From assembly GCA_965369655.1 (NCBI GenBank), contig CBDUQR010000002.1, forward strand, positions 33,857-97,856: a stretch of 64,000 nucleotides of DNA, written 5' to 3'. Origin of the DNA: an uncultured bacterium (GTDB taxonomy: Bacteria > Zixibacteria > MSB-5A5 > JAABVY01 > JAHJOQ01). The notes below the pieces were generated by a model. It worked only from the letters and a program-made list of their open reading frames with translations. It was not told the origin of the DNA and made no database searches. A program made the position numbers and the translations under genes. This document shows positions 1 through 64,000 of this stretch, in pieces (within the stretch, counting starts at the first letter, position 1; each line of letters opens with the position of its first letter).

Positions 1-555
1 GCGCCGTTTGACGGCGAAATCACGGCCGTATATGTTGACCCGGGAGAGATGGTTGCGCTCGGACAGATTGTCTTCACTATTGTACGGACAGATACGATTG
101 AGATCAACGTGGAAGTCTCGGTTGAGGATGCCCTGTCTCTCTGGCCGGGTATGGACGCTGATATCCGTTCGAGATCAATTCCGGATACAGTCTTTTACGG
201 GATTCTGCATTCGGTATCAGTCAAAGCGAGCGAAGTAACAAAGAGGTACCCTGTTCGAGTACTGGTTCCAAACGAATGCGGGACTCTTCTGCCCGGCATG
301 CATACTGAGATAAGAATCATTACCGGCAGCATCTCGGATGCGATTATTGTTCCACTTGATGCCATACTCAATCGCAATGGAAAGAGAGTGGTGTTTGTCG
401 TTGAAAACGGAGTGGCTGTAATGAGGGAAGTCAGCATCGTTGCAAAACAGTCTACCGATGTCGTGCTTTCATCAGGAATTGCGGCCGGGGAGACACTTGT
501 TGTCGTTGGACAGCACAGCCTTCGGGACGGCCAGGAAGTCACAATCACCGAGTAG
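1..555 (+). CDS. Efflux RND periplasmic adaptor (membrane fusion protein). It is 5'-truncated at the window edge.
   Basis: The frame is open from position 1. The C-terminal beta-barrel motifs of HlyD/AcrA-type adaptors are present (FDGEITAVYVDPGEMV, GDQVTITE-like tail). A stop 3 nt before the RND permease start suggests translational coupling. Confidence 0.85.
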   Translation, partial: APFDGEITAVYVDPGEMVALGQIVFTIVRTDTIEINVEVSVEDALSLWPGMDADIRSRSIPDTVFYGILHSVSVKASEVTKRYPVRVLVPNECGTLLPGMHTEIRIITGSISDAIIVPLDAILNRNGKRVVFVVENGVAVMREVSIVAKQSTDVVLSSGIAAGETLVVVGQHSLRDGQEVTITE

Positions 556-557
556 TC

Positions 558-3500
558 ATGAGCAAGATATCCAACTACGCTGTCAATAACCCGGTCGTCG
601 TGAACCTGTTGATGATCGGGATCATCGTCATCGGCCTGTTCTGGGCTATGCCGGGCTTGCCCCGAGAGCTTATCCCTGAGATGTCGATGAACTGGGGGTT
701 CATTATCGTCCCATATCCGGGTGTTGCTCCTGACGAGATCGAGCAATACGTGACTATCCCGGTTGAAGACGAGGTTGAAGGTATCGACGGGATCGAGACG
801 ATTACCTCAACGAGTTCCGAGGGTCTTTCTCAAGTCTCTGTGAAATTCGAGACGATGTCGGATGATGAATTCGACAAGCGTTTCCAGGATCTCGAATCGA
901 GAGTGAACTCGATGCGTGATCTGCCGGATGGGGCGGAGGATCCGATCATCATCGATTTCGGTACCGCGGAAATGCTGCCGATGGTTTCGGTTGTCATCTC
1001 GGGCGACATTCCCGAGGCCGAAATGAAAGCGATTGCCGAGGATCTCCGCGACGTCATCGAGGACATCGACGATGTCTCGAAGGCCGACATCTATGGCCTG
1101 CGCGAACGAGAGATATGGGTGGAGGTCAGTTCCTCGAAGTTAGAGTATTATGGACTGACTCTCGGCCATATCGTGACGGCCTTGAACTCGCAGAACGTGT
1201 CGATACCCGGCGGCAGGATTGACGTTGGGCGCGAAGAGTATCTGCTCCGTACGGTCGGTCAGTTCGATTCGGTCGATGAGATGCGCGATGTGATCGTGGC
1301 CTCGACGCCGGACGGCGGATTCATCAGGCTCTCGGATATCGCCGAAATCTCTGATACTTTCGAGAAACGTACCACAACTTCGAGATACAACGACCAGAAA
1401 TCGATGACGATCTCGACATCGAAGAAATCGAACGGGAATACGATCGCGCTGATAAAGCAGATCAGGCAGACATGCGAGTATTACGAGACGAAGCTGCCGC
1501 CCGGTGTGACGATTTCGATCTCCAGCGATACCGGCATCATGATTGATGAGATTCTCTCCACGTTGACAAACAACGCGTATTTCGGCCTCATACTCGTGTT
1601 GATCCTGTTGACGATTGTCATGGGCTGGCGCAATGCGCTGTTTGCGGCGATCGGCATCCCGATATCGTTCATGCTGACGTTCATATTCCTCTGGGCCAGC
1701 GGGGAGTCATTCAACGGGAACTCACTCTTCGGACTTGTGCTTGTCCTCGGAGTCGTTGTCGATGATGCGATCATCATAATCGAAAACAGCTATCGCTATT
1801 TTCAACAGGGTTACAGCTCACATCAGGCAGCCAAACTCGGTACGGCAGAGGTAGTCGGCCCGGTTACAGCAGCCACAGCAACAACTATCGCAGTATTTCT
1901 TCCTCTGATGTTTGTTCCGGGCATAATCGGGAAGTTCATGAGAATCGTACCGATTACAGTCTGCCTGACGCTCATAGCTTCTCTTTTCGAGTCATTCGTG
2001 ATACTCCCGTCGCATTTCGCGGAGTGGAGCGGCAAACTTAGGTCAAGGAAGAAGAAGCACAGACCCTGGTTCGGAAAGCTGCGTCGCCGGTATATAAAGA
2101 TGCTGGCATTCACGATCCGCCGTCGCTATGTCGCGGTTTCCTCGATTGTGGTGCTACTCTTCGTAGCGGGCGTATTCATCGTCGCGGTAGTGGGTGTGGA
2201 GCTGTTTCGCGAAGACGAGATGGATATGATGCAGATATTCGTTCAGCTTCCACCGGGAACACGAATCGAAACGACTGATGAAATTCTCAGGGATATCGAA
2301 CAGCTTGTCTGGAAACTCCCGGATGGTGAGGTCGAATCCGTTATTGGCACCGGTGGTGTTATGCAGACGGACAAGGAGTGGCTGCAACGGACGTATGTCG
2401 GGCAAGTGGTGGTTAATCTGAGGAACAAGAAAGAGCGACTCTATACGGGGCCGCAGTTGCGCGCGATGATGGATTCGCTGATCAGGCCGCTGATCGCCGG
2501 AACCGAGGACATTAGAGTTGCAACTATCAATACCGGTCCGCCTGTGGGAGCGCCAATCGAGTTCAAGATCAAGGGGAAACATTTCGATCAACTCGAAAAG
2601 CTTGCCGATGAACTCAAAGACTCGCTCGCGACAGTTCCGGGCGTCTACAGCATCAACGACGATTTCCAGCTTGGCAAGAGGGAGCTTAAGGTCGAGGTCG
2701 ATATCGAGCGCGCGGCGATGCTCGGTCTCGACGTCGCAACGGTCGCTGCGGCTGTCGGCGGCGCATTCGACGGGATCCCGGCTGGCGTGTACCGGGATGG
2801 CGACGACGAGGTCGATATAATCGTCAAGTATGATAGGGGAAGCAGGAACGAACTTGATGATCTTCAGAATCTCAAGATCATGAACAGGTTCGGTCAGTTG
2901 ATCGCATTCAGGGATGTTGCCACGGTCCAGACCGATCAGGGCTACGCTGACATCCATCGATTCGATGGCGACAGGGCGATCACCGTCTCGGCTGAAATCG
3001 ACAAGGCGCAGAGCACTATCGACGTTGCTATCAACAAAATTGTCGAATCATACGAAGCGATCTCTCCAAAATACCCAGGGTACAGGATCGACTTCGGCGG
3101 AGAATTCAAAGAATTCGAGACAGCGTTCGACAATATCATAATGCTTTTCATGGTCGGAATGATACTGATATATGCTATCCTCGGCGCACAGTTCAAATCG
3201 TTTGCGCAGCCGCTCATTATCATGTTTACGATACCGTTCGCTGTGATCGGCGCGGCGCTCGGACTGTTCGTGACGGGCAATCCGTTTTCGATCGCCACCA
3301 TGTACGGCATCGTGGCACTTGCGGGGATCGTGGTGAACGACTCGCTCGTATTGATCAGCTTCGTCAACAGCCGTCGTGTGACAGGAGCGGAGAGGCTTCG
3401 CGCTGTCATGAAAGCCGGCCTGATCCGGCTGCGACCAATCATCCTGACGTCGATCACTACGATATTTGGTCTTCTGCCGATGACGCTCGGTCTTGGCGGT

Positions 3501-3689
3501 AAATCCTTGACATGGTCACCGCTCGCGAACACGATCGTCTGGGGGCTCTCAGTCGCGACATTGATGACGCTCTTTATCATTCCAGCGCTGTATCTGATAG
3601 TCAGCGACATATCGAGATACTTCGGGGTGTCGAGATTCAAATCCGATGTAACAGACAGATCGCTGAGAAAGAGATTCCTGACTCGATAG
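558..3689 (+). CDS. RND efflux transporter permease (AcrB/CzcA superfamily), 1043 aa
   Basis: It has the 12-TM architecture with two large periplasmic loops and conserved RND motifs (GLVLVLGVVVDDAIIIIEN, repeated in the second half). It directly follows the adaptor gene. Confidence 0.9.
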   Translation: MSKISNYAVNNPVVVNLLMIGIIVIGLFWAMPGLPRELIPEMSMNWGFIIVPYPGVAPDEIEQYVTIPVEDEVEGIDGIETITSTSSEGLSQVSVKFETMSDDEFDKRFQDLESRVNSMRDLPDGAEDPIIIDFGTAEMLPMVSVVISGDIPEAEMKAIAEDLRDVIEDIDDVSKADIYGLREREIWVEVSSSKLEYYGLTLGHIVTALNSQNVSIPGGRIDVGREEYLLRTVGQFDSVDEMRDVIVASTPDGGFIRLSDIAEISDTFEKRTTTSRYNDQKSMTISTSKKSNGNTIALIKQIRQTCEYYETKLPPGVTISISSDTGIMIDEILSTLTNNAYFGLILVLILLTIVMGWRNALFAAIGIPISFMLTFIFLWASGESFNGNSLFGLVLVLGVVVDDAIIIIENSYRYFQQGYSSHQAAKLGTAEVVGPVTAATATTIAVFLPLMFVPGIIGKFMRIVPITVCLTLIASLFESFVILPSHFAEWSGKLRSRKKKHRPWFGKLRRRYIKMLAFTIRRRYVAVSSIVVLLFVAGVFIVAVVGVELFREDEMDMMQIFVQLPPGTRIETTDEILRDIEQLVWKLPDGEVESVIGTGGVMQTDKEWLQRTYVGQVVVNLRNKKERLYTGPQLRAMMDSLIRPLIAGTEDIRVATINTGPPVGAPIEFKIKGKHFDQLEKLADELKDSLATVPGVYSINDDFQLGKRELKVEVDIERAAMLGLDVATVAAAVGGAFDGIPAGVYRDGDDEVDIIVKYDRGSRNELDDLQNLKIMNRFGQLIAFRDVATVQTDQGYADIHRFDGDRAITVSAEIDKAQSTIDVAINKIVESYEAISPKYPGYRIDFGGEFKEFETAFDNIIMLFMVGMILIYAILGAQFKSFAQPLIIMFTIPFAVIGAALGLFVTGNPFSIATMYGIVALAGIVVNDSLVLISFVNSRRVTGAERLRAVMKAGLIRLRPIILTSITTIFGLLPMTLGLGGKSLTWSPLANTIVWGLSVATLMTLFIIPALYLIVSDISRYFGVSRFKSDVTDRSLRKRFLTR

Positions 3690-3739
3690 CTAAGTAGAAC
3701 ACAACTCGAAAATTCTATTCCACCAGCAAAGAAAGTATC

Positions 3740-3768
3740 TTGACTAATCTGTCGACTTGTGGTATAAT
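3740..3768 (+). promoter_or_regulatory. Sigma70-like promoter with extended -10 (TTGACT-N17-TGgTATAAT), upstream of the 3886 gene
   Basis: TTGACT is at 3740-3745 and TATAAT at 3763-3768, separated by a 17-nt spacer that ends in TGG. This is the only sense-strand consensus promoter in the 196-nt gap. Confidence 0.4.
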
Positions 3769-3885
3769 TTCTATACAAGAGCGCGGTAATAGCTTCTACC
3801 CCTCCTATTTTATCACCGTCGTATCAAGGTGTACTGGTGCACCTGATTGCATCAGAACAACAAACAACTTCATAAGGAGGACGCC

Positions 3886-4722
3886 ATGAAGTGTTCGACC
3901 AGTATCATCCTGACAATCCTGCTGTCGATTTCGTTTATTGGCAGTACGGCATTGGCACAATTACCGGGGGACTGCAACGGATCTGGAGGAATCGACATCG
4001 ACGACGTGGTTTTAATCACATCCTACTTGTTGGAAGGGGACCAAGTTCCGACACCGGAATCAAGATCGAACTGTGACTGTGACAATAACCCTGGAATCTC
4101 GTTGGCTGATGCAGCGTTTATTATAGAAAGCATCTTCAATGGTCAGCAGTTGTTCCCGCCGACTGGCACAAAACTGACCAGGGGTTCCAGATCGACGATG
4201 TTCACAGGCGGACGGGCTACCGGGCTTCCGGGCATGGACAGGATAACTGTCCACATCGCAGTCGAGCCAAATGAAACCATCAACGGATTTCTGATACCGT
4301 TCTCTTACGCTTCACTGGCAGGCGACGCGGATATAAGCCTGACAAGCGTCGATTTTACGGGTTCCCTTCTTGAAGGATCGATAGTAGCGGTTATTGACGA
4401 TTCGAACAAGGTTCTCATGCTGTATGATGATCCACTTGCTCCGCCGAGTCTTACAGGGGGGACAATTGGACTTCTGGCCACTGTCTACTTCACCCAGAAT
4501 GCTCCCGGGAACGCTGTAGCGCTTCTCAAGACATCGACCGACAGGGTATCGCCGCTGCTCTTCCCGGAAGATTTTGTGAGTGATGATGGAGCACGGGTGC
4601 TTTATCCGGGCTTTGTCGAAAGGCCTATTGGCGATATTGACTGTTCATACTCCGTGGATATTGACGATGTTGTTGGAATGATAGGTTACATTTTTTCCGG
4701 CTTGCCGATCTGTTACTGGTAG
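3886..4722 (+). CDS. Secreted adaptor protein: N-terminal double dockerin-like repeat, cohesin-like beta-sandwich segment, C-terminal single dockerin-like repeat
   Basis: There is an AGGAGG RBS 7 nt upstream of ATG 3886 (the six-frame ORF start at 3847 lacks an RBS). A signal peptide is present (MKCSTSIILTILLSISFIGSTALA). Dockerin-like Ca-binding repeats are GDCNGSGGIDIDDVVLITSYLL, CDCDNNPGISLADAAFIIESIF and a third copy DIDCSYSVDIDDVVGMIGYIF. The central segment (RITVHIAVEPNETINGFLIPFSYASLAGDADISLTSVDFTGSLLEGSIVAVIDDSNKVLMLYDD) has the alternating hydrophobic pattern of cohesin modules. Confidence 0.6.
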   Translation: MKCSTSIILTILLSISFIGSTALAQLPGDCNGSGGIDIDDVVLITSYLLEGDQVPTPESRSNCDCDNNPGISLADAAFIIESIFNGQQLFPPTGTKLTRGSRSTMFTGGRATGLPGMDRITVHIAVEPNETINGFLIPFSYASLAGDADISLTSVDFTGSLLEGSIVAVIDDSNKVLMLYDDPLAPPSLTGGTIGLLATVYFTQNAPGNAVALLKTSTDRVSPLLFPEDFVSDDGARVLYPGFVERPIGDIDCSYSVDIDDVVGMIGYIFSGLPICYW

Positions 4723-4914
4723 CAAAATACCTGGGTCAGGACTGCCTGTCACTCGTCTCAGGACGAACAGGGGTCCTGACCTGTTACTCCTGGATTATCC
4801 TGGCAACGCTCGATGGTATCCATCCTGTTTCGCCATCCGATTTCCGGCATTGAAGAGCGTGTAAGTATTTTATGTAAGCGGCCATGATGTGTATTGATTT
4901 GAAGGAGGATACAC

Positions 4915-5170
4915 ATGGTCGACAAGCGCGACGATGCAGACAAGCTCATTGATGAGCTGATCGCAGGCTAAGTTCCCGAGGAGATAGTTGGCGAGGGTGG
5001 TCTACAGCAAGCCCTTACCAAACGGGTCTACGAACGGGCTTTTGAGGTGGAGATGACGCATCATCTGGGTTACCCGCCCAGAGCCCCCGAGGGCAGGAAC
5101 ACGGGCAACTCCCGTAATGGAAAGACCACCAAAACAGTCAAGACCGGGACCGAGTCGGTCGCAGATCCCG
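4915..5170 (+). pseudogene. IS256-family (mutator-type) transposase N-terminal remnant with an in-frame TAA
   Basis: There is a GGAGGA RBS before ATG 4915. The translation MVDKRDDADKLIDELIAG*VPEEIVGEGGLQQALTKRVYERAFEVEMTHHLGYPPRAPEGRNTGNSRNGKTTKTVKT matches the conserved IS256 transposase N-terminus (…LGY…GNSRNG…KTVKT). An in-frame stop lies at 4969-4971. Homology is lost after about 85 codons and no DDE domain follows. Confidence 0.6.
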
Positions 5171-5369
5171 TCATTGACCCCGATCTTCTCCCTCCGGGAT
5201 CCCGTGGGAGAGGGGATCCTGAGGGAGTTGCATTTCTGCCGAAACTACCTTTTGGGACAACCTCTCCACATGTGCCGATGGCGTTCAAGGTGGGGCAGAC
5301 TCTTCGAGGCACAGGACTCGCGAGGAGAGGCTGTCCCAAAAGTAGGTCGTGTTCCGAACCTGATGTAAT

Positions 5370-5600
5370 TCGGTCTCTGATCCCGATCCCGAGGGACTGG
5401 CAGGCTTCGCCTGCTGCGGAACGCCGACCTACTGGAGACCAGGACTTATGAGACAACCTCAGGACGTCTGCCGCCCACAGGAAACAGATCGCCACGTCGC
5501 TGTCGCTCCTCGCGATGACGTCGATTCCTGTTCACACCATGAGGGTTTTCTTAACAAGCCCGTCCTTTCCGGTTGCGATTGCTATATCCGATCAGTTGTC
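5370..5600. repeat. Noncoding repeat module, family C copy 1 (co-linear with 63385-63582)
   Basis: It shares ordered sub-motifs with the 63385-63582 copy: CGGTC..GATCCCGATCCYGAGGGAC, then AGATCRCCACGTCG..CGCTCCT..GATGACG, then TTTTCWAACAAGCCC. Confidence 0.45.
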
Positions 5601-5602
5601 TG

Positions 5603-6817
5603 TTAGCTTGAATATGGATCTTTGCCCTGGAGCTTGTCAGCGTAGAGCGGCGACATGGCAAGAAGCTTCTCGATAATCTCAGGCATGACCGAGATCATGT
5701 AGTCGACCTCTTCCTCACTGTTGTCCTTGCCCATCGAGACTGTGAGCGATCCCGAGCACAACTCCGCCGGAACGCCTACCGCCGTCAGCACATGCGATGT
5801 GACGAGATCTTCTTCGTCCTTACCCCGCAGGTTGGATGCGCACGCCGATCCTGATGCACACATGACGCCTTTCATGTTGAGCATCAGAAGCAGTGATTCG
5901 CCTTCGATGTACCTGATCCAGAAGCTGACATGTCCGGGCAGCCGGTACATCGGATGGCCGGTAAATTCGAGGAATTCGACATTGTTGTCGAGCCAGTCCC
6001 AGAGTTTTGTCTGGAGATTATCGAGGTGCTCGGTTCTTGACGGCGTTTCATCTATGGCGATTTCGCATGCTTTGCCCATTCCAACAATGCCGGGCAGATT
6101 CTCGGTGCCGGACCTGTAGCCCATTTCCTGCATTCCGCCGTCGAGCTGGCACTTGAGCAGGTTTCCGCTTTTCACATAGAGCGCGCCGACTCCCTTCGGC
6201 CCGTACATATTGTGCGACGAGAGCGTCATCGAGTCGACGTCGAGAAGGCGTACATCGATCGGGATGTTGCCGCCAGCCGCCGCAGCATCGGTGTGAAAAA
6301 ACACTCCCATCTCAGATGCAAACTTCCCAATGTCACCGATCTTCTGGACGGTCCCGATCTCGGAGCTTGCAGACTGTACGATCACCATCGCGGTATCGGC
6401 GCGAATCGCTTTGCGAACAGCAATCGGATCAACCCTGCCGTATTTGTCGCATTCGACGAGCGTGATTTCGTAGTCATCCTGCCTGAGTGCGTGGAACTGG
6501 CTGAGTACCGAGAAGTGTTCGATCGACGACGCGACAATATGCCTGCCCTTGTCCCGGTTGGCCTGCAGAAAGCCTTTGATCGCAAGGTTGTTCGATTCGG
6601 TCGCGCCGGAAGTGAAGATCACTTCATCCGATTCGGCGTTGATAAGACTTGCGACCTGCTCGCGAGCCTTGTCGAGCGCCTGCCCCGCCGCAACACCCTG
6701 CTTGTGGATGTGCGACGACGGGTTGCCGTAAAACTCTGAGAAATATGGCAGCATTGCCTCGACAACGCGCCTGTCGACCGGCGTCGTGGACTGGTGGTCG
6801 AAGTATATATTTCTCAT
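5603..6817 (-). CDS. nifS: Cysteine desulfurase (NifS/IscS class V aminotransferase)
   Basis: The 404-aa protein has the N-terminus MRNIYFDHQSTTPVDRRVVEAML and a PLP-lysine region (SSHNMYGPKGVGALY). A NifU scaffold gene follows on the same strand. Confidence 0.85.
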   Translation of the reverse strand: MRNIYFDHQSTTPVDRRVVEAMLPYFSEFYGNPSSHIHKQGVAAGQALDKAREQVASLINAESDEVIFTSGATESNNLAIKGFLQANRDKGRHIVASSIEHFSVLSQFHALRQDDYEITLVECDKYGRVDPIAVRKAIRADTAMVIVQSASSEIGTVQKIGDIGKFASEMGVFFHTDAAAAGGNIPIDVRLLDVDSMTLSSHNMYGPKGVGALYVKSGNLLKCQLDGGMQEMGYRSGTENLPGIVGMGKACEIAIDETPSRTEHLDNLQTKLWDWLDNNVEFLEFTGHPMYRLPGHVSFWIRYIEGESLLLMLNMKGVMCASGSACASNLRGKDEEDLVTSHVLTAVGVPAELCSGSLTVSMGKDNSEEEVDYMISVMPEIIEKLLAMSPLYADKLQGKDPYSS

Positions 6818-6919
6818 GCGCTTAATATATTCGTGATGGTCAAGTAGGGCAGGAGTGCCTCACTCCTGCCGCAACAAGATGGCAGGTGTCGGGGACACCT
6901 GCACTACTCGGTTGGGGAG

Positions 6920-7327
6920 TCAATTTTCTTTCGATTCATCTCCTTCGTGCGATTCCCTGAACTGCTTCAGCGCTTTCGCAAGAGCTTCCTCGGCCATCAC
7001 CGAGCAATGGTGCTTCACAGGCGGCAGGCCTCCGAGAGCATCGATAACCTGACGATTGGTGATTTCTTCGGCCTCTTCGATGGTCTTGCCCTTGATTATT
7101 TCCGTGAGCATAGATGATGCGGCGATTGCGGCGCCGCAACCGAATGTCTTGAATTTCGCATCGATTATTATACCGTTCTCGACCTTAAGGTACAGCCTCA
7201 TCATATCCCCGCATGCCGGGTTGCCGACATCGGCGATCACGTCGGCATCCTTGATCTCACCCATGTTGCGAGGGTTGGTGAAATGCTCCATCACTGTTTC
7301 TGAATATGGATACAACCTGCCTGACAT
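6920..7327 (-). CDS. nifU: Fe-S cluster assembly scaffold NifU/IscU
   Basis: The protein contains HFTNPRNMGEIKDADVIADVGNPACGDMMRLYLKV…FKTFGCGAAIAASS…KHHCSVMAEEALKAA, the three conserved Cys and His of the U-type scaffold. The start is set at the internal Met (MSGRLYPYSETVMEHF), not at the longer six-frame ORF. Confidence 0.85.
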   Translation of the reverse strand: MSGRLYPYSETVMEHFTNPRNMGEIKDADVIADVGNPACGDMMRLYLKVENGIIIDAKFKTFGCGAAIAASSMLTEIIKGKTIEEAEEITNRQVIDALGGLPPVKHHCSVMAEEALAKALKQFRESHEGDESKEN

Positions 7328-7548
7328 CGATCTTACTCCAACATTGACCCACCCGCCGCTGCGCTCTGGGTGGGCTATAGACTGTTGTCTCAGGCGCACG
7401 TTATATGCGCACATTTTGCCAGCACATATTATACACGAAAATTCTCTTTTTCAAAGGGAAAAAGTGTCCGGTTTTGGACATTACAGATTCGGCTGCGCAG
7501 TCGAGGATATCTTCAGCGAGGAGCAGTTCGAGAGGATCGCGATCGGTA

Positions 7549-10500
7549 TCACGCGGGTTGGAGCTTAACTCGATCCAATTCAGTTCTGATTGCCGCTCCG
7601 ATGGTTGCCTTGGTAAAGGGCTTCCTGACATAAGCACCAGCGCCGAGCGCCTGAGCCCAGAGCACCAGCCCCGACTCTGCGAACCCGGATACGATGATCG
7701 CTTTCTGGCCGGGGTGAATCCTGGAAATCAGCCTGTAGGTCTCGGCTCCGTCTATTCCGGGTGGCATGATCATATCAAGAATCAGGAGGTCCTGTGGATT
7801 ATCCTTCAGGAATTCAATTGCTTTCTCGCCACTCTCGACTGCGCTGACGGCGTAGCCAAGCTTCTTCAGGATTCTGGTGGAGACATCACGCTGGACCTCA
7901 TCATCGTCGATAATCAGTATCGTTTCGGTACCACCGACGATCTGCACAGATTCCTGCTCGTCAGCGGTCTTTCGGGTGATAGGGAAGTAGAGGTAGAACG
8001 ATGTCCCTCCTCCGACATTGCTGCTCAAGTCCAGGTATCCATTGTGGTCTTTCATGACTGCATCGACAACGCTCAAGCCAAGTCCTGAGCCCCGTTTCTT
8101 GTCAGCAGTCTTGGATGTAAAGAAAGGATCGAATATCTTCTGGATTATGTCGTCCGGGATGCCGCAGCCGGTATCGGATATGATTACCTTGACATACTCG
8201 CCCTTGGGGACGCGACCGTAGACTATGCTCACATCATCAACATAGTAGTTCTTGGTCTTCACGGTAATCGTTCCCACGCCATGCAAAGCATCCTGAGCAT
8301 TGCACAATAGATTCGAAATGCACCGATCAATCTGGGCAGCGCCTCCCATGACATTCATCAAATCGTCGCAGAGGTCAGTTTCGCAGCTTATCGTGCCGGA
8401 TCGGGTATCTATCACATTGACGGCGTGCGACACAATCCTGTTCAGGTTTATTACTTCCTGATTGTAATGGCCTCTTCTGCCCATGGCCAGGAGGTCCTGG
8501 TTGATATCACTTATCCTCTCCGCCGCGTTTTCGATATCATCAAGGTATATCAAGGCTGGATGGTTGTCCGGGAGTTCATCGCGAATCATATCCGGGTATG
8601 CCATTAACGGAGCCAGCAGATTGTTGAAATCATGGGCTACCTGCCCGGCAATCTTTCCCGCTGTCTCAAGACGTTCAGCGCGAGATTCGAGTGCCCGGAG
8701 GCGTCTGGTCTCGGTGATGTCGATAACATTACCAAACGCACCGATATATCTGCCGTTTTCGTCGAGGCGGGGAGAGACGGATACAAGCAGGATTCTCCGA
8801 TTGTTCTTTGCGGTGGTGATTTCGAGTTCATACTTGGAGGATTCCCCTCTCAGTCGGCATGCGGTTTGTTGCAGGATTATCTCCTTCTGGTCCGAATCAG
8901 CATAGTCCAGAAGAGACTTTCCGATCATCTTTTCAGGATCATCTTCCTCGAAGATACTCGCGCATGCCGGGTTGCAGAAGGTGACCTTTTCGTTCTCATC
9001 TACGACAACGATTCCCTCCAGCAGCGAAGAAAACAACTCGTCGTACTGGCTCTCCGACTTCTTCAGTGCATCCTCCACCTGTTTGCACTCGGTGATGTCG
9101 ATGCCCAACCCGATCAGATAAGTCCTCCCTTCGATCACCACTCTTCTACCGGTGAAGTAATACGGAGTTTTCATTCCCTCCTTGGTAACAAGAAGGTTCT
9201 CCATTGAACTCCAACCCTTATCGTAAACCTCCTGCATTCTTCTCGCGCATTTATCCCTCTCCGGTCCCTCTTCGAAGAAGTCCAAGAACGCCATCAGTTG
9301 GAGTTCTTCCTCTGAATATCCAGTAACTTGCGCCCAATTGTCGTTTCTTGACTGGAGAAGTCCGCTGTCTTTTTCAATGACATAAGAGAGCCCCGGCATA
9401 CTTTGGATAATGTTGGATGAATAATCCCGCTCGGCCTGCAGCAGGGTCTCCGCCCGCTTGCGCTCGGTGATGTCAAATACCCTCGCCTGAAGCACTTCCT
9501 TACCATTCAGCTCCATCTTATCAAGCAACACTTGGGCAGGAAAATCAGTACCGTCCAAACGTCGGTGTAAATGCTCAAACCGCGCGCTGCCTTCTTTTAT
9601 GGCAAGTGCAATATTGTTCTTGGCATAACTCATCGAATCAGTGCCGTCCGGCTGGGTCGGAGGCGAGAAATCGGCCGGATGCCTGTTACAAAATTCCTCT
9701 TTGGTGGCACAACCGAAAAGTCGCAGCGTCGCATCATTGCAATCAAAAAAACCTTTCTCATCGAGGAGCATTATCGAATCGCTAGACGAATCGTACAGGA
9801 CCTGGAGCTTGATCTTACTCTCGCGTATTGCCTCCTCCGCCCGTTTGCGCTCAGTGATGTCCAGCAGGATTCCGATGGAGCCGACAACCTGACCGGAATC
9901 GTCGCGAATAGGTACGGCATAGTCGCTGATCCACTTGACGTCCCCAGATGAGGTTTGGATGCGAACATCGGCTCTGTACTGCGCAGTTTCACCCCGCCGG
10001 AAGACTTCGCCGTAGGTGGCGTGATCTTCCGGACCGTCAGGATCCGTTACCACCTGTTCCATAATTATCTCGCTGTAAGCCTGTGGGGAGAACTCTTTCT
10101 GCGCAATACCAATCAGGTTTTCAATCCCGGCTCCGACGAAGACATACTTGCCGCTGGCCAGATCGAACTGATATGGAACTCCGCTCGCATTCTCGATGGT
10201 GCTTCGGTAAATCGATTCCGATTCACGCAGCGCCCTCTCCGCCTGTTTGCGCTCGGTGATGTCGCGAGCAATTCCGCACAGACCGATGATCTTGCCGGAG
10301 GTGTCGTACATCGGCACTTTGATGGTATGGAAGGTTATCTGAACCCCTTGAATAGGCTTGGTGTGTTCCTCCTCAACGGTCTCCCCACCAAGAACGCGAG
10401 AGTCCACTTCCCTGATGTGGGAGCCTGCTTCCGTTCCGAAGATATCTTCATCTGTCCGACCGATCAGCTCAAAGACCGAAAGTTCGAAAAGCCTCTCCAT

Positions 10501-11739
10501 GGTTGGGTTTACTTGTGTATATCTCAGAGAGTTGTCCTTGATAAAGACAGAGTCCTTAGCCGTCTCGAAGACTGCACGGAAACATTCCTCGCTCTCCCGC
10601 AGGGCCGCCGTTCGCTCATCTACAAGCGTCTCAACGAAACTGGCGCGGTTTCGCATCAGCATAAGTTGAGAAACTACGAGCGCAGTGAGCGCGAGGCCTC
10701 CGAGCAGGATGATCCATTGTATCCATAGGGAGTAAGCATCGAGATAGCCAGGCGATGGCGTACAGCGTATCTCCCAGGTCCGGTCAGCTATTTTGAAAGA
10801 AGTAACATATCTCAGGTTTGTACTATTATCAATTTTGAGCAGGGAATCACTCGTCTCCCAGTTGCGCAAGCGCGCCCAGTGCTGGCAAAGAAATTGCTCA
10901 CCGGGAGGTGAGGAGAGATCAATCACCTGAATATCTGTTCCTCTGGGGTCCTGTTTCCAAATTATACCCGTAAGGATATCGATAACTCGTACAGCAGAGA
11001 AGACAACGCCTTTGATAGCCGCACGGCGTTCTTCAATTGTCGAGATGGGCAAATCCTTTTCGTAAACAGGTCGATAAGCGATGACTGCCAGTTTGTTACT
11101 CTGCTCGCATGGTATTAGTATCGGACCAGTGATCGTAGACTGGTCTAAATCACGCGCTCGCTCAATCGCTTTGCGCTGGCTCGGTTTCGAGAACATATCC
11201 AAGCCCATCGCCCAATCGAGCTGCGGCAAGTGATACAGAACCGGATAGTACTCCTCGCGAGCAGGCGCGACTGCTGTGTCACCCAAATGAGAACCATCGT
11301 GGATATTGCAGTTAGCCAACCCTTCAACTTGCAGAGCTCGCTCAAAGTCGCTGCGGTTTGCGTGAGTTATGCGGGGCGCCCAGCCAAAAGCGTCGATTTC
11401 GGGGTGATTCACGAGTGCAGGTGCGGTAAACTGGATGAATTCATCACGGTCCACGAATTGCGAGCCGTCATAGAATCGCCCGAGAGCTTTGAGTTCGTCC
11501 AGGTGTCGATTAGCTTTATTCTCAAAGAGCAAACATCGTGTCTCGGCCAGTCGTTCGAAATCGAACTTGCGCAGCTCCCTCTCCCAGCTTCCCACCAGTA
11601 TACATGCTATTACGGACAACATTATTCCGATGAGCGCAGCAAACACTGCAGTATTCTGCCGCACGCGACCGGGTCGTGGATATTCCTCGTGGTTCTCAGC
11701 GTGAGGAAGGCTTCGGCCAAATGACTCTGTCTTACTCAC
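7549..11739 (-). CDS. Hybrid sensor histidine kinase: TM-CHASE sensor, ~5 PAS/PAC domains, HisKA, HATPase_c, C-terminal receiver
   Basis: The start is GTG with a GGGGGAG RBS. Domains by motif: a CHASE-like periplasmic domain between two TM helices, repeated PAS S-box blocks (ITERKRAEEAL-type linkers), an H-box (AHDFNNLLAPLMAYPD), an N/G-box (ISDTGCGIP…GSGLGLSVV) and a receiver (LIIDDDEVQRD…LDMIMP…KP). Confidence 0.85.
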   Translation of the reverse strand: MSKTESFGRSLPHAENHEEYPRPGRVRQNTAVFAALIGIMLSVIACILVGSWERELRKFDFERLAETRCLLFENKANRHLDELKALGRFYDGSQFVDRDEFIQFTAPALVNHPEIDAFGWAPRITHANRSDFERALQVEGLANCNIHDGSHLGDTAVAPAREEYYPVLYHLPQLDWAMGLDMFSKPSQRKAIERARDLDQSTITGPILIPCEQSNKLAVIAYRPVYEKDLPISTIEERRAAIKGVVFSAVRVIDILTGIIWKQDPRGTDIQVIDLSSPPGEQFLCQHWARLRNWETSDSLLKIDNSTNLRYVTSFKIADRTWEIRCTPSPGYLDAYSLWIQWIILLGGLALTALVVSQLMLMRNRASFVETLVDERTAALRESEECFRAVFETAKDSVFIKDNSLRYTQVNPTMERLFELSVFELIGRTDEDIFGTEAGSHIREVDSRVLGGETVEEEHTKPIQGVQITFHTIKVPMYDTSGKIIGLCGIARDITERKQAERALRESESIYRSTIENASGVPYQFDLASGKYVFVGAGIENLIGIAQKEFSPQAYSEIIMEQVVTDPDGPEDHATYGEVFRRGETAQYRADVRIQTSSGDVKWISDYAVPIRDDSGQVVGSIGILLDITERKRAEEAIRESKIKLQVLYDSSSDSIMLLDEKGFFDCNDATLRLFGCATKEEFCNRHPADFSPPTQPDGTDSMSYAKNNIALAIKEGSARFEHLHRRLDGTDFPAQVLLDKMELNGKEVLQARVFDITERKRAETLLQAERDYSSNIIQSMPGLSYVIEKDSGLLQSRNDNWAQVTGYSEEELQLMAFLDFFEEGPERDKCARRMQEVYDKGWSSMENLLVTKEGMKTPYYFTGRRVVIEGRTYLIGLGIDITECKQVEDALKKSESQYDELFSSLLEGIVVVDENEKVTFCNPACASIFEEDDPEKMIGKSLLDYADSDQKEIILQQTACRLRGESSKYELEITTAKNNRRILLVSVSPRLDENGRYIGAFGNVIDITETRRLRALESRAERLETAGKIAGQVAHDFNNLLAPLMAYPDMIRDELPDNHPALIYLDDIENAAERISDINQDLLAMGRRGHYNQEVINLNRIVSHAVNVIDTRSGTISCETDLCDDLMNVMGGAAQIDRCISNLLCNAQDALHGVGTITVKTKNYYVDDVSIVYGRVPKGEYVKVIISDTGCGIPDDIIQKIFDPFFTSKTADKKRGSGLGLSVVDAVMKDHNGYLDLSSNVGGGTSFYLYFPITRKTADEQESVQIVGGTETILIIDDDEVQRDVSTRILKKLGYAVSAVESGEKAIEFLKDNPQDLLILDMIMPPGIDGAETYRLISRIHPGQKAIIVSGFAESGLVLWAQALGAGAYVRKPFTKATIGAAIRTELDRVKLQPA

Positions 11740-12022
11740 CGGTTGTCTACTCCCCCTCAGTTAGCGCGGCGCCAACGAAGTCAGGATGGCATGCTCCCGG
11801 AGCGCTTCTCGATGTCAGTGCGTTGGAGAAAACTCTTTTGTTTGTATCGGCAGATTGTGCGATAATTACACTCGCTCCGGTCCAAGTCACACCTGCTGCG
11901 CCCTGCAAACGGTTGAGATATACACCGCATGAACGCGCGACGATGTTTTTTCGGTTTATTTCGCGGCGGTATTTAGTTATATATAATGGTTAGGTATGGT
12001 ATTTTGAGAAGCGAGGTGAATT

Positions 12023-12907
12023 ATGTATTACGATAGAGATCCCAGGTGGAAATTGAAAGTCGGGCTGGCCGAGATGCTGAAGGGCGGCGTCATAATGGAT
12101 GTCACGAATGCCGAGCAAGCCAAAATCGCTGAGGATGCCGGCGCTGTCGCGGTCATGGCGCTCGAACGCGTGCCTTCCGATATTCGCGCACAGGGCGGCG
12201 TTGCGAGGATGGCAAACGTCGAGGTCATCCAGAAAATAAAGGAAACTGTTTCCATCCCGGTCATGGCCAAGTGCAGGATCGGTCATTTCGCCGAAGCGCA
12301 GGTACTTCAGGAACTCGAAGTCGACTACGTGGACGAATCCGAAGTGCTGACGCCCGCCGACGAGCAGTTCCATGTCGACAAGTGGCCGTACAAGGTGCCA
12401 TTCGTGTGCGGTTGCAGGAATCTCGGAGAGGCGCTCAGACGAATCTCCGAAGGCGCAGCGATGATTCGTACAAAGGGCGAGGCAGGTTCCGGCAATATCG
12501 TCGAGGCTGTCAGACATATGCGCATGGTGATGTCCCATATCAGGCGGTTGCAGGCAATGAATCCTGAAGAGTTAAAGAACGAAGCTCAGGAGATGAGAGT
12601 ACCGATTGAAATCGTAACTGAGACCGCGAAACTCGGTAAGCTTCCGGTACCCAATTTCGCAGCGGGTGGAATCGCTACTCCGGCGGATACATCGCTGATG
12701 ATGCAACTCGGCGCAGAGGCAGTGTTCGTTGGCAGTGGCATCTTCAAGTCCTCCGATCCGCCCAAACGAGCCAGGGCTATTGTCGAAGCGACCACGCACT
12801 GGGATAATCCGAAAGCTGTGCTCGATGCCACACGGCCGCTCGGTGACGCGATGGAAGGACTTGACATCAGAGAGATTCCTGAAGACAAACTTCTCCAGAC
12901 AAGATAG
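12023..12907 (+). CDS. pdxS: Pyridoxal 5'-phosphate synthase lyase subunit PdxS
   Basis: GAGGTG RBS. The protein is diagnostic for PdxS/Pdx1 ([50 protein letters not shown]…[13 protein letters not shown]…GEAGSGN). Confidence 0.9.
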
Positions 12908-12925
12908 TATTGGGGTCGATGATAT

Positions 12926-13546
12926 TTGTTATTCGATACCGGCAGTTTTCTGCCGGTATCTGATTTTGGACAACTTGTGAGTAAAGATACGGTCGGCATA
13001 CTGGCTCTGCAGGGTGACTTCGAGATGCATCGACAGATGTTCGAGCGCATCGGTGCGTCGGTATCGCTTGTCAGGACCTCCGATGAACTGGATCGTGTGG
13101 GCAGGCTCGTGATCCCCGGCGGTGAATCGAGTACGATGTTTCTACTGATCAAACGGTATGACCTGATGCAGCCCATTCTCAGATTCGCGTCCGACAGGCC
13201 GATTTGGGGAACATGCGCCGGGCTGCTTCTGCTGGCGGCGCGAATCGATGATCCTCAGATATCACCATTCGGTCTGATCGATATAGGCGCGTCCAGAAAC
13301 GCCTATGGTCGCCAGATCGAATCGTTCGTTGCCGACGGCGTTCTCCGGCTCGACAAATCCGAAAAACCGTATGAGATGGTGTTTATTCGCGCGCCGAAGA
13401 TCGTGAGTATCTCAGAAAGCGTCGATGTCATCGGATGGTGCGGCAATGAGATCACTATGGCGAGGCAGGGTAGAATCTTAGTGACGGCATTTCACCCGGA
13501 ATTAACTGAAGATACGGCGATTCACGAGTATTATCTCAGCATGTGA
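12926..13546 (+). CDS. pdxT: Pyridoxal 5'-phosphate synthase glutaminase subunit PdxT
   Basis: It has the class I glutamine amidotransferase triad context (GILALQGDF…LVIPGGESST…GTCAGLLLLA…HPE). The true start may be GTG 12977. It lies immediately downstream of pdxS. Confidence 0.85.
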   Translation: MLFDTGSFLPVSDFGQLVSKDTVGILALQGDFEMHRQMFERIGASVSLVRTSDELDRVGRLVIPGGESSTMFLLIKRYDLMQPILRFASDRPIWGTCAGLLLLAARIDDPQISPFGLIDIGASRNAYGRQIESFVADGVLRLDKSEKPYEMVFIRAPKIVSISESVDVIGWCGNEITMARQGRILVTAFHPELTEDTAIHEYYLSM

Positions 13547-13620
13547 TGCTGGTCTGAGCATGACACCAGTGACGTCGGATAGGTGGCCGAGTCGAGTGTC
13601 TTCGGACGCTTGGACACAGA

Positions 13621-14412
13621 TTACATCTCGTCAGCTTCGACAAACATCGTAATTCCCGCGAATTTGTCGTCTTTATCCAGTACCGGGATTGTGCGAATCC
13701 TGGCGTTGAGGGGCTTGATTCCATTACCGCGCAGGTTCAGAGTTCCCTTGAATCTCTTCTTGTGGCTGTTCAGCATCAGCTTGGTGACCGCTTTTTCCGG
13801 ATTGCTTTCATCGAGTATCATTGCCAGCGGCACGCCGATAAGAGCCTGTTCGTCGACGTGGAACAGCTTTGCCGCCTTTGTGTTCATGAATGTTATTCTC
13901 TCGGAATTATCAACTTTAATTATTGCCGAAGGGACTTCCTGTAACACGTCTTCAAGTTCCCGAATTCTCGCCTTGTCATTCTTGAGACTCGTGATTTCGA
14001 CAAGTGTTCCGAGAATGGCGGGAGAGCCTTCGTACGTGCAACGTACTCCTCGAACAAGTGCATCGATGATGCTCCCGTCTTTCCTGACGAGTTTCAGTTC
14101 ATATTCCTCGATTTGCGATTCGCCAGTGAGCCGTTTGCGAGCTCTTCGCTGCATCTCGTCCCAGGAACTCGGCCCGATAACCATCCTGAGTTCGATAGGA
14201 CTGAGATCATCATCGTCATAACCAAGCATTTCGCGGATGTATGGATTATAGAAGAGAAGATGGGATTGGTTGATTATGTATATCCCGACAAGCGCGTTCT
14301 CGACGAGAGTTTTGTACTTTTGTTCGGACTCGACCACGAGTTGTCTGACAACCTTCTGCGTGTCTATATCCCGAATTGTTTCCTCGAGAAAACTGCCTTT
14401 TGCCAATTCCAA
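13621..14412 (-). CDS. PAS-domain protein (two PAS/PAC folds, no output domain)
   Basis: The 263-aa protein has two PAS S-box-like segments (ENALVGIYIINQSHLLFYNPYIREMLGY…; AIIKVDNSERITFMNTKAAKLFHV…). No kinase, GGDEF or HTH domain is present. Confidence 0.7.
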   Translation of the reverse strand: MELAKGSFLEETIRDIDTQKVVRQLVVESEQKYKTLVENALVGIYIINQSHLLFYNPYIREMLGYDDDDLSPIELRMVIGPSSWDEMQRRARKRLTGESQIEEYELKLVRKDGSIIDALVRGVRCTYEGSPAILGTLVEITSLKNDKARIRELEDVLQEVPSAIIKVDNSERITFMNTKAAKLFHVDEQALIGVPLAMILDESNPEKAVTKLMLNSHKKRFKGTLNLRGNGIKPLNARIRTIPVLDKDDKFAGITMFVEADEM

Positions 14413-14526
14413 ACCCCGCTGTTGAGTGGTTTGCTACAACTTGTTGTTGATAATGATGTTGTCGGCAGAAGGAGAAGATTCTTTACGGCCCGTGATTCGT
14501 CGTCAAAAGTTGCAGTATGAAACCCC

Positions 14527-15012
14527 TTATTCCAATTCCTTGAAAGCTCTGATTATCAGGTGAGGAGAATCGGCTTGCATGATGCTGTCGATGAATCCGG
14601 GGTGCTCCATCTTTTCGGCAAGCGCCTTGAAGACTTTGAGATAGAGAGTGTCATCGTACGGGGGGGCAGCCATACAGAAGAAAAGCCTGACCGGCAGACC
14701 GTCGGGGGCGTCGAACTCGTAGCCTTCAGAGTGTCGCCCGATGGCGATTACGAATTCTTTGGCCTGCATTGTCCTGACATGGGGGACTGCGATATGATTT
14801 CCGATTGCTGTCGTGGCCTGTTTCTCGCGGTTGATGAGGTCCAATGTTAACTTGTTCTTGTTCGAAACCTTACCCGAAGTATCAAGCAATTCGACGAGTT
14901 CACGGATTATTGTCTCCTTCATCGAATTGACTTCTTTTCTTGTATGGCCATTATCGGGATCCGGGGGCTCGAAATCGCTGTCCATCCGCAACTTGATGCG
15001 TTCCGGCCTCAT
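14527..15012 (-). CDS. ptsN: PTS EIIA type-2 (nitrogen-regulatory PtsN-like) protein
   Basis: It carries the active-site His context (TTAIGNHIAVPHVRTMQAKEFVIAIGRHSEGYEFDAPDGLPVRLFFCMAAPP). The N-terminus RPERIKLRMDSD is typical of EIIA-Ntr, so the start is set at the internal Met (MRPERI). Confidence 0.7.
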   Translation of the reverse strand: MRPERIKLRMDSDFEPPDPDNGHTRKEVNSMKETIIRELVELLDTSGKVSNKNKLTLDLINREKQATTAIGNHIAVPHVRTMQAKEFVIAIGRHSEGYEFDAPDGLPVRLFFCMAAPPYDDTLYLKVFKALAEKMEHPGFIDSIMQADSPHLIIRAFKELE

Positions 15013-15522
15013 GTATCTCGATATGTTCAAGCTAATCCTTTCATCAGTACAATGTTACGTCAATACTTGTATCGCACGATACCGCCGAATACTTGAATAG
15101 TCAATTAGAAAATCTTGACGATAATGTCGCGATGAGGGGTAGGTGGCTGCGACTACGTTTCTGCACTTAGTTTGAGCAGGTCACGTAACTCATTGTCCTG
15201 AAGTACGCTCATGGAAATAGTTGATCCAAGTTTTCTCTTGACACATTGCGTGTACCTGTTATATTGAGCATGTTGATTATGGTCCGCTCTCGGGGGATGG
15301 CGGATAGCGGCTGACTGACGGCCGCAGTTGTTCGTAATTACTCGCTTCGTCTGTACCCTTCGTCGAGTTGCATGTGCTTGAGGCTCGAAAGTTTTGTTCA
15401 AGAATACAATGTATGTAGGATTCCAAATTGCTGATAAGGAGGTGAAACAGCACAGGAGTTTATGTGGGGTTTGGTCTGAGGACCACACTTATTTTTTAAG
15501 ACTTGACAACAGGAGGATTTCA

Positions 15523-18500
15523 ATGAAATCTGCGAAATTCTTAGCAATCTTTGTGGTACTTGCGGTTCTCTTTGCCGTTCCTGCGTTCGCGCAGGATACT
15601 GGCGTTCTGGACACCGTCCGCTGGGTACCGGAGAGTACGACGTGGACGATCGATGCCGCAGGAGATTCGCTCTTCTCGATCGAGGTCTTTGGCTGGACGG
15701 ACCAGAGTATTACAGCTCTTTCACTCGGTTTCAAGATCCCGACGAGCTCCGGTGGCGGCACCGGTCATGATGATTCGCTGATAGTGGTTGATTCATTTAA
15801 TTTCACTATGTCGACGGGCTTTCCAGTACCATGGGCCTGGAGCGCGGTGGATTCAGCGCGCTTCGCAGATGATTTTCTACGGCACAGCTTGTACAATGGC
15901 ATCCTGCTCGGACGGATCATGCCGACCTTCCCTGCGAATACATCATCTAAGATTGGTGATCTGTTCATCAATATCCCTGATCCCACCTTGCTGCCATGTG
16001 AGTTCGACATAGCTATCGACTCGGTCTTTTTCCCGCCTGCTGGGGCTTTCAAGTTCTCTCCCTCTGGCGGCTCAGGCTACGCGCCTGAGTATGTAGGTGC
16101 GACAATTCATGTGGTGAACAATATCTGTATTCCTGATGAGGAACCGACAATTTACCTCAATCCGACAAGCTTTACATTTAACGCTGTCGAGAATGGTTCC
16201 AATCCGGTCGCGCAATCACTCAGTATCATTAATACAGGTTCTGGAACACTGAACTGGACAGCATCAGTTGATCAGACATGGTTGACTCTTGCCGCATACA
16301 GTGGTACAGGAGATGGTGCAGTAAATGTATTAGCTAATAGAGGTAGTTTGACTGCTGGCACTTACAATGGTACGGTGACAGTGTCTGATCCTGCGGCGAC
16401 GAATAATCCGCAGACAGCATCAGTGACATTTATCATTGCACCGGCTCCACCTGAGATCGTGCTCGATACGACGAGCTTTACGTTCGATGCAATTGAAGGT
16501 GGACCGAATCCGGATGATGATACTCTCTGGATCTCAAATGGCGGTGGTGGAACGCTCGACTGGTCGGTTGGCGATGATGCAACCTGGCTGACCACTACTC
16601 CCGTTGCGGGTACCGGAGACGGATACACCGTCCTGAGCGTGAATGTCTCAGGCCAGCAAGTCGGCACTCACGTTGCGACTGTTTTTGTCACCGATCCTGC
16701 CGCAAGCAATACTCCTCAGACGGTTGATGTTACACTGAATATTGTATGCGACCCATCTGAGATAGAGGTGACTCCGTTGAGTTTCACATTCGATGCTGTC
16801 GAAGGTGGACCGAATCCACCGGCACAGAATATGTTAATTGGAAGTAGTGGTTCTTGCGACGTCAATTGGACTGCAACGATTATAGCTGGATGGCTTTCAC
16901 TTTCTGAATATTCCGGAACTGCGGCGTCGAGTGTCGATATTTCTGTGGACATCTTGGGATTAGACGCCGGTACTTATGAAGATACTATCGTGATTTCACA
17001 CGATGGGATCAATGAAAGTCCCGTTAAAGTTCCAGTGACGCTGTATGTTAATTGCATTCCGGCAGAGTTGGAGACTTCACCATCGAGCTTCGCTTTTGAT
17101 GCTCAGGAGGATGGCGCAAATCCGACCCCGCAGATCCTGCACATTACAAATGGTGGGACTTGTGAACTATATTGGGGTGCAAGTAATTCTCAGCCCTGGC
17201 TCACGCTTTCTGATTACTCTGGAACTGGCCCCATTGATATCGATGTCATGGTTGATATAACCAGCATGACTGCTGGCGAGTACCACGATACGATTGTCGT
17301 ATTCGATGATGGCAGTCAAATTGACACCATACCTGTTGTGCTCACAATCGGTACAGAGCCGCTGTTGATGGTTGCGCCGAGCGAGCTCAATTTCACCGCT
17401 CCGGATGGCGGACCGAATCCTGCTTCTCAGGATGTTGATATTACATCGACCGACTCGCCTGATACGGAGCTTGAGTGGGTCGTTATTGAGCCTGGCAAGC
17501 CTATCGCCTGGTTGAGTTATGATCCGGCTTTGGGCACCACCCCTTCGGTTATGACTGTCAGTGTAAATATGGATGGGCTGTCTGCGGGTGTTTACAACGA
17601 CAGCATAATGCTTACGAAGAATGTTCCGGACAAGGACGATATCGGCGATACGGTGACTGTCTATGCTGAATTGACGGTTACTGGTGTTCCGGAAATCGAT
17701 CTGATTCCGAATTACTTCTTCTTCACCTGGGAAGAGGGTTCACCGATTGTTCCTGATGACCAGGATATGAATATCACCAACACAGGCTCCGGTACCCTGA
17801 ACTGGACTCTCTATGATACCGAGCTGATTGGCTGGCTTGATCCGTCGGCGTTTTCAGGTACCGCGCCATCGGTGGTGACACTTTCGATAGACACTGGTCC
17901 ATCACTTACAGCCGGCAACATATATGTTGACACGATTGTAGTTGAATGTGCTGATGCGATCAATCCGCTCGAGATTGCGATTGTCGAGCTTGAAGTGACC
18001 GAACCGCCGGTGCTTGACGACGACACGGTCTGGGTTGGAAATACAAGCGGACTTCCCGGCGAGCAGGTTATCGTTCCTGTGACTTTCGCCAACAGTGTAT
18101 ATCTGTCAGGCATCTCACTGCCGCTTATCTTTGACGATATGCTGGCGAAAATCGACAATGGTATTACCTGTGACTCGGTCTCGTTCATCGGGTCGAGGGT
18201 CGACTACATTGGCGCGAAGCCAGTCACGATTGACAATATCAACAAGACTGTACTGGCAGGTGTGATAGTTATTAGCGAGCCGCTAATTCCGGCAGGCAAC
18301 GGCCTGATGGCGAACCTGTATTTCTCGATCGCTCCGGGCGCCGCACCGGGAATCGTTCCGATAGACTCGACGTTTATCCTTCCTGCAAACGAACTGATGT
18401 TCGCTGACAGCCTTGGTGGCGCGATCTATCCGGAGTTCTTCTATGGAACAATTGAGATTCTCGAACCACCTTCGACGGCTTGCCTCGAGGTCAGCGATGG

Positions 18501-20562
18501 CTTCTTTGATTTCCAGGCGATTGTAAGCGGTCCGAATCCTTACGATCAGTACCTTGACATCATCAACTGTGGTGATGTGGAACTCAACTGGGATGCCTGG
18601 ACTCATGTAGGTACGTGGCTGAGCATCGATCCAACAACGGGAGTGGATGATGCAACGGTGACTCTCTCAGTCGATATTACAGGTCTTCCGGAAGGTGATT
18701 ACATCGATTCAATTACTGTTGATGCCGGTGATGCCGACAATTCACCGCAGTACGTACATGTTGACTTGCACGTTGGCCCGCCGTTGTCACAGTACATCTC
18801 AGGCGTCGTGCAGGATCCTGCCGACGTAGTGATTGACGGCGCGACTGTCGAGCTCTGGGATGTGTTCCCCACTGGTACCATCCTCGAGACGGCAACTTCA
18901 GCAGGCGATGGTTCGTTCATGTTCACTGGTTACACAGGTTATTATGTGGTCCGTGCGTACAAGAACGGTTACTATCAGAATTTCATGGATGTGACCGCGC
19001 CAGACGAGGCTGTTGTCATAGTCCTGACGCCGACTGGCACGCCAACTCCTACCAACGAGTGGGTGGATCTCTACTGTGACATGGCCATGTTCGAGGATTA
19101 TCCGATCCTCCCGGGTGATGTCGTAGAAGCTTACGATCCGGACGGTATTCTCTGCGGTCAGTATTTCGTCACCGAGATTGGCAAGTACGGCTTCATGCCG
19201 GTCTACCGCGACGACGACTTCACACCTGGTATCGACGAAGGTTGTGATCCGGGTGACGCGATCACGGTGATGCTCAACGGCTTCGATATGACTCCGTACC
19301 TCGGTGCTCCGTTATTCTGGACCCAGAATGGTGACAGGATCGAAGCATGCTTCGATGGTTACATCATCGACGAGATTTGCATGGATCTCTGCGAGGGTTG
19401 GAACCTGATCTCGTGGAATGTCGATACGGAAGTTGACGACATCGACGTCGTTATGCTTCCGATCATGGATTACATTGACGTCATGCTTGGATTCGAACAG
19501 GGTGCGTTGACGTTCGATCCCGATTATCCTGAGTTCTCTACGCTCGAGTTTGTCGACCACTACCACGGTTACTGGGTCAAGATGACTCAGGCTGCCGAGT
19601 TCTGCGTATCAGGTTTGCCGGTCGATCCATCGACGCCAATCTCTCTCGAAGAAGGCTGGAACCTTGCGTCCTATCTGCCTGATGGCGTTATGGCCACAGA
19701 GGAAGCTCTGGTTTCGATTCTTGACGTGCTGATCGTCGCTCTCGGATTCAACTGCGAAGAGGGCGGTATGGTGTACGATCCTGAGAATCCTGGCATGTCT
19801 GACCTCGAATTCCTTGGCCCAGGATTTGGATACTGGTACAAGGTCACTCAGGATGTCATGCTGACCTATCCGAGCGATGTTCCGTGGGCTGCGATGTTCT
19901 CCGGTGAGCCGGACAAGACATCGGCCAAGCTTGCCGTGCTGAAAGATGTTACTCCTACGACTCAGTGGGTGGATATCTTCGGCGGCAATGTCACGATTGA
20001 CGGTCGTGCGCTTGCAACCGGTTCGATCGTCGAGGCTGTCGATGAACACGGCGCCGTTTGTGGCGCGTTCGAGATCAAAGCCTCCGGCAGACTCGGTTTC
20101 ATGGCGGTCTATGGCGATGACATGACAACTTCAGATACGTACGAAGGTCCGACTACGGGCGGTACGTTTTACCTCGTGGTGGACGGCATCGCGACAGAGG
20201 AGACATTCGTGTGGACCGGGCACGGCGAGCGTGTCGAGATCGGCGCCCTGAGCTCTCTCGGTGGCGGCGGCGTAACGCTTCCGGATGCTTACGTACTGGA
20301 GCAGAACTATCCGAACCCGTTCAATCCGAAGACCAGCATCTCGTTCAGCGTCGGTAACGATGCTTATGTGAATCTGGTCGTATACAACCTTCTTGGCGAA
20401 GTTGTGAATGTTCTGGTCGATGAATTCAGAGCCGCCGGCGACTACACGGTCGACTGGAACGGTGACGACCTGAGCGGACGCACAGTCTCTTCCGGCGTCT
20501 ACTTCTACAAGCTGACGTCCGGCGACTATACTGAGACCAGGAAGATGATGTTGATGAAGTAA
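15523..20562 (+). CDS. Giant T9SS-sorted scaffoldin-like surface protein (1679 aa). It contains 7 BACON-type Ig repeats, a cohesin-like module, a CarboxypepD_reg-like domain, two novel ~77-aa W/CG repeats, two EGWNL repeats and a C-terminal T9SS sorting domain.
   Basis: There is an AGGAGGA RBS before ATG 15523 and a signal peptide (MKSAKFLAIFVVLAVLFAVPAFA). Seven repeats fit the BACON pattern SFTF(D/N)A.EGGPNP…LNW…WL…SGTGDG…AGTY…VTV…NPQT. The cohesin-like segment is VWVGNTSGLPGEQVIVPVTFANSVYLSGISLPLIFDD…NLYFSIAPGAAPGIVPID. The C-terminal YPNPFNPKTSISF…GVYFYKL…RKMMLMK is a T9SS C-terminal domain. Confidence 0.8.
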   Translation: MKSAKFLAIFVVLAVLFAVPAFAQDTGVLDTVRWVPESTTWTIDAAGDSLFSIEVFGWTDQSITALSLGFKIPTSSGGGTGHDDSLIVVDSFNFTMSTGFPVPWAWSAVDSARFADDFLRHSLYNGILLGRIMPTFPANTSSKIGDLFINIPDPTLLPCEFDIAIDSVFFPPAGAFKFSPSGGSGYAPEYVGATIHVVNNICIPDEEPTIYLNPTSFTFNAVENGSNPVAQSLSIINTGSGTLNWTASVDQTWLTLAAYSGTGDGAVNVLANRGSLTAGTYNGTVTVSDPAATNNPQTASVTFIIAPAPPEIVLDTTSFTFDAIEGGPNPDDDTLWISNGGGGTLDWSVGDDATWLTTTPVAGTGDGYTVLSVNVSGQQVGTHVATVFVTDPAASNTPQTVDVTLNIVCDPSEIEVTPLSFTFDAVEGGPNPPAQNMLIGSSGSCDVNWTATIIAGWLSLSEYSGTAASSVDISVDILGLDAGTYEDTIVISHDGINESPVKVPVTLYVNCIPAELETSPSSFAFDAQEDGANPTPQILHITNGGTCELYWGASNSQPWLTLSDYSGTGPIDIDVMVDITSMTAGEYHDTIVVFDDGSQIDTIPVVLTIGTEPLLMVAPSELNFTAPDGGPNPASQDVDITSTDSPDTELEWVVIEPGKPIAWLSYDPALGTTPSVMTVSVNMDGLSAGVYNDSIMLTKNVPDKDDIGDTVTVYAELTVTGVPEIDLIPNYFFFTWEEGSPIVPDDQDMNITNTGSGTLNWTLYDTELIGWLDPSAFSGTAPSVVTLSIDTGPSLTAGNIYVDTIVVECADAINPLEIAIVELEVTEPPVLDDDTVWVGNTSGLPGEQVIVPVTFANSVYLSGISLPLIFDDMLAKIDNGITCDSVSFIGSRVDYIGAKPVTIDNINKTVLAGVIVISEPLIPAGNGLMANLYFSIAPGAAPGIVPIDSTFILPANELMFADSLGGAIYPEFFYGTIEILEPPSTACLEVSDGFFDFQAIVSGPNPYDQYLDIINCGDVELNWDAWTHVGTWLSIDPTTGVDDATVTLSVDITGLPEGDYIDSITVDAGDADNSPQYVHVDLHVGPPLSQYISGVVQDPADVVIDGATVELWDVFPTGTILETATSAGDGSFMFTGYTGYYVVRAYKNGYYQNFMDVTAPDEAVVIVLTPTGTPTPTNEWVDLYCDMAMFEDYPILPGDVVEAYDPDGILCGQYFVTEIGKYGFMPVYRDDDFTPGIDEGCDPGDAITVMLNGFDMTPYLGAPLFWTQNGDRIEACFDGYIIDEICMDLCEGWNLISWNVDTEVDDIDVVMLPIMDYIDVMLGFEQGALTFDPDYPEFSTLEFVDHYHGYWVKMTQAAEFCVSGLPVDPSTPISLEEGWNLASYLPDGVMATEEALVSILDVLIVALGFNCEEGGMVYDPENPGMSDLEFLGPGFGYWYKVTQDVMLTYPSDVPWAAMFSGEPDKTSAKLAVLKDVTPTTQWVDIFGGNVTIDGRALATGSIVEAVDEHGAVCGAFEIKASGRLGFMAVYGDDMTTSDTYEGPTTGGTFYLVVDGIATEETFVWTGHGERVEIGALSSLGGGGVTLPDAYVLEQNYPNPFNPKTSISFSVGNDAYVNLVVYNLLGEVVNVLVDEFRAAGDYTVDWNGDDLSGRTVSSGVYFYKLTSGDYTETRKMMLMK

Positions 20563-20574
20563 CAGCCCTTTAAC

Positions 20575-20608
20575 GGCAGGGCGGTTAGAACCCGCCCTGC
20601 CCTTTCTC
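20575..20608 (+). terminator. Rho-independent terminator
   Basis: A perfect 10-bp stem (GGCAGGGCGG / CCGCCCTGCC) has a 6-nt loop and is followed by CTTTCTC. Confidence 0.6.
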
Positions 20609-20619
20609 GGAGGTGACTC

Positions 20620-21669
20620 TTGAAGAAATTCAAACGTAATATCGCGAGGCTGTTACCTCTCTTGTTGTTGTCAGTCCTTATGGCGTCATCCGCAAGCGCT
20701 CAGGTAATTCCGACAGACCAGTGGGTGCATTTCTGGAGCCCGAGTTCGACCTTAAATGGACAGCCGCTGCCGATTGGAGCGATTGTTGACACATATGATC
20801 CGGACGGCGTACATTGCGGTCGGTTCATCGTCCATACTACCGGTCAGTACGGTTACCTTTCAGTTTACCATGATGATAGTTACACGCCGGGTGTCGATGA
20901 GGGTGCGCTTTCCGGCGATACGATCACAATCATGGTAAATGGCGTACTGGCAGATGTTCTTGGTCCTGACGATCCCGAGTGGACGTTCAACTTCGCATTT
21001 CTGAACATCGACCTGGGCGTTCTGATCAATCTTGCGCTCGAGTTGACTACTCCACTTGACGACGTGGGAGCGCCAAACGGTTTCGTCGATTACACGTACA
21101 AGGTGAAGAATACCGGTGAGGGGATCGATTTCTTCAACCTCGAAGCTGTTTCATCCGGTGGATGGACAGTCGAAATTCTCGGCGGCGACGCCACAGGCTA
21201 CCTGAATCCGGGGGAGGAGACAGATGTAGTCGTGCGAGTCCATGTACCAGGCACTGCCCAGGATGGCGATACCGATGATCTGACTCTGACCGCCAGTTCA
21301 GCTATGGATGCCACCGTATCTGAGAGCGGTACAGTGACGACCTCGGTGATCGAAAGCGCCGCAGGGGATCCCTATGATCCTCTCATTCCGGGCGTGTTTC
21401 ATCTTCGCCAGAACTTCCCGAATCCGTTTAATCCTGTGACGACAATCGAGTTCTCGATCGAAAAGGCGATGGACGTCGAGTTGATCGTTTACAACGTTAT
21501 CGGGCAGGAGGTCAAAACGCTGGCCAACCGTCATCTGGAGATAGGCATGCATCAGTTCGAATGGGATGCCACAGATGAGAGTGGACAGAAAGTTGCAAGC
21601 GGAATCTACTTCTATCGACTTATCACTGATGAGTACGCGAGAACGCGCAAAATGATGCTGATGAAATAA
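20620..21669 (+). CDS. T9SS C-terminal-domain secreted protein (349 aa) sharing the W/CG repeat with the scaffoldin
   Basis: The start is TTG with a GGAGGTG RBS. It has a signal peptide and one copy of the W/CG domain (DQWVHFWSP…PDGVHCGRFIV…YGYLSVYHDD…TIMVNGV). Its T9SS C-terminal domain (FPNPFNPVTTIEFS…GIYFYRL…RKMMLMK) is near-identical in pattern to that of the scaffoldin. Confidence 0.75.
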   Translation: MKKFKRNIARLLPLLLLSVLMASSASAQVIPTDQWVHFWSPSSTLNGQPLPIGAIVDTYDPDGVHCGRFIVHTTGQYGYLSVYHDDSYTPGVDEGALSGDTITIMVNGVLADVLGPDDPEWTFNFAFLNIDLGVLINLALELTTPLDDVGAPNGFVDYTYKVKNTGEGIDFFNLEAVSSGGWTVEILGGDATGYLNPGEETDVVVRVHVPGTAQDGDTDDLTLTASSAMDATVSESGTVTTSVIESAAGDPYDPLIPGVFHLRQNFPNPFNPVTTIEFSIEKAMDVELIVYNVIGQEVKTLANRHLEIGMHQFEWDATDESGQKVASGIYFYRLITDEYARTRKMMLMK

Positions 21670-21692
21670 TTCACCCTGTCCTGTTGTTGAGT

Positions 21693-21727
21693 CGGAGCCC
21701 TTCCCATGAGGAGGGGCTCATTTTTTT
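21693..21727 (+). terminator. Probable Rho-independent terminator
   Basis: An imperfect GC-rich hairpin (GGAGCCCTTCCC..GGAGGGGCTC) is followed by ATTTTTTTC. Confidence 0.45.
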
Positions 21728-22131
21728 CAGGTTGTGTCTTCTCCGCAATCCGGCATCGAGATGAGCATAATTGTCGACAGAAACTTTCGGGAGTCCGCGA
21801 AAAATCTGACCGCACCCGAGCTGACAATCGGATTCAATGATCTCAAGCTCATTGGATTGGGGCGTTCATCATGTCCGAATACTATCGGAGCCTGTACAGC
21901 CTGTATGTCGTTCGGGTTCATTTCTTCCAGTTCAACACGCCAGAGCATTCGCGGCATCGAGCAGTGAACCATACGCTGTCGGATGTTTTCTTCTGCCGGC
22001 GTGTCACTGTCCGAATCGCAGACTGAGTCACTCTGGGCGAGAATGAGTCCGTGATCGGTGGAATTGGGACTCCCCCAATCGGGAGAATCACAGCAGTTGT
22101 ACTTGGCGAATATGTGTTCGTGCATGTCCAT
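21727..22131 (-). CDS. Hypothetical protein (weak call)
   Basis: It is the only ORF over 100 aa in a 690-nt gap. The product is Cys/Asp-rich with no recognisable domain and no clear RBS. Confidence 0.25.
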   Translation of the reverse strand: MDMHEHIFAKYNCCDSPDWGSPNSTDHGLILAQSDSVCDSDSDTPAEENIRQRMVHCSMPRMLWRVELEEMNPNDIQAVQAPIVFGHDERPNPMSLRSLNPIVSSGAVRFFADSRKFLSTIMLISMPDCGEDTT

Positions 22132-22355
22132 TTGTTAATTGTACGACAACTGAAGGACAATATCGGGCGGCTCTCTGTTGTCGTCAATATAGAACCGGTG
22201 TCATCAATCTCGAATCATTCAAGACGTTTTTTGGATTGACAGGGATGCCCGCAGGTCCTTTTATGGGGGTAGTTAGGCACGGGTCTGATGACGGGATGCT
22301 GTATCTCTTATTGTTGGCAATCCCGTATCAGCCGGAATACCCGAGGAGTGCATGA

Positions 22356-22760
22356 ATGGATGAAGCTGCAACGCAGCAACAGGACATGGTCGTATCGCCG
22401 TTTGCGACCGAGTTTGAGTTTGAACTTCCCAAGGGATACATCGACGACTATGGAAACGTGCATCGAGTCGGCAGAATGAGACTTGCGAACGCGAAGGACG
22501 AGATAGCGCCGCTTTCTGATCCTTTAGTGAGGGAGAACAAAGCGTATCTGGTGATATTGATTCTGTCGAGAGTGATAACGAGTCTTGGTAAAATCGAAAT
22601 CGTCACGCCTGAGACAGTCGAACGATTGTTCTCGGCTGACATTTCATACCTTCAGGACTTTTATCAGAAGATCAATACCGATGGCGATGCGGTTGTCCCG
22701 GCGAAATGTCCGTCGTGCGGGCATGCGTTTGAGGTGGAGTATAAATGCCTGGGAAAATGA
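22356..22760 (+). CDS. Phage tail assembly chaperone-like protein (gpG/gpE-type), 134 aa
   Basis: The core (GNVHRVGRMRLANAKDEIAPLSDPLVRENKAYLVILILSRVITSLGKIEIVTPETVERLFSADISYLQDFYQKIN) has the pattern of tail assembly chaperones, and the tail is a C-terminal Zn-ribbon-like CPSCGH. The ORF ends at a G GGA AAA TGA slippery site. Confidence 0.55.
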   Translation: MDEAATQQQDMVVSPFATEFEFELPKGYIDDYGNVHRVGRMRLANAKDEIAPLSDPLVRENKAYLVILILSRVITSLGKIEIVTPETVERLFSADISYLQDFYQKINTDGDAVVPAKCPSCGHAFEVEYKCLGK

Positions 22761-22924
22761 CGGGCTACCCCCGTGAAGAGATATTTCGGGAGGTGGCCTT
22801 TATCGCATATCACTTTCACTGGAGACTCGATGATATAATGGTTCTGGACCACGGGACACGGCACAGGTTCATCGAGGAGATTTCGGGAATAAACCGTCGT
22901 ATCAACGAGAACAGGTCGACATGA
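22745..22924 (+). CDS. Small ORF in the -1 frame overlapping the end of the preceding gene. It is the probable frameshift extension (GT/E'-like) of the chaperone.
   Basis: The 59 codons (MPGKMTGYPREEIFREVAFIAYHFHWRLDDIMVLDHGTRHRFIEEISGINRRINENRST) are too short for the ORF track. They lie in the -1 frame relative to 22356-22760 and begin inside the slippery heptamer region. Confidence 0.45.
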   Translation: MPGKMTGYPREEIFREVAFIAYHFHWRLDDIMVLDHGTRHRFIEEISGINRRINENRST

Positions 22925-23000
22925 AAGCAAGGATGAAACACGATATGGCTGACGGTGCGACCGCGGTCGGCCACAGAGGAGTAACAGAAAAGGAGAAGAC

Positions 23001-23852
23001 ATGTTGAAGAAGCTGGCTATTCTATTGACGATCAGTCTGCTGATCCTCGGATGTTCGCCATCGGAAGAGACCGACGCCGAAACGACGCAGTCGGATTCTT
23101 ACGTCACTATTGCGTACACGATGAAGGTGTCCGGAATACCGATGATGGCTGAGATGACGTTCAATCAGAAGTATCTTACCGATGGCGCGATTGGCAGAGT
23201 TGAAATGGAATCGATCATTCCTGTCGGAGAGGATACGAAGACCTCGAAGTTCAGCACTATCATCGACGTCGATAACCGCGTCGTGCATTATGTCAATGAC
23301 GTCTCGAAAACGTTTGCGACCGTACCTTTCCCCGACTCGCTCAGCACGCCGCCGATGACCTCACCGGAAATGACGATCAGCGTCGAGCCTAACGGGCAGG
23401 TGGATACGATTGCGGGTATCGAGTGCGACGGTATCGATCTTGCGCTGGAAATCTCATTCGTCGCTCAGGATCAACCTGTGAAATCGACCATGAGCGGGAC
23501 GCTCTGGACCAGCGAGGATTTCCCCGGCTACGCCTCATATCAGGCGTTCCAGGAGAAGACCAGGAATGCGCTTCCGTCCGGCCAGATGCAGAGCGGGGGT
23601 TTCCTTGATTTCCTGACGAGATTCGGGATGAGCCGTGAGAACCTCGATTCGTTGTATGCTGCCATGAAAGGTTTCCCGTTCTCCGGTGATCTCGTAATCA
23701 CATTGAACAAAGGTCTGCCGAATAGCTTTGACCTGAACACTAGGCTCGAAATGATCGAGACAAACACTGATGCGATCGACCGAGCGCTGTTTTCGGTACC
23801 TGAAGAATACACCGAGACAGAAGTCATGCAGATCATGATGCCGTCGAAGTAG
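23001..23852 (+). CDS. Hypothetical lipoprotein
   Basis: It has a signal peptide with a lipobox (LLILGCS) and no recognisable catalytic motifs. Confidence 0.6.
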   Translation: MLKKLAILLTISLLILGCSPSEETDAETTQSDSYVTIAYTMKVSGIPMMAEMTFNQKYLTDGAIGRVEMESIIPVGEDTKTSKFSTIIDVDNRVVHYVNDVSKTFATVPFPDSLSTPPMTSPEMTISVEPNGQVDTIAGIECDGIDLALEISFVAQDQPVKSTMSGTLWTSEDFPGYASYQAFQEKTRNALPSGQMQSGGFLDFLTRFGMSRENLDSLYAAMKGFPFSGDLVITLNKGLPNSFDLNTRLEMIETNTDAIDRALFSVPEEYTETEVMQIMMPSK

Positions 23853-23993
23853 TTTCACTCGGCGGCTGTTTGTGTTTTGATAGAAAGGCTGTGCTTCGCC
23901 GCTCCTTCAGGTGAGTGATTTCACAGGCGGCGGTGCATGGCCTTATCTCTATTCGATTAGCGTTATGTGTCGGGGAGGGCCGTTCTTAATCGC

Positions 23994-24629
23994 ATGGACA
24001 CATCCTGGATCAAGACCGCAAAGCGTTTGGAGAACGATCTTGCGGAATATCGCAGCCTGAAGATACGGCACGCCGAAGATGACACACTTGCTGCAATAAA
24101 AGCTCAACTCGATCGGCGCTACGCTCAGATGGCGGCGTTTGCTCTGGGGCTGCCTGATGCAGATATTAGTTTCGACTGCGACCTCGAATCGATGACCGAG
24201 CAATGGGTCGGCGTTGAAGGTCTCCGGTCGGTATTCGGACCCTCAGCCATTTCATCCTCACCGCCGTATATCTCAGCCGAACTGATCGGCTATGCCGGGA
24301 AACTCACCGATAGAAGTATAGCTACGGGTGTTTCCGACATGCCGGATCCCGTCGATAAGGGCGGACAGGTTACATATACATCCGCTCGAGCGCCGATGCT
24401 CGCTGATCATCTTCTGCAAAAATACGCAAGGAGAACTCTGCCGTCTAATGGCGTGTTTCAGGATGCACAGAGACTCGCAGAGGATTTCGCGAGTCGCAAC
24501 AGCGCAGCACATATCCAGACTGTCGAGCGTCGCATTGGTTGCGGGGTCAGGCTGGATGCGGCTCAATCAAAGTATGATCTGGAGGCCCGAGGTGCAGATT
24601 CGCTGCCGAGTTTTTGCCATATCAAGTAG
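23994..24629 (+). CDS. Hypothetical protein
   Basis: The 211-aa ORF has ordinary composition and no recognised domain. Its start is uncertain (ATG 23967 or 23994). Confidence 0.45.
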   Translation: MDTSWIKTAKRLENDLAEYRSLKIRHAEDDTLAAIKAQLDRRYAQMAAFALGLPDADISFDCDLESMTEQWVGVEGLRSVFGPSAISSSPPYISAELIGYAGKLTDRSIATGVSDMPDPVDKGGQVTYTSARAPMLADHLLQKYARRTLPSNGVFQDAQRLAEDFASRNSAAHIQTVERRIGCGVRLDAAQSKYDLEARGADSLPSFCHIK

Positions 24630-24661
24630 CGCTGTCTCAACAGTTATGCTGATAATCGCGA

Positions 24662-26017
24662 ATGATTAGACTAACTCGCAGAAATACGATTGTAATCATT
24701 ATTGTTTGCGCACTGGCTGCCGCTTGTGTGACGTCCTACCTGTTGTTTCTCGTTCCAGCCGATGATCTGGAAATGTCTCTCTCGGAACGGCTCGGTATCG
24801 CTGAGCCATCTGGCGAGTTTCGTCTCTGGGTCAACAGTTTTCCCGAGGGCGCGGAGGTTCTGCTTGATGATTCGCTTGTAGGACAAACTCCTCTCTCGCT
24901 GGTGGAGTTGCCGGCTGGTCAGTACCTGGTATCTCTTCGCAGCGAGCGGTTCCATGCGGTCGATACTATCATTTTGGTTTCTGATGAAGGCAGCGTTGAA
25001 CTGCCGCTGTTCGTACTCCAGAGGACAATTCGTCTCGAAAGCATACCATCCGGAGCAGTCGTGATTCTGAATGGCGAGGAGCTGTCCGGTGTGACACCAA
25101 TTGAAATTCGCCAGCCATCGAGCGACACGTTCCTTGTTTCATACGCTCACCCTGATCTTGGAGGAATCTGGCTTTCCGCTGTAGACCCGTCCGACGGATC
25201 GGCAATCGTTCCGCTGGGTCAGCGATGGGAGATCGACAACGGTGACCCATTGGTCCTTCACGGTTTGTTCAGCAAAATGTGCACTCTTCGGACGGTTCCG
25301 ACTTTTGCTTATATTTATCTGCAAGAGACCGACAGCCTCCTCGGCCTCACCGGTCAGCCAATTGAATTACCCTGTGGCATGAGGGAATATGTGCTCACGA
25401 AAGATGATTTCAACACCCTGACAATCGAACTCGATGCATGTGCCGAGGGCGCATGGGACAACCTGTTTGAATTGACACACGTTCTCCGTGTAAGCGCGGT
25501 CTCGTTCGAAGCGCCCGACGGCGACGACATTGGTGCGATGATCACCACGCTTCAAAGTGGATCGATTGTGGAGTCCGTCAATGAGCGGACGCCTGCAGAT
25601 ATTGAACTCAGGGGGGTTGAATACCGACTCTGTCTTCAGGCTGATGGCTTCGTTGATACCTGTGTGGTGATATCTGCAAGCCAGACGTTAATCAAGGTGA
25701 AAATGAAGAGACGGGGACTTGCTCCAGATCTGTCGGGAGCGGTTCCGGTCTCTGGCGCCGAGCGGGTAGAGTTCCTGGTGCGCGACAAGAGGAGCAAGTC
25801 CGGGCTGCCGGGTGTCGATGTCATTGCGCGATTCAAGAGCGAGAACCGGACTGTACTGTTAGGAGTAACCGACAGCGCCGGTTACCTGGCTGTCGATCTT
25901 ACACCCGGTAAGTATGAATTCAGACTCGTCAAGGAAGGATACAAGCAGGTCAGGAAGAAACATACCGTGAAGCGGGGCCAGACCAAATGGTTTGACATTT
26001 TGCTCAAGACGAACTGA
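24662..26017 (+). CDS. PEGA-domain membrane-anchored protein with C-terminal carboxypeptidase-regulatory-like fold
   Basis: It has an N-terminal TM helix and at least two PEGA motifs (FPEGAEVLLDDSLVGQTPL; IPSGAVVILNGEELSGVTPIEI). The C-terminal segment is (GVDVIARFKSENRTVLLGVTDSAGYLAVDLTPGKYEFRLVKEGY). Confidence 0.7.
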   Translation: MIRLTRRNTIVIIIVCALAAACVTSYLLFLVPADDLEMSLSERLGIAEPSGEFRLWVNSFPEGAEVLLDDSLVGQTPLSLVELPAGQYLVSLRSERFHAVDTIILVSDEGSVELPLFVLQRTIRLESIPSGAVVILNGEELSGVTPIEIRQPSSDTFLVSYAHPDLGGIWLSAVDPSDGSAIVPLGQRWEIDNGDPLVLHGLFSKMCTLRTVPTFAYIYLQETDSLLGLTGQPIELPCGMREYVLTKDDFNTLTIELDACAEGAWDNLFELTHVLRVSAVSFEAPDGDDIGAMITTLQSGSIVESVNERTPADIELRGVEYRLCLQADGFVDTCVVISASQTLIKVKMKRRGLAPDLSGAVPVSGAERVEFLVRDKRSKSGLPGVDVIARFKSENRTVLLGVTDSAGYLAVDLTPGKYEFRLVKEGYKQVRKKHTVKRGQTKWFDILLKTN

Positions 26018-26109
26018 GTCGTCCCCAATTGTTGCACACAGTCGGCAGCGTGCGGCGTGCGTCGATTTTGTTGTTGCTATATCTGCACGATCTGTTTTTT
26101 AGGTTACTT

Positions 26110-27168
26110 ATGAAAGTTGAGATCATTGGAAAGACCGACGTGGGATTGCAGCGTGATGCGAATGAGGATTCGTTCGGCATTCTCGAATCCAAACGCCTGG
26201 CTGTCGTGTGTGACGGTATGGGCGGTCATGCAGCTGGCGAAGTTGCTTCGCGCTGCGCGGTAGATACATTACTGAGTCTGTACAAAGGCGCCGAGATTCC
26301 GGATGCTGCAGGCGACGCATTCGAATTGTCACCCGAACTGAGCGAGGAGGCTCGATTCCTCGTTTCTTCCGTACGAATCGCGAATACACGCACATATCTG
26401 ATGTCGGAGGCGGACCCGCGACTTGCGGGCATGGGTACGACTATTGTCGCAGCCGTATTCAGCGGCGGATCGATCACGATTAGTCATGTCGGAGATTCGC
26501 GAGCCTACCGGATCAGGAAAAACAGTCTGAGCCAACTGACCGTGGATCACTCGCTCGTGAGTGAGTTGCTGGCGTCAGGACGGATCACTCAGGAGAAAGC
26601 AGGGGAGTATCCTAATCGCAACATTATCACGCGAGCGCTCGGTGTCAGGGAACGAGTCAGGGTTGACGTACGCGAGCAATGTGTCGAGGCTGGTGATCTC
26701 TTTCTTCTATGCAGTGACGGCCTGACGGGAATGGTGAAAGAGACGGAGATTCTTCGCATAATCACTGACAGCGATGGCGACCTCGATACGATGGCCGACA
26801 GGCTGATTGCCGCCGCCAATGAGGGAGGCGGTGGGGATAACATTACGTGCGTTCTCGCTCGTGTGACCAGTGTCACGGAAAAGGACGTGCATGATGTGGA
26901 AATGACAACTCTGACGGTGCCGGAGGAGAGGGACTCGGAGCTTGCCGCTCAACGTATTGTGAGTGATGCGCTGGAGTCGATGCCCGAGGGCATGGCTGGG
27001 AATTCGTCCGGCGCAGATGACGCCGATTCTGCTCCTCCGAAGTCTCGCAGGTTCCCCGGCCTTCTGATAATCTGTCTGGTGGCCGCAGTGGCGCTGATTC
27101 TGCTGGCGTTTGTGGCCGATGTTACCGGTACGCGTGAGGCATTGTCCCGAATGTTCGGTCTCAATTGA
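26110..27168 (+). CDS. PP2C-family Ser/Thr protein phosphatase with C-terminal TM anchor
   Basis: PP2C motifs are present (EIIGKTDVGLQRDANEDSF…AVVCDGMGGHAAGEVAS…LLCSDGLTGMV…GGGDNITCVL). A hydrophobic helix (FPGLLIICLVAAVALILLAFV) lies near the C-terminus. Confidence 0.8.
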   Translation: MKVEIIGKTDVGLQRDANEDSFGILESKRLAVVCDGMGGHAAGEVASRCAVDTLLSLYKGAEIPDAAGDAFELSPELSEEARFLVSSVRIANTRTYLMSEADPRLAGMGTTIVAAVFSGGSITISHVGDSRAYRIRKNSLSQLTVDHSLVSELLASGRITQEKAGEYPNRNIITRALGVRERVRVDVREQCVEAGDLFLLCSDGLTGMVKETEILRIITDSDGDLDTMADRLIAAANEGGGGDNITCVLARVTSVTEKDVHDVEMTTLTVPEERDSELAAQRIVSDALESMPEGMAGNSSGADDADSAPPKSRRFPGLLIICLVAAVALILLAFVADVTGTREALSRMFGLN

Positions 27169-27251
27169 CCCTTAAATCCATCAAGAATGAATGCCTGAAT
27201 TGATCTCCGGATCAGTTTGTCTTCCCAGTATAGAAGTGTCCGGATAAAGCA

Positions 27252-27282
27252 AAAGGAGCGACCCGTTAGGGCCGCTCCTTTG
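27252..27282 (-). terminator. Rho-independent terminator of 27332-30541 (this copy has one stem mismatch)
   Basis: The plus strand reads AAAAGGAGCGACCCGTTAGGGCCGCTCC. On the minus strand the hairpin is followed by a T-tract. The terminator of the paralogue (30847-30878) has the same sequence. Confidence 0.5.
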
Positions 27283-27331
27283 ATTTACTCAGCCTGATAC
27301 AGTCAGTATCAGAGCCGTAGTGGACATGTTA

Positions 27332-30300
27332 TTAGCAGCAGGCAGCCGGATCGGGCGCTGGTCCTCCACCGAAGATGTAGTTGATCAGATACACTACATC
27401 ATCGATGTCGATACCGCCCAAACCGTTGGCATCACCGCAACAGATATGATCCACAGGCTCTGGTCCGCCACCGAAGATATAGTTGATCAGATACACCACA
27501 TCATCGATGTCGACACCACCAGAACCGTTAGCATCGCCCGAAACGCAATCGGACACAGGCTCACAACCCGGACAGTCAATGTTAGCACAGATCCAGGTCT
27601 TACCCTTATCGATGAGATTTTGCAGATCTGAAAGGCCTGTAAGGCTCGAGGCCTTCACCTTGCAGTATACGACGCACTCCTCTGCTGCAAGTGTGAGATC
27701 CTGAGCGATGACGTACACCGAATTGAGGTCCTCTACTGAATCCGAGGCGAGAAATCCGGTATGTGTAGCCAACAGATTGCCTATTTCGGCAGGTACATAA
27801 CCGGAGTTATCATACACCCAGGTGTCGTTTTCGAGGACGATGGCACCAACGATATCACCACAGAAGGATGCGCCGCCATAGTAGTCCTCGTAAGGCGAAC
27901 TGCCGGCGGGACCATACTGGTAGACCATCTGTCTGTCTTCATCGACTCCGGACTGGTTGTCACTGCCGTCTTCGCCGTCCGGTATATCCCAGTCGATACC
28001 TTCACCGAGATGGATGGTGATAGCGGCATCGGTGTTGTTGCAGACTTCAACGCGCTCGATCAGTACACAGACATCCGGGTGCTTCGGCACGTACCACTCA
28101 ATCACACCGGTGATGGCTGAGTCTGGAGTAGCCCACTCGCCGTGAGCGTAGTCGTAGTTGACATCATCCACAAGTATCAGCGAGTCTAAAGCGACGAAGC
28201 TGACTTTGCTGTTGGAGCCGTCGAACATCGAGAAGAATGTCTGAGAGACGTCGTCAGCATATGTCACGATGATACCCTCGTCGTACATTGGCGCGAACTC
28301 TTCGAGGAACCAGAACATATTGCCGAGATCACTGCGTTGAGCAACACCGGCTCTCGGGACGTTCCAGACGCCGATAGACCAGCAAGCGGTCGACAGAATT
28401 TCGTATTCCGGCGGGAAGTACTTACAGGCGACCAGAAGGTTGACAGGAATGTCGACTTGATCGGAACCTTCAGTACTGGTCAGACTGACACTCACGTTAC
28501 CGATTTCGGCGGTTTCGTTGGCCACCGGGCCAACGTCCACGGTGATAGTGGCTACGGTATTGATACCAGCCGTCACCGTACCGGTACCGCCGGTGATGCT
28601 CATCCAGCTTTCAGTTTCGCTTACAATGTAGCCGATCTCGACGTTACCGGTGTTGACGATAACGACATCAAACGACGTCGTAGTCGGCATCGTGCAGTCG
28701 GTACCGCTCGTGGGAGAGATTATCACAGACTGGTCCTCAGGAGCGACCGAATAGCTGAAAATGGCTTCCGGAGTGAAGCATGGGTACGTGGCGTAGAGAA
28801 CCTCGTTCTCGGTTTCTTCTCCCTCATCGTGAACGAACGAGCCAGCGTCATGGTCGCTGACGTAGAAGAGGTGCAGTACACCAGACGAGTATTTGGCCAT
28901 CGATCCGAAGTTCTCGTTGTGGCATGCACCGGCCACACAGCCGTCGGAGTATGTATTGGTCAGGTTGACATAAGTGCCGAGCTTGACCGGGACGCCGCTG
29001 CCAGCGGTCGTCAGTGTGTCGAATTCGTCCAGGGTGCCGTCGGGACCCCATGTGATGCCGCCATCGCTCGATGCAGTCAGGCAGAATTCGCCGTTTGCAT
29101 AACCATTTGCGGAGCAATCACCGTTGTTGTCACCACGGGGCCAGGTTCCAAAACGAGTAAACGAAACGTACATGTTGCCGTCGCATTCGGAGATGTTGAT
29201 TCTGGAAATGGCGCCGAGACCACCACCGATACCGCCGCTGCAGAATCCAGTCGGGGAGGTAGCGTCGAGAACGCGCGATATGACGTTGCTGGACTGATCC
29301 CAGTGCCACATATTGCCGCGGAACAGCGGCTGGCAAGGATCATCTTCTCTGAAATCAGGAGTCAGCCAAATGATGTGAAGGTCCCCGTCAGAGTCGTAGA
29401 CGGCTGATATTTCCGATTGAGCCTTGTGCACAAAATTGATGGGGTCAAGTGTTCCTCCCTCGGTGTAGTCAGTGATGTTGACTTCCGAACCCCAGGTGGC
29501 GCCGCCGTCAGTCGATTCCATGTAGACTATGTCGTGTTGTACCCACTGGAAGTTATTGAGATCGCCGGCAGGGTTGCCATCGCCATCACAACTGTTTCTC
29601 GGGTCACCCTGCTCGTAGAAAGGTTTGCACCAGATGAGGGCCACGTCGTCCGATGTCGGAGCGGGATCAGAGCGAACAGTAGCATTGACCGTATGGGAAG
29701 CATCGATGTAGAGGCCGAGCGTGTCGGTAGAGGTACCGGGGCACTCAGCGAGATCACCGTCAATATACCGATAGTAGATGATCGATTGTATCGACTCGTC
29801 AGGAAGAGCCACCGGCGGCGACTCGGTTGAGACTATGTGCAGTATCTCTTCGCCGGTTGTCAGTTTCTGGAACTCACCTACCGGCCAAATGTATGCATCA
29901 CCTTCATTTGTGCCGGACATTTCTCCCTGGCAGTTCGGTGGACCCGGCGCCCAGCGACTCACGTCAGGAAGGGCTTGAGGAAAGTAGCCGGACGGTGGCA
30001 TCATATCTATGCCCGACCTTGTGGAATAGAGCGCCGAACCCGGGCCTGCATGCCAGAATCCGACCGCAACACCGGCGTCGGTGACGTCAATAGTGGTATA
30101 TCCGCCATTGTTGGCAGATGCTGAATTCCCGGTGTGGCCCCACACCCATGCGCTGGGAGTAGTGATTTTGCGAGAGTTGTAATATATTCTCCGAAAACCG
30201 CTATGATCAGTCGGATGGCCTCTCATCCAGAGAAAGTGAACATATTCCAAACCGCTACCCTGGAAGTTCGGCGTGTAAGCGATCTGCCTCCCCATCGTGC

Positions 30301-30541
30301 CGTTTTTTTGATATTCGTAGTAGGTCACGCCGACTGTGTCGCCGATTGGATTCTGACGCGAAGCAGCGCCTGAAGGGCCGAGCCTCGGGCCGCTCGGTGT
30401 GTCATCACCGGCGATGCTCTTGTAAGGTTTCATCTTGTAGGACTGGCTGGTGGCGTCATCGACATTGGCGATGGCCGAACCCGCAAAGATCAAGAGTGTG
30501 ATCATCGCGATAGCCAGTACAAAATTCTTGCTGGAAATCAT
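27332..30541 (-). CDS. Secreted BNR-repeat (sialidase-like beta-propeller) protein with a C-terminal tandem dockerin-type repeat; paralogue A, 1069 aa
   Basis: It has a signal peptide (MISSKNFVLAIAMITLLIFAGSAIA). BNR motifs are present (STDGGATWGS, SSDGGITWGPDG). The C-terminus is GDANGSGGVDIDDVVYLINYIFGGGPEP…GDANGLGGIDIDDVVYLINYIFGGGPAP, two canonical dockerin Ca-binding segments. It is about 80% identical to 30915-34154 over the C-terminal third. Confidence 0.8.
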   Translation of the reverse strand: MISSKNFVLAIAMITLLIFAGSAIANVDDATSQSYKMKPYKSIAGDDTPSGPRLGPSGAASRQNPIGDTVGVTYYEYQKNGTMGRQIAYTPNFQGSGLEYVHFLWMRGHPTDHSGFRRIYYNSRKITTPSAWVWGHTGNSASANNGGYTTIDVTDAGVAVGFWHAGPGSALYSTRSGIDMMPPSGYFPQALPDVSRWAPGPPNCQGEMSGTNEGDAYIWPVGEFQKLTTGEEILHIVSTESPPVALPDESIQSIIYYRYIDGDLAECPGTSTDTLGLYIDASHTVNATVRSDPAPTSDDVALIWCKPFYEQGDPRNSCDGDGNPAGDLNNFQWVQHDIVYMESTDGGATWGSEVNITDYTEGGTLDPINFVHKAQSEISAVYDSDGDLHIIWLTPDFREDDPCQPLFRGNMWHWDQSSNVISRVLDATSPTGFCSGGIGGGLGAISRINISECDGNMYVSFTRFGTWPRGDNNGDCSANGYANGEFCLTASSDGGITWGPDGTLDEFDTLTTAGSGVPVKLGTYVNLTNTYSDGCVAGACHNENFGSMAKYSSGVLHLFYVSDHDAGSFVHDEGEETENEVLYATYPCFTPEAIFSYSVAPEDQSVIISPTSGTDCTMPTTTSFDVVIVNTGNVEIGYIVSETESWMSITGGTGTVTAGINTVATITVDVGPVANETAEIGNVSVSLTSTEGSDQVDIPVNLLVACKYFPPEYEILSTACWSIGVWNVPRAGVAQRSDLGNMFWFLEEFAPMYDEGIIVTYADDVSQTFFSMFDGSNSKVSFVALDSLILVDDVNYDYAHGEWATPDSAITGVIEWYVPKHPDVCVLIERVEVCNNTDAAITIHLGEGIDWDIPDGEDGSDNQSGVDEDRQMVYQYGPAGSSPYEDYYGGASFCGDIVGAIVLENDTWVYDNSGYVPAEIGNLLATHTGFLASDSVEDLNSVYVIAQDLTLAAEECVVYCKVKASSLTGLSDLQNLIDKGKTWICANIDCPGCEPVSDCVSGDANGSGGVDIDDVVYLINYIFGGGPEPVDHICCGDANGLGGIDIDDVVYLINYIFGGGPAPDPAACC

Positions 30542-30846
30542 AGCTTCTTTCCCTCTGTTGAAGTGAAAAGTTACTTACTTTCATAACATCGACTCCGGCG
30601 ACTTAATTCATCACCGGAACTGATTGAGGATTAAGATTCCTCGGGGCAATCTCTGATCCGATTGAACATATTCCCTCCTCTGTTACAAACAGTTTGGCGT
30701 ACTTAAGAGAGCGGTGAGTATTCTTCTACTATTAGTATAATAATTGCAACTGCTTACAAGTCAAGACAAAAAGAACATCACAGGGGAGCGGTTGCGGCGT
30801 GTGCTCAGTGGGCGGTGCGCTGGGGACAGGCCTGTTTCCAGGCAGT

Positions 30847-30878
30847 GAAAAAAAGGAGCGGCCTGTTAGGGCCGCTCC
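30847..30878 (-). terminator. Rho-independent terminator of 30915-34154
   Basis: GGAGCGGCC-TGTTA-GGGCCGCTCC is a perfect 9-bp stem. It is preceded on the plus strand by an A8 run, which is a T8 run after the hairpin on the minus strand. Confidence 0.55.
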
Positions 30879-30914
30879 CATTTGGTCTTCATCTGTTGCC
30901 TGATTCGAAATCAA

Positions 30915-33900
30915 CTAACAGATATCAACGGGCGGAGGTCCTCCACCGAAGATGTAGTTAATCAGGTAGACTACGTCATCGATGTCGACGCCACCAGAAC
31001 CATTTGCGTCGCCGCAGCAATTATCCTGCACAGGCGGAGGTCCGCCACCGAAGATGTAGTTAATCAGATAGACTACGTCATCGATGTCGACACCGCCACT
31101 GCCGTTTGCGTCACCAGGCACGCAGTCGGGGCCACTGCTAACACAGCCGGGACAGTCGATTTCCGGTGTGTCGGCGATGAATTCCTTGCCCTTATCGATG
31201 AGATTCTGCAGATCCAAAAGGCTTGTAAGGCTCGAGGCCTTCACCTTGCAGAACGTGGTGCAGGCCTGTGCATCGAGGGTAAGATTCTGAGCGATGACGT
31301 ACACCGAATTGAGGTCCTCGGCTGGGTCCGGATTTGGGGCGACAAATCCGGTATGTGTAGCCAGCAGATTACCTATGTCGGCAGGTATGTAACCGGAGTT
31401 CGGATACACCCAGACATCGTTTTCGAGGACGATGGTACCGACGATGTCAACGCAGAAGGATGCACCACCGTGGTAGTCCTCGTAAGGCGAACTGCCAGTG
31501 GGACCATGCTGGTAGACCATCTGTCTGTCGGTATCGACTCCGCAATTGTTGTCAGATCCATCATCTCCATCCGGGAAGTCCCAGTCGATACCTTCACCGA
31601 GATGGATGGTGATAGCAGCATCAGAGTTGTTGCAGACTACGACGCGCTCGATCAGCACACAGTACACCGGGTGCTTCGGCGTGTACCAGTCGATAGTGCC
31701 GGTGATGACAGAGTCCGGAGTGGCCCACAGGCCATTGGCCTGTTCATAGGTGGAATGGTCTGTAACAGTCAATGGTCCCATGGCTATGAAGCTGGCATCA
31801 CTGTCAGAGCCGTCGAACATCGAGAAGAATGTCTGAGAGACATCCTCAGCGTATGTCAAGATGAGACCCTCGTCATACATCGGAGCAACATCCTCGACAA
31901 ACCACCACATGTTGCCCTCGTCATTTCTCTGAGCGAGTCCGGCTCTCGGAACGTTCCAGACGCCGACTGACCAGCAGTGTGTCGAGATCAGGGCATATTC
32001 GGGCACATAGTACAGGCACTCGACATGCGCCGTGACATCAACCACAATTCCCGATGCACTGCCAGCGGAGCTGGTCAGGTCGATTGTTACCGTCCCAGGG
32101 TATTCGCCCTCGGCCCCGATCGGACCAACTGTCATGACGACATCAGCCGTTGGATTGATGCCGGCAGTGATTGTACCACTACCGGAAGCAGGATTCAACC
32201 ATGACTGGTCGGATGTGAACGTATAGTTGATCGGAACGTTTCCTGCGTTCGTGATCGTAATAGTGAAGTCGTCGGTGTATTCGATAGTACAGTCGGGTAC
32301 GCCATTCGGTGCGATCGGCACGAACGCGCTTGATGGATCAACTCTGTAATCGAACGTACCTTCCGGCTCGAAGCACGGATATGTCATGTACATATATGCG
32401 TTATTTGTGTATTCACCTTCCGCATCCACAACGACGGCTGCGCCGGGATGGTTGTCGTCAATGTACGCGATATGTACGACGTCGGTCGAGTACTTGGCCA
32501 TGCTTGACCAGTGTTCGCTGTGGCAATCGCCAGCCACGCAATCGTCAGTGCGAGTGTTGGTCACGTTGACTGCCGTGCCAGTTTTCACTGCGGTACCTGT
32601 TCCTCCGGTCGTGAGGTAGTCGTATGGAGGAGCGGCAGCGTCCGGACCCCACGTGATACCACCGTCGCTGGAACCTGTCAGGAAGATGTCACCGTTGAGA
32701 AACATCAGATCCGAGTAGTCTCCACCAACACTGTCATGAATAACCATGGCAGGGTCCATTGTTGTGTCAGGATGAGCGCCGAAACGGGTGAACGAAACAT
32801 AGAGCCTCTCGTCACACTCGGAGATATTCGGCTTGCTGGTCATTATGTTCCACACACCGGTGTTCGAGAAAGTACCACCGGGTCCTCTGAAGAGGAAGGG
32901 CATCGTGGCGTCGTAGACCGGGGTGATTTCCTGGTTGAAATCATCCCAATGCCACATCATGGTGGTATAGTAGCTTCCTTCACACGCACCGGCAGCGGGC
33001 CATACCGGAGTATTCCAGACAATGTGCAGTGTGCCGAGATGGTCATACAGCGCAGTCACATCTGTATACGCCATGTACTTGATCTCACTGATCGCGAGAG
33101 TGCCGCCGTCTGAGTAATTGGTGATGTTGGTCGGTGTCGCATCCCAGGTCACGCCGCCATCATTGGATTCGAAGTAAGCGACGTCGTGCTGCCACTGTGT
33201 GTACTCGCAATCATTATTGGGATGGTTAGGATCAGGATACATATCCTTTAGATACACGATGGCGACCTTATCCGAACCCGGGTCGGATCGGACTACCGGG
33301 GTGATGTTCTGGTCCTCGGTCATCCAGCGACCGAGAGTATCCGTAGATGTACCCGTGCACTCGTCCGTGGTATCGTTCACAATACGGTAATAGATGAAAG
33401 ACTGTATCGTGGCTGCCGGGGGTATAGGATCCCCACCCGGGTTCTCGGTGGATATGACGTGATAGACGTCATTTCCGTCGACATTGTCATACTCTATGAC
33501 CGGCCAGAGGTATTCGCTTTCCAACTCATAACCATCCTCACCTTCGCCCTCGCAGTTTGGCGGAGCCGGTTGCTGAAGCTTGGAGAACGGGGTGTTCGGC
33601 GGCATTAGGTCCTTGCCAGCATATGTGAAGTAAAAACCGGCGAGGCCCTCATGCCAGGAGGCGATTGCGGCGCCTTCGCTATTGACGTCGATTGTCGTAT
33701 ATCCGCCATTAGCGCCGGAGAATGATGTGCCGGCGTTATCATCGCCGTGCCTGTGAATCCATGCCTGCGGGGCACTCAACTTTCTTGCGTTGTAACGGAT
33801 ATACCTTGTCGCGCCAGGGGCGTTCCTCCACATCCAGACAAAGTGAATATATGGATGCCCATTTAGATCTGGGGTGTAAGCAATCTGTCTGCCCATTGAG

Positions 33901-34154
33901 CCGTTGTGCTGGAAGTCGTAGTATGTCAAACCTGCGGTATCACCGGGAGGCTGGGGGACAGGGCCGAAGCGTGACGGGCCGAAACGCGGCACGTCAGCGC
34001 CGATAAGTTCATCGGATCCGCCAGTTACAGCCTGAGGGGTCAATTGGCTCTCTGGACGGACGTTACTGATTTCACTTTCGATTGCCATCGCAGGTGCGGC
34101 AAGCATAAGCAGGATCGCCACCGCAAGGCAAAAGACTTTTGAATTTTCTGTCAT
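30915..34154 (-). CDS. Secreted BNR-repeat beta-propeller protein with a C-terminal tandem dockerin-type repeat; paralogue B, 1079 aa
   Basis: The start is set at MTENSKVF, with a GGAGAGG RBS. It has a signal peptide and BNR motifs (SNDGGVTWDA, SSDGGITWGPDA). The C-terminus is GDANGSGGVDIDDVVYLINYIFGGGPPP repeated twice. Confidence 0.8.
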   Translation of the reverse strand: MTENSKVFCLAVAILLMLAAPAMAIESEISNVRPESQLTPQAVTGGSDELIGADVPRFGPSRFGPVPQPPGDTAGLTYYDFQHNGSMGRQIAYTPDLNGHPYIHFVWMWRNAPGATRYIRYNARKLSAPQAWIHRHGDDNAGTSFSGANGGYTTIDVNSEGAAIASWHEGLAGFYFTYAGKDLMPPNTPFSKLQQPAPPNCEGEGEDGYELESEYLWPVIEYDNVDGNDVYHVISTENPGGDPIPPAATIQSFIYYRIVNDTTDECTGTSTDTLGRWMTEDQNITPVVRSDPGSDKVAIVYLKDMYPDPNHPNNDCEYTQWQHDVAYFESNDGGVTWDATPTNITNYSDGGTLAISEIKYMAYTDVTALYDHLGTLHIVWNTPVWPAAGACEGSYYTTMMWHWDDFNQEITPVYDATMPFLFRGPGGTFSNTGVWNIMTSKPNISECDERLYVSFTRFGAHPDTTMDPAMVIHDSVGGDYSDLMFLNGDIFLTGSSDGGITWGPDAAAPPYDYLTTGGTGTAVKTGTAVNVTNTRTDDCVAGDCHSEHWSSMAKYSTDVVHIAYIDDNHPGAAVVVDAEGEYTNNAYMYMTYPCFEPEGTFDYRVDPSSAFVPIAPNGVPDCTIEYTDDFTITITNAGNVPINYTFTSDQSWLNPASGSGTITAGINPTADVVMTVGPIGAEGEYPGTVTIDLTSSAGSASGIVVDVTAHVECLYYVPEYALISTHCWSVGVWNVPRAGLAQRNDEGNMWWFVEDVAPMYDEGLILTYAEDVSQTFFSMFDGSDSDASFIAMGPLTVTDHSTYEQANGLWATPDSVITGTIDWYTPKHPVYCVLIERVVVCNNSDAAITIHLGEGIDWDFPDGDDGSDNNCGVDTDRQMVYQHGPTGSSPYEDYHGGASFCVDIVGTIVLENDVWVYPNSGYIPADIGNLLATHTGFVAPNPDPAEDLNSVYVIAQNLTLDAQACTTFCKVKASSLTSLLDLQNLIDKGKEFIADTPEIDCPGCVSSGPDCVPGDANGSGGVDIDDVVYLINYIFGGGPPPVQDNCCGDANGSGGVDIDDVVYLINYIFGGGPPPVDIC

Positions 34155-34527
34155 TGTTCTACCTCTCCTCAAGGTTTCATCACTGGTGTTGCGCGTGATG
34201 TTGGTTCAAAGTAAGAGAAAGCCTCTAACATAAGTTGCTGTTTCAAATTCGTTAGAAGCTAAGTCGAAGTACCGGCATGCGTCCTCCTATTATGTTTTGT
34301 GTTCCGGGTCAATTGTAGTATTCAACAATACTATTTAAAGAAGAAGCTCTGCTCATGTTTAGATTAATAGACACGGCCATGAAAGTCAAGGCAAAAAACA
34401 CAATTGTTTGCCCAAAAAAAACGTGACGGAAGCTTTCGATGGCGTTTTGGGACTGACTTCCAGGACCGATATCTGGCCGGATGAACCGGCGCAATAATTG
34501 CGAAAGTACGCCGTGCAGAAGATATTG

Positions 34528-35592
34528 TCAACCTCTGTATCCACCTTCGAGCAGGTTCCCGATCGGTCGCAGCGGTTCGATATGATCGCAAATAACCTTG
34601 AAACCTGCCGTGATGGGCATCGCCAGTATGATTCCGACTCCACCCCAGAGCCAGCCCCAGTAGACCGTTGCGATCAGGACTGATGTCAGATTGATGTTAA
34701 TGCGGTCGCCGACCAGTTTCGGGGTTATGATGTTTCCTTCAAGGAACTGCAATACGAGAAAGAATATCCCGACATACATCAGCCACCACATCGACTGGTT
34801 CTCGATAGATGCAACTATCATGGGCGGGATCGCCCCCATGACCGCGCCGATGTAGGGGATCAGATTCAACGCTCCGGCGAGCGGTCCCCACACATACGCA
34901 TACGGCACGCCCATTATCAGCAGTCCGATGGTTACGACAACCGCAAGGGCAGTCGTCGTGGCGAATTTCACAGCCATGAATCCGGAGATATTACTCGATA
35001 TTTTGTCGACTATCTGCCTCGATGCGTCACTGTGCTCGCTTCCGAACAGGTTGGCCAGCTTGTCCTTGAATCCTTCCTGTTCGATCAGCACGAACGAAGT
35101 CATCAACAGCACAAGAATGGTCTTCCATAGAATGGAAAATGCAGACCCGAGTCCCGCGAAGAAGTATCTCGATATAGATGTGATTTCGCTGAACTTGATG
35201 TCTTGCAGTGGATTGATCGTCCCGTCCGAGACGTCTCCCGGAAGGTACTGTGCCAGCGACGGGAACTGATCGAGCCAGGTTGAGAGCTGTTTCTGGAATC
35301 CGGTCCAGTACTGCGGGAATTTGACGACCAGTTCACCTGCCTGGGATGCTATCAGGGCGGCGATGCTGAGGAACAGTATGAGAGTTGTCAGTACCACGAT
35401 TATGACTGCCGCCACACGTGGGAGCTTGAGTCTCATCAGCAGCTTGACAACCGGATTGAGAATGAACGCGAAGGCTATTCCGAGCAGGACCGGCAGGAGT
35501 ATCGGCTTCGCGTAGTACAGAAACACCGACATAATCATCAGCGATATGATCGGTATGGCAATTGACTGTATCTTGATAATTCGCTGTTCCAT
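34528..35592 (-). CDS. AI-2E family transporter (PerM-like permease)
   Basis: The 354-aa protein has 8 predicted TM helices. The family pattern is present (…PILLPVLLGIAFAFILNPVV…GLLIMGVPYAYVWGPLAGALNLIPYIGA…). Confidence 0.8.
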   Translation of the reverse strand: MEQRIIKIQSIAIPIISLMIMSVFLYYAKPILLPVLLGIAFAFILNPVVKLLMRLKLPRVAAVIIVVLTTLILFLSIAALIASQAGELVVKFPQYWTGFQKQLSTWLDQFPSLAQYLPGDVSDGTINPLQDIKFSEITSISRYFFAGLGSAFSILWKTILVLLMTSFVLIEQEGFKDKLANLFGSEHSDASRQIVDKISSNISGFMAVKFATTTALAVVVTIGLLIMGVPYAYVWGPLAGALNLIPYIGAVMGAIPPMIVASIENQSMWWLMYVGIFFLVLQFLEGNIITPKLVGDRININLTSVLIATVYWGWLWGGVGIILAMPITAGFKVICDHIEPLRPIGNLLEGGYRG

Positions 35593-37695
<2,103 letters not shown>

Positions 37696-38045
37696 AAACC
37701 CACCCGACGCTTTCGCTTTGGGTGGGCTACCGGTCTGATTGACTTGAGCGAGAAGCTGACTCTGTCGCTCCCGCGGAGGCGGGAGCCTATTTAACGATAA
37801 CGCATTCAATAGATTCCCGCCTGCGCGGGAATGACGCTATTTTCTTTCGCAAACATGATTACCTGCCTTTCGAATCTTTTGGGACAACCTCGGGAGGTCT
37901 ACCAGCCACAAAATGAGATTGCCACGCTCCCTTCGGTCGCTCACGATGACCGCATCGAGGGAAATTCCACAGAAAAGCAGAAGGGAGCGGCATGTGCCGA
38001 CTCCCTTGCCAAGCCATCTTGTGATTTTGACTGGTCTGTGCCGAT

Positions 38046-38276
38046 CTAATGTCCGGCGGAGTCTATCACTGCTGCGGCAGTGTCGAGCACTTCCTCCATC
38101 ATCGTAGTGTCGGTCACCACAGTGGTGTCATCCAAGATCTCGATTTCGGCCGGCGCCTCTTGTGTCACTGCCGGTGTCTCTTCTGCGGGCTGTTCTTCCT
38201 TCTTCTGTCCGCATGCGGCGATGATTAGCACAGCCATGAAAAGAACGAGACAAAAAACCAGAGTCGTGCGCCTCAT
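38046..38276 (-). CDS. Small acidic lipoprotein (76 aa)
   Basis: It has a GGGAGA RBS, a signal peptide with a lipobox (LIIAAC) and a Glu/Thr-rich tail. Confidence 0.4.
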   Translation of the reverse strand: MRRTTLVFCLVLFMAVLIIAACGQKKEEQPAEETPAVTQEAPAEIEILDDTTVVTDTTMMEEVLDTAAAVIDSAGH

Positions 38277-38475
38277 ACGCTTCTCCCTTCAAAGATTTCT
38301 TACCATAGCTTTGCGGACACGGCGATCATAGTCAACAAAAAAACGATCCCGCGCTGGGCTGATTTTGCTTGCTGGCGACCTTAAACTCGGATATTTTCGA
38401 CTTGCGGCGGTTTATGAAACAATTGGATATGCCGCACGGTAAAATTCTTAAGGCTATCGGGAAAGGACGCGGCTG

Positions 38476-39198
38476 ATGCCTGTTGTTACAATGCCCGCAG
38501 ACATGGGTAATCTCGGTTTCTTCGATCTGATCAGCCAGTCAAGCTTCTTCGCAGGTTTGATACTTCTGATTCTTGTTGTCATGTCGCTTATTTCTTGGGC
38601 GATTGTGATCGCTAAGTTCCGTCAGTACAGAACTGTTTCACGGGACAACGAGGAGTTTATCAGGCTGTTTCGCGAGCGCAAAAGGCTTATGGATGCCCAG
38701 GCGAAATGCGCTCCACGGAAGGCGAGTCCGCTTTTTACGGTGCTCGAAGATGGTTTGTCCGATCTGTCGCTTATCGTGGAGAAGAAGAAAGGACAGGGGA
38801 ATCTGCAGGCCGGGCTGGTCAAGCTCGATTCGCATGATCTCGACGCCATTTCAAAAACGCTTGAGAGATCGTCGACCGAACAGCATGCGTATCTGGAGAA
38901 GCTCGTGGTTTTCCTTGCGACAACTGCGAATACCGCGCCATTTTTTGGATTGCTGGGGACCTGCTGGGGAATTATGAATGCGTTCATGAGTATCGGTGCG
39001 AGAGGTTCCGCCTCGCTGGCGGTCGTTGCTCCGGGAATCGCCGAGGCCCTGATCGCGACCATCGTCGGGCTGGGAGCCGCGATTCCGGCGGTTATCGCCT
39101 ATAACTGGTGCAACAATAAACTGAAATTTATCGCTGACGATCTCTCCAATTTCTCGCTTGAATTCCTCTCCGCCGTGCAGAAAGAAAACGAATTTTGA
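38476..39198 (+). CDS. tolQ: MotA/TolQ/ExbB proton-channel protein (TolQ of the Tol-Pal system)
   Basis: It has three TM helices and the conserved C-terminal block (TAPFFGLLGTCWGIMNAF…GIAEALIATIVGLGAAIPAVIAYN). It is the first gene of a tolQRAB-pal-ybgF array. The start may be the internal Met at 38503. Confidence 0.8.
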   Translation: MPVVTMPADMGNLGFFDLISQSSFFAGLILLILVVMSLISWAIVIAKFRQYRTVSRDNEEFIRLFRERKRLMDAQAKCAPRKASPLFTVLEDGLSDLSLIVEKKKGQGNLQAGLVKLDSHDLDAISKTLERSSTEQHAYLEKLVVFLATTANTAPFFGLLGTCWGIMNAFMSIGARGSASLAVVAPGIAEALIATIVGLGAAIPAVIAYNWCNNKLKFIADDLSNFSLEFLSAVQKENEF

Positions 39199-39611
39199 TG
39201 CGACGTGCCCGGACATACAGGATGATGGCGGAAATCAACGTCACGAATCTCGTTGATGTTGTCCTCGTGCTGCTGATAGTCTTTATGATTTCAGCGCCTC
39301 TCTTGCAGTCCGGGATAGATATTGACTTGCCCAGGACAACTTATGTCGATAAAGAGCTTGCCGAAGGAGTGGTCATCACGATCAACAAGAAGGGCGGGAT
39401 TTTCATCGATGATATATTCTGCAGGCCTGAGCAACTCGAAGAGAAGCTGACTGAGTATATCGGACGCAAGAGAATCAGCGCTATATACCTGCGCGGTGAC
39501 AAGAATGTGAACTACGGCTCTGTGATCGATGTCATTGCGAGGCTCAAGAAGATGGGCATCGCGGATGTCGGGTTGGTTACGAAACCATTCGAAGAGGCCG
39601 AATCGAAGTGA
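39195..39611 (+). CDS. tolR: ExbD/TolR biopolymer transport protein
   Basis: It has the signature INVTNLVDVVLVLLIVFMISAPLL and overlaps tolQ by 4 nt. Confidence 0.8.
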   Translation: MMRRARTYRMMAEINVTNLVDVVLVLLIVFMISAPLLQSGIDIDLPRTTYVDKELAEGVVITINKKGGIFIDDIFCRPEQLEEKLTEYIGRKRISAIYLRGDKNVNYGSVIDVIARLKKMGIADVGLVTKPFEEAESK

Positions 39612-40336
39612 AGACCCAGGATATTCTGGTATCAGTACTGCTTCATCTGGCGTTTTTCGCCGTGATAGTGATATTCTCAGCCGCGAGGGGTCGCGCTCGG
39701 CAGTTTGATCCGGAGGATATCGCAAATGTGCAGCTCTTCGAGTCGGTGCCGATGGGAGGGAAGGCAATTGAAAAGCAAGAGCCTGAACCTGTTGAACCTG
39801 AGCCAGTCGAGTCAAAGCTACCGGATATGGCGGTCAATCAGATAGTTGAAGATTTCGTTGAGGAGGAGCCGGTGCAGATCGCGTCGATAGAGACTCCGTA
39901 CGAAATTGAGAAGAAGGAAGCCAGGAAACCCCCGAAGCCCAAACCCAAAGATACGGAGTCCAAATCATCTAAACCGGCGAAGAAGAAGGCCGTGATCGGC
40001 GATGGCGAGGTCAAGACATCGATCGGTTCCGATGGCGTATCGGGCGGTCTCGGTGTCGGTGATTTCCCGTACGACATAGGGCGAGTGACACAGTTGATAG
40101 ATCGCAACTGGGACAACCCTGTGCTGTCGCAAAAGACGCTCGCGTGTGTCGTCTATTTTCAGATCGATCGAAGCGGCAACATTCGAGGTGCCACGATCGA
40201 GACGTCATCCGGTAACAGCCAGTTCGATATGACTGCCCTGAACGCGGTGATGCGAACGAAAACGCTTCCGCCGCTGCCGGTTTCATTCAACTATGATATC
40301 CTCGGTTTTCATCTGGAGTTCGAATACACGCCGTGA
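39608..40336 (+). CDS. TolA-like/TonB C-terminal-domain energy transducer
   Basis: It has an N-terminal TM anchor, a Pro/Glu/Lys-rich linker (EPEPVEPEPVE…KPPKPKPK) and a TonB_C-like C-terminus (VYFQIDRSGNIRGATIETSSGNSQFDMTALNAVMR). Its position between tolR and tolB supports a TolA role. Confidence 0.65.
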   Translation: MKTQDILVSVLLHLAFFAVIVIFSAARGRARQFDPEDIANVQLFESVPMGGKAIEKQEPEPVEPEPVESKLPDMAVNQIVEDFVEEEPVQIASIETPYEIEKKEARKPPKPKPKDTESKSSKPAKKKAVIGDGEVKTSIGSDGVSGGLGVGDFPYDIGRVTQLIDRNWDNPVLSQKTLACVVYFQIDRSGNIRGATIETSSGNSQFDMTALNAVMRTKTLPPLPVSFNYDILGFHLEFEYTP

Positions 40337-41637
40337 GATTCCTGCTTGTCATAGCGGTGATGCTGGCCTGCCTGACTGTGCAGGTGTCCGCTCAGACTGC
40401 GGCGGATGTGACCATCAAGCTGCACAGGAGCGGGTTCGATCAGTATCGGACCTCAGTTGAGGATTTCAAGGCATCACAGTTTGTCGTCTCTCCCGAAGAA
40501 ATGAAGCTGGCGCTCGACATCGCTCAGATCGTGCGGGATGACCTCGATTTCCATATCGCGTTCAAGAATATCCCGATGGATTCGTCGCTCCTGACTGTCC
40601 TCGAAATGACTGAGATGACGCGGCTGGCGTGGAAACACCTCGGCGCCGAGTATCTTGTGACCGGGGATTTCGAGTTCACCGACGATGAAATCTCCGTGCG
40701 GTATATGATCTGGGATCTCAACAGAATGATGGAGGTCAGGTCGGATGGTTTCCGGACCGACAGGCGCAATTACCGGGCGCTCGCGCACTCGATCTCCGAT
40801 GACGTAATCTGGCGGGTGGCCGGGTATGATCCGATATTCAACACTAAGACAACATATGTCTCGGCGAAGTCGGGTAACAAAGAGATCTATGTATGTGATT
40901 ACGATGGTTCCAACGCCTATCCGCTTACCGCCAACGGTTCAATCAATATTTCGCCGGTATGGGACGCGCAGGGCAAGGCTGTTTACTATACATCGTATAA
41001 AGATGGTTCACCGGATCTGTTCCGGGTCGATCTTTCGGGCGGAAAGCACACGAAGGTGGCTTCGTTTCGCGGCCTGAATTCTGCCGCGGCGATTTCCCCC
41101 GAGAACGATGAGATATGCCTGACACTCTCGAAAGACGGCAATGCAGAGCTTTATCTTCTCGAAATCTCTGGCAAGATCAAGAGAAGGCTGACTCGCACTC
41201 GCGCAATCGAGTCATCGCCGTCGTTTGGCCCCGGTGCTCATGTCATAGCATTCTCATCCGACAGGACAGGCACGCCGCAGGTGTATCTCATGGATCGAGA
41301 GGGGCTGAACGTGCACAGGGTGACATACGAAGGCAGATACAACGATTCACCGGCGCTTTCCCCGGATGGCTCCAAAATTGCATTCGTGACCCGGACGGCT
41401 CGCGGCAATTTCGATATATGCGTCGTCGATGTCGACGGTGAGAATTTCAGGGTGATTACAAACACCGGTTCCAACGAGAACCCCCACTGGGCGCCTGACA
41501 GCTATCACCTTATCTATTCTACAAGGAGAGGGGATGTCAGCGACCTGTATATCTCCGATTTTCTGGGGCTGAATAAGCGCAAGATCACTGGCGATATGAA
41601 ATCGAGCAATCCATACTGGGGGCCAGCATCGAGGTAG
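40333..41637 (+). CDS. tolB: Tol-Pal system beta-propeller protein TolB
   Basis: It has an N-terminal TolB domain followed by repeated propeller blades with the SPDGSKIAF…DIYVVD…G pattern (4-5 copies). Confidence 0.85.
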   Translation: MRFLLVIAVMLACLTVQVSAQTAADVTIKLHRSGFDQYRTSVEDFKASQFVVSPEEMKLALDIAQIVRDDLDFHIAFKNIPMDSSLLTVLEMTEMTRLAWKHLGAEYLVTGDFEFTDDEISVRYMIWDLNRMMEVRSDGFRTDRRNYRALAHSISDDVIWRVAGYDPIFNTKTTYVSAKSGNKEIYVCDYDGSNAYPLTANGSINISPVWDAQGKAVYYTSYKDGSPDLFRVDLSGGKHTKVASFRGLNSAAAISPENDEICLTLSKDGNAELYLLEISGKIKRRLTRTRAIESSPSFGPGAHVIAFSSDRTGTPQVYLMDREGLNVHRVTYEGRYNDSPALSPDGSKIAFVTRTARGNFDICVVDVDGENFRVITNTGSNENPHWAPDSYHLIYSTRRGDVSDLYISDFLGLNKRKITGDMKSSNPYWGPASR

Positions 41638-41745
41638 AGATCAAAAGTTATTGTTGACCGGTGCGGCTAACAATAATATGTTCTTTAGCCGGTAGGTAGT
41701 GGAGTAGAAGAATTACTGTTTGAGAAAATAGAAGGAGGAAGGGAC

Positions 41746-42267
41746 ATGTTTTCACGTGTATTGGCAATTTTGGGAATCATAGCGCTGGCATCGATACTTG
41801 TGGTTGCCGGATGCGGAAAGAAGCCTGCAATTGAAGACAAGCCGGTAATTCCAGATGTGCCTGACACCACTGGGCAGGTAATCGATGAACCGGATATACC
41901 GGAGGATAAACCCGTTGTCAGGCTGACCGAGGATCAGTTAAGGATTGCGTACTTCGATTTCGACAAGTACAATCTGCGTTCCGACGCCAGAGACGCGCTC
42001 GAATACAATGCAAGACTTCTGAAGGACAATCCTGATGTTACAGTACTGATCGAGGGGCACTGCGATGAGCGCGGCACGGTCGAGTACAACCTTGCTTTGG
42101 GTGAGAAACGCGCCAAATCCGCCATGGATTATATCAAGAGTCTCGGAGTCGATGCTGATCGCCTGAACATCATATCCTACGGCAAGGAGCGTCCGATGGC
42201 ATTGGGTCACGACGAATCCGCCTGGAGCAAGAACCGTCGCGCGAAGTTCACGATAACCTCGCAGTAG
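41746..42267 (+). CDS. pal: Peptidoglycan-associated lipoprotein Pal (OmpA family)
   Basis: It has a lipobox (VVAGCG) and an OmpA_C peptidoglycan-binding domain (YFDFDKYNLRSDARDALEYNARLL…IEGHCDERGTVEYNLALGEKRAKS). Confidence 0.85.
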   Translation: MFSRVLAILGIIALASILVVAGCGKKPAIEDKPVIPDVPDTTGQVIDEPDIPEDKPVVRLTEDQLRIAYFDFDKYNLRSDARDALEYNARLLKDNPDVTVLIEGHCDERGTVEYNLALGEKRAKSAMDYIKSLGVDADRLNIISYGKERPMALGHDESAWSKNRRAKFTITSQ

Positions 42268-42276
42268 TAGATAAGT

Positions 42277-43029
42277 ATGTTGAAGACATTTGTTCTTTCA
42301 TTCCTGATCCCCATTCTCCTGTTGGCGGGATGTATGTCGTCCCGCCAATTGGACGAGATGTCGCTCAGGATGACTGTCATCGAGCAGCAGAACCGGGCAA
42401 TCGAGGAGAAGCTGATCGAACTCGACAGCCTCTCGGAGACTCTGCTTGAAGCGCTGACTGTGTTCAAGGCGCGGACCGAGTTCGCCGACGAGGCGGGCGA
42501 TGCGCGTCTCGAAGAGATTAGCGCGAAACTCAACGATGTGCTCGATCGATCTGAGAGACTGCAAGCCTCGCTTACCGCACTGCAACTCGGACTGGTGAGG
42601 ACGCCGGTCGAGGACTCGACGGCCGCCCCTGGAGACATTGTTACTGATACGTTCACATATGTCGATGCGAGGAAGCTATTCGACAGAGCTTTCAAGGACC
42701 TGACAGCAGGCGATTATGCGCTGGCGGTGCTTGGATTTACGGAGTATGTCAAACTCTATCCGAAGACTGACCAGGCTGATGACGCTCAATTCCTGATCGG
42801 CGAGGCTCACTATCGGCAGAGCGACTACGCGCGGGCTAAAAGCGCTTATGTCGATGCCGAGAAGTCATATCCTGATTCGGATCGAATGCCGACCGTTCTC
42901 TATAAACTGGGAAGATGTTACCAGGAGTTGGGCGACGATAAGAAGGCGAAGAAGTATTTCAATTTGACCGTAGAAAAGTTTCCTGAGACCCAGGAAGCGG
43001 AACTGGCGAAGGGTAAATTGGGCGGATAG
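42277..43029 (+). CDS. cpoB: Tol-Pal system protein YbgF/CpoB (coiled coil plus TPR)
   Basis: It has a signal/lipobox, an N-terminal coiled coil and C-terminal TPR repeats (YALAVLGFTEYVKLYPKTDQADDAQFLIGEAHY…). It is the last gene of the tol-pal array. Confidence 0.75.
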   Translation: MLKTFVLSFLIPILLLAGCMSSRQLDEMSLRMTVIEQQNRAIEEKLIELDSLSETLLEALTVFKARTEFADEAGDARLEEISAKLNDVLDRSERLQASLTALQLGLVRTPVEDSTAAPGDIVTDTFTYVDARKLFDRAFKDLTAGDYALAVLGFTEYVKLYPKTDQADDAQFLIGEAHYRQSDYARAKSAYVDAEKSYPDSDRMPTVLYKLGRCYQELGDDKKAKKYFNLTVEKFPETQEAELAKGKLGG

Positions 43030-43043
43030 AGAAAGGCCAACAA

Positions 43044-43556
43044 TTGGGTGATTGCCGGATATCTGTCGATGTCGCCGGTGCGAAAAATATCCCGCAGGCG
43101 AGGGGATTCTATGATCTCATGGAGAATCTCCTCAACTTCCCGATAAAAGCGAGGGGGAAATTCCACTCTTATATCCAGAGCGAGTATCTATCCATAGACA
43201 TTGATAAGAAGGGGTTCCTGCTCAACGTGGAGGTCTCTCTCCCTCGTGATGACTGGACGGCTGACCCGCGCATTGTCGTACCTGTCGGCGCCGAGATGAG
43301 CAAGCTGCGTTTCCTCGATTACCGGCTCGACATATCGGGGGAGTCGTACTTCACAAACGAGAAGAAAGACCTGCTGTATATATGCTTCTCTCAGGACCGG
43401 CATGTCAAGACATTCGAGATCGCAGAGAACATTCTCGCCGATGTCAACCTCGTGAACGAACTTGTTGGCCTGTGGCTGCTCAGTCTCGAGGAAGACTACG
43501 AATTCAAGGCGGAGATGGCGTTCCGAAAAGGTGTGGAAGTCAAGAGCCGGAAGTAG
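43044..43556 (+). CDS. Hypothetical protein
   Basis: The 170-aa ORF lies 14 nt after cpoB on the same strand. A competing antisense ORF at 43188-43601 was judged less likely. Confidence 0.4.
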   Translation: MGDCRISVDVAGAKNIPQARGFYDLMENLLNFPIKARGKFHSYIQSEYLSIDIDKKGFLLNVEVSLPRDDWTADPRIVVPVGAEMSKLRFLDYRLDISGESYFTNEKKDLLYICFSQDRHVKTFEIAENILADVNLVNELVGLWLLSLEEDYEFKAEMAFRKGVEVKSRK

Positions 43557-45330
43557 TATCTTTCTGATTCCCGTACCATTCCCAGAAACTGATCGATTCA
43601 CTGTACAGATGTTTGATAATCTGAATCTGTTGTCTTAGCATATAATCTCGTTCAAAAAGATCAGCATCGATATCTCCAAACGAGAAATCAATAGGTGGCT
43701 TAGGTTGGAATATTTCGTTCGGCTCGATAAGCCTGTAGACTATCCCCTGTGGAGCCGGTCTGAAGTACGCTTTGTCACGGAAGTCGTGTATCATGATGAA
43801 ATATTTCGGTCTGTCAGGTACTGACATAATTGCTGAAATGAGTGACTGAAAGGCATCCTCGATCACTGCCTGATCAAACTCCAGTCCACGTTCGAACAGT
43901 CTCAATTGCGGTATAAGACGTTCCCGCTCCTCTTTGATACTCCTATAAAGAGCAGAATCGATCGCTTCGATATAGTCATAGTACCAACTTCTCCGCAACA
44001 ATTCATAATCGATAGCAGTGATGTCGAGTCTTTCTTTATCGATGTTTTGCCTGTACAGGAGTGGGCTGTAGAAGCTCCAGTTGGTGGTAAGAAAAATACC
44101 GTTAGGTTCTATTGAAGCAAGCAGCATGTCGGTCTGCTTGTCGACAAAATCATAACGGCTTCGATCTGCGAAGGATCGTCCTGTGACAATTAAGTGTGTC
44201 CCCAATAAGAGAAAGATTACAGCGACGACAACAGGGGCTTCAATTTTCGGTAATCTCGGCAGCTTGTGGAATGCCAGGTCAACCAATGCTGCGATGCCGA
44301 CGGCGCAGAACAGCGCGTAGATGAATATCATCGGGAGCAGGTATGTGTCGATCTCAGGGATCGTGTATCCGGCGGCGAAGACAATGTTCAGAGCGAGAAT
44401 CACCAGCAGGCAGGCCGACAGGATTCGGTCTCTCCTGAACAAATGAATCAGTCCGAACAGAGCGGGGATAATCAGCGCGATTGGGAATTCAGTGACTGTC
44501 ATTCGGATGAGATCGAACATGCTCGATATGTGCTCATCGAATGGCTTGTTGAACATCCATGTACGATATTGCCAGCCGGAAGCGTGCCTTATGAAGTTCT
44601 CGAATGTCGATGGGTTACCCCAATTGAGTAGTGGCGATTGAGATGCTCGTATCGGTAGATACAAATACGCGCTGATCGCGATCGGCAGCATGATTGCAGC
44701 AGTCGTTGCCAGTCTGCTAAACTGACGGCGAAGATTGCGGTCGGCGATGACCCACAGCATGATCGCAGCCGCGACGAAAACGGTCGATGAGTGATTGCAG
44801 AACGACAACCCGACAATGTATGCTATCAATGCAAATATCCGGATGTCGGATCGCCCGGGGGTGAAGCGGGCACGAGTTACCAGAAAAGTGATCGCCGACA
44901 GGAAGAGAAGATGAAGAGCGTAGACTTCATTCGTGACCGACAGAATCCATACCTGAGGCGAGTAGAGAAGAAGCATGCCGGATGTTGCTGCCGCGACAAG
45001 AGTCAACGACGATTTTCTGTTTCCCGGACGCAGTGAGCCGAAAAGAATTAGGCATGTGAGAAAAAAGAAGATAGCTGAGCCGATTCCACAAACGACTGAC
45101 AGGAACGATACTGCCTGAATAACCTCACCGGGATGGAGAATGCAGAACAGTCTTCCCAGCAGCGTGTAGAGTGGATATCCCGGCGGATGCGCGATACCGA
45201 GTGTGCTGCAGGCGACGGCAAGTTCGCCTGAATCAACGAATCCTACGTAGTTGGCGGATGTCCTGACAAGCCAGGCGAAATTCACCAACAGCAGTGCGCC
45301 GACTGCAAGCTTTGCGGCTTTAGAGTTCAT
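43540..45330 (-). CDS. DUF2723-type polytopic membrane protein (GT-C-fold glycosyltransferase-like)
   Basis: The N-terminal motif (VDSGELAVACSTLGIAHPPGYPLYTLLG) is typical of DUF2723/TMEM260-like proteins. It has about 11 TM helices and a C-terminal soluble domain. Confidence 0.65.
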   Translation of the reverse strand: MNSKAAKLAVGALLLVNFAWLVRTSANYVGFVDSGELAVACSTLGIAHPPGYPLYTLLGRLFCILHPGEVIQAVSFLSVVCGIGSAIFFFLTCLILFGSLRPGNRKSSLTLVAAATSGMLLLYSPQVWILSVTNEVYALHLLFLSAITFLVTRARFTPGRSDIRIFALIAYIVGLSFCNHSSTVFVAAAIMLWVIADRNLRRQFSRLATTAAIMLPIAISAYLYLPIRASQSPLLNWGNPSTFENFIRHASGWQYRTWMFNKPFDEHISSMFDLIRMTVTEFPIALIIPALFGLIHLFRRDRILSACLLVILALNIVFAAGYTIPEIDTYLLPMIFIYALFCAVGIAALVDLAFHKLPRLPKIEAPVVVAVIFLLLGTHLIVTGRSFADRSRYDFVDKQTDMLLASIEPNGIFLTTNWSFYSPLLYRQNIDKERLDITAIDYELLRRSWYYDYIEAIDSALYRSIKEERERLIPQLRLFERGLEFDQAVIEDAFQSLISAIMSVPDRPKYFIMIHDFRDKAYFRPAPQGIVYRLIEPNEIFQPKPPIDFSFGDIDADLFERDYMLRQQIQIIKHLYSESISFWEWYGNQKDTTSGS

Positions 45331-45343
45331 CCGCCTTTAAGAT

Positions 45344-45769
45344 TTAGAACGGCAGATCGTCATCTTCGCCCGGTGTGGCTTCGGGGAAGTCGGCTTCAGC
45401 CGGAGCTGTCTGGTCGAATCCGGACGTTGATGAATCGCCTTTACGTCCGAGAAACTCCATTTTCTGGAGCACCACTTCGGAAGTGTACCGTTTGTTGCCG
45501 TCTTTATCCTCGTAGCTGCTGTTGTCGATGCGTCCTTCGATGTAGACCGGACTGCCTTTGGACAAATACTCATTTGCGACTTCGGCATGCCGGCCCCATG
45601 CGACGATACGGTGCCATGTGGTTCTTTCCTGCAGCTCGCCGCTCTTGTCCTTGAATTTCTCTGAAGTCGCTATCGAGAACTTGGTGACCGCAGTGCCGTT
45701 CGGAGTGTATCTCATCTCCGGGTCGCGCCCCAAATTGCCTATCAGAATTGCTTTGTTGACAGACGCCAT
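45344..45769 (-). CDS. ssb: Single-stranded DNA-binding protein
   Basis: It has an OB fold (MASVNKAILIGNLGRDPEMRYTPNGTAVTKFSIATSE…TTWHRIVAWGR…) and an acidic C-terminal tail (DDDLPF). Confidence 0.9.
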   Translation of the reverse strand: MASVNKAILIGNLGRDPEMRYTPNGTAVTKFSIATSEKFKDKSGELQERTTWHRIVAWGRHAEVANEYLSKGSPVYIEGRIDNSSYEDKDGNKRYTSEVVLQKMEFLGRKGDSSTSGFDQTAPAEADFPEATPGEDDDLPF

Positions 45770-45865
45770 GTAACCTCCTGTTTTGTTCGATACTGTGGGA
45801 ATATACTACAGTAGAGGTTGGTTGTCAAATTAGTTGCTCGATATTTGAAAGTCTTGACCATATTC

Positions 45866-45925
45866 AGAACCCACCCGAAGCTGCGCTTTGGACAGGAAGG
45901 GGTTTCGATCTACTCAACTATTAGT
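45866..45925. repeat. Composite short repeat (family B): AACCCACCCGAMGCT and GGACAGGWAARGGTTTCGAYCTACTCAACT
   Basis: The first motif also occurs at 37699-37713, the second at 50149-50182. The second motif overlaps the stop codon of the 45910-46686 gene. Confidence 0.4.
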
Positions 45926-46686
45926 TCCCTAGCGAAAAGATCTTTCATCATCTGATTTGTTGCGTCAATTGACAGAGACAGCAGGTCTTGTGCTTGATCC
46001 AAGTCATACCGCGCATCTGGATGTTGAGTTGGATTGCGGAAATTTATCCGGATGTTATCGAGATGATCTAATAGTGACTTCTTTGGGACGTCACTGCGTT
46101 TTCTAAGGTGCATTATCATCGCGTTCCACATCAGTGATTTAGTGCGACCACGCTTTACAATCGTCGTATAGTAATACCGGAGTGCCCCTTCAGTGCCACG
46201 CATAAGATGGAACGCTGCTGCTGTTGAGAGTGCAAAACCAATACAATGACAGGCCTGCGCAAAGTCAAACTGTGTAATTGTAGGCAATGTTGAATAGACG
46301 CCTTTGGCGAAGAGATTCCCTGGGCTATATAACAAATTGTCTAAGTCAAAACGCTTCGGCGTGACAATATACGCGTAACGGAGTTGCAACTCAGCATCAA
46401 GAGTCTTGTCGAGTTGTTCGATAGCTTCGTGGACCTCTGTCTCTAGATCGCCATCCATTTTCGAATCTACAGGCAGTTTTTTGACTCGACTTTGAATCAA
46501 GCGAAGCATCCCTGCTGCCTGATTCGTTACCTGAAGATTCAGACCGTCAGCATAACTAAGGAACTCGTTGATCCGATCCAGAAGGGAATTACTTTCTCCA
46601 TGCACAGTCATTCCCTTCTTCGAGAATCGAAGGATGTTGTAATTGTACCCGAATGCAAAATAGTCGTATATTGGGATACGCTTCAT
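45910..46686 (-). CDS. Hypothetical protein with a C-terminal HEPN-type Rx4H motif (Abi-like)
   Basis: The 258-aa protein has an AT-rich gene (~43% GC against ~55% nearby). The motif is NIRINFRNPTQHPD. It lies in an islet bounded by dispersed repeats. Confidence 0.5.
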   Translation of the reverse strand: MKRIPIYDYFAFGYNYNILRFSKKGMTVHGESNSLLDRINEFLSYADGLNLQVTNQAAGMLRLIQSRVKKLPVDSKMDGDLETEVHEAIEQLDKTLDAELQLRYAYIVTPKRFDLDNLLYSPGNLFAKGVYSTLPTITQFDFAQACHCIGFALSTAAAFHLMRGTEGALRYYYTTIVKRGRTKSLMWNAMIMHLRKRSDVPKKSLLDHLDNIRINFRNPTQHPDARYDLDQAQDLLSLSIDATNQMMKDLFARELIVE

Positions 46687-46864
46687 TAGTAGTTCCTCAC
46701 TTTCGCCTCATCGAAATCGTAATTTTAAAAAACAATAGCTCCGTCTTCAGGAATCCAGATAATTAAAAGTATATTGCAAGTGGCTTTGGTAGTCAAGCGA
46801 TTGGTGCGAAATTCGTTCACGGTATGAGTAGGGGTGAGCTCGCAGCGGAGTGAATGGTTCAGTT

Positions 46865-46936
46865 CTTGTAGGTCAAGCGCGCTCGCGCTTGACGATTAGA
46901 AAAGATGTCAAGCGGTCAGGCCGCTTGACCTACAAG
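46865..46936. repeat. Nested palindromic element (family A): a 15-bp perfect terminal inverted repeat CTTGTAGGTCAAGCG / CGCTTGACCTACAAG enclosing two inner hairpins
   Basis: It reads CTTGTAGGTCAAGCGCGCTCGCGCTTGAC…GTCAAGCGGTCAGGCCGCTTGACCTACAAG. Related elements occur at 49426-49645. Confidence 0.55.
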
Positions 46937-46992
46937 ACTGCGGATATCTGTAATCTCCTTGACTTGAATGCTCGCCTCGGTATACTTCTGTT

Positions 46993-47676
46993 ATGAGTGA
47001 TGGAAAATTATACATAGTCGCGACGCCTATCGGTAATCTCTCTGATGTTACTCAGCGAGCTGCGGACACGCTTCGTTCAGTCGATATCATCGCATGCGAA
47101 GATACAAGGCATTCTGGCAAATTGCTCAAACATCACGGTATCTCTGCGAGACTGATTCAGTACCACGATCACAACAAAGATCATTCCGCGCCCGGCATCG
47201 TCAAGATGCTTCTCGAAGGACACGATGTCGCGCTAATCACCGACTCGGGCACGCCGGGCATCTCTGATCCGGCATTTGTACTCGTGCGACTCGCGCTGGC
47301 CGATGACATAGAAATTATCACCATTCCAGGCGCCTGCGCAGCTATCGCAGCGCTCACCATCTCGGGACTGCCGATGGACAGGTTTGCGTTCGAGGGTTTC
47401 CTGCCTGTGCGAGTTGGTAGACGAAGAACGAGACTCCTGAGTGTCAAGGATGATCCGCGCACGCAAGTGTTCTACGAATCGCCTCATCGGCTTGTCAAGG
47501 TGCTCGCCGCTATGAGGGAAGTATTCGGAAACAGGAATGTGGCGATCGCGCGGGAATTGACCAAGATCCACGAAGAGGTTATCAGGGGGACGTTCGACGA
47601 CATCTTAGACCGGTTCAGCGAGTCAAAACCACGAGGGGAATTCGTCATCATTGTCGAAGGAAACACCGGCAAATAG
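46993..47676 (+). CDS. rsmI: 16S rRNA (cytidine1402-2'-O)-methyltransferase RsmI
   Basis: LYIVATPIGNLSDVTQRAADTLRSVDIIACEDTRHSGKLLKHHGI…is the tetrapyrrole-methylase-fold signature of RsmI. Confidence 0.85.
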   Translation: MSDGKLYIVATPIGNLSDVTQRAADTLRSVDIIACEDTRHSGKLLKHHGISARLIQYHDHNKDHSAPGIVKMLLEGHDVALITDSGTPGISDPAFVLVRLALADDIEIITIPGACAAIAALTISGLPMDRFAFEGFLPVRVGRRRTRLLSVKDDPRTQVFYESPHRLVKVLAAMREVFGNRNVAIARELTKIHEEVIRGTFDDILDRFSESKPRGEFVIIVEGNTGK

Positions 47677-48550
47677 CAGCAGCCGCGGACTCATCCCGGT
47701 AGATTATCTGGTCCTTGGCTACCTGATTCTTACAAGCACACTTTTTATCGTCTCAGATTGTGCTGCTTCCTGTCGAATTGTATGGCTCGGATTCAATGCA
47801 GCAGCGGCAGTGCTTGTTCTGATTCTCAGGAGAATCGACCTGCGAGCATCCGGACGCGGCGTCAGATGGCTGCGAGAATACTATCCCGTCCTGCTGTTCA
47901 CATTCTTCTATGAACAGACCCAGCCCTTAATTGACGCGTTCAGTTCAGGATGGCTCGATGCTCAGGTGGTCGAGTTCGAGATTGAGCTTCTCGGATTGCA
48001 GCCCTCGCTTGTGGTGGAGAGGTACTTCAGCCCGCTCCTGAATGATGTCATAATTGGGTGCTATGTTTCGTACTACCTTTGGCTGCCTGTGGGACTGCTG
48101 TACTTTCTGATCAGGAGTGATGAGAATACCGCTGACCAGGTTCTCACGGCGGCGACCATAGTATTCTTCATTTCATATGCGACCTTCGTTCTCTACCCGG
48201 TCGAGGGGCCGAGATACCATCTTGCAGGTCTGTTCGAAAGAGACATGGTCGGGTACATCTTCGTGCCACTGGTCGGACAGATCATGGATACTGCGGCAGT
48301 ACATGGCGGTGCCATGCCGTCGTCTCATACAGCAACCGCGCTGATCGTGCTTGTGGGACTGTTTCGTCGGTCAAGACGGCTTGGAATTCTGCTTTTGCCT
48401 GTCTTCCTCGGTCTGATGATCGGATGTGTCTGGGGGCGATTTCATTATGTATCCGATGTCGCTGTCGGGATCGCCATCGCGATTCTCGCGGAATGCCTGA
48501 CGAGGCTCATATTTGCCAGAGGATGGTTGGGAGCGCGCCGACTGCTATAA
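47651..48550 (+). CDS. PAP2-superfamily membrane protein (lipid phosphatase or inositol-phosphoryl transferase-like)
   Basis: PAP2 motifs C2 and C3 are present (PSSHTA; GRFHYVSDV) in a protein with 6 TM helices. It overlaps the rsmI end by 26 nt, so the start is uncertain. Confidence 0.7.
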   Translation: MSKETPANSSSRGLIPVDYLVLGYLILTSTLFIVSDCAASCRIVWLGFNAAAAVLVLILRRIDLRASGRGVRWLREYYPVLLFTFFYEQTQPLIDAFSSGWLDAQVVEFEIELLGLQPSLVVERYFSPLLNDVIIGCYVSYYLWLPVGLLYFLIRSDENTADQVLTAATIVFFISYATFVLYPVEGPRYHLAGLFERDMVGYIFVPLVGQIMDTAAVHGGAMPSSHTATALIVLVGLFRRSRRLGILLLPVFLGLMIGCVWGRFHYVSDVAVGIAIAILAECLTRLIFARGWLGARRLL

Positions 48551-48606
48551 AGTTGTTGATCGATCGATATAACATGAGTATCATCCTGCCTGTTTGAAAG
48601 GACCGC

Positions 48607-49422
48607 ATGTATCCTGAGATAGTCAAATTAGGACCGATAGTTATCCGCTCGTATGGATTGATGTTGGCGTTGTCGTTCTTTGCTGGTGTGCTGTTGGTGA
48701 GATATCGAGCAAAGAAGATCGGCGTCAATCCCGAGTTTGTGGTGAATTTATCGTTTATCGTCATTATTGCAGGAGTCATCGGGGCAAGGCTGTTCTACGC
48801 ATTTTATCACTGGTCGGATTTTGCCGGAGATATGCTTGATATCTTCAATCCTTTCGGATCATCTGAAGGTTTTGGAATTGCCGGTCTGAACATGCAGGGT
48901 GGATTGTTGCTCGCATTTCTGTCGGCTGTCGGTTACTGCCTGATCAGGAAGCAATCGATTGCGGTAGTATTCGACCTGTTTGCTCCGGCGGTCGCCCTTG
49001 GGATATTCATCACCCGAATCGGATGCTTCCTCAATGGCTGCTGCTTTGGTACGGAATGCGATTTGCCGTGGGCGGTTCGTTTCCCGGAGGGGAGTATTCC
49101 GAATTCGCACCTTGGCGATGTTTACATACATCCGGCGCAGTTGTATTCGTCGCTTTACGGGCTTTTGTTGTTTTTCATTCTGTCTTTTGTCGAAAAGAAG
49201 AAGACTTTTGTGGGATTGACATTCTCTCTGTTTCTCATAATCGAGGCAGTGTTTAGATACGCGATAGAATACGTTCGCTACTATGAGTATCAGATGAAGG
49301 TTGAGCTTTTCGGTGTGATGTTTACCTACAATCACATTGTCGCGATTCTGATGTTCCTGGCTGGCTGGGGATTGCTTCTATTCTTTCGCGCAAGAGTCGG
49401 ATCGAAGACACCTGCCGTTTAG
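48607..49422 (+). CDS. lgt: Prolipoprotein diacylglyceryl transferase
   Basis: Lgt signature blocks are present (GPIVIRSYGLMLALSF…RLFYAFYHW…) in a protein with 7 TM helices. Confidence 0.85.
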   Translation: MYPEIVKLGPIVIRSYGLMLALSFFAGVLLVRYRAKKIGVNPEFVVNLSFIVIIAGVIGARLFYAFYHWSDFAGDMLDIFNPFGSSEGFGIAGLNMQGGLLLAFLSAVGYCLIRKQSIAVVFDLFAPAVALGIFITRIGCFLNGCCFGTECDLPWAVRFPEGSIPNSHLGDVYIHPAQLYSSLYGLLLFFILSFVEKKKTFVGLTFSLFLIIEAVFRYAIEYVRYYEYQMKVELFGVMFTYNHIVAILMFLAGWGLLLFFRARVGSKTPAV

Positions 49423-49660
49423 ACAGTAGGTCAAGCTCACTTGGAGCTTGACTCTTCACACGTCACGCCCCTCTTCGTCAAACTCAAGACAGAGCAAGTG
49501 GGCATGTTTGTGGGCGGCAGACGTCCTCGTCTGCCCCATCCAGCGTTGACATCGGCAGATGTGGACATCTGCCCCGCACAAGTAGGTCAAGCTCACTTGG
49601 AGCTTGACACTTCACACGTCATGCCCCGAGTGGGCATGACCTACTACTCTGCGACCTAAT
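49423..49660. repeat. Highly structured intergenic region: two ~46-bp direct repeats of a family A element plus several perfect hairpins
   Basis: The direct repeats are 49426-49471 and 49581-49626 (GTAGGTCAAGCTCACTTGGAGCTTGAC(T/A)CTTCACACGTCA(C/T)GCCCC). The second is completed by GAGTGGGCATGACCTAC. Perfect hairpins are GGCAGACGTCCTCGTCTGCC and GGCAGATGTGGACATCTGCC. Confidence 0.5.
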
Positions 49661-50002
49661 CTAATAACCCGAGATGTACCGCCATTCGACTTTCTCTCCG
49701 CCATGCAGCATATACTTGTCGGATGCTATTGTGGCGGTAGTGTCATTCACGAAGTAGAGCCAGTATGCTGATCTCGTGTTGGCTGTGCTATCGATGCTTT
49801 TGACGAACACGCCTGAGGGAGATGAATCATATTCAACTTCGTGATCTGATCTGAGAAGATCGAAGACTGAGATACCGGATGAGTCGGGTAGAGCAATTGT
49901 ATGGATAGATTCCTTGCCAGATTCTGAAGAACAGTTAACCAGCAAGAGAGTTGTCAAGATCAGGAACACGGCGAGAACGAACTGTCGGGTTTGTTTCAAC
50001 AC
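49661..50002 (-). CDS. DUF4430-like secreted lipoprotein
   Basis: It has a signal/lipobox (LLVNCSS). The pattern VFDLL…VEY…GVFVKSID…YWLYFVND…GEKVEWRY matches DUF4430. Confidence 0.5.
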   Translation of the reverse strand: MLKQTRQFVLAVFLILTTLLLVNCSSESGKESIHTIALPDSSGISVFDLLRSDHEVEYDSSPSGVFVKSIDSTANTRSAYWLYFVNDTTATIASDKYMLHGGEKVEWRYISGY

Positions 50003-50298
50003 AGAAGCAGGTTACCTGTTTCACGTCCTGAGAACAAGTTTGAAAGTTGAGGTCAAATCTCGGAGTCCGCGAAGCGAACGGAGAGACTTGACAATCCTTT
50101 TTCCTTTTCGCGCTTCGCGCAAGATGTCGAAACCACCCTTCGCAGGCTCAGGACAGGTAAAGGTTTCGACCTACTCAACTGTCAAGACGTTAAATAGTTA
50201 TGAGAACTGACATGGGTTGTTCGGGACGGCGAAACAGCTTGACGTTATGTTTTGAGGCTCGTATATTTCTCAACTTAATGGAAGTGGTGTTAGCTAGT

Positions 50299-50901
50299 AT
50301 GAATTCTGATTTAAGAGCAGCATATGAATTGAAATCGCAGTATTTCGGACGATTCTGTCTGAAACTCGGGCTGACGCCCAATATGCTTACGGCTCTCAGC
50401 CTTGCTCTCAGTGTTGTTGCAGGCATTGTCCTCTGGAAAGATTACCTGATATGGGGCGCTGTATTTATCCTGCTCACCTCCTTCGCCGACATGCTCGATG
50501 GCGCTACCGCGCGAGCCGGCAAAATGGGGACCGTGTACGGCGGCATACTGGATCATGTCTCCGATCGATACGCCGAGTTTTTTATTATAGCCGGGATACT
50601 TCTTTCACAGCGTGTTCATGCAGGTTGGGCGTTGTTCGCTCTTTTTGGAATGATAATAGCATCGTACACGAGAGCGGCAGCGGAATCGATCGGCAAGATC
50701 GAGAACTGCGAAGTAGGGGCTGTCGGAAGGCTCGAAAAATTCACTATGATAATCGTCGGGCTTATCATGGAAGAGTTGTTCCCAGGATACTTTATCCTTG
50801 CCGGCGCTCTGGTTATTGTCGGAGCCGTTTCATACGTGACATCGATTCAGAGGCTCAGATTCACCAAGAAGGCGTTGCGTGAAAAGGGAGATGGTCGATG
50901 A
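50299..50901 (+). CDS. CDP-alcohol phosphatidyltransferase (probable phosphatidylinositol-phosphate synthase)
   Basis: The CDP-OH_P_transf motif is present (DMLDGATARAGKMGTVYGGILDHVSDRYAEF…), equivalent to D..DG..AR..8..G..LD…D. It is followed, with a 4-nt overlap, by a kinase and MIPS. Confidence 0.75.
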   Translation: MNSDLRAAYELKSQYFGRFCLKLGLTPNMLTALSLALSVVAGIVLWKDYLIWGAVFILLTSFADMLDGATARAGKMGTVYGGILDHVSDRYAEFFIIAGILLSQRVHAGWALFALFGMIIASYTRAAAESIGKIENCEVGAVGRLEKFTMIIVGLIMEELFPGYFILAGALVIVGAVSYVTSIQRLRFTKKALREKGDGR

Positions 50902-51815
50902 TTACCGCTGTCGGAAATCCGGTCTACGACACAATCGAAACTCCATTTATTAGGACCGATGGCAGGGTGCTCTCGGGATGCTCGACGAATTTCTGCCTTG
51001 CGCTCGCAAAACTCGGAGTCGGTTCGACGCTGGTGGGCAATATCGGTGGAGAATTCAAAGATAAGATCGTATCCGATCTCGATGGTTTCGATATCGTACG
51101 CACACTGTATGACTCTGCAGAGAGCGGAGGCTTTGGCCTGCGATACTTTGGGGATCATGGCGAGCGCGAACTGAAGCTTCTTGGTGATGCGGGTTCGATC
51201 GACAGTTTCCCGGAGGAATGTGTCGGCAGCGATTTCGTGGTATTCGGACCGATTCTCGGCGAGGTGGACCTTGCGTATATCAAGAACGTGAAGGCCGTGT
51301 CATCGGCGCAGATCGTGCTGGACCCGCAGGGGATTTTGAGGAATCACCGGAACGGTATTATATTTCACGAGAAGAAGGACGAGACCGAGGAATTGATCGG
51401 GCTTTGCGACATCGTGAAGCCGAACGAACTCGAATGCGAGGTTCTGACCGGAATCGATCCACGTGTCGATGCGAGAAGACCGGCTGAAATAATCAAATCG
51501 TGGGGGCCGAAAATTGTCGTGATAACGCTCGCGGAACTCGGTTCGGTCGTATATGACGGGGCGGATTTCATCCCGATACCGGCGTACGAGACCATCGCGA
51601 AGGACTCGACCGGCGCCGGTGATACATATATGGCAGGTTTTATATACGGATATATCAAGGGCTGGGATCTGCGCAGGTGCGGCTGCATGGGAGCGGCTGT
51701 TGCCAGCGTGATGATCGAACATACCGGTCCCGATTTTCCACTTGTTCTGGACGAGACTCTGGAGAGACAGCAGAAGCTCCTGAGACTCAACACTGAAATT
51801 GAATCTTTGAATTAG
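50898..51815 (+). CDS. PfkB-family carbohydrate/polyol kinase
   Basis: It has the ribokinase-fold N-terminus ([10 protein letters not shown]) and C-terminal anion-hole/ATP motifs ([16 protein letters not shown]). Confidence 0.75.
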
Positions 51816-51829
51816 GGAAGGGAGATTCG

Positions 51830-52993
51830 ATGGGCAAAGTACGGGTTGCTATAATCGGCGTCGGAAACTGTGCCTCATCATTCGTGCAGGGAGTGCACTA
51901 CTATCGAAACGCGTCGAAGGACGACTTTATCCCGGGCTTGATGCACGTCAATCTTGGCGGGTATCATATCTCCGACATCGAGTTCTCGGCAGCGATCGAT
52001 ATAGACAAGAACAAAGTCGGCAAGGATATCTCCGAAGCGATTTTCACTGCGCCGAACAACACTTTCAAATTCACCTCTGTACCCAAAACGGGTATAACGG
52101 TGCAGCGCGGAATGACGCACGACGGTCTCGGTAAGTATCTATCCGAGATCATCGAGAAGGCTCCCGGAGACACGGTCGACATTGTGAAGCTTCTCAAAGA
52201 CACACGCACCGACGTTGTGGTCAACTACCTGCCTGTAGGATCTGAGGAGGCGACCAAGTGGTATGTAGAGCAGATACTCGACGCCGGGTGTGGGTTTGTG
52301 AATTGTATCCCGGTGTTCATCGCCCGAGAGCCATACTGGCAGGAGAGATTCAAGAAGAGAAAACTCCCCGTCATCGGCGATGATATCAAGTCGCAGGTCG
52401 GCGCTACCATCGTGCATCGCGTCCTGACAAGACTTTTCCGTGAACGTGGAGTCAAACTCGAACGGACGAGCCAGTTGAACATTGGCGGAAACACAGATTT
52501 CCTGAACATGCTCGAACGCTCGCGCCTCGAATCGAAAAAGATATCCAAGACGAATGCCGTGTTATCGCAGCTCGACTATGACATCGGGAAAGACAATTGC
52601 CATATCGGTCCGTCAGACTATGTCCCGTGGCTGCTCGATCGGAAGTGGGCGTATATTCGCATGGAAGGCCGCACGTTTGGTGATGTCCCACTGAATATTG
52701 AGTTGAAGCTCGAGGTATGGGATTCACCTAACTCGGCCGGCGTCGTCATCGATGCCGTCAGATGCTGCAAGCTTGCGCTTGACAACGGTCTTTCCGGCGC
52801 GATGGAGGCTCCGTCGTCATATTTCAAGAAGTCCCCGCCGATTCAGTTCTACGATGACGAGGCACGCAACATGACCGAGGAGTTTATCCAGAAGTACAGC
52901 GGAAAGACTAAGAAATCGGTTCCGAAGAAGCGAACTCCAAAAACCCGGAAGACGACCCGGGAAAAAACATCGGCTCGTGCAAAGAAGAAATAG
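51830..52993 (+). CDS. ino1: myo-Inositol-1-phosphate synthase (MIPS, archaeal/bacterial type)
   Basis: It has an NAD-binding N-terminus ([22 protein letters not shown]) and a conserved catalytic core (…[14 protein letters not shown]…). A Lys-rich C-terminal tail is unusual. Confidence 0.85.
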
Positions 52994-53038
52994 GAATCAG
53001 GAAAGGCAGCTTGACCGCTGCCTTTCGTTTGAGGGATT

Positions 53039-53689
53039 GTGCGGAAAGGCGCTCTGATAACTCTTGAGGGGATCGACTATTCGGGTAAGTCGACCCAGGC
53101 GGATATTCTCGTCAAACGGCTTCGCGATCATGGCGTGGATGCCATACTAATTCGAGAACCGGGAGGCACTGATCTATCCGAGAGAATTCGCAATATCCTG
53201 CTCAGTCGCGGCGAGATAGAAATCAATCATCGGGCGGAACTTTTCCTGTTTCTGGCTGCCCGCGCGCAGCTTGTCGATTCTGAACTGCGACCATTGCTTG
53301 ACTCAGGTGAAGTCATAATCTGCGACAGGTTTTTCGATTCCACGATCGCATATCAAGGCTATGCCAGAGGTGTCCCGGTCGATCTCGTCCGGACGATGAA
53401 CTCTTTCGCGACAAAGGACCTCGACCCGGACCTTACGTTGCTCTACGATCTTCCTGTCGATGCCGCTCGGGAAAGAGGTCGTAATTCCAACAATGCGCCT
53501 GATCGACTCGAACGGGAAGAGCGGGAGTTTCACCAGAAAGTCAGAGACGGGTACCTTGCGCTTGCCGCAGAGCATTCTGACAGGATCAAAGTTATTGACG
53601 CTGCCGTTGATGTTGACAGCATCTCTGCCAAGACATGGGAACTAACGCGACATTTGCTGGAGCGACAGGGCATTGCACTCCGGGGATAA
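53039..53689 (+). CDS. tmk: Thymidylate kinase
   Basis: GTG start. It has a P-loop (LEGIDYSGKSTQ), DRY-like motifs (ICDRFFDSTIAYQG) and a lid region. Confidence 0.85.
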   Translation: MRKGALITLEGIDYSGKSTQADILVKRLRDHGVDAILIREPGGTDLSERIRNILLSRGEIEINHRAELFLFLAARAQLVDSELRPLLDSGEVIICDRFFDSTIAYQGYARGVPVDLVRTMNSFATKDLDPDLTLLYDLPVDAARERGRNSNNAPDRLEREEREFHQKVRDGYLALAAEHSDRIKVIDAAVDVDSISAKTWELTRHLLERQGIALRG

Positions 53690-53705
53690 CGTCAACCGCA
53701 TTCGG

Positions 53706-55322
53706 ATGCTCAGGGCGATCTTCTGCCCCGCTATTCTCATACTGCTGATACTGTGTGTCCTGATCGCTGTCGGAGACCAGAGATATCGAAGTGCGCGGTT
53801 TCTTGCCGCATCTATCGCCCTGGTCAGCGCCAATTCGAGCGAAGATTTCGGACCGGAGGATATATTCAATGCGTCGTGGAAGGGAATGAAAGATATCCTC
53901 GATCCGTTCACCAGTTTCATACCAGCGTCGTCATACCGCTATGTGGACGAAGAGAACCGGGGGAGTTTCGAGGGAATCGGCGTAGAGATAACCGTTCGAG
54001 ACGGCCTTGTCACGGTAATCAGCCCGATAGCAGGATCGCACGCCGAGGAGGTCGGCCTGAGACCCGGAGATCAGGTAATCTCTGTAGACTCGGTGGATGT
54101 CGCCGGGATGCCTGCGGAAGAAGTGACCCGGATGATACGCGGTCCGGCAGGCACGACAGTACTCCTCGGCATTCGTCGTCCCGGCTTCGGAGACGATATC
54201 GAAGTCGCGGTCGAGCGACGGCGTATCGGGTTGTCGAGTGTGCCGTTCAGCGGTGTTGTCGATTCGGTCGGTTACATTCGTCTGACAAGGTTCTCGCTCG
54301 GCACACCGTATGAGATCAACGATGCAATCGACAAACTGACCGCTCAGGGGATATCTTCGCTGATTCTCGATCTTCGCGGCAATCCCGGAGGGTTCATGTC
54401 GTCCGCCGTATATATCGCGGAAATGTTTTTGCCTGAGGGTGAAGTGGTCGTGGCGACGCGAAGCGCGCGTCGGTGGGAGAACTACACTGTGCGTTCTACT
54501 GACAACGGCCTGCTTGTCGATCTGCCGCTCGCAATACTTATCGATGCTGGCTCGGCGTCCGCTTCGGAGATTGTCGCAGGCGCCCTGCAGGATCACGATC
54601 GTGCGGTAATAATCGGTGACACGACATTCGGCAAGGGACTCGTTCAGACGAATCTGATGCTCGACGGGGGCAATGCGTTCAGAGTGACGACCTCGAAGTA
54701 TTACCTGCCATCGGGAAGGCTCGTGCAGAGATTCTCGGACAGAGACTGGGGGCGTCACATCGCTGTGTCGTCTGAAGAATTAGATGCCGCGTACAGGACA
54801 ACAGGGGGCAGGAGTGTCTACGGCGGCGGTGGAGTGGCTCCCGATGTGCCGTCCGTCCGTTCCGGCATCAACTATCTCTCATCCGCGCTGGCCTACGGCA
54901 GCTATTTCTTTAGATTCTCTGTGGATTATCGAGTGCTGCATGGCGACTCGATTCCCATCGAAGTAGGCAACACCGTCCTGCAGGACTTCCGCGACTATGT
55001 AAACGATAAGGGATTCGTTCCTCCTAATCCATTCCTCAGGGCGATAGACAATCTTGAGCATGAGCTTGACGGGATCGACTCGGAATTGATTCGTGACAGG
55101 ATCAATGCCATGAAGCGTACGGCTGAGTCTTTCGTCGAGCAGGAATGGATTGAGGCTGAACCGTTCATCGTGCGGCGTCTCAGGGAACGTTTCGCCAGGC
55201 AGAGTGGAGGTATCGAGGAAGTGTATCTTTCGTGCAGGCTCAGGTATGACTCTCAGATACTCACGGCAATTGACCTGCTCGAAAATCGCGAACTGTACGA
55301 CAGACTGCTGAAGGGGGATTAG
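53706..55322 (+). CDS. S41-family C-terminal processing peptidase with PDZ domain
   Basis: It has an N-terminal TM/signal sequence, a PDZ domain (GIGVEITVRDGLVTVISPIAGSHAEEVGLRPGDQVISVD) and a catalytic region (ILDLRGNPGG…SASASEIVAGAL…TFGKGLVQ). Confidence 0.8.
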   Translation: MLRAIFCPAILILLILCVLIAVGDQRYRSARFLAASIALVSANSSEDFGPEDIFNASWKGMKDILDPFTSFIPASSYRYVDEENRGSFEGIGVEITVRDGLVTVISPIAGSHAEEVGLRPGDQVISVDSVDVAGMPAEEVTRMIRGPAGTTVLLGIRRPGFGDDIEVAVERRRIGLSSVPFSGVVDSVGYIRLTRFSLGTPYEINDAIDKLTAQGISSLILDLRGNPGGFMSSAVYIAEMFLPEGEVVVATRSARRWENYTVRSTDNGLLVDLPLAILIDAGSASASEIVAGALQDHDRAVIIGDTTFGKGLVQTNLMLDGGNAFRVTTSKYYLPSGRLVQRFSDRDWGRHIAVSSEELDAAYRTTGGRSVYGGGGVAPDVPSVRSGINYLSSALAYGSYFFRFSVDYRVLHGDSIPIEVGNTVLQDFRDYVNDKGFVPPNPFLRAIDNLEHELDGIDSELIRDRINAMKRTAESFVEQEWIEAEPFIVRRLRERFARQSGGIEEVYLSCRLRYDSQILTAIDLLENRELYDRLLKGD

Positions 55323-55364
55323 CCGACGCGACTCACTCGATTGAGGATCGGCTATGGATTGATT

Positions 55365-56012
55365 ATGGGATTCTCGCTGTTTATCGATTTCGACGGTACG
55401 ATTGCGGTTCAGGATGTCGGGAACCGACTGTTCACCGCATTCAGCGGCGGCAGGAACTATGATATTGTCGAGAGGTGGAAACGCCGCGAAGTAACCTCGG
55501 TGGTCTGCCTGACCAAGGAGGCGGAACTGATTTCGGCGAGCCGGTCGGAACTTGTCGACTTCGTTTCCCAATTTGAGATTGACGAGGGGTTCGGAGGACT
55601 CTGCGACCTGTGCAGGGAGAACGATATTCCCGTCATGGTAATAAGCGACGGTCTCGATCTGTACATACACGCCATACTGGACAGGCACGGATTCGGCGAC
55701 ATACCGGTGATGTCGAATCGAGCGGTCTTCGAGAATGGACGGCTCAGGATCGAATTTCCACAATTGGATCACTCCTGCGGATTCTGCGGAAACTGCAAGG
55801 GTTCGGCAATCAGGCGGCTGACTCGCGACGTTGACAAATCGATTTTCATCGGCGATGGCTACTCTGATCTCTGTGCGATCGATGTCTCCGATTATTTGTT
55901 TGCTAAGGCGGATTTGGCGAACTATCTTGCGCAATCAGGCAGGGAGTTCATACCGTATGAAAACCTTTGTGATGTCACAGAGCGAATCAGAAGAAAGATT
56001 CTTGCCGATTAG
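55365..56012 (+). CDS. HAD-superfamily hydrolase, subfamily IB (MtnX/PSP-like)
   Basis: It has motif I (FIDFDGTI), motif II (…VISDG) and motif IV (IFIGDGYSDLCA). The start is ambiguous (TTG 55341 or ATG 55365). Confidence 0.65.
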   Translation: MGFSLFIDFDGTIAVQDVGNRLFTAFSGGRNYDIVERWKRREVTSVVCLTKEAELISASRSELVDFVSQFEIDEGFGGLCDLCRENDIPVMVISDGLDLYIHAILDRHGFGDIPVMSNRAVFENGRLRIEFPQLDHSCGFCGNCKGSAIRRLTRDVDKSIFIGDGYSDLCAIDVSDYLFAKADLANYLAQSGREFIPYENLCDVTERIRRKILAD

Positions 56013-56045
56013 AAGTGTTTCCGCCGAAAGAGAGGATACCCGGAA

Positions 56046-58553
56046 ATGAAAGCGATAATAATGGCGGGGGGATTCGGTACTCGTTTGAGGCCGCTGACAC
56101 TCGGGCTGCCAAAGCCGATGGTCCCGATAGCAAACCGTCCGATGATGGAACATGTTGTTGCCCTGCTTCGCAAGCACGGGTTCGATGAGATACGGTCGTT
56201 GCTTTATTTTCAGCCGGAGGCGATATCGGGATATTTCGGCGACGGCTCCGAATTCGGCGTCAGCATGGATTATCTTCTCTCGAAGGATGATTACGGGACG
56301 GCTGGCAGCGTACGTAGCGCGTCAGACTTTATCGGGTCAGATCGAATTCTCGTTATCTCGGGAGATGTGCTGACCGATTTCGATCTGACTGAAGCTGTCA
56401 AGTTCCATCAGGATCGCAAGTCGATGGCAACGATGCTCCTTACTCACATGGAGAATCCGAGGCAGTATGGCGTGGTAATCACTGACAAAAGCGGCCGGAT
56501 CACTCGCTTCCTCGAAAAGCCAACCTGGGGAGAGGTATTCTCCGACAAGATCAATACCGGCATTTATATTCTCGAACCTGAAGTCGTCAATATGATTCCG
56601 CATCAGAAATTCTACGATTTCTCGAAGGATCTCTTTCCCCGCCTGCTCAAAGACGACTCTCCGATGTATGGATACACGGCTGACGGATACTGGCGTGATG
56701 TTGGCAACATTCAGGAATACATGCGCGCCCACATGGATATTCTCGATGGCATCGTCAAGCTCGACCTGTCACTGAATCAGTTGGCGCACAAGGGAGCTAC
56801 TCTCTGGGTGGGCAAGAACCAGGAGGTCGATGACTCCGTCGATTTCAATGGTGTGGTAATCCTTGGCGATGGAGTCACCGTTGGTCCCAATGCGTCACTG
56901 AGTAATTGCGTGATCGGCGAGAAGACCGCTATTGGCGAGTCGGTGACTATCTCCGAGTCGGTCGTTTGGAATGGTGCGAGGATTGCTCAGGGCGCCAGTG
57001 TGACGAAGGCGATGGTTCTGTCGAATGCAACGATACGGGGCGATGCGATTCTGGAAGAGAACTCGATCGTCTCAGAGAACGCCCGCATCGGCAAGGGCGC
57101 TCGCGTGAAAGCCGGATGCAAGGTTTGGCCCGGTAAGGAAGTCGAAGATGGCGCTACACTATCGACGAGCCTGATCTGGGGGGAGAAGTGGAACAGGGAA
57201 CTGTTCACGGACGCCAAAGTATCGGGGCTGGCCAATATCGAGATCACGCCCGAGTTCGCTGCCAAGCTCGGAGCCGCTTACGGATCATCGATTCCGACCG
57301 GACAAAGCATTGTCATATCGAGGGATGCCGGGAACGCGAGCCGAATGGTAGCCCGTTCGATAATCACCGGCATACTTTCCGCAGGCGTAAACACAGAAGA
57401 TATTCGGACTCTTCCGATTCCGCTCGTCAGATATGCGCTCAAGACCGGACGTCACGCTGGCGGTATACATGTGCGGCATTCGCCTCAGGCCAAAGAGGTA
57501 ATAGATATAATATTTGTCGATGGGGACGGCCTCGATTTGCCGACTTCGCGAGCCAAATCGCTCGAAAGGTTGTTCTTCTCCGAAGATTTCCCGCGAGCTA
57601 AGCTGGATGACATAGGCCAGATCGAATACCCGATTCGGATACTCGAAGCATACAGGCAGGACTTTCTCAAAGCTATCGATGTCGATCTGGTCAGGAAAAG
57701 GCGATTCAAGGTGGTCGTCGATTATGATCACGGCGGCGCTGTGGAAGTGTTTCCGGTCATATTCGCCGCTCTGAACTGCGAGGTTATTTCGCTGAACGCG
57801 TTTATTGATCCATCGAAGATCGGCAGGGCTCCGGAGCGGACCGAAAGCTCGCTTCAGACACTCTCTTCGATTGTCAGATCATTGAACGCAGATGTCGGGT
57901 TCCTGATCGACAACAGCTCGGAGAAACTCCGGGTCGTGGACAGGGAGGGTAACAGGATTTCCGACATGCTCCTGCTGCTGCTTGTAACATCGCTGTTCCT
58001 GCGGACTCACAGAACCGAGACCATCGCCGTACCGGTTACGGCATCGATGGGTGTCGAGGCGATCGCTTCGGAGTATGGCGTCAAGGTGGTCAGGGTACGC
58101 AACGATCACCTCGCGATGATGCACGCGCTGATTAATCTCGATCCCGGATTTGTTGGCGGGACGCGAGGCGGGTTCATCTATCCCGGATTCCAGAGAGGCA
58201 CCGACGCTATGTTCTCTGCTGTCAAGATTCTCGAGTTGATGGCTATGAGCGGCGCCACGCTCGCTGAGATTCGCTCGGAGTACGAGGGTTATTTCATGGA
58301 TGAGATTGAAGTGTACTGCGACTGGGCCGCTAAGGGGAGAGTGATGCGCCGCCTGATGGAGCACTCAGCCGACAGGAAGCGGGATCTCGTCGATGGAGTC
58401 CGCATCAACTTCGATGATCACTGGGTGCTTGTGACGCCGGATCGCAATAAGGCGTCGTTCTGGGTGATCGCCGAATCGAGGGACGAGGATTTGACCGCCA
58501 GGACGCTCTCGGAGTACAGTTCATACATCTCAGAGTGGCAATCTGAGGCTTAG
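56046..58553 (+). CDS. Bifunctional sugar-1-phosphate nucleotidyltransferase / phosphohexomutase (835 aa)
   Basis: It has an N-terminal NTP_transferase (IIMAGGFGTRLRPLT…KPM), a left-handed beta-helix hexapeptide region and a C-terminal phosphogluco/mannomutase-like alpha/beta/alpha domains I-III. Confidence 0.75.
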   Translation: MKAIIMAGGFGTRLRPLTLGLPKPMVPIANRPMMEHVVALLRKHGFDEIRSLLYFQPEAISGYFGDGSEFGVSMDYLLSKDDYGTAGSVRSASDFIGSDRILVISGDVLTDFDLTEAVKFHQDRKSMATMLLTHMENPRQYGVVITDKSGRITRFLEKPTWGEVFSDKINTGIYILEPEVVNMIPHQKFYDFSKDLFPRLLKDDSPMYGYTADGYWRDVGNIQEYMRAHMDILDGIVKLDLSLNQLAHKGATLWVGKNQEVDDSVDFNGVVILGDGVTVGPNASLSNCVIGEKTAIGESVTISESVVWNGARIAQGASVTKAMVLSNATIRGDAILEENSIVSENARIGKGARVKAGCKVWPGKEVEDGATLSTSLIWGEKWNRELFTDAKVSGLANIEITPEFAAKLGAAYGSSIPTGQSIVISRDAGNASRMVARSIITGILSAGVNTEDIRTLPIPLVRYALKTGRHAGGIHVRHSPQAKEVIDIIFVDGDGLDLPTSRAKSLERLFFSEDFPRAKLDDIGQIEYPIRILEAYRQDFLKAIDVDLVRKRRFKVVVDYDHGGAVEVFPVIFAALNCEVISLNAFIDPSKIGRAPERTESSLQTLSSIVRSLNADVGFLIDNSSEKLRVVDREGNRISDMLLLLLVTSLFLRTHRTETIAVPVTASMGVEAIASEYGVKVVRVRNDHLAMMHALINLDPGFVGGTRGGFIYPGFQRGTDAMFSAVKILELMAMSGATLAEIRSEYEGYFMDEIEVYCDWAAKGRVMRRLMEHSADRKRDLVDGVRINFDDHWVLVTPDRNKASFWVIAESRDEDLTARTLSEYSSYISEWQSEA

Positions 58554-58610
58554 GGGGCACTATAATCTGTTGTCATTCAGGCTCTTGCGCCGCGCCTGAA
58601 ATGCCTTGAC

Positions 58611-60281
58611 TTGTATTTCCGGCATGTATATACTTCGACCCAATATGTCATATCTGTGGCTGTTTGCAAGGGAGATCGAATAAAGTTGTTTAAGTATCTG
58701 AGCATTGCGGCTCTCGTGGCCCTGCTTGCAGTTGAATCGTCCTTCTGTAATCCCGGATTTGATTCCGGGACGCCATCAGACAGCCTGAAGCCGGTTCTTG
58801 CCAGGGACCGACTGGAGGCCTCGGTTCTCGACAAAGTTGTTGATCCCGACGAATACTATGTTGGTCCCGGCGACATGTTCGCAATCGTCTTCGGCGGCAA
58901 ACTGGTGAATCGCTATACGCTCGAAGTGACGCCGGAAGGCGTCCTGCTTATACCGGAGTTCGGCCCTGTCGATGTCGCCGGTGTTTCGCTCTCGACAGCC
59001 AAAGAGAGAATCCTGCGAGCGCTTCGCAGCAGGTACAGAGATGTGGATATCTCGATTTTCCTCGTGCAGTTGCGCAGGGTCAAGGTCACGGTCTCCGGTG
59101 AAGTGCTGTTTCCGGGTGTATATATCCTGTCTGCCAGCGACAGAGTCAGCGAAGCGATCAGGATGGCCGGAGGAGCGGGGGAACACTCGTCTGAGAGAAA
59201 CATCATTCTCTTTCGTGGCGACCGGCAGCTCATGGTCGATCTGCAGAAGTATTTCAGAGTTGATGTGAAAGACGCCAATCCGTATGTGCGCGAGGGGGAT
59301 ATCGTTCTTGTGCCGATATCCGAAAGTGTGATCAACAGGATCGGCATCTACGGCGCGGTCCGTTCGCCGGGTGATCACGAATTCGCGTCCGGTGATAATC
59401 TGCTCGACCTGATAATGCTGGCGTACGGACTCACGACGGACGCCGATTCGTTATCCTGCGAGATAGTACGATTCGAGTCGGACAGGCTTACGACGAGGAC
59501 GATGATCGTGTCACTGCCCGCTGGCGATGAATGGCTTGATAGCGTTAGACATGTTCAATTGCTTCCCGATGACAGGATTTACTTTCGGTCCATCCCTGAG
59601 TTTCACAAGAAAGCTCAGGTCGTTATCTATGGAGAAGTCGTCTATCCGGGCGCGTATCCGATAATTGAGGATGTCACCAAACTCAGTGAAGTGATCGAGA
59701 TGGCAGGCGGTCTTACGGAAAACGCCTCGCTCTCTGAGGCAAGGATGGAGAGAGCAGGTTATGAATCGATCGAAGAGGGGGAGTTTGAGCGCCAGTTGAA
59801 ACTCTCGGCGGAGGAACTCAACGACATAGAAAGAGAATACCTGAGGGCTCAGTCGATCGGCAACCCGGGTCGTGTCTCGGTCGATTTCAAGAGGCTGCTT
59901 GTCGACAAAGAAGGGCGACACGACATCGCGCTGAAGAATCGAGACATGATTATCATACCCCGGCTGAGTCGTACGGTTCGAGTGATAGGCAAAATAACGC
60001 GCCCCGGCCTTGTGGTTCACATATCCGGCATGAATGCCAAATACTACATAGAGCAGGCTGGCGGGTTCGGCTGGCGGGCGAATAAGGGCAAGATAAGAAT
60101 AATCAAGGCAGCATCAGGTGCGATTGTGAAGCCGTCAGGCAAGGTTCCGATCGAGGTCGGCGACGCCATAGTCGTTCCGGAGAAGAGTGAACGCAATTGG
60201 TGGAATACGGCTAAGGATGTCGGTATCTTTCTTGCAAACCTGGCCACTGTCTACATTGTGATCGATCAGGTAATAGAGTAA
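58611..60281 (+). CDS. Polysaccharide export protein (Wza/SLBB-domain family)
   Basis: A Poly_export motif is present (YYVGPGDMFAIVFGG…YTLEVTPEGVLLIPEFGPVDVAGVSLSTAKERI), followed by repeated SLBB-like segments. The start may be TTG 58686, with a GGGAGA RBS and the signal peptide FKYLSIAALVALLAV. Confidence 0.7.
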   Translation: MYFRHVYTSTQYVISVAVCKGDRIKLFKYLSIAALVALLAVESSFCNPGFDSGTPSDSLKPVLARDRLEASVLDKVVDPDEYYVGPGDMFAIVFGGKLVNRYTLEVTPEGVLLIPEFGPVDVAGVSLSTAKERILRALRSRYRDVDISIFLVQLRRVKVTVSGEVLFPGVYILSASDRVSEAIRMAGGAGEHSSERNIILFRGDRQLMVDLQKYFRVDVKDANPYVREGDIVLVPISESVINRIGIYGAVRSPGDHEFASGDNLLDLIMLAYGLTTDADSLSCEIVRFESDRLTTRTMIVSLPAGDEWLDSVRHVQLLPDDRIYFRSIPEFHKKAQVVIYGEVVYPGAYPIIEDVTKLSEVIEMAGGLTENASLSEARMERAGYESIEEGEFERQLKLSAEELNDIEREYLRAQSIGNPGRVSVDFKRLLVDKEGRHDIALKNRDMIIIPRLSRTVRVIGKITRPGLVVHISGMNAKYYIEQAGGFGWRANKGKIRIIKAASGAIVKPSGKVPIEVGDAIVVPEKSERNWWNTAKDVGIFLANLATVYIVIDQVIE

Positions 60282-60322
60282 GAAAACGCAGCTTTTGAAG
60301 GCTCTGAGGCATTGAGGTTAAT

Positions 60323-61333
60323 ATGATAAACATCGGTATGGTCGGGGTGGGAGCCTGGGGAAGGCATCTCCTGAGAAACTTCGCAAACCTGCCCGGCTGT
60401 CGCGTGAAAACTGTCTGTGATCTGAGCGAAAAAGTAAGATCGACTGTCGAAGCCACGTATCCCGGCGTGCGAGCGGTTGAGGATTTCGGGGAGATCACGT
60501 CTGATTCCGAGATCAACGCGGTCGTGATCGCTACGACGCCTGAGACGCACTATAAGCTCGCTGCTGCGGCTCTCGGGTCCGGCAAGGATGTATATGTCGA
60601 GAAACCGCTCGTTCTGAAGATCGCGGACGGGGAGGACCTGATCAAGCTGGCGAAGAACAACCAGAGAATTCTGATGGTCGGTCATATCATGGTGTATCAT
60701 CCTGCCATCCTTCACTTAAAGAAGATTATCGACTCGGGCGAACTCGGAGAGATATACTACGTTTATGCCTCCCGGCTGAATCTCGGAAAGGTACGGGAGA
60801 TCGAGAATGCTCTCTGGAGTTTTGCTCCGCATGACATATCGATAGCGCTGTTCCTTCTCGGGCAGGAGCCTGTCAGTGTTACATCAGTCGGGCAGTCGTA
60901 TCTGCAGCGGTCGAAAGGTATTCAGGATGTGTCATTTATGACTATGCTTTTTGCAGACGGCAAAATGGCGAATGTCCATGTGTCGTGGCTTGACCCCAAT
61001 AAAGTTCGCAAGCTGACTGTGGTTGGATCAAAGAAGATGGCGGTTCTCGACGATGCGAGCGCGTCGGAGAAGCTCAGGATATATGACAAGGGCGTAGAAG
61101 TAGCGACTGATTTTCAGACCTACGGCGAGTTCCTGTCACTTCGGACAGGCGACATTGTGATCCCGAAAATCGACTCGTCGGAACCTTTGCGGAGCGAGTG
61201 TTTACATTTTATTAAGTGCGTTGAGGATAGAACCAAACCGAGGTCCGATGGCGTGGAGGGACTCAAGGTGCTGAAGATTCTCGCGGCTGCTCAGAAGTCC
61301 ATGGAGAACGGTGGCGTTCCAGCCAGGATATAA
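60323..61333 (+). CDS. Gfo/Idh/MocA-family NAD-dependent sugar dehydrogenase (WbpB-like)
   Basis: It has a Rossmann N-terminus (INIGMVGVGAWGRHLLRNF) and the family consensus EKPL…DGEDL. Confidence 0.8.
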   Translation: MINIGMVGVGAWGRHLLRNFANLPGCRVKTVCDLSEKVRSTVEATYPGVRAVEDFGEITSDSEINAVVIATTPETHYKLAAAALGSGKDVYVEKPLVLKIADGEDLIKLAKNNQRILMVGHIMVYHPAILHLKKIIDSGELGEIYYVYASRLNLGKVREIENALWSFAPHDISIALFLLGQEPVSVTSVGQSYLQRSKGIQDVSFMTMLFADGKMANVHVSWLDPNKVRKLTVVGSKKMAVLDDASASEKLRIYDKGVEVATDFQTYGEFLSLRTGDIVIPKIDSSEPLRSECLHFIKCVEDRTKPRSDGVEGLKVLKILAAAQKSMENGGVPARI

Positions 61334-61342
61334 GAGGAATTT

Positions 61343-62089
61343 ATGGTTAAATATGTATCTCCAACAGCTAAGATCGGTGAGATGACTATCATTGGACGTT
61401 TCTGCGTGATCGATGATGACGTTACGATTGGTGAGAACTGCATCCTGGGAAACAATGTCGTGGTCTATCCGGGCGCGACTATCGGAAACAATGTGAGGAT
61501 AGACGACGGTACTGTGATCGGAAAGCAGCCGATGCGGGCTGCGAACTCTGCGGTCACTAAAGACCAGGAACTTGAGCCTGCAAGAATCGGTGATAACTGC
61601 ATCATCGGGACTAATGTCGTAATCTATGCCGGTTCGATCATAGGCGAGAAGGTCCTCGTGGCGGACCTCTCGACAATACGCGAAAATGTAACGATTGGCG
61701 ATTTCACGATCGTCGGAAGATGTGTCGCGATTGAGAATTTCTGCAAGATCGGCTCCTACTGTAAACTGGAGACCAATGTATATATCACGGCGTTCTCGGA
61801 GCTCGAAGACAGAGTTTTCGTGGCGCCCTGTGTGGCGACATCGAACGACAATTTTGTCGGGCGCACAAAGGAACGATTCAAATACTTCAAAGGTGTAACA
61901 ATCAGGAAAGGCGGCAGAATCGGTCTGAACGCGACGATTCTACCCGGCAAGGTGATCGGCGAGGATACGCTCGTCGCGGCTGGAGCACTGGTGACTGCCG
62001 ACACGCCCGCACGGAAGATCGTTGCCGGCGTACCTGCGAAAGTCTTCCGGGATGTGCCGGAGGAACAGCTCCTCGAAAATCAGGAATAG
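61343..62089 (+). CDS. Hexapeptide-repeat sugar N-acetyltransferase (WbpD-like)
   Basis: It has continuous left-handed beta-helix hexapeptides (IGENCILGNNVVVYPGATIGNNVRIDDGTVIG…). Confidence 0.75.
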   Translation: MVKYVSPTAKIGEMTIIGRFCVIDDDVTIGENCILGNNVVVYPGATIGNNVRIDDGTVIGKQPMRAANSAVTKDQELEPARIGDNCIIGTNVVIYAGSIIGEKVLVADLSTIRENVTIGDFTIVGRCVAIENFCKIGSYCKLETNVYITAFSELEDRVFVAPCVATSNDNFVGRTKERFKYFKGVTIRKGGRIGLNATILPGKVIGEDTLVAAGALVTADTPARKIVAGVPAKVFRDVPEEQLLENQE

Positions 62090-62101
62090 AAAGGACCCGG
62101 A

Positions 62102-63208
62102 ATGCAAGTACCGCTCCTGGACTTGAACAGGCAGTATAAGACTATCAAGAAAGAAATCGATGATGCCGTGATGACGGTGCTGGAACACTGTCGTTTCATC
62201 AACGGTCCCGAAGTGAAGCAATTCGAAGAAGAAGTTGCCGCATTCTGTGGCGTGAAGTATGGAATCGGAGTGAACTCAGGGACGGATGCTCTTCTCATTT
62301 CGCTGAGAGCCTGCGGAGTAGGTAAGGGCGACGAAGTCATAACGAGTACATTCTCGTTTTTCGCAACCGCCGGCGTCATCTCTCGTCTTGGGGCGAAGCC
62401 TGTCTTCATCGACATCGATCCGACATATTACAATATCGACATCGCAGCGATAGAGGATGCGATAACATCCCGGACGAAGGTAGTTATACCGGTCCACCTG
62501 TTTGGGCAGTGCGTCGATATGGATGCGATTCTCGAAATCTGCAAGCGAAAACATCTGATGGTCGTGGAAGATGCAGCACAGGCGCTGTCGGCCACGTACA
62601 AAGACCGGAAGGCCGGGACTATCGGAGATTTCGGCTGTTTCTCTTTCTTCCCATCGAAGAACCTCGGCGCCGCAGGCGATGCCGGGATGATTGTCTCGGA
62701 TCGCGAGAGCGAGGTGGAGTTCTCTCGCACGCTTCGCGTGCATGGAGCAAAGCCGAAATACTATCATTCGCATATTGGCTATAACAGCAGGCTGGACACT
62801 ATTCAGGCCGCGATACTCTCGGTGAAGCTCAGGCACCTGCCGGAATGGTCTGATGCGAGACGTGCAAAAGCAGCTGTCTACGATCAAGCTTTCGCCGACG
62901 TCGAGCAGGTCACGACGCCGTGCGTCATGGACGGCAATCGTCACATCTATCACCAGTATACGATTGCAGTACCGAACCGCGATGAACTGCGTGACCACTT
63001 GCGGGAAAAGAGTATCGGGTGTGAGACATATTATCCTGTCCCCCTGCATGCCCAGGAATGCTATGCAGAACTCGGATACCGGCCCGGTGCGCTGCCGGTT
63101 TCGGAGCAGAAGGCGAATGAAGTGATCTCGCTGCCGGTTTTCCCGGAGCTGACCGAGGATGAGCAGCAGTATGTGATCGAAATAATCAAGGCGTTTTACA
63201 GTCGGTAA
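62102..63208 (+). CDS. DegT/DnrJ/EryC1/StrS-family PLP-dependent sugar aminotransferase (WbpE-like)
   Basis: The N-terminus is MQVPLLDLNRQYKTIKKEIDDAV. The PLP-Lys context is FSFFPSKNLGAAGDAGMI. Confidence 0.85.
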   Translation: MQVPLLDLNRQYKTIKKEIDDAVMTVLEHCRFINGPEVKQFEEEVAAFCGVKYGIGVNSGTDALLISLRACGVGKGDEVITSTFSFFATAGVISRLGAKPVFIDIDPTYYNIDIAAIEDAITSRTKVVIPVHLFGQCVDMDAILEICKRKHLMVVEDAAQALSATYKDRKAGTIGDFGCFSFFPSKNLGAAGDAGMIVSDRESEVEFSRTLRVHGAKPKYYHSHIGYNSRLDTIQAAILSVKLRHLPEWSDARRAKAAVYDQAFADVEQVTTPCVMDGNRHIYHQYTIAVPNRDELRDHLREKSIGCETYYPVPLHAQECYAELGYRPGALPVSEQKANEVISLPVFPELTEDEQQYVIEIIKAFYSR

Positions 63209-63267
63209 GGCGACTCCATATATTTCTGGATTGATCGATCCAGTGTGCAGCAGAAAAGCAAATCATG

Positions 63268-63300
63268 AGTGCGGCCGTTGCGGGCCGCGCTTTGCTATTT
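63268..63300 (+). terminator. Possible Rho-independent terminator
   Basis: The GCGGCC-GTTGC-GGGCCGC hairpin is followed by GCTTTGCTATTT. Confidence 0.4.
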
Positions 63301-63384
63301 GGTCGGACATTCCGACATTAAGGGCTTGTTGAGAAAGGCAGTTGAGATGGAATCCCGAGCGGCCAATGGATTCCGCCGTCATTG

Positions 63385-63582
63385 CGAGCAACCGTCGGTC
63401 GCCGATCCCGATCCTGAGGGACGAGGGGATCCCCGAGGGACAGGGAGCGTGGCGATCTCATGTCAAACAGCGTACTACAAGAATCGAGATCACCACGTCG
63501 TTACCGCTCCTTGTGATGACGACTGCGAGGACCTGCGCCCGAAATGGATTTTTCAACAAGCCCATGAACGTGAGTTTGCGAG
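63385..63582. repeat. Noncoding repeat module, family C copy 3, ending at the flippase ATG
   Basis: It contains CGGTCGCCGATCCCGATCCTGAGGGAC, GAGATCACCACGTCGTTACCGCTCCTTGTGATGACGAC and TTTTTCAACAAGCCC in the same order as 5370-5600. Confidence 0.45.
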
Positions 63583-64000
63583 ATGTTTGTTAAGGACAGC
63601 ATAAACACTTTCATTCTTCGCTGTGGCGTTATGCCCCTTGCATTTGTGATCTCGATCGTCGTCTCGAATCTCGGGCAGGAGATCAAGGGACAGATCGCCA
63701 TCGTACTCTTTGTCGTTGGCCTGCTGAAACTGATTATGACGATGGGTTTTGAGGCAGCGGTCATCTACTATCTGAGAAGGAGTAAGTACGATTTCGATAC
63801 ATTGACGAGGAATCTTAACCTTGCCTATCCGGTCCTGTTCGTCGTCTGGTCTGCGATTCTGATTCCCTCGTTTTACTTTCTGCATGTGCAGGGCCTTTTT
63901 GGTGAGATCGGCTTTATCCTTGTAGGTGCGGCCTTTGTCATAGCTCCTTTCGACATCCTTCTCGACATCCAGATTGGCATTCTGTCAGGGACGGGTGAAA
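63583..64000 (+). CDS. Polysaccharide flippase-like membrane protein (Wzx/MOP superfamily), 3'-truncated by the window end
   Basis: The frame is open from ATG 63583 to the end of the window. It is absent from the ORF track because no stop is reached. The product has consecutive TM helices (MPLAFVISIVVSNLG…IAIVLFVVGLLKLIMTMGFEAAVIYYL). Confidence 0.5.
   Translation, partial: MFVKDSINTFILRCGVMPLAFVISIVVSNLGQEIKGQIAIVLFVVGLLKLIMTMGFEAAVIYYLRRSKYDFDTLTRNLNLAYPVLFVVWSAILIPSFYFLHVQGLFGEIGFILVGAAFVIAPFDILLDIQIGILSGTGE

What the first reader, a model, noticed from the sequence alone, without database searches (positions are those of the whole stretch)
22356..22924. Orphan tail-assembly-chaperone-like gene pair with a canonical -1 programmed frameshift signal
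ORF1 (134 aa) resembles phage tail assembly chaperones (gpG/gpE-like core plus Zn ribbon). It ends …CTG GGA AAA TGA, which places the X_XXY_YYZ slippery heptamer G_GGA_AAA immediately before its stop. A -1 slip there reads GGG AAA ATG ACG… and continues for 57 codons (MTGYPREEIFREVAFIAYHFHWRLDD…) in an ORF that overlaps by 16 nt. This is the conserved G/GT (lambda) and E/E' (P2) arrangement. No tail tube, tape-measure, sheath or baseplate gene is present within tens of kb, and both flanks are chromosomal genes, not phage genes. A frameshifting chaperone without a tail is unexpected. It may have been co-opted for a non-phage role, or it may mark a remnant or distant eCIS or tailocin locus.
Basis: partly seen in the sequence, partly recalled or inferred. 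Interest (0 to 1): 0.7.

Follow-up and report, generated by a model that had tools for sequence, protein, structure and literature searches.

The report
Frameshifting injection-system chaperone genes, stranded
These two small overlapping genes are the tail-assembly-chaperone module of a phage-tail-like injection machine; they appear to make a short and a long protein by a programmed ribosomal slip, and in this Zixibacteria-like genome they survive intact where relatives carry the rest of the machine.

Summary
ORF1 (22356-22760) ends CTG GGA AAA TGA, so G_GGA_AAA is in phase. ORF2 (22745/22757-22924) lies in the -1 frame and is Pfam DUF6760.

The heptamer alone is not beyond chance. The case rests on 134 non-redundant related junctions.
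- 129 have ORF2 in the -1 frame.
- A slippery 7-mer sits exactly 8 nt before ORF2's conserved Tyr codon, while ORF1's stop wanders.
- 78 of the 129 have no usable start codon for ORF2.
- An 11-bp hairpin with covariation follows a 6-nt spacer.
- A natural in-frame fusion, and a lineage where ORF2 has its own ATG, both lack the heptamer and the hairpin.

So DUF6760 is best read as the frameshift extension of a tail-assembly-chaperone-like protein, as in lambda G/GT. Elsewhere the pair sits inside extracellular contractile injection system (eCIS) loci, between tube and putative tape-measure genes.

Here no tail gene exists in 64 kb. A sister Zixibacteria clade has a full eCIS 3 kb downstream at the syntenic site. 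The stranded pair is under purifying selection, with synonymous sites frozen in the heptamer and hairpin.

Verdict: a new member of a known kind. This frameshift appears neither annotated nor described. Whether the genome holds an eCIS elsewhere is unresolved.

The parts
22343..22348 (+). Shine-Dalgarno-like GAGGAG, 7 nt before the ORF1 start codon
   Evidence: Read directly from the sequence.
22356..22760 (+). ORF1, 134 aa: tail-assembly-chaperone-like protein of the eCIS family (the short, 'G-like' product). Carries a C-terminal CPxC knuckle.
22751..22757 (+). Slippery heptamer G_GGA_AAA in ORF1 phase, immediately before the TGA stop
   Evidence: Sequence. Identical in all 14 Zixibacteria junctions whatever the stop codon. 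Leu/Gly/Lys codons are invariant (CTG GGA AAA) in 11 non-redundant sequences, where only 7 of 75 conserved degenerate codons are invariant. Equivalent 7-mers sit at the same position family-wide.
22758..22763 (+). Spacer between heptamer and hairpin (TGACGG). It contains the ORF1 stop codon. It shrinks to 4 nt if the window's two extra outer pairs form.
   Evidence: Alignment A2, columns 17-22; fold of the window sequence.
22762..22799 (+). Stimulatory stem-loop. The family-conserved core is 22764-22797: GCUACC/GGUGGC plus CCCG/CGGG with a bulged A.
   Evidence: Window fold gives MFE -22 kcal/mol, z -3.09. RNAalifold finds the same helix on 119 sequences. 93.9% of cells are paired against 34-60% when the partner is slid; 51 double-change cells against 18.6 +/- 3.1; 0 of 500 shuffles reach this. 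Actinobacteria build an equivalent hairpin from different sequence.
22745..22924 (+). ORF2 in the -1 frame (59 aa from ATG 22745; 55 aa from ATG 22757): the DUF6760 domain. Proposed to be made mainly as the C-terminal extension of a 189-aa ORF1-ORF2 fusion.
   Evidence: Pfam PF20546 at E 2.3e-16, 60 bits against a cutoff of 27. AF2 of the fusion shows a three-helix domain (residues 140-185, pLDDT about 77-86) behind a low-confidence linker at 126-137. A natural in-frame fusion, P0281, exists in an eCIS locus.
23001..23852 (+). DUF4412-like lipoprotein gene that travels with the pair. It is a homologue of the 5-6 paralogues embedded in sister-clade eCIS loci.
   Evidence: Pfam DUF4412 at E 3e-6. 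tblastn to L088-L097 paralogues at E 1e-14 to 1e-16, and 38-60% identity to the neighbours of the other orphan pairs.
21695..21719 (+). Intrinsic-terminator-like hairpin after the upstream T9SS-substrate gene. It marks the pair as the start of its own transcription unit.
   Evidence: 10-bp stem plus T-run.

Best explanation
The pair is the tail-assembly-chaperone module of an extracellular contractile injection system (eCIS). It is read in two ways from one mRNA.

Most ribosomes translate ORF1 and stop at TGA, giving a 134-aa chaperone. A fraction pause on G_GGA_AAA (22751-22757), with tRNA-Gly in the P site and tRNA-Lys in the A site. The pause is caused by a 10-12-bp hairpin that begins 4-6 nt downstream. 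These ribosomes slip back one base to GGG AAA, miss the stop and add 55 residues. The result is a 189-aa protein whose C-terminus is the three-helix DUF6760 domain.

By analogy with lambda gpG/gpGT, the short form would coat the tape-measure protein. The long form's extension would dock that complex to tube or baseplate proteins during tail assembly.

In this genome the structural genes are not at the locus. A sister Zixibacteria clade has the full eCIS 3 kb downstream of the same pair at the syntenic site. The pair plus one DUF4412-like lipoprotein gene is therefore the retained 5' edge of an eCIS locus whose core was deleted or moved.

Shown here: family membership, the conserved heptamer, spacer and hairpin, absence of start codons in most relatives, synteny and purifying selection. 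Inferred: that slippage occurs and at what rate, the roles of the two products, and whether an eCIS exists elsewhere in this genome.
For: Family and context
- ORF2 is DUF6760. ORF1 hits PHROG 508, tail assembly chaperone.
- Among the 80 genome loci plus L003-L005, nearly all non-Zixibacteria ones carry sheath and tube next to the pair; exceptions are L046, L050 and the 1.7-kb L074.
- In a Nostoc plasmid the order is sheath, sheath, tube, pair, tube, a 524-aa protein, LysM, VgrG, gp25, baseplate J.

Frameshift
- Of 134 non-redundant junctions, 129 have ORF2 in the -1 frame.
- The 7-mer ends 8 nt before the Tyr codon of ORF2's conserved Tyr-Pro (YP) motif: GGGGGAA 56, GGGGGGG 23, GGGAAAA 14, GGAGGGG/A 19, GGGGGGA 10.
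- In the 81 genome-locus junctions the preceding codon always ends in G, whatever the amino acid, and the 0-frame stop lies 0, 3 or 15-36 nt after the 7-mer.
- 55 of the 129 have no ATG/GTG/TTG at all for ORF2, and 23 more have one only more than 21 nt upstream of the YP Tyr codon.
- GGGGGAA is the slip motif of about a thousand annotated actinophage TAC frameshifts (PMC10885494).

Hairpin
- RNAalifold finds it independently.
- Pair 33-46 is GC 55 / CG 31 / UA 5: a synonymous Leu CTG/CTC change covaries with Gln CAG / Glu GAG.
- All shuffle and slide controls are passed.
- Actinobacteria have a different-sequence hairpin at the same place.
- The window hairpin folds at -22 kcal/mol, z -3.1.

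Natural controls
- The in-frame fusion P0281 in eCIS locus L151 lacks both heptamer and hairpin.
- Four low-GC loci with an ATG-initiated ORF2 in the +1 frame lack the 7-mer, and by my reading of their sequences the hairpin too.

Zixibacteria
- All 14 junctions carry G_GGA_AAA.
- 5 of the 7 fully invariant codons among 75 conserved degenerate columns lie in the heptamer or hairpin.
- L086 has a compensatory synonymous CCC>CCU / CGG>CGA change in the stem (read from the sequences).

Remnant status
- Six independent orphan loci share the window's synteny.
- Six sister loci have Pvc16_N, sheath and tube 3 kb downstream.

Selection
- pS is 0.66-1.0 (mostly 0.75 or more, i.e. saturated) against pN 0.17-0.29 in both ORFs.
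Against: - There is no direct evidence of slippage: no proteomics, ribosome profiling or reporter assay.
- In this window ORF2 has its own possible starts. ATG 22757 overlaps the stop as ATGA, and ATG 22745 has GGAG 5 nt upstream. Independent initiation cannot be excluded here, and gene callers annotate ORF2 that way.
- ORF1 matches no Pfam Phage_TAC or NCBIfam model.
- Both hairpin arms encode conserved residues (YP and REVA). Part of the pairing could therefore reflect protein constraint, and the shuffle control ignores phylogeny.
- Whether the core eCIS was lost or lies elsewhere in the genome is untested.
Confidence: 0.72

Rival explanations
1. Two ordinary genes coupled by an ATGA overlap. 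ORF2 would be translated on its own from ATG 22757 (or ATG 22745) by termination-reinitiation. The heptamer would be a by-product of the Leu-Gly-Lys coding and of the need for A before TGA.
For: In the window and in all orphan-clade loci an ATG sits at the junction. Gene callers annotate 4-nt overlaps. GGAG lies 5 nt before ATG 22745. Four low-GC relatives do express DUF6760 as a separate ATG gene, so the domain can exist on its own.
Against: - 78 of 129 relatives have no usable start codon near the junction.
- RefSeq had to assign an ATA start in Nostoc.
- The 7-mer keeps its position relative to ORF2 while the stop moves.
- The preceding codon always ends in G regardless of amino acid.
- CTG GGA AAA is frozen at three synonymous sites in a clade whose synonymous sites are otherwise saturated.
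- Sister-clade member L099 has GTC instead of a start codon.
- A conserved hairpin at PRF spacing has no role in coupling.
Confidence: 0.12
2. The pair is not stranded functionally. The genome carries its eCIS structural genes at another locus, and the pair serves them in trans as a normal chaperone.
For: - The window protein keeps all 35 family-invariant ORF1 residues and the DUF6760 motifs, which suggests its ancestral partners still exist.
- Both ORFs are under strong purifying selection.
- Already in the sister clade the pair is displaced to the 5' edge of the locus, 3 kb from the first structural gene.
Against: - No tail gene lies in 64 kb here or within 4-10 kb in five other orphan loci.
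- A search with the sister-clade sheath found 8 clusters at 85-89% identity, then only two at 74-76% of unknown origin.
- That test is weak, because eCIS sheaths of other phyla are already 64-72% identical.
Confidence: 0.45
3. Co-option. The clade lost the eCIS and keeps the frameshifting chaperone, together with the DUF4412-like lipoprotein, for a tail-independent job.
For: The trio of ORF1, ORF2 and the DUF4412-like gene is kept in six distinct orphan loci. It sits in a conserved, co-oriented gene row with a roughly 220-aa protein, a PEGA protein and a PP2C phosphatase. Selection is purifying.
Against: There is no sign of divergence at family-invariant positions. No known tail-independent role exists for any TAC (own knowledge). 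Absence of an eCIS from the genome is not shown.
Confidence: 0.3
4. A decaying pseudogene remnant, or an assembly or sequencing frameshift inside one gene.
For: The structural genes are missing. One relative, L032 from a long-read MAG, shows the two parts in frame, which could be a homopolymer error.
Against: ORFs are intact at 134-138 aa (134 in all but L086) in all orphan loci, with pN far below a saturated pS. The same -1 arrangement is seen in 129 independent junctions from many assemblies and technologies.
Confidence: 0.02
5. The long product arises by transcriptional slippage on the G/A run rather than by ribosomal slippage.
For: Many relatives carry runs of 7-8 G.
Against: The Zixibacteria site is G3A4, too short for RNA polymerase slippage as known from A/T runs of 7 or more (own knowledge). 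The strict codon phase of the 7-mer and the downstream hairpin at 6 nt are hallmarks of ribosomal frameshifting.
Confidence: 0.03

Closest known systems
Phage lambda gpG/gpGT tail assembly chaperones; conserved -1 frameshift of dsDNA phage tail genes (Xu, Hendrix and Duda 2004, as cited in PMC10885494; heptamer G_GGA_AAG from own knowledge)
   Same: Two overlapping ORFs with the second in the -1 frame. A slippery heptamer lies at the end of the first ORF; the window's G_GGA_AAA differs from lambda's by its last base. Short and long products share an N-terminus. In relatives the gene lies between the tube gene and a putative tape-measure gene.
   Different: The host system is an eCIS, not a phage. 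The extension is DUF6760. A conserved downstream hairpin is present here; to my recollection lambda needs none. No Pfam Phage_TAC match. In this window there is no tail at all.
Actinobacteriophage tail assembly chaperone frameshifts with the GGGGGAA ('fivetwo') motif (PRFect paper, PMC10885494)
   Same: The commonest 7-mer of this eCIS family, G_GGG_GAA, is the very motif annotated in about a thousand phage TAC genes. It has the same G:U re-pairing rationale.
   Different: Those are phage genes annotated as joined CDSs. The eCIS pair is annotated as two genes. The Zixibacteria clade uses G_GGA_AAA instead.
Phage Mu gp41/FS-gp41, and T4-like 'baseplate hub assembly' proteins
   Same: Structural neighbours of the ORF1 model in BFVD: E 9e-7 to 5e-5 for T4-like baseplate or hub assembly proteins, and E 0.04 for Mu FS-gp41. 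These belong to contractile-tail systems.
   Different: TM-scores are low (0.3-0.48) and the model is of moderate confidence. By the title of Vladimirov et al. 2022 (reference 44 of PMC10885494, paper not read), T4-like phages make their TAC products without frameshifting.
Extracellular contractile injection systems (Afp, PVC, AlgoCIS, Streptomyces CIS)
   Same: Relatives of the pair lie inside such loci, including Streptomyces ones. By gene order (sheath, tube, ORF1) the homologue is probably S. coelicolor sco4251, reported as a protein of unknown function found in eCIS preparations (PMC10020575). This is an inference.
   Different: The Cis1-16 nomenclature has no chaperone entry, and Cis6 is the spike plug (PMC12210884). 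No paper found mentions a frameshift. The window has none of the structural genes.
E. coli dnaX -1 frameshift cassette (own knowledge)
   Same: Architecture of heptamer, 6-nt spacer and stable stem-loop.
   Different: dnaX frameshifting truncates the protein, whereas here it extends it. dnaX also uses an upstream SD-like stimulator. A GGAG lies 11 nt upstream of the window's heptamer, but it is not conserved and was not tested.

Membership tests
Phage-type tail assembly chaperone with -1 frameshift (G/GT type) | Two overlapping ORFs, the downstream one in the -1 frame and dependent on the upstream one for expression | tested here: met
   129 of 134 junctions have the -1 arrangement, and 78 of the 129 have no start codon near the junction. 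In the window itself an ATG exists, so dependence there is inferred from the family.
Phage-type tail assembly chaperone with -1 frameshift (G/GT type) | In-phase slippery heptamer near the end of the first ORF, conserved among relatives | tested here: met
   G_GGA_AAA at 22751-22757. Its position and phase are fixed family-wide. Synonymous sites are frozen.
Phage-type tail assembly chaperone with -1 frameshift (G/GT type) | Location between the major tail/tube gene and the tape-measure gene | tested here: not met
   Not met in the window, which has no tube or tape-measure gene in 64 kb. Met in most relatives. The Zixibacteria sister clade already has the pair at the 5' edge of the locus.
Phage-type tail assembly chaperone with -1 frameshift (G/GT type) | Sequence or fold similarity to known TACs | tested here: inconclusive
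Phage-type tail assembly chaperone with -1 frameshift (G/GT type) | Both short and fused products are made, and both are needed for tail assembly while absent from the finished tail | not testable with these tools
   Needs proteomics and genetics. The natural in-frame fusion P0281 shows that the fused form is a viable protein.
-1 programmed ribosomal frameshift cassette | Stimulatory RNA structure 5-9 nt downstream of the heptamer | tested here: met
   An 11-bp hairpin after a 6-nt spacer. Supported by RNAalifold, covariation with controls and the window fold at z -3.09. It is absent from the in-frame fusion and, by my reading of the sequences, from the separate-gene lineage.
Pfam DUF6760 (PF20546) | Score above the gathering threshold | tested here: met
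   ORF2 scores 60 bits against a cutoff of 27, E 2.3e-16.
Extracellular contractile injection system locus | Sheath, tube, baseplate/spike, Pvc16-type cap and AAA ATPase genes clustered together | tested here: not met
   None are in the window. They are present next to the pair in relatives and 3 kb downstream in the sister clade.

The most novel reading that the evidence does not exclude
A whole Zixibacteria clade has lost its contractile injection system. It nonetheless maintains, under purifying selection, the frameshifting chaperone pair with an intact heptamer and hairpin, plus one DUF4412-like lipoprotein. That would make this a tail assembly chaperone recruited to a tail-independent function, possibly handling the lipoprotein family that is expanded inside the sister clade's eCIS loci.

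Independently of that, DUF6760 would be recognised as the frameshift-encoded 'T-like' domain of eCIS chaperones across Bacteria and Archaea, a recoding event currently annotated as two genes.
Probability: 0.3. Interest if true: 0.75.

Novelty: new member of a known kind. Interest (0 to 1): 0.6.

Why it matters
Three reasons.

1. Function for an unknown domain. The result gives DUF6760 a role and explains how it is expressed in genomes where it has no start codon. Homologues number at least 849 in the protein collection, and more than 575 species genomes carry the family. These include Streptomyces, cyanobacteria, Burkholderia/Ralstonia and haloarchaea.

2. A missing assembly factor. eCIS are being engineered as protein-delivery devices. 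Their length control and assembly are described as poorly understood (bioRxiv 10.64898/2026.05.27.728243). A chaperone made in two forms at a fixed ratio is a missing piece of the standard Cis1-16 parts list. It may be needed for heterologous assembly.

3. Annotation and evolution. RefSeq splits the gene in two and has even assigned an ATA start. The stranded copy in Zixibacteria is a natural test of whether such a chaperone can have a life without a tail.

Tried and rejected
Searches that returned nothing useful
- Pfam and NCBIfam on ORF1: no family above threshold.
- PDB sequence search with the family profile: nothing.
- Rfam on 21500-23200: nothing.
- tblastn of the fusion against 50,697 phage records: no match.
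- Literature searches for DUF6760, and for eCIS/CIS combined with frameshift, chaperone or tail assembly terms: nothing relevant. The Streptomyces CIS papers mention no frameshift or TAC.

Attempts to learn whether the source genome has an eCIS elsewhere
- Sheath search: inconclusive, because eCIS sheaths of other phyla are already 64-72% identical.
- The context of the 76%-identical sheath P0129 gave no taxon.
- The listing of cluster members gave no accessions.
- Walking from window-edge genes gave only 3 kb more on one side, all polysaccharide genes, and nothing on the other.

Ideas considered and rejected
- Minus-strand ORFs 21727-22187 in the upstream spacer as real genes: not conserved in any related locus.
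- Assembly error or pseudogene.
- Transcriptional slippage: the run is too short here, and the codon phase is strict.

Ideas left open
- An upstream SD-like stimulator, GGAG 11 nt before the heptamer: not conserved, so left as a remark.
- A Zn site shared between ORF1's CPxC and ORF2's HFHW: not supported. The AF2 linker is disordered, and the natural fusion P0281 lacks CPxC.
Full report
**1. What is in the sequence**

ORF1 runs from 22356 to 22760 on the + strand and encodes 134 aa. It is preceded by GAGGAG 7 nt upstream. It ends CTG GGA AAA TGA, so G_GGA_AAA (22751-22757) is in X_XXY_YYZ phase directly before the stop.

The -1 frame is open from ATG 22745 to the stop at 22922-22924. A second ATG at 22757 overlaps the stop as ATGA. 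A -1 slip would yield a 189-aa protein, ...CLGK-MTGYPREE....

Taken alone the heptamer is unremarkable: GGGAAAA occurs 7 times in the window against 6.3 expected. The case has to be made comparatively.

**2. What the two ORFs are**

ORF2 is a clear Pfam DUF6760 (60 bits against a cutoff of 27).

ORF1 has no Pfam or NCBIfam family. The evidence that it is a tail assembly chaperone (TAC) is as follows:
- It matches PHROG 508, 'tail assembly chaperone', at E 2.4e-5.
- It has 849 homologues, which NCBI calls 'phage tail assembly protein'. They come from Zixibacteria, Myxococcota, Chloroflexota, Acidobacteriota, Actinomycetota, cyanobacteria and archaea.
- Foldseek against PDB gives 2ob9 the highest probability, but it is not significant.
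- BFVD returns T4-like baseplate-hub assembly proteins (E down to 9e-7) and Mu FS-gp41.

TAC-likeness is therefore supported by several weak, concordant lines and by gene order. No curated TAC model supports it.

The 'Zn ribbon' reduces to one invariant CPxC knuckle.

**3. Home of the family**

Among the 80 genome loci plus L003-L005, nearly all non-Zixibacteria ones carry sheath and tube genes beside the pair. The exceptions are L046, L050 and the 1.7-kb L074.

In a Nostoc plasmid annotated by RefSeq the order is: DUF4255 cap, sheath, sheath, tube, 'phage tail assembly protein', 'DUF6760 family protein', tube, a 524-aa protein, LysM, VgrG/Pvc8, gp25, baseplate J. This is an extracellular contractile injection system (eCIS). 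The pair sits where phages keep G/GT, between tube and putative tape measure.

Streptomyces CIS loci are members. By gene order the ORF1 homologue is probably sco4251. That protein is reported as of unknown function and was detected in eCIS preparations (PMC10020575). This assignment is an inference.

**4. Is the frameshift real?**

All junctions were anchored on the Tyr codon of ORF2's conserved Tyr-Pro (YP) motif.

- Across 134 non-redundant junctions, 129 have ORF2 in the -1 frame.
- A 7-mer ends exactly 8 nt before that Tyr codon: GGGGGAA 56, GGGGGGG 23, GGGAAAA 14 (all Zixibacteria), GGAGGGG/A 19, GGGGGGA 10.
- In the 81 genome-locus junctions, the codon before the 7-mer is CTG, TTG, CCG, CAG, GTG, ACG, TCG, ATG, AAG, TGG or GGG. 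It always ends in G whatever it encodes. ORF1's stop lies 0, 3 or 15-36 nt after the 7-mer.
- The conserved feature is thus the 7-mer and its phase, not the stop or an overlap.
- 55 of the 129 have no ATG, GTG or TTG anywhere in the open -1 frame ahead of the conserved domain. Another 23 have one only more than 21 nt upstream of the YP Tyr codon, inside ORF1.
- RefSeq had to give the Nostoc DUF6760 gene an ATA start.
- GGGGGAA is not canonical X_XXY_YYZ. It is, however, the 'fivetwo' motif found in about a thousand annotated actinophage TAC frameshifts, rationalised by G:U re-pairing of tRNA-Glu (PMC10885494).

**5. Stimulator**

After a 6-nt spacer comes a hairpin. In most lineages it is GCUACC-C-CCUGG ... 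CCAGG-A-GGUAGC.

- RNAalifold predicts it without guidance on 119 gap-free sequences.
- On my explicit 11-pair structure, 93.9% of cells pair, against 34-60% when the 3' partner is slid by 1-3 columns.
- 51 cells carry changes on both sides, against 18.6 +/- 3.1 in shuffles. The covariation score is 0.173 against 0.121. None of 500 shuffles reaches these values.
- The most telling pair (columns 33-46) is GC in 55 sequences, CG in 31 and UA in 5. A synonymous Leu CTG/CTC change on the 5' arm goes with Gln CAG / Glu GAG on the 3' arm.
- Actinobacteria replace YP by YA, and build a 10-12-bp hairpin of different sequence (ACGUACGCGGCC/GGUCGCGUACGU) at the same distance, with their own compensatory changes.
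- The window's version is GCUACC/GGUGGC plus CCCG/CGGG, with two extra outer pairs. It folds at -22 kcal/mol, z -3.09.

One caveat applies. Both arms encode conserved residues, and the shuffle control ignores relatedness. The slide control and the natural controls below address this only in part.

**6. Natural controls**

- P0281 is a 159-aa protein in which the ORF1 core and DUF6760 are fused in one frame. It lies in a bona fide eCIS locus with sheath, three tube genes, Pvc16_N, an AAA ATPase and eCIS_core. Its junction has neither a G-run 7-mer nor complementary arms.
- Four low-GC loci (L135-137, L141) have DUF6760 as a separate gene with its own ATG in the +1 frame. They lack the 7-mer and, by my reading of their sequences, the hairpin too.

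Heptamer and hairpin therefore appear only where a -1 shift is needed. This is what a recoding signal predicts, and what protein-coding constraint does not. The fusion is also shown to be a viable protein. The AF2 model of the window's 189-aa product shows a three-helix DUF6760 domain (pLDDT about 77-86) behind a low-confidence linker.

**7. The Zixibacteria copies**

The window is attributed to Zixibacteria by its closest relatives and shared synteny with Zixibacteria MAGs. Fourteen distinct Zixibacteria junctions all read CT/TTG GGA AAA, whether the stop is TGA, TAG or TAA. One of them (L099) has GTC where the others have a start codon.

Among 75 alignment columns with an invariant, degenerate amino acid in 11 non-redundant sequences, only 7 have an invariant codon. 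Five of those are CTG, GGA and AAA of the heptamer and TAC and GAG of the stem. CCC, CGG and GTA of the stem are 9-10 of 11. L086 carries a doubly synonymous compensatory change, CCC>CCU with CGG>CGA, that keeps a stem pair (read from the sequences).

**8. The orphan question**

The window contains no sheath, tube, cap, LysM or spike homologue. Pfam on 41 further ORFs shows only chromosomal genes:
- AcrB, a PAS/CHASE histidine kinase, PdxS/PdxT and PTS EIIA;
- two T9SS substrates, DUF4412, PEGA and PP2C;
- LigA, the Tol-Pal genes and Lgt;
- polysaccharide synthesis genes.

The same arrangement recurs in five further distinct loci: L001/L002, L006, L086/87/93, L092 and L094. The order is a giant BACON/T9SS protein, a 349-aa T9SS protein, the pair, DUF4412, a roughly 230-aa protein, PEGA and PP2C.

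A sister clade comprises L088-L091, L095 and L097, whose members are named Zixibacteria by NCBI. It shares the 134-aa length, the LGK end, the heptamer and, where upstream sequence is available (L088, L091), the BACON gene. In it the pair is followed by 2-3 DUF4412-like genes, then Pvc16_N, sheath, tube, 2-3 further DUF4412-like genes, sheath, tube and a large protein.

The window's arrangement is therefore most simply the 5' edge of such a locus after deletion or relocation of the core.

It is not decaying. All ORFs are intact. pS is 0.66-1.0 (mostly 0.75 or more, i.e. saturated), against pN of 0.17-0.29 for both ORFs. All 35 family-invariant ORF1 residues are retained.

I could not determine whether the source genome has an eCIS elsewhere. 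Retention of every invariant residue argues that the ancestral partners still exist. The absence of any tail gene around six orphan loci argues the other way. I put the two possibilities at roughly equal odds.

**9. Mechanism proposed**

A terminator-like hairpin follows the upstream gene (21695-21719), so transcription probably starts in the 690-nt spacer. The spacer's minus-strand ORFs are not conserved.

Ribosomes initiate at ATG 22356. At G_GGA_AAA the downstream hairpin would resist unwinding. A minority of ribosomes would re-pair tRNA-Gly and tRNA-Lys on GGG AAA, read ATG ACG GGC TAC..., and terminate at 22922-22924.

The products would be a 134-aa chaperone and a 189-aa chaperone-DUF6760 fusion at a fixed ratio. 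Their roles (tape-measure coating, and docking to tube or baseplate) are inferred from lambda G/GT by analogy only.

In this window ORF2 could additionally be initiated at ATG 22757. That cannot be excluded.

**10. Novelty**

-1 frameshifting in tail assembly chaperones is textbook for phages, so this is a new member of a known kind. Three things seem new:
- the eCIS pair 'phage tail assembly protein' plus DUF6760 is one recoded gene, with a conserved heptamer-spacer-hairpin cassette spanning Bacteria and Archaea;
- DUF6760 thereby acquires a role;
- a Zixibacteria clade keeps the recoded gene without adjacent tail genes.

Public annotation treats the pair as two genes. I found no paper describing the frameshift in the held library. 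That is absence of evidence in one library only.

Noticed in passing
window 23001-23852; L088-L091, L095, L097 (e.g. L091 10604-13385 and 16062-17937): DUF4412-like lipoprotein genes (lipobox LILGC in the window copy) are expanded to 5-6 paralogues inside the Zixibacteria eCIS loci, both before the cap gene and between tube and second sheath. Exactly one homologue stays beside every orphan pair. Sec/lipoprotein signals are unexpected for eCIS cargo, and their role is unknown.
   Followed up: partly
L150 6360-6530 (Nostoc sp. UHCC 0926 plasmid pn3, NZ_CP117771.1): RefSeq annotates the DUF6760 gene with an ATA start codon directly after CTG GGG GAA GTA TAG. This looks like an annotation artefact of the unrecognised frameshift. 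All 46 plasmid records with the pair list two CDSs or none.
   Followed up: partly
L151 6001-6480 (protein P0281): A natural in-frame fusion of the chaperone core and DUF6760 (159 aa, no CPxC knuckle) inside an eCIS locus. It has neither a slippery 7-mer nor a hairpin.
   Followed up: yes
L135, L136, L137, L141 (low-GC marine metagenome contigs): DUF6760 is a separate gene with its own ATG in the +1 frame relative to ORF1. The lineage has no heptamer and, by reading the sequences, no hairpin, so it seems to have abandoned frameshifting. L143 seems instead to use a T-rich site (GGA TTT TTT A).
   Followed up: partly
proteins P0241, P0244, P0249: Proteins of 210-252 aa made of two tandem copies of the ORF1 chaperone domain.
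   Followed up: no
L032 717-791 (long-read MAG contig): ORF1 and DUF6760 are in the same frame through a run of six G. This is either a real fusion or a homopolymer error.
   Followed up: no
window 15394-20562 and 20620-21669: A 1722-aa BACON_2 protein and a 349-aa protein are both T9SS-sorted (Por_Secre_tail). By eye they share a repeated module of about 100 aa (…GQYGY…VY.DD.YTPG.DEG…GD.IT…NG…). The pair of genes is syntenic with the chaperone pair in both Zixibacteria clades.
   Followed up: no
window 27332-30541 (-) and 30915-34172 (-): Two paralogous-looking proteins of about 1070-1085 aa. Neither has a Pfam domain apart from C-terminal dockerin-like repeats (DANGSGGVDIDDVVYLINYIFGGGP).
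   Followed up: no
window 21670-22355: A 686-nt spacer upstream of ORF1 follows a strong terminator-like hairpin (21695-21719). Its minus-strand ORFs (134 and 89 aa) have no homologue in any related locus, and the spacer has no nucleotide match elsewhere.
   Followed up: partly
window 22730-22741: GAGGTGGAG (codons of the conserved F-E-V-E/D motif) places a Shine-Dalgarno-like GGAG 11 nt upstream of the heptamer. This is the spacing at which an internal SD stimulates -1 frameshifting in dnaX (own knowledge). The spacing is not conserved across the family.
   Followed up: no

Follow-up and report, generated by a model that had tools for sequence, protein, structure and literature searches.

The window, a 64-kb stretch of DNA (64,000 nucleotides) from an uncultured Zixibacteria bacterium, carries two adjacent, co-oriented minus-strand genes that share one five-part architecture, from N- to C-terminus a Sec signal peptide, a seven-bladed Asp-box propeller, an Ig-like spacer, a predicted supersandwich domain and a two-segment dockerin. 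The original prediction of tandem paralogues with dockerin tails is confirmed by the adjacent open reading frames and by the 53% identity of the two proteins over their full length (BLASTP). Gene 2 was listed as an open reading frame at 30915-34172 (minus strand) with a TTG start; the ATG at 34154, preceded by GAGGAGAGG, is the start that instead matches the database protein. For gene 1, the structure is a full-length AF2 model with a pLDDT of 84. The features are the following:

27332-30541, minus strand: gene 1, 1069 aa, lineage "alpha"; open reading frame with an exact database match (P0001)
28757-30355, minus strand: gene 1 propeller, aa ~63-595, seven blades
28427-28756, minus strand: gene 1 Ig-like (BACON_2-like) linker, aa 596-705
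27572-28426, minus strand: gene 1 pre-dockerin domain, aa 706-990, predicted galactose-mutarotase-like beta-supersandwich with the motif GEGIDWDIPD
27353-27559, minus strand: gene 1 dockerin, two 34-aa segments, GDANGSGGVDIDDVVYLINYIFGGGP and GDANGLGGIDIDDVVYLINYIFGGGP; Pfam Dockerin_1 19.8 bits
27251-27278, minus strand: gene 1 intrinsic terminator, GGAGCGGCCC-TAAC-GGGTCGCTCC followed by TTTT; hairpin 27255-27278, -24.0 kcal/mol
30631-30669, minus strand: gene 1 leader mini-ORF, GGAGGG SD, ATG, encoding MFNRIRDCPEES and a stop
30737-30764, minus strand: gene 1 promoter-like site, TTGACT-16-TATTAT within the conserved TTTTTGTCTTGACTT
30915-34154, minus strand: gene 2, 1079 aa, lineage "beta"; identical to the database protein P0004
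31152-32036, minus strand: gene 2 predicted pre-dockerin supersandwich, aa ~707-1001 (phmmer envelope), 74-75% identical to the gene 1 domain
30930-31124, minus strand: gene 2 dockerin, two segments; Pfam Dockerin_1 26.7 bits
30851-30878, minus strand: gene 2 intrinsic terminator, GGAGCGGCC-CTAACA-GGCCGCTCC followed by TTTTTTT; hairpin 30855-30878, -21.6 kcal/mol
34252-34278, minus strand: gene 2 leader mini-ORF, AGGAGG SD, ATG, encoding MPVLRLSF and a stop
34361-34389, minus strand: gene 2 promoter-like site, TTGACT-17-TAATCT within TTTTTGCCTTGACTT
27352-28384 in gene 1, partner 30929-31976 in gene 2, minus strand: putative homogenised (gene-conversion) tract, from blastn, dS and tree

Each protein contains two canonical Asp-boxes (BNR motifs), which in gene 1 are STDGGATW (aa 343) and SSDGGITW (aa 491), and the modelled propeller has about seven blades. 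The Pfam families BNR and BNR_4 match the window proteins below cut-off, and BNR_2 (PF13088) matches neither of the two in Pfam, being found only in two distant relatives. The top Foldseek matches of the propeller are sialidases, but with TM-scores of 0.17-0.28. The Ig-like domain of gene 1, all-beta in the AF2 model, reaches an E-value of 6e-4 against Pfam BACON_2, which is below cut-off; 15 of the 37 family members are matched by BACON_2 (best E 1.3e-7). Among the closest known systems are the large-form sialidase of Micromonospora viridifaciens (1eut/1wcq), composed of a propeller, an Ig linker and a galactose-binding module, and the Asp-box propeller enzymes of GH143 (5mum), PL42 (7esk) and PL25 (5uam). 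The propellers of GH33 sialidases are six-bladed, with an Arg triad and a Tyr/Glu nucleophile pair, whereas seven blades are present here, and the C-terminal module of the M. viridifaciens enzyme is a CBM32 jelly-roll in the place of the supersandwich. Compared with these systems, the sequence identity is only 7-14%, only two Asp-boxes are retained, and the domain arrangement appears to differ, since the TM-scores are low (0.17/0.28).

The C-terminal domain had been described as matching nothing recognisable, which holds for its sequence, with no family match in Pfam, NCBIfam or PDB sequences, but not for its fold, which matches solved galactose-mutarotase-like supersandwich members; on the model, the domain is thus a galactose-mutarotase-like supersandwich and not a new fold. 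This fold is shared with the N-domains of GH94 phosphorylases and of bacterial GH15 glucoamylase/glucodextranase (4zle, 2cqs, 1v7v, 1lf6, 1ulv), to which the sequence identity is only 6-13%; here, in contrast, the domain stands alone or after a propeller, is joined directly to a dockerin that starts within ~10 residues, and has its own conserved motif, GEGIDWDIPD. No helical barrel is seen in the model, the (alpha/alpha)6 catalytic barrel of GH94/GH15/GH65 being absent. In a 36-sequence alignment of the domain the invariant and near-invariant columns are D108, G147, D151 and G178, together with G33, D55, D65, Y97, P120, W152, D153, Y175, N206, G215, D239 and G270. Aldose 1-epimerases of the GalM type have conserved catalytic His/His/Glu residues; the supersandwich differs from these mutarotases, as judged by sequence conservation only, in having no His or Glu among the conserved columns of the 36 sequences. 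For this domain 172 representative relatives were counted, and of 174 family proteins almost all have a dockerin-like tail behind it: 121 tails were recognised by a regular expression, and reading of the remaining 50 found two dockerin-like segments in most, about six family proteins being without them. In 37 family members fewer than 60 residues precede the supersandwich, leaving a signal peptide, the domain and the dockerin, and elsewhere the domain lies behind other N-termini (P0036, P0039). From these architectures, the supersandwich-dockerin pair appears to behave as one module.

Type I dockerins are defined by Ca2+-dependent binding to a cohesin of their own organism and by two tandem segments of ~22 residues, each a D-x-N-x-[DNS]-G-x-[IV]-x-x-x-D loop followed by a helix; EF-hand-like loops and helices of this kind (DANGSGGVDIDD plus VVYLINYIF) occur twice per protein, and the helices lie at 1012-1024 and 1046-1058 in the gene 1 AF2 model. 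Relative to the Pfam Dockerin_1 (PF00404) cut-off of 22.9 bits, gene 2 scores above and gene 1 just below; 12 of the 37 family members match this model (best E 3.9e-12), and the family profile matches the solved dockerins 5lxv_B (E 0.002) and 4dh2_B (E 0.008) across both segments. Two segments per gene, as predicted, are encoded by 102-nt direct repeats, although at 80% identity in gene 1 and 88% in gene 2 these are not the near-identical stretches that had been described. As in cellulosomal type I dockerins, the Ca-loop and helix are duplicated and placed C-terminally on signal-peptide proteins; the tails here differ in being Cys-rich (CPGC, CC, a C-terminal C), in carrying GGGPxP after each helix, and in their only borderline Pfam scores. 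At least 25 dockerin-only loci occur in one related MAG, and the seven that were scanned encode five peptidases (one C1, one M1, two S8 and one C10), one BNR_2 protein and one protein with only TSP_3/He_PIG domains, which suggests that in related MAGs the dockerin may be a general tag on exported enzymes. A cellulosome-like system with dockerin-tagged enzymes and a cohesin scaffoldin has been inferred in Ca. Stygibacter (Cloacimonadota, FCB group; PMC8542988). The present set resembles it as an FCB-group diderm system with the same tag on many exoenzymes, including peptidases, and differs from it, as from cellulosomal systems, in that neither a cohesin nor a scaffoldin turned up in the 64-kb window and the family proteins (Pfam and PDB profile searches for cohesin). 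Cohesin-like beta modules were seen by eye beside some dockerins, in the window ORF 3847-4722, P0016 and P0019.

Two other functional readings were weighed against glycan-directed proteins anchored by a dockerin. It seems unlikely that catalysis resides in the supersandwich itself, as a new family of mutarotase fold with glycoside hydrolase, lyase or epimerase-like activity, for which the propeller provides targeting. Its occurrence alone between signal peptide and dockerin is in favor of this reading, as are the conserved acidic and aromatic residues D108, D151, W152, D153 and Y175; moreover, the slot after the propeller can hold a catalytic domain, because P0028 has a C11 peptidase there. 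However, the structures matched best are N-domains of GH94, GH15 and GH65 that have no catalytic role, at 5-13% sequence identity and here lacking the barrel partner, the His or Glu column expected of mutarotases is missing, and Ca2+ binding would be an equally good reading of the acidic DWDIPDGxDGSDN loop. We consider it quite improbable that the tail is no cohesin ligand and instead serves, together with the helix before it and the Cys-rich linker, as an export, sorting or outer-membrane attachment signal of these diderm bacteria, in the role that the T9SS C-terminal domain has in relatives. The T9SS sorting domain (Por_Secre_tail, PF18962/TIGR04183) replaces the Ig-like, supersandwich and dockerin parts in the same-propeller relatives P0035 and P0037 and marks T9SS substrates in the window (ORFs 15394-20562 and 20620-21669); it has no match in the gene 1 or gene 2 protein. 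A sorting signal would also agree with PorV adjoining the array in L086 and L087, with the tag being carried by many unrelated exoenzymes, and with the lack of a cohesin in the window and family members, a search that covered 64 kb by sequence only. Against it stand the two canonical EF-hand-like loops with their helices, the matches to Dockerin_1 and to solved cellulosomal dockerins, the within-genome dockerin similarity of 84-85%, which fits co-evolution with a shared binding partner, and the cohesin scaffoldin reported in another FCB phylum (PMC8542988).

Both genes seem to be packaged in the same way. Each has its own hairpin with a T-tract (27255-27278 and 30855-30878) and its own AT-rich upstream region with a promoter-like site and RBS, as the original prediction held; the 373-nt intergenic regions have 43-46% GC, versus 54% in the genes. 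Over the whole 64 kb, GGAGCG...CGCTCC hairpins match at these two places alone, against a chance expectation of 0. The packaging is family-wide, comprising a CTTGACT -35 element conserved in family leaders, a ~190-nt leader, a strong SD with a 4-12-codon mini-ORF, and the GGAGCG-stem terminator. Because the hairpin also lies downstream of orthologues in other genomes, it does not mark a duplicated unit of gene plus terminator, as had been proposed. The two copies belong to different old lineages. The terminator hairpin and the leader mini-ORF are family-wide features, not by-products of a duplication.

The likeness of the two proteins varies by region, with amino acid identities of 49% (48-49%) in the propeller, 38% in the Ig-like domain, 74-75% in the pre-dockerin domain and 84% in the dockerin. 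The last ~350 aa are about 75-84% identical, so that the earlier figure of about 80% over ~330 aa was roughly right (pre-dockerin 74%, dockerin 84%). In neighbor-joining trees built per region (propeller, Ig, 3' region; 200 bootstraps), the copies are sisters in 0/200 bootstraps in both the propeller and the Ig tree, where each groups with genes of other Zixibacteria MAGs: gene 1 with P0002/P0003/P0006 (propeller), and gene 2 with P0007 (propeller) and P0008 (Ig). The gene 1 propeller is nearer to that of P0002 (56%) than to that of gene 2 (48%). By position, gene 2 is the orthologue of P0008, both lying downstream of LigA and AI-2E; the L086 array has the order LigA, AI-2E, P0008 and a 1075-aa gene, with the left flank as in the window, and the L087 and L088 arrays have P0009 followed by P0003. 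Three paralogue lineages (beta, gamma and alpha) are differently paired among the arrays. The genomic neighbours gave no functional hint. Since the LigA/AI-2E locus of other MAGs also carries tandem pairs of the family, the array is probably old, and the two genes appear to be members of a tandem array conserved in Zixibacteria, not the products of a fresh duplication; the duplication would predate the split of several Zixibacteria lineages.

The 3' ends behave differently. Between the copies the blastn alignment spans 1054 bp (79% identity) and does not extend further 5', with sub-blocks of the tract 80-86% identical. Only the tree of the 3' region joins the copies as sisters (159/200 bootstraps), with the beta-type P0007 beside them. 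Synonymous divergence is 0.3-0.6 over aa ~720-990 and saturated upstream; in the dockerin region dS is higher, at ~1.1, and the dockerin may thus lie outside the tract. Within-array identity of the supersandwich is 75% here versus 52-54% in other arrays. The drop in dS and this genome-specific similarity indicate a gene conversion of ~1 kb that would have homogenised the 3' ends, in their supersandwich-coding part, in this lineage only, leaving mosaic genes that diverge on the 5' side and resemble each other on the 3' side. The tract limits are derived from the neighbor-joining trees (80% support), which also suggest that beta-type sequence was probably copied into the alpha copy. The mosaic identity, local dS drop and regional switch of topology are those of concerted evolution by partial gene conversion between tandem paralogues, of which this would be an ordinary example.

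If gene and terminator had recently been duplicated in tandem as one unit, with subsequent fast N-terminal divergence (subfunctionalisation) under a constrained C-terminal cargo, this would account for two adjacent, co-oriented genes of one architecture whose terminators share 22/24 hairpin bases and whose C-terminal parts are 74-84% identical. Such a history is nevertheless very improbable: the trees (0/200) and the orthologous arrays of other MAGs contradict it, neighbours in those arrays being only 52-54% identical in the supersandwich, and orthologues elsewhere have kept the hairpin just as well (that of L006 is identical to that of gene 2 at 22/24 bases). In its simple form this duplication is not supported by the trees and arrays. 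The dN/dS comparison proposed earlier found both copies under purifying selection, with dN/dS about 0.1-0.5 in every interval with estimable dS, but dS, and not dN alone, falls in the 3' part, which protein constraint does not explain. The internal 102-nt repeats and the ~1 kb of inter-copy similarity would be in favor of collapse or chimerism, in which one gene is assembled as two or a chimera is formed across the dockerin-coding repeats. Such an artefact is extremely improbable, as the alignable DNA of the copies is just 79-86% identical and no DNA alignment is obtained over the 5' two thirds; in addition, an independent assembly (ENA ERZ25746585 NODE_951, L003) has the identical order at 99.98% identity (4 mismatches in 17.3 kb), the same tandem layout recurs in other MAGs, and both ORFs are intact and evolve under purifying selection.

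Taken together, an old array, a lineage-specific conversion, packaging of each gene as its own unit, and glycan-directed, dockerin-anchored proteins form a joint reading that we regard as reasonably probable. Each gene would be its own transcription unit, in a packaging conserved across the family; once exported by Sec, the protein may bind or cleave a glycan through its propeller, its supersandwich or both, and may be held on a surface partner by its dockerin, as one of a group of exported, dockerin-tagged enzymes to which, in related MAGs, many peptidases would also belong. Glycan-directed surface proteins are thus the most likely, if inferred, role of the pair. A broader dockerin surface display system in diderm Zixibacteria and some Ignavibacteriales/Calditrichota is a doubtful extension; in it the supersandwich would be a new glycan-binding or catalytic family in a fixed cassette with the dockerin, the beta/gamma/alpha array would be a co-regulated, possibly hetero-oligomeric core with a leader mini-ORF and a conserved terminator stem, and the cohesin-like modules seen by eye (ORF 3847-4722, P0016, P0019) would supply the partners that are missing. 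Until the ligand and the cohesin partner are known, the practical value stays modest. For the family, a recent duplication with a mystery cargo is replaced by a conserved multi-paralogue array, one lineage-specific conversion and a domain that has a known carbohydrate-enzyme fold but belongs to no sequence family, and so lends itself well to the founding of a Pfam or CAZy-type family. For the organism, the results suggest that an uncultured diderm phylum exports a set of enzymes tagged with dockerins, on which a literature search (Zixibacteria together with "dockerin") found nothing.

The tandem gene pair at 27332-34154 is a real and well-supported feature, the evolutionary interpretation of which needed revision. 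As the original prediction had it, two co-oriented ORFs lie on the minus strand, each ending in two dockerin-type segments (a 102-nt direct repeat in both) and each followed by its own copy of a hairpin terminator with a T-tract:

27332-30541, minus strand: gene 1, ORF of 1069 aa, exact database match P0001
30915-34154, minus strand: gene 2, ORF of 1079 aa, exact database match P0004
27255-27278: hairpin and T-tract of gene 1
30855-30878: hairpin and T-tract of gene 2

Gene 2 starts at an ATG with GAGGAGAGG upstream, although the mechanical ORF list places its start at a TTG at 34172; GC content of the window is 52-54%. P0001 and P0004 are found on contigs of up to 116 kb, and the named sources of their homologues are almost solely Candidatus Zixibacteria MAGs. 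The two proteins are 53% identical over their full length (BLASTP), and at the DNA level the genes resemble each other over about 1 kb only (79% identity). It had been feared that near-identical internal dockerin repeats could have caused collapse or chimeras; the repeats are present, but "near-identical" was an overstatement for identities of 80% in gene 1 and 88% in gene 2. Furthermore, an independent assembly (ENA ERZ25746585, NODE_951, 17.3 kb) reproduces the order of the window, namely LigA, AI-2E transporter, the 1079-aa gene, the 1069-aa gene and PP2C, with 4 mismatches, which together with the short extent of inter-copy similarity makes assembly collapse or chimerism of the pair very unlikely.

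Divergence between the two genes differs by region, as determined by a codon-aligned sliding window with gene 1 residues as reference.

Regional divergence of gene 1 and gene 2 (amino acid identity; dS)
Propeller: 49%; saturated (pS 0.74)
Ig-like domain: 38%; saturated
Pre-dockerin domain: 74%; 0.59 overall, 0.3-0.5 for aa 809-988
Dockerin: 84%; about 1.1

The dN/dS ratio, proposed earlier as a check, is about 0.1-0.5 in all windows with estimable dS, and both copies are therefore under purifying selection. In neighbour-joining trees built by region (200 bootstraps), genes 1 and 2 are sisters in 0/200 replicates for the propeller and 0/200 for the Ig region, and in 159/200 for aa 719-985, where the pair adjoins P0007, the partner of gene 2 in the propeller tree. 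The propeller of gene 1 is 56% identical to that of P0002, from another MAG, versus 48% to that of gene 2. Tandem arrays of the family are also found elsewhere in Zixibacteria MAGs:

L086, 6001-12827: tandem array
L087, 515-7387: tandem array
L088, 492-7364: tandem array

LigA and AI-2E form one flank of these arrays, isocitrate dehydrogenase and PorV the other. In GCA_018820315.1, where the left flank of the array is that of the window, the order is LigA, AI-2E, P0008 and a 1075-aa gene, with isocitrate dehydrogenase and PorV coming next on the opposite strand; in two further assemblies P0009 and P0003 precede the same two genes, again on the opposite strand. Since the copies are never sisters in the propeller and Ig trees, and arrays of the same family exist in other MAGs, a recent duplication has been rejected. 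A six-protein comparison, on which lineage assignment relies, resolves three paralogue lineages: alpha (gene 1, P0003, P0002, P0006), beta (gene 2, P0008, P0007) and gamma (the 1075-aa gene and P0009, whose propellers share 68% identity). The different pairings found (beta-alpha, beta-gamma and gamma-alpha), together with the flanks, plausibly suggest that the ancestral array had three genes, which were then differentially lost. Array neighbours share 75% identity in the pre-dockerin domain, a supersandwich, in the window genome versus 54% and 52% in other arrays; this likeness, restricted to one genome, and the local drop in dS indicate that gene conversion has acted on about 1 kb (27352-28384 with 30929-31976) in this lineage specifically, the position in the tree suggesting that the beta copy converted the alpha copy. 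The closest similarity among dockerins is found inside one and the same genome (84-85%), which fits either a shared binding partner or repeated homogenisation.

The terminators had been regarded as part of the duplicated unit. The hairpins lie 37-54 nt past the gene ends, with no other such site in the 64-kb window; however, the same GGAGCG(G)...(C)CGCTCC stem with a T-tract, variable in upper stem and loop, is found 29-60 nt beyond the stop codon in 10 of the 12 family genes examined, which represent each of the three lineages and no fewer than six assemblies, so that it does not mark a duplicated unit. This stem motif was not found elsewhere in 687 kb of related loci, and distant family members have unrelated terminators. 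A special function of the hairpin sequence was considered and rejected, since GGAGCGGCC-N3-7-GGCCGCTCCTTT occurs at least 120 times in a metagenome scan (L089-L168) on unrelated contigs, human gut included, and none of these copies lies beside or downstream of a dockerin gene; the sequence is therefore a generic terminator type. In our reading, a strong terminator was inherited and has been retained by selection.

Upstream, both genes have a 373-nt region of 43-46% GC with a common promoter-like element, TTTTTGNCTTGACTT. The family leader consists of a -35 CTTGACT 220-257 nt before the start, after which come a strong SD (GGAGG), a start codon and an ORF of 4-12 codons at -118 to -166; this layout is present in 10 of 12 genes of the three lineages (the window and L001, L002, L005, L085, L086, L087), with mini-ORF peptides that are unrelated to each other:

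30631-30669, minus strand: leader mini-ORF of gene 1, MFNRIRDCPEES
34252-34278, minus strand: leader mini-ORF of gene 2, MPVLRLSF

No Rfam match was found in the leaders, a scan of 27000-34700 giving a single chance-level hit. Such a layout may be likened to mRNA-stabilising SD elements or to leader peptides.

Both proteins begin with a Sec-type signal peptide. In the full-length AlphaFold2 model (pLDDT 84), aa 63-595 form about 28 strands; next come the Ig domain, which is all-beta, a large beta domain and the two helices of the dockerin. The propeller, with two canonical Asp-boxes per protein, is barely detected by Pfam; its best Foldseek match is the three-module sialidase of M. viridifaciens (E 4.5e-14, multi-domain, low TM), and the remaining top matches are other sialidases. 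For the pre-dockerin domain (aa 700-990), no meaningful match was obtained in Pfam, NCBIfam or PDB sequences; a search of 1.84 billion cluster representatives retrieved 172 representative relatives at E<=1e-3, and a further word-index protein search, for which the domain was the sole query, yielded 12 fragments only. Its model has pLDDT 94.4 and pTM 0.92, with dextran dextrinase, cyclic glucan synthase, GH116 and GH65 listed under it. There is no (alpha/alpha)6 barrel after the supersandwich. Conserved columns, numbered within the domain, are D108, G147, D151 and G178, as well as D55, D65, Y97, W152, D153, Y175, N206 and D239, whereas the His/Glu set of mutarotases has no conserved counterpart. 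The absence of a sequence-family match and the predicted fold argue that the domain is a new sequence family with a fold common among carbohydrate enzymes; its proposed novelty is thus reduced by structure prediction, but not removed.

The supersandwich behaves as part of a cassette. Among 174 family proteins in which the domain end is present, almost all have a dockerin-like tail within about 10 residues of it; 121 tails were assigned by regex and the remaining 50 read by eye, most of these with two dockerin-like segments and about six without. Fewer than 60 residues precede the domain in 37 members, some of which may be truncated fragments, and about two dozen have a tail of more than 150 and up to about 1000 residues. 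Other N-termini include BNR/PSII-factor-like modules and TSP3 repeats (P0036, P0039), and the propeller is also joined to a T9SS C-terminal domain (P0035, P0037) or to a C11 peptidase and dockerin (P0028). A genome scan found the supersandwich-dockerin cassette in Zixibacteria, Ignavibacteriales, Calditrichota, GN15 and other FCB-group MAGs. In the Zixibacteria MAG Dive96_bin4.201 (JAJRZO01; L038-L081) at least 25 further dockerin-only loci carry the DIDDVVYLINYIFGGGP dockerin, with TSP3 and He_PIG spacers recurrent among their proteins; five of seven scanned are peptidases (one C1, one M1, two S8, one C10), the others being a BNR_2 protein and one with only TSP_3/He_PIG domains. The tag thus marks a mainly proteolytic set of exported enzymes and, judging from these loci and the modularity of the cassette, the dockerin is a general tag for exported enzymes in Zixibacteria. 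Cloacimonadota have been inferred to possess a similar dockerin/cohesin system (PMC8542988); no publication combining Zixibacteria and dockerin was found in the searched literature.

No cohesin was detected in the window or in family proteins. Candidates for a cohesin-like partner were noted by eye in the extensions of P0016, P0019 and P0027 and in a small protein of the window:

3847-4722, plus strand: small secreted protein with signal peptide, two-segment dockerin (Pfam 26.7 bits), beta-rich region of about 150 aa resembling a cohesin by eye, and a further C-terminal dockerin-like segment

This ORF has 6 homologues only. P0016, P0019, P0027, P0051 and P0080 (1560-1750 aa) continue for 530-720 residues past a first dockerin to a second one, the inserted region having no Pfam match. 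Pfam, phmmer and PDB profile searches detect dockerins only, and no cohesin, in the ORF and in P0016, P0019 and P0027; in BLASTP the ORF and P0016 align solely through their dockerin segments.

With the signal peptide, domain folds, dockerin motifs, transcription-unit signals and purifying selection established, it may be proposed that the proteins are exported by Sec, that the propeller and/or the supersandwich would bind or act on a glycan, and that the Ca-type dockerin would tether them to a partner on the surface. Two main rival views of their function are a catalytic role of the supersandwich itself and a dockerin-like tail that serves for sorting or attachment, by analogy with the T9SS C-terminal domain. 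Consistent with the latter are PorV adjoining the array in other MAGs, and T9SS substrates inside the window:

15394-20562, plus strand: T9SS-tagged protein with C-terminal sorting domain
20620-21669, plus strand: T9SS-tagged protein with C-terminal sorting domain

One of these is a protein of 1722 aa with four BACON_2 repeats, and the same genome therefore uses both T9SS and dockerin tags. The neighbours of the single-copy relatives L001 and L002 gave no functional hint. The window also encodes a 1396-aa hybrid sensor kinase (7549-11739, minus strand) with CHASE, multiple PAS, HisKA/HATPase and receiver domains, which has no evident link to the propeller-dockerin pair.

Taken together, known kinds of elements are combined in these proteins, namely Asp-box propeller proteins, a mutarotase-like carbohydrate-type fold and dockerin tagging; they come from an uncultured phylum and include an unnamed domain family, represented by the supersandwich.

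What the first reader, a model, noticed from the sequence alone, without database searches (positions are those of the whole stretch)
45866..46990. AT-rich islet encoding a HEPN-motif (Rx4H) protein between ssb and rsmI, flanked by dispersed repeats
The 258-aa ORF has markedly lower GC than its neighbours. It carries a C-terminal NFRNPTQHPD motif that fits the Rx4-6H catalytic signature of HEPN RNases, which is typical of Abi-type abortive-infection effectors and toxin modules. Its stop codon lies inside a copy of a dispersed 33-nt motif, and the other flank holds a nested palindromic element (46865-46936). Composition and repeat context point to horizontal acquisition. A lone HEPN protein could be a toxin whose antitoxin or partner is unannotated, for example in the 300-nt upstream gap.
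Basis: inference. Interest (0 to 1): 0.55.

Follow-up and report, generated by a model that had tools for sequence, protein, structure and literature searches.

The report
Acquired stand-alone HEPN RNase gene islet
A 1.1-kb AT-rich insert between two housekeeping genes carries a single, horizontally acquired gene for a predicted HEPN-type RNA-cutting enzyme from a large uncharacterised family, most likely a one-gene anti-phage suicide or dormancy switch; this is a fairly ordinary kind of find.

Summary

Three related genomes, including one about 90% identical in DNA, have ssb and rsmI directly adjacent. The window-specific segment is 45838-46947 and sits between the two intact native promoters. 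It is therefore an acquired islet.

The flanking repeats are host REP-type elements, a GTAG tag plus a hairpin. One supplies the gene's stop codon. The other is an inverted REP doublet.

No antitoxin was found. There is no conserved neighbour in 78 genomic loci, no credible small ORF and no upstream repeat array. Family genes average 8.5 GC points below their flanks, occur across bacteria, archaea and CPR, and a few lie in prophages.

Best reading: a stand-alone HEPN RNase with an N-terminal four-helix bundle, probably a single-gene abortive-infection effector. The defence role is inferred, not shown. It is a new member of a known kind, of modest interest.

The parts
45838..46947 (.). Window-specific islet (1,110 bp, GC 0.45). 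It replaces 154 unrelated bp in the close relative L090.
   Evidence: blastn of window against L090: homology ends at 45837 and resumes at 46948. GC.
45910..46686 (-). 258-aa stand-alone HEPN-family protein gene (ATG 46686-46684, TAG stop 45912-45910).
   Evidence: 491 homologues at E<=1e-3. 1,599 50%-identity representatives. Model pLDDT 90.
46384..46686 (-). N-terminal domain (about residues 1-101): generic up-down four-helix bundle of unknown role. It is replaced by other N-termini in roughly a fifth of the top family representatives.
45931..46299 (-). C-terminal HEPN domain (about residues 130-252), including the invariant helix motif T155..F159-H160..R163..E166.
46021..46038 (-). Rx4H catalytic signature R217-N-P-T-Q-H222 (CGC AAT CCA ACT CAA CAT).
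   Evidence: Sequence. Invariant in 34 aligned homologues. Kept in 246 of 250 family proteins of at least 200 aa.
46768..46796 (-). Predicted sigma-70-type promoter of the HEPN gene (TTGACT-17-TATACT, 10 of 12 matches).
   Evidence: This is a consensus match only. Promoter-like hits in the scanned region are not enriched over shuffles (4 found, 2.6 expected).
46693..46698 (-). Shine-Dalgarno-like GAGGAA, 6 nt before the ATG.
   Evidence: Read from the sequence.
45865..45919 (-). GTAG-tagged REP-type element, family 1, degenerate copy (GTTGAGTAG + ATCGAAACCCC...GGGTTCTG). Its GTTGAGTAG provides the last two codons and the TAG stop of the HEPN ORF.
   Evidence: The stem is weak (fold z about 0 to -0.8).
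46864..46937 (.). Inverted doublet of GTAG-tagged REPs, family 2 (GTAG+GTCAAGCGCG..CGCGCTTGAC on the + strand at 46868-46893, and GTAG+GTCAAGCGG..CCGCTTGAC on the - strand at 46933-46907). REPIN-like. It lies between the HEPN and rsmI promoters.
45800..45828 (-). Native ssb promoter (TTGACA-17-TATATT). Both hexamers are conserved in L090. The islet starts 10 nt upstream of it.
46959..46986 (+). Native rsmI promoter (TTGACT-16-TATACT), conserved in L090. The islet ends 12 nt upstream of it.
50126..50180 (-). Second, intact copy of the family-1 REP (GTTGAGTAG + GTCGAAACC-loop-GGTTTCGAC), in another window-specific intergenic segment (50040-50228).
49412..49650 (.). 239-bp cluster of family-2 REPs and GGCAGACG..CGTCTGCC hairpins. 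The whole cluster is absent from L090.

Best explanation
What it is. The 1.1-kb segment 45838-46947 is a horizontally acquired single-gene islet. It sits in the promoter-free spacer between the divergent housekeeping genes ssb and rsmI. Its one gene has its own predicted promoter and ribosome-binding site. It encodes a two-domain protein: an N-terminal four-helix bundle and a C-terminal HEPN domain on the periphery of Pfam DUF4145.

How it probably works (inferred). Like other HEPN enzymes, the protein probably dimerises so that two Rx4H motifs (R217, H222), together with the conserved H160/R163/E166 helix, form a metal-independent endoribonuclease site. It needs no partner gene. The most likely role is a latent, self-contained abortive-infection or anti-mobile-element effector. 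In this reading the N-terminal bundle holds the RNase off until a phage or plasmid cue is met, and RNA cleavage then arrests the cell. The characterised single-protein DUF4145-HEPN defences RAZR/PD-T7-4, BxaP and Ishtar are the precedents.

The flanking repeats. They are the host lineage's own GTAG-tagged REP elements, which populate variable intergenic spots. They are not part of a cassette.

Shown: the fold, motif conservation, the insertion, atypical composition, absence of a conserved partner, and patchy cross-domain distribution with a few prophage copies.

Inferred: RNase activity, dimerisation, latency and trigger, and the defence role.

My confidence is about 0.85 for an acquired catalytic HEPN RNase and about 0.45 for the defence/Abi role.
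For: HEPN identity.
- Rx4H is invariant in 34 homologues, along with T155, F159, H160, R163 and E166.
- Rx4H is kept in 246 of 250 family proteins.
- 13 of 34 homologues hit DUF4145, 6 hit HEPN and 2 hit Csm6_HEPN.
- One homologue passes the DUF4145 gathering score over the full profile, which spans the motif.

Acquisition.
- L090 (about 89-92% nt identity), L091 and L092/L093 keep tolB-pal-ybgF-...-ssb|rsmI-PAP2-lgt synteny without the gene.
- The ORF has the lowest GC and GC3 in the window.
- Both native promoters are intact at the borders.
- The closest homologue is only 63% identical, and the named closest hits are from other phyla.

Stand-alone and accessory.
- No neighbour family is shared beyond lineage synteny in 78 loci.
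- Family genes average 8.5 GC points below their flanks in 71 loci, and 89% are lower (Wilcoxon p = 2e-11).
- The family is found in many bacterial phyla, CPR and archaea.
- All 34 members match phage family phrog_32483.
- Five IMG/VR contigs carry homologues. Genes for terminase, portal, tape-measure and CI-like repressors lie within 6 kb.

Precedent. RAZR, BxaP and Ishtar are single-protein DUF4145-HEPN defences (PMC13017515, PMC10799925, bioRxiv 10.64898/2026.07.06.735840).
Against: - The window protein matches no PADLOC, Pfam or NCBIfam model. Family members get only stray sub-threshold PADLOC hits.
- Direct neighbours are mostly housekeeping genes. Only a handful of 145 are defence-like: R-M methylases, one DRT reverse transcriptase, mads and PbeA.
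- In seven Nitrospirota genomes the gene is stably syntenic next to purT. That fits a domesticated function as well as it fits defence.
- Foldseek against PDB gives no significant hit (best E 0.8), although its top hits are HEPN domains.
- The N-terminal domain is a generic bundle with no recognisable sensor feature.
- There is no direct evidence of expression, RNase activity, toxicity or phage protection.
Confidence: 0.5

Rival explanations
1. Orphan toxin of a toxin-antitoxin system. The HEPN RNase is neutralised by an antitoxin that is unlinked, very small or an RNA, as the first reader suggested for the upstream gap.
For: HEPN toxins of HepT/MntA and RnlA/LsoA type are among the best structural matches. 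In one close homologue locus (L010) the next gene encodes a RES-domain toxin, so some copies sit among TA-like genes.
Against: No conserved neighbour of any kind appears in 78 loci, and no MNT nucleotidyltransferase is among the neighbour families. The median upstream gap is 97 nt. The window's gap has only unsupported 21-48-aa ORFs, no Rfam match and no tandem repeats. No consistent upstream repeat arrays are seen in 74 homologue loci.
Confidence: 0.12
2. Accessory RNA-metabolism enzyme. This would be a non-defence HEPN RNase used for RNA processing, turnover or stress-induced dormancy, acquired horizontally but serving host physiology.
For: Most neighbours are housekeeping genes. Synteny with purT is stable across seven Nitrospirota genomes. 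Sequence conservation is strong (mean column identity 49%). In this window it sits between ssb and the rRNA methyltransferase gene rsmI.
Against: The family is very patchy: 130 confirmed matches in a scan of 185,579 species genomes, made with two strict peptide patterns. It is absent from close relatives. It is persistently AT-rich relative to hosts. It is present in prophages and matches a phage protein family. N-termini are swapped on a conserved catalytic core, which is typical of conflict systems.
Confidence: 0.15
3. A moron or selfish gene carried by mobile elements. It would benefit a phage or other element (superinfection exclusion, addiction or anti-defence) rather than the host, and here it is a stranded remnant.
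For: All members match phrog_32483. Five IMG/VR contigs carry homologues near CI-like repressors and structural genes. Another homologue lies beside an IS1-like transposase and a P63C phage-domain gene.
Against: No phage, integrase or transposase genes lie next to it in the window. The islet is a single gene bounded by host REPs. There is no match in 50,697 GenBank phage genomes and only 2 in 72,556 plasmids. The gene is intact and identical in contigs from at least four samples.
Confidence: 0.1
4. Non-catalytic HEPN domain acting as a ligand-binding or adaptor module, as in the substrate-binding domains of nucleotidyltransferases.
Against: R and H of Rx4H are near-universally conserved, together with flanking N-P-T and P and the H160/R163/E166 helix. 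That is the signature of active HEPN RNases. There is no adjacent or fused nucleotidyltransferase.
Confidence: 0.05

Closest known systems
RAZR / PD-T7-4 (E. coli; PMC13017515)
   Same: It is a single-gene system of about the same size. It has a C-terminal divergent DUF4145-type HEPN RNase with essential R and H residues, and an N-terminal non-catalytic domain that governs activation. It works by abortive infection without a partner gene.
   Different: RAZR's N-terminus is a Cys4 zinc ribbon. Here the N-terminus is a four-helix bundle, and the protein has only two cysteines. Neither the window protein nor 34 family members hit a PD-T7-4 model in PADLOC. The RAZR motif spacing (R146...H154) differs from the strict Rx4H here. 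Activation by ring-shaped phage proteins is unknown for this family.
Pfam DUF4145 (PF13643), HEPN superfamily (Anantharaman et al. 2013, PMC3710099)
   Same: Helical HEPN core with Rx4-6H. 13 of 34 homologues match it, and one passes the gathering score over profile positions 5-85 of 88. DUF4145 proteins are modular, carry varied N-terminal domains, and occur in conflict systems and dsDNA viruses.
   Different: The window protein itself gives no DUF4145 hit even at E<=10. The typical DUF4145 contexts (fusions to REase or helicase, R-M operons) are not seen. I first guessed a type I R-M operon context, and Pfam scans of the neighbours refuted it.
HepT/MntA (HEPN-MNT) type II/VII toxin-antitoxin and RnlA/LsoA toxins
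   Different: No adjacent MNT or other antitoxin gene is present in the window or in 78 homologue loci. The protein is about twice the size of HepT because of the extra N-terminal bundle.
BxaP and Ishtar1/2 (single-protein DUF4145-HEPN defences; PMC10799925; bioRxiv 10.64898/2026.07.06.735840)
   Same: Stand-alone proteins that combine a DUF4145-like HEPN domain with a second domain of unclear function. They are sporadically distributed.
   Different: In those proteins the HEPN domain is N-terminal, and the partner domain is a HEAT-like or beta/alpha domain. Here the domain order is reversed and the partner is a four-helix bundle. Sequence relationship was not tested because I had no sequences for them.
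GTAG-tagged REP / REPIN elements mobilised by RAYT transposases (PMC3733652, PMC2817692)
   Same: Both flanking repeats consist of a GTAG tetranucleotide followed by a short palindrome. One is an inverted doublet. They are intergenic and vary between close relatives. A Y1_Tnp (RAYT-like) gene is present in the related genome L091.
   Different: Copy number cannot be judged from 64 kb. No RAYT gene is in the window. Family-1 loops vary from 3 to about 40 nt, which is unusual for classical REPs.

Membership tests
HEPN superfamily | Conserved Rx4-6H motif at the catalytic position | tested here: met
   R217-NPTQ-H222. Invariant in alignment A1. Present in 246 of 250 family proteins.
HEPN superfamily | Up-down alpha-helical bundle fold resembling solved HEPN domains | tested here: met
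HEPN superfamily | Metal-independent endoribonuclease activity, and a dimer with a composite active site | not testable with these tools
   Needs biochemistry or a multimer structure prediction. Only monomer prediction was available.
Pfam DUF4145 (PF13643) | Score at or above the gathering threshold (23.1 bits) | tested here: not met
   The window protein has no hit at E<=10. Among homologues, 13 of 34 hit at E<=1. Of 10 examined, one passes (P0110, 25.4 bits) and three are below threshold. The family is therefore peripheral to DUF4145, not a member sensu stricto.
HEPN-MNT (HepT/MntA) toxin-antitoxin | Adjacent minimal nucleotidyltransferase (antitoxin) gene | tested here: not met
   The neighbours in the window are ssb and rsmI. 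No nucleotidyltransferase of that kind, and no recurrent partner, appears among the +/-1 neighbours of 78 loci.
Type III (ToxIN-like) toxin-antitoxin | Array of tandem repeats (RNA antitoxin) immediately upstream of the toxin gene | tested here: not met
   TRF finds nothing in 45700-47100. Only scattered low-score repeats occur upstream in 74 homologue loci.
RAZR / PD-T7-4 | N-terminal Cys4 zinc ribbon, and a match to the system's profile | tested here: not met
   No PADLOC hit for the window protein and none to PD-T7-4 for 34 members. The only cysteines are C146 and C148. The N-terminal model is a four-helix bundle.
Named Abi-type HEPN families (AbiU2, Swt1, MAE_28990, AbiV, ApeA, etc.) | Match to the corresponding Pfam or PADLOC profile | tested here: not met
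   The window protein has no such hit at E<=10. None is among the 25 families most often matched by the 34 members. A profile-profile (HHpred) comparison was not available.
Horizontally acquired genomic islet | Absent from the orthologous site in close relatives | tested here: met
   L090 (RsmI 91% identical, DNA about 90% identical), L091 and L092/L093 all have ssb and rsmI adjacent (intergenic 267, 71 and 147 nt) within conserved synteny.
Horizontally acquired genomic islet | Atypical base composition and codon usage | tested here: met
   GC z is -2.8 and GC3 z is -2.7, both rank 1 of 50. Codon-usage log-likelihood z is -1.2, rank 7 of 50.
Defence-island gene | Neighbourhood enriched in known defence genes | tested here: inconclusive
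   Only a few of 145 immediate neighbours hit PADLOC models (R-M MTases, DRT RT_UG21, mads, PbeA). Most are housekeeping genes. No background rate was computed.
REP / REPIN (GTAG-tagged) | GTAG tetranucleotide abutting a short imperfect palindrome, intergenic, sometimes in inverted pairs | tested here: met
   46868-46893 (+) and 46933-46907 (-) form an inverted doublet. Further copies lie at 49425-49451 and 49581-49607. Family 1 copies lie at 50180-50126 and 45919-45865. The grammar is that described in PMC3733652 (title and abstract).
REP / REPIN (GTAG-tagged) | High copy number in the genome and a cognate RAYT gene | not testable with these tools
   Only 64 kb of this genome is available. 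No RAYT is found in the window by tblastn. A Y1_Tnp gene is present in relative L091. Family-1 elements occur at 2-3 copies per about 10 kb in some metagenome contigs.

The most novel reading that the evidence does not exclude
The gene represents a large, still unnamed family (at least 1,599 clusters at 50% identity) of stand-alone 'four-helix bundle + DUF4145-like HEPN' RNases. The family spreads between bacteria, archaea, CPR and temperate phages. It would act as a new single-gene abortive-infection or anti-plasmid system, with a swappable N-terminal bundle serving as the trigger sensor. A more speculative addition is that REP/RAYT activity at variable intergenic spots helped capture or fix the gene; the REP now supplies its stop codon.
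Probability: 0.35. Interest if true: 0.55.

Novelty: new member of a known kind. Interest (0 to 1): 0.35.

Why it matters
If the defence role holds, this adds a widespread one-gene HEPN effector that current defence catalogues miss: the window protein matches no PADLOC, Pfam or NCBIfam model. The locus also offers a clean natural before-and-after pair, because the islet is present here and absent in a relative about 90% identical. That pair could be used to study how such genes land between promoters without disturbing housekeeping genes. As it stands, this is one more uncharacterised HEPN family, which is a crowded category. No new principle is implied.

Tried and rejected
1. Type I R-M operon context (hsdM/S - HEPN - hsdR, like PrrC). 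I suspected this from neighbour sizes. It was rejected: the about 392-aa upstream genes are PurT in Nitrospirota, and neighbours are otherwise heterogeneous.
2. Conserved partner or antitoxin. All-against-all clustering of the +/-4 neighbours in 78 loci found only lineage synteny. The 46687-46992 gap holds no supported small ORF. Rfam finds nothing in the window or the gap. No tandem arrays were found.
3. Cassette with terminal inverted repeats or a target-site duplication. No inverted or direct repeats link the two islet ends. The two flanking repeats belong to different REP families.
4. The 55-nt motif as a structured RNA or terminator. Fold z-scores are 0 to -1.3, which is not significant.
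6. Downstream 250-260-aa ORFs in L095 and L011 as paralogues. hhalign probability is below 1%.
7. Sequence-only PDB searches with the protein and with the profile gave only noise.
8. The AlphaFold database (afdb50) was not available for a fold search.
9. The organism's taxon was not determined. The closest named RsmI relatives are only 54-57% identical (Nitrospinota, Latescibacterota, Nitrospirota).
10. RAYT gene in the window: none found.
Full report
OBSERVATION

The ORF 45910..46686 on the minus strand encodes 258 aa and contains ...DNIRINFRNPTQHPDARYD.... R217 and H222 are encoded at 46021-46038.

I made simple ORF calls for the window. Among 50 ORFs of at least 100 aa, this one has the lowest GC (0.445, against a mean of 0.521 with sd 0.027, z -2.8) and the lowest GC3 (0.459, z -2.7). 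Its codon-usage log-likelihood ranks 7th lowest.

The palindrome at 46864-46937 has perfect 16-nt outer arms and two inner hairpins. It folds far better than shuffled sequence (z about -7.5).

The motif around the stop codon has a second copy at 50151-50180, where none is expected by chance. Similarity extends to about 55 nt. The one caveat is that 'dispersed' means two copies within this window.

WHAT THE PROTEIN IS

Direct scans of the window protein against Pfam, PADLOC, NCBIfam and PDB sequences found nothing meaningful. The protein nevertheless belongs to a large family:
- 491 homologues at E<=1e-3 in the word-indexed search, all unnamed or 'hypothetical' and none with a precomputed Pfam domain.
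- 1,599 representatives at 50% identity in the exhaustive search, 147 of them at E<=1e-30.

An alignment of 34 diverse members (41-62% identical to the query) shows invariant R217, N218, P219, T220, H222 and P223. It also shows an invariant helix motif T155..F159-H160..R163..E166. Among 250 family proteins of at least 200 aa, 246 keep Rx4H. Of the other four, one reads RNPTQHT, which still fits Rx4H, and three end or change sequence at the motif.

Scanning each of the 34 members separately gave DUF4145 for 13 (best E 1.5e-5), HEPN (PF05168) for 6 and Cas_Csm6_HEPN for 2. One member exceeds the DUF4145 gathering score, with the profile covered end to end across the helix motif and the Rx4H.

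About a fifth of the top 150 representatives align only from residue about 75-97 onward, yet have similar total length. The phage family phrog_32483 likewise matches residues 89-250. The conserved core is therefore the C-terminal roughly 170 aa, and the N-terminal bundle is exchangeable.

IS IT AN ACQUIRED ISLET?

Yes. The RsmI protein of the window has a 91%-identical relative on a JGI contig (L090). There, ssb and rsmI are adjacent and divergent, with 267 nt between them and no HEPN gene.

Two more distant relatives (RsmI 68% and 66% identical; L091, L092/L093) keep the block tolB-pal-TPR-170aa-TMEM260-ssb | rsmI-(PAP2)-lgt-DUF4430-... They also have ssb and rsmI adjacent, 71 and 147 nt apart.

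blastn of the window against L090 (about 89-92% identity) shows that homology stops at 45837 and resumes at 46948. The window therefore has 1,110 specific bp where L090 has 154 unrelated bp.

The borders fall 10 nt upstream of the ssb -35 box (TTGACA-17-TATATT, 45828-45800) and 12 nt upstream of the rsmI -35 box (TTGACT-16-TATACT, 46959-46986). Both promoters are conserved in L090. The insert thus occupies the spacer between two divergent promoters without damaging either.

Inside the islet, the gene has its own promoter-like site (TTGACT-17-TATACT, 46796-46768) and a GAGGAA 6 nt before the ATG. These are consensus matches, not evidence of expression.

The identical protein, in the same context, occurs on contigs from four other samples. 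The gene is therefore established in this population. The closest other homologue is only 63% identical, and the named closest hits come from other phyla: Thermodesulfobacteriota, Eisenbacteria and Acidobacteriota. No donor can be named.

THE FLANKING REPEATS

Read on the minus strand, the motif at the stop codon is GTTGAGTAG followed by a degenerate hairpin (ATCGAAACCCC...GGGTTCTG). The copy at 50180-50126 has the intact hairpin GTCGAAACC...GGTTTCGAC.

A scan of metagenome contigs for the 18-nt core returned 25 stretches. That number could arise by chance in a collection of this size (my own rough estimate). However, about ten of them share the full grammar GTTGAGTAG + GTCGAAACCCC - loop of 3-40 nt - GGGGTTTCGAC. 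Several contigs hold two or three copies, and in some the element lies next to GGCAGACG..CGTCTGCC hairpins, which also occur in the window at 49516-49573. None of these contigs is otherwise similar to the window.

The palindrome at 46864-46937 is two inverted units of GTAG + GTCAAGC...GCTTGAC. The same unit occurs at 49425-49451 and 49581-49607.

A GTAG tag next to a short palindrome is the grammar of GTAG-tagged REP elements (PMC3733652), and inverted pairs resemble REPINs.

The 239-bp REP cluster 49412-49650 is absent from L090. The segment holding the second family-1 copy (50040-50228) is not homologous to L090 either. A RAYT-like Y1_Tnp gene lies in the related contig L091, but none is in the window.

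I conclude that the repeats are the lineage's own mobile intergenic REPs, not the ends of a cassette. No terminal inverted repeats or target duplications link the islet ends. The HEPN ORF's last two codons and its stop come from the REP's GTTGAGTAG.

PARTNER, CONTEXT AND DISTRIBUTION

The upstream gap has only unsupported ORFs of 21-48 aa, no Rfam match and no tandem repeats.

A scan of one genome per species (185,579 species) with two strict peptide patterns confirmed 130 relatives, of which 80 loci were fetched. They come from many bacterial phyla, from Patescibacteria, and from archaea (Borrarchaeum, Methanoregulaceae, Nitrosarchaeum).

I called ORFs in these loci, clustered the +/-4 neighbours, and scanned the +/-1 neighbours with Pfam and PADLOC.
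- The only recurrent neighbour is purT, in seven Nitrospirota genomes. That is lineage synteny.
- Otherwise the neighbours are heterogeneous and mostly housekeeping.
- A few are conflict genes: RES, R-M methylases, a DRT reverse transcriptase, mads, PbeA and an nSTAND NTPase.
- My early guess of a type I R-M operon context was wrong.
- Median gaps to the flanking ORFs are 97 nt upstream and 81 nt downstream, which leaves no room for a conserved partner.

In 71 loci the family gene is on average 8.5 GC points below its flanks, and lower in 89% of them (Wilcoxon p = 2e-11).

The family is nearly absent from sequenced plasmids (2 of 72,556) and from GenBank phages (0 of 50,697). Five IMG/VR contigs carry it within 6 kb of terminase, portal, tape-measure and CI-like repressor genes.

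MECHANISM

Shown:
- A confidently predicted HEPN fold with an invariant Rx4H motif and an accompanying conserved helix.
- A single-gene islet, apparently carrying its own expression signals.
- Recent acquisition.
- No partner gene.
- Behaviour of an accessory, horizontally mobile gene across the family.

Inferred from established knowledge of HEPN enzymes (Anantharaman et al. 2013, PMC3710099; RAZR, PMC13017515): dimerisation forms a composite, metal-independent RNase site. The enzyme is kept latent, probably through the N-terminal bundle or its oligomeric state. A phage or plasmid cue activates it, and the infected cell arrests.

RAZR/PD-T7-4, BxaP and Ishtar show that single proteins with DUF4145-type HEPN domains can work this way.

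I put about 0.85 on 'acquired, catalytically competent HEPN RNase' and about 0.45 on the defence/Abi role. The rivals are a non-defence accessory RNase (0.15), an orphan toxin with an unseen antitoxin (0.12), a moron or selfish gene of a mobile element (0.10) and a non-catalytic HEPN (0.05).

COMPARISON AND NOVELTY

[quoted passage not shown] It lies on the periphery of Pfam DUF4145 and is not a member by Pfam's threshold.

It is not a HepT/MntA module, because there is no MNT gene. It is not RAZR, because there is no zinc ribbon and no profile hit. It matches none of the named Abi HEPN families.

The domain combination (four-helix bundle + DUF4145-like HEPN) and the family as a whole appear uncharacterised. 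The kind of system, a stand-alone HEPN effector on an acquired islet, is well known.

VERDICT

This is a new member of a known kind, with interest about 0.35. The hidden-antitoxin idea does not. The 'dispersed repeats' are host REP elements.

Noticed in passing
window 49412-49650: A 239-bp intergenic block absent from the about 90%-identical relative L090. It holds two direct 47-nt REP units (GTAG+GTCAAGCTC..GAGCTTGAC), an inverted unit and two GGCAGACG..CGTCTGCC hairpins. It looks like a recent REP/BIME-type insertion downstream of lgt.
   Followed up: partly
L112:4606-5610; L113:1060-3482; L121:6947-9276; also L104, L109, L110, L116, L124, L101: The element GTTGAGTAG + GTCGAAACCCC-(3-40 nt loop)-GGGGTTTCGAC recurs, often 2-3 times per about 10 kb, in metagenome contigs with no other similarity to the window. 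This looks like a GTAG-tagged REP family with very variable loop length that is shared across lineages.
   Followed up: partly
L091:9809-10333: A Y1_Tnp (RAYT-like) gene is inserted after the inositol-1-phosphate synthase gene in a relative's otherwise syntenic region. No homologue is found in the window by tblastn.
   Followed up: partly
L051, L058, L059, L062, L063, L069, L071 (about 6800-8800 in each): In seven Nitrospirota genomes the HEPN-family gene lies immediately downstream of purT on the same strand. This is stable lineage synteny, in contrast to the sporadic placement elsewhere.
   Followed up: partly
L010:8902-9678 and L011:8825-9616: In the two closest genome-borne homologue loci, the next gene encodes a RES-domain protein (L010) or a 264-aa protein with its own RTPIRH (Rx4H-like) motif (L011). 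The latter shows no significant profile similarity to the family. These may be small clusters of toxin-like genes.
   Followed up: partly
L005:2273-5671: Upstream of homologue P0035 lie four consecutive same-strand ORFs of 219-282 aa. Three have no Pfam hit and one has a weak DUF5677 hit. This may be an island of uncharacterised accessory genes.
   Followed up: no
window 27251-28045 and 30851-31637: Two roughly 800-bp segments are 80-86% identical and 3.6 kb apart, each preceded by a similar GC-rich hairpin (AAAAGGAGCG.CC.GTTAGGGCCGCTCC). They are probably duplicated paralogous genes with terminator-like hairpins.
   Followed up: no
window 8703-10287: Internal repeats of 43-48 nt (..TTTGCGCTCGGTGATGTCG..) recur every about 375-400 nt. 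This suggests a coding region with four tandem repeated domains of about 130 aa.
   Followed up: no
window 50040-50228: The divergent intergenic region between the DUF4430-like gene and the CDP-alcohol phosphatidyltransferase gene is not homologous to L090, although both flanks are 79-92% identical. It holds the intact family-1 REP.
   Followed up: partly
NZ_AP026896.1:4075117-4075710 (hit H1): An Aeromonas caviae record of 4.9 Mb, listed in the plasmid collection, encodes a 40%-identical relative of residues 1-204 with no annotated feature under the match. It may be an unannotated or truncated family member.
   Followed up: no
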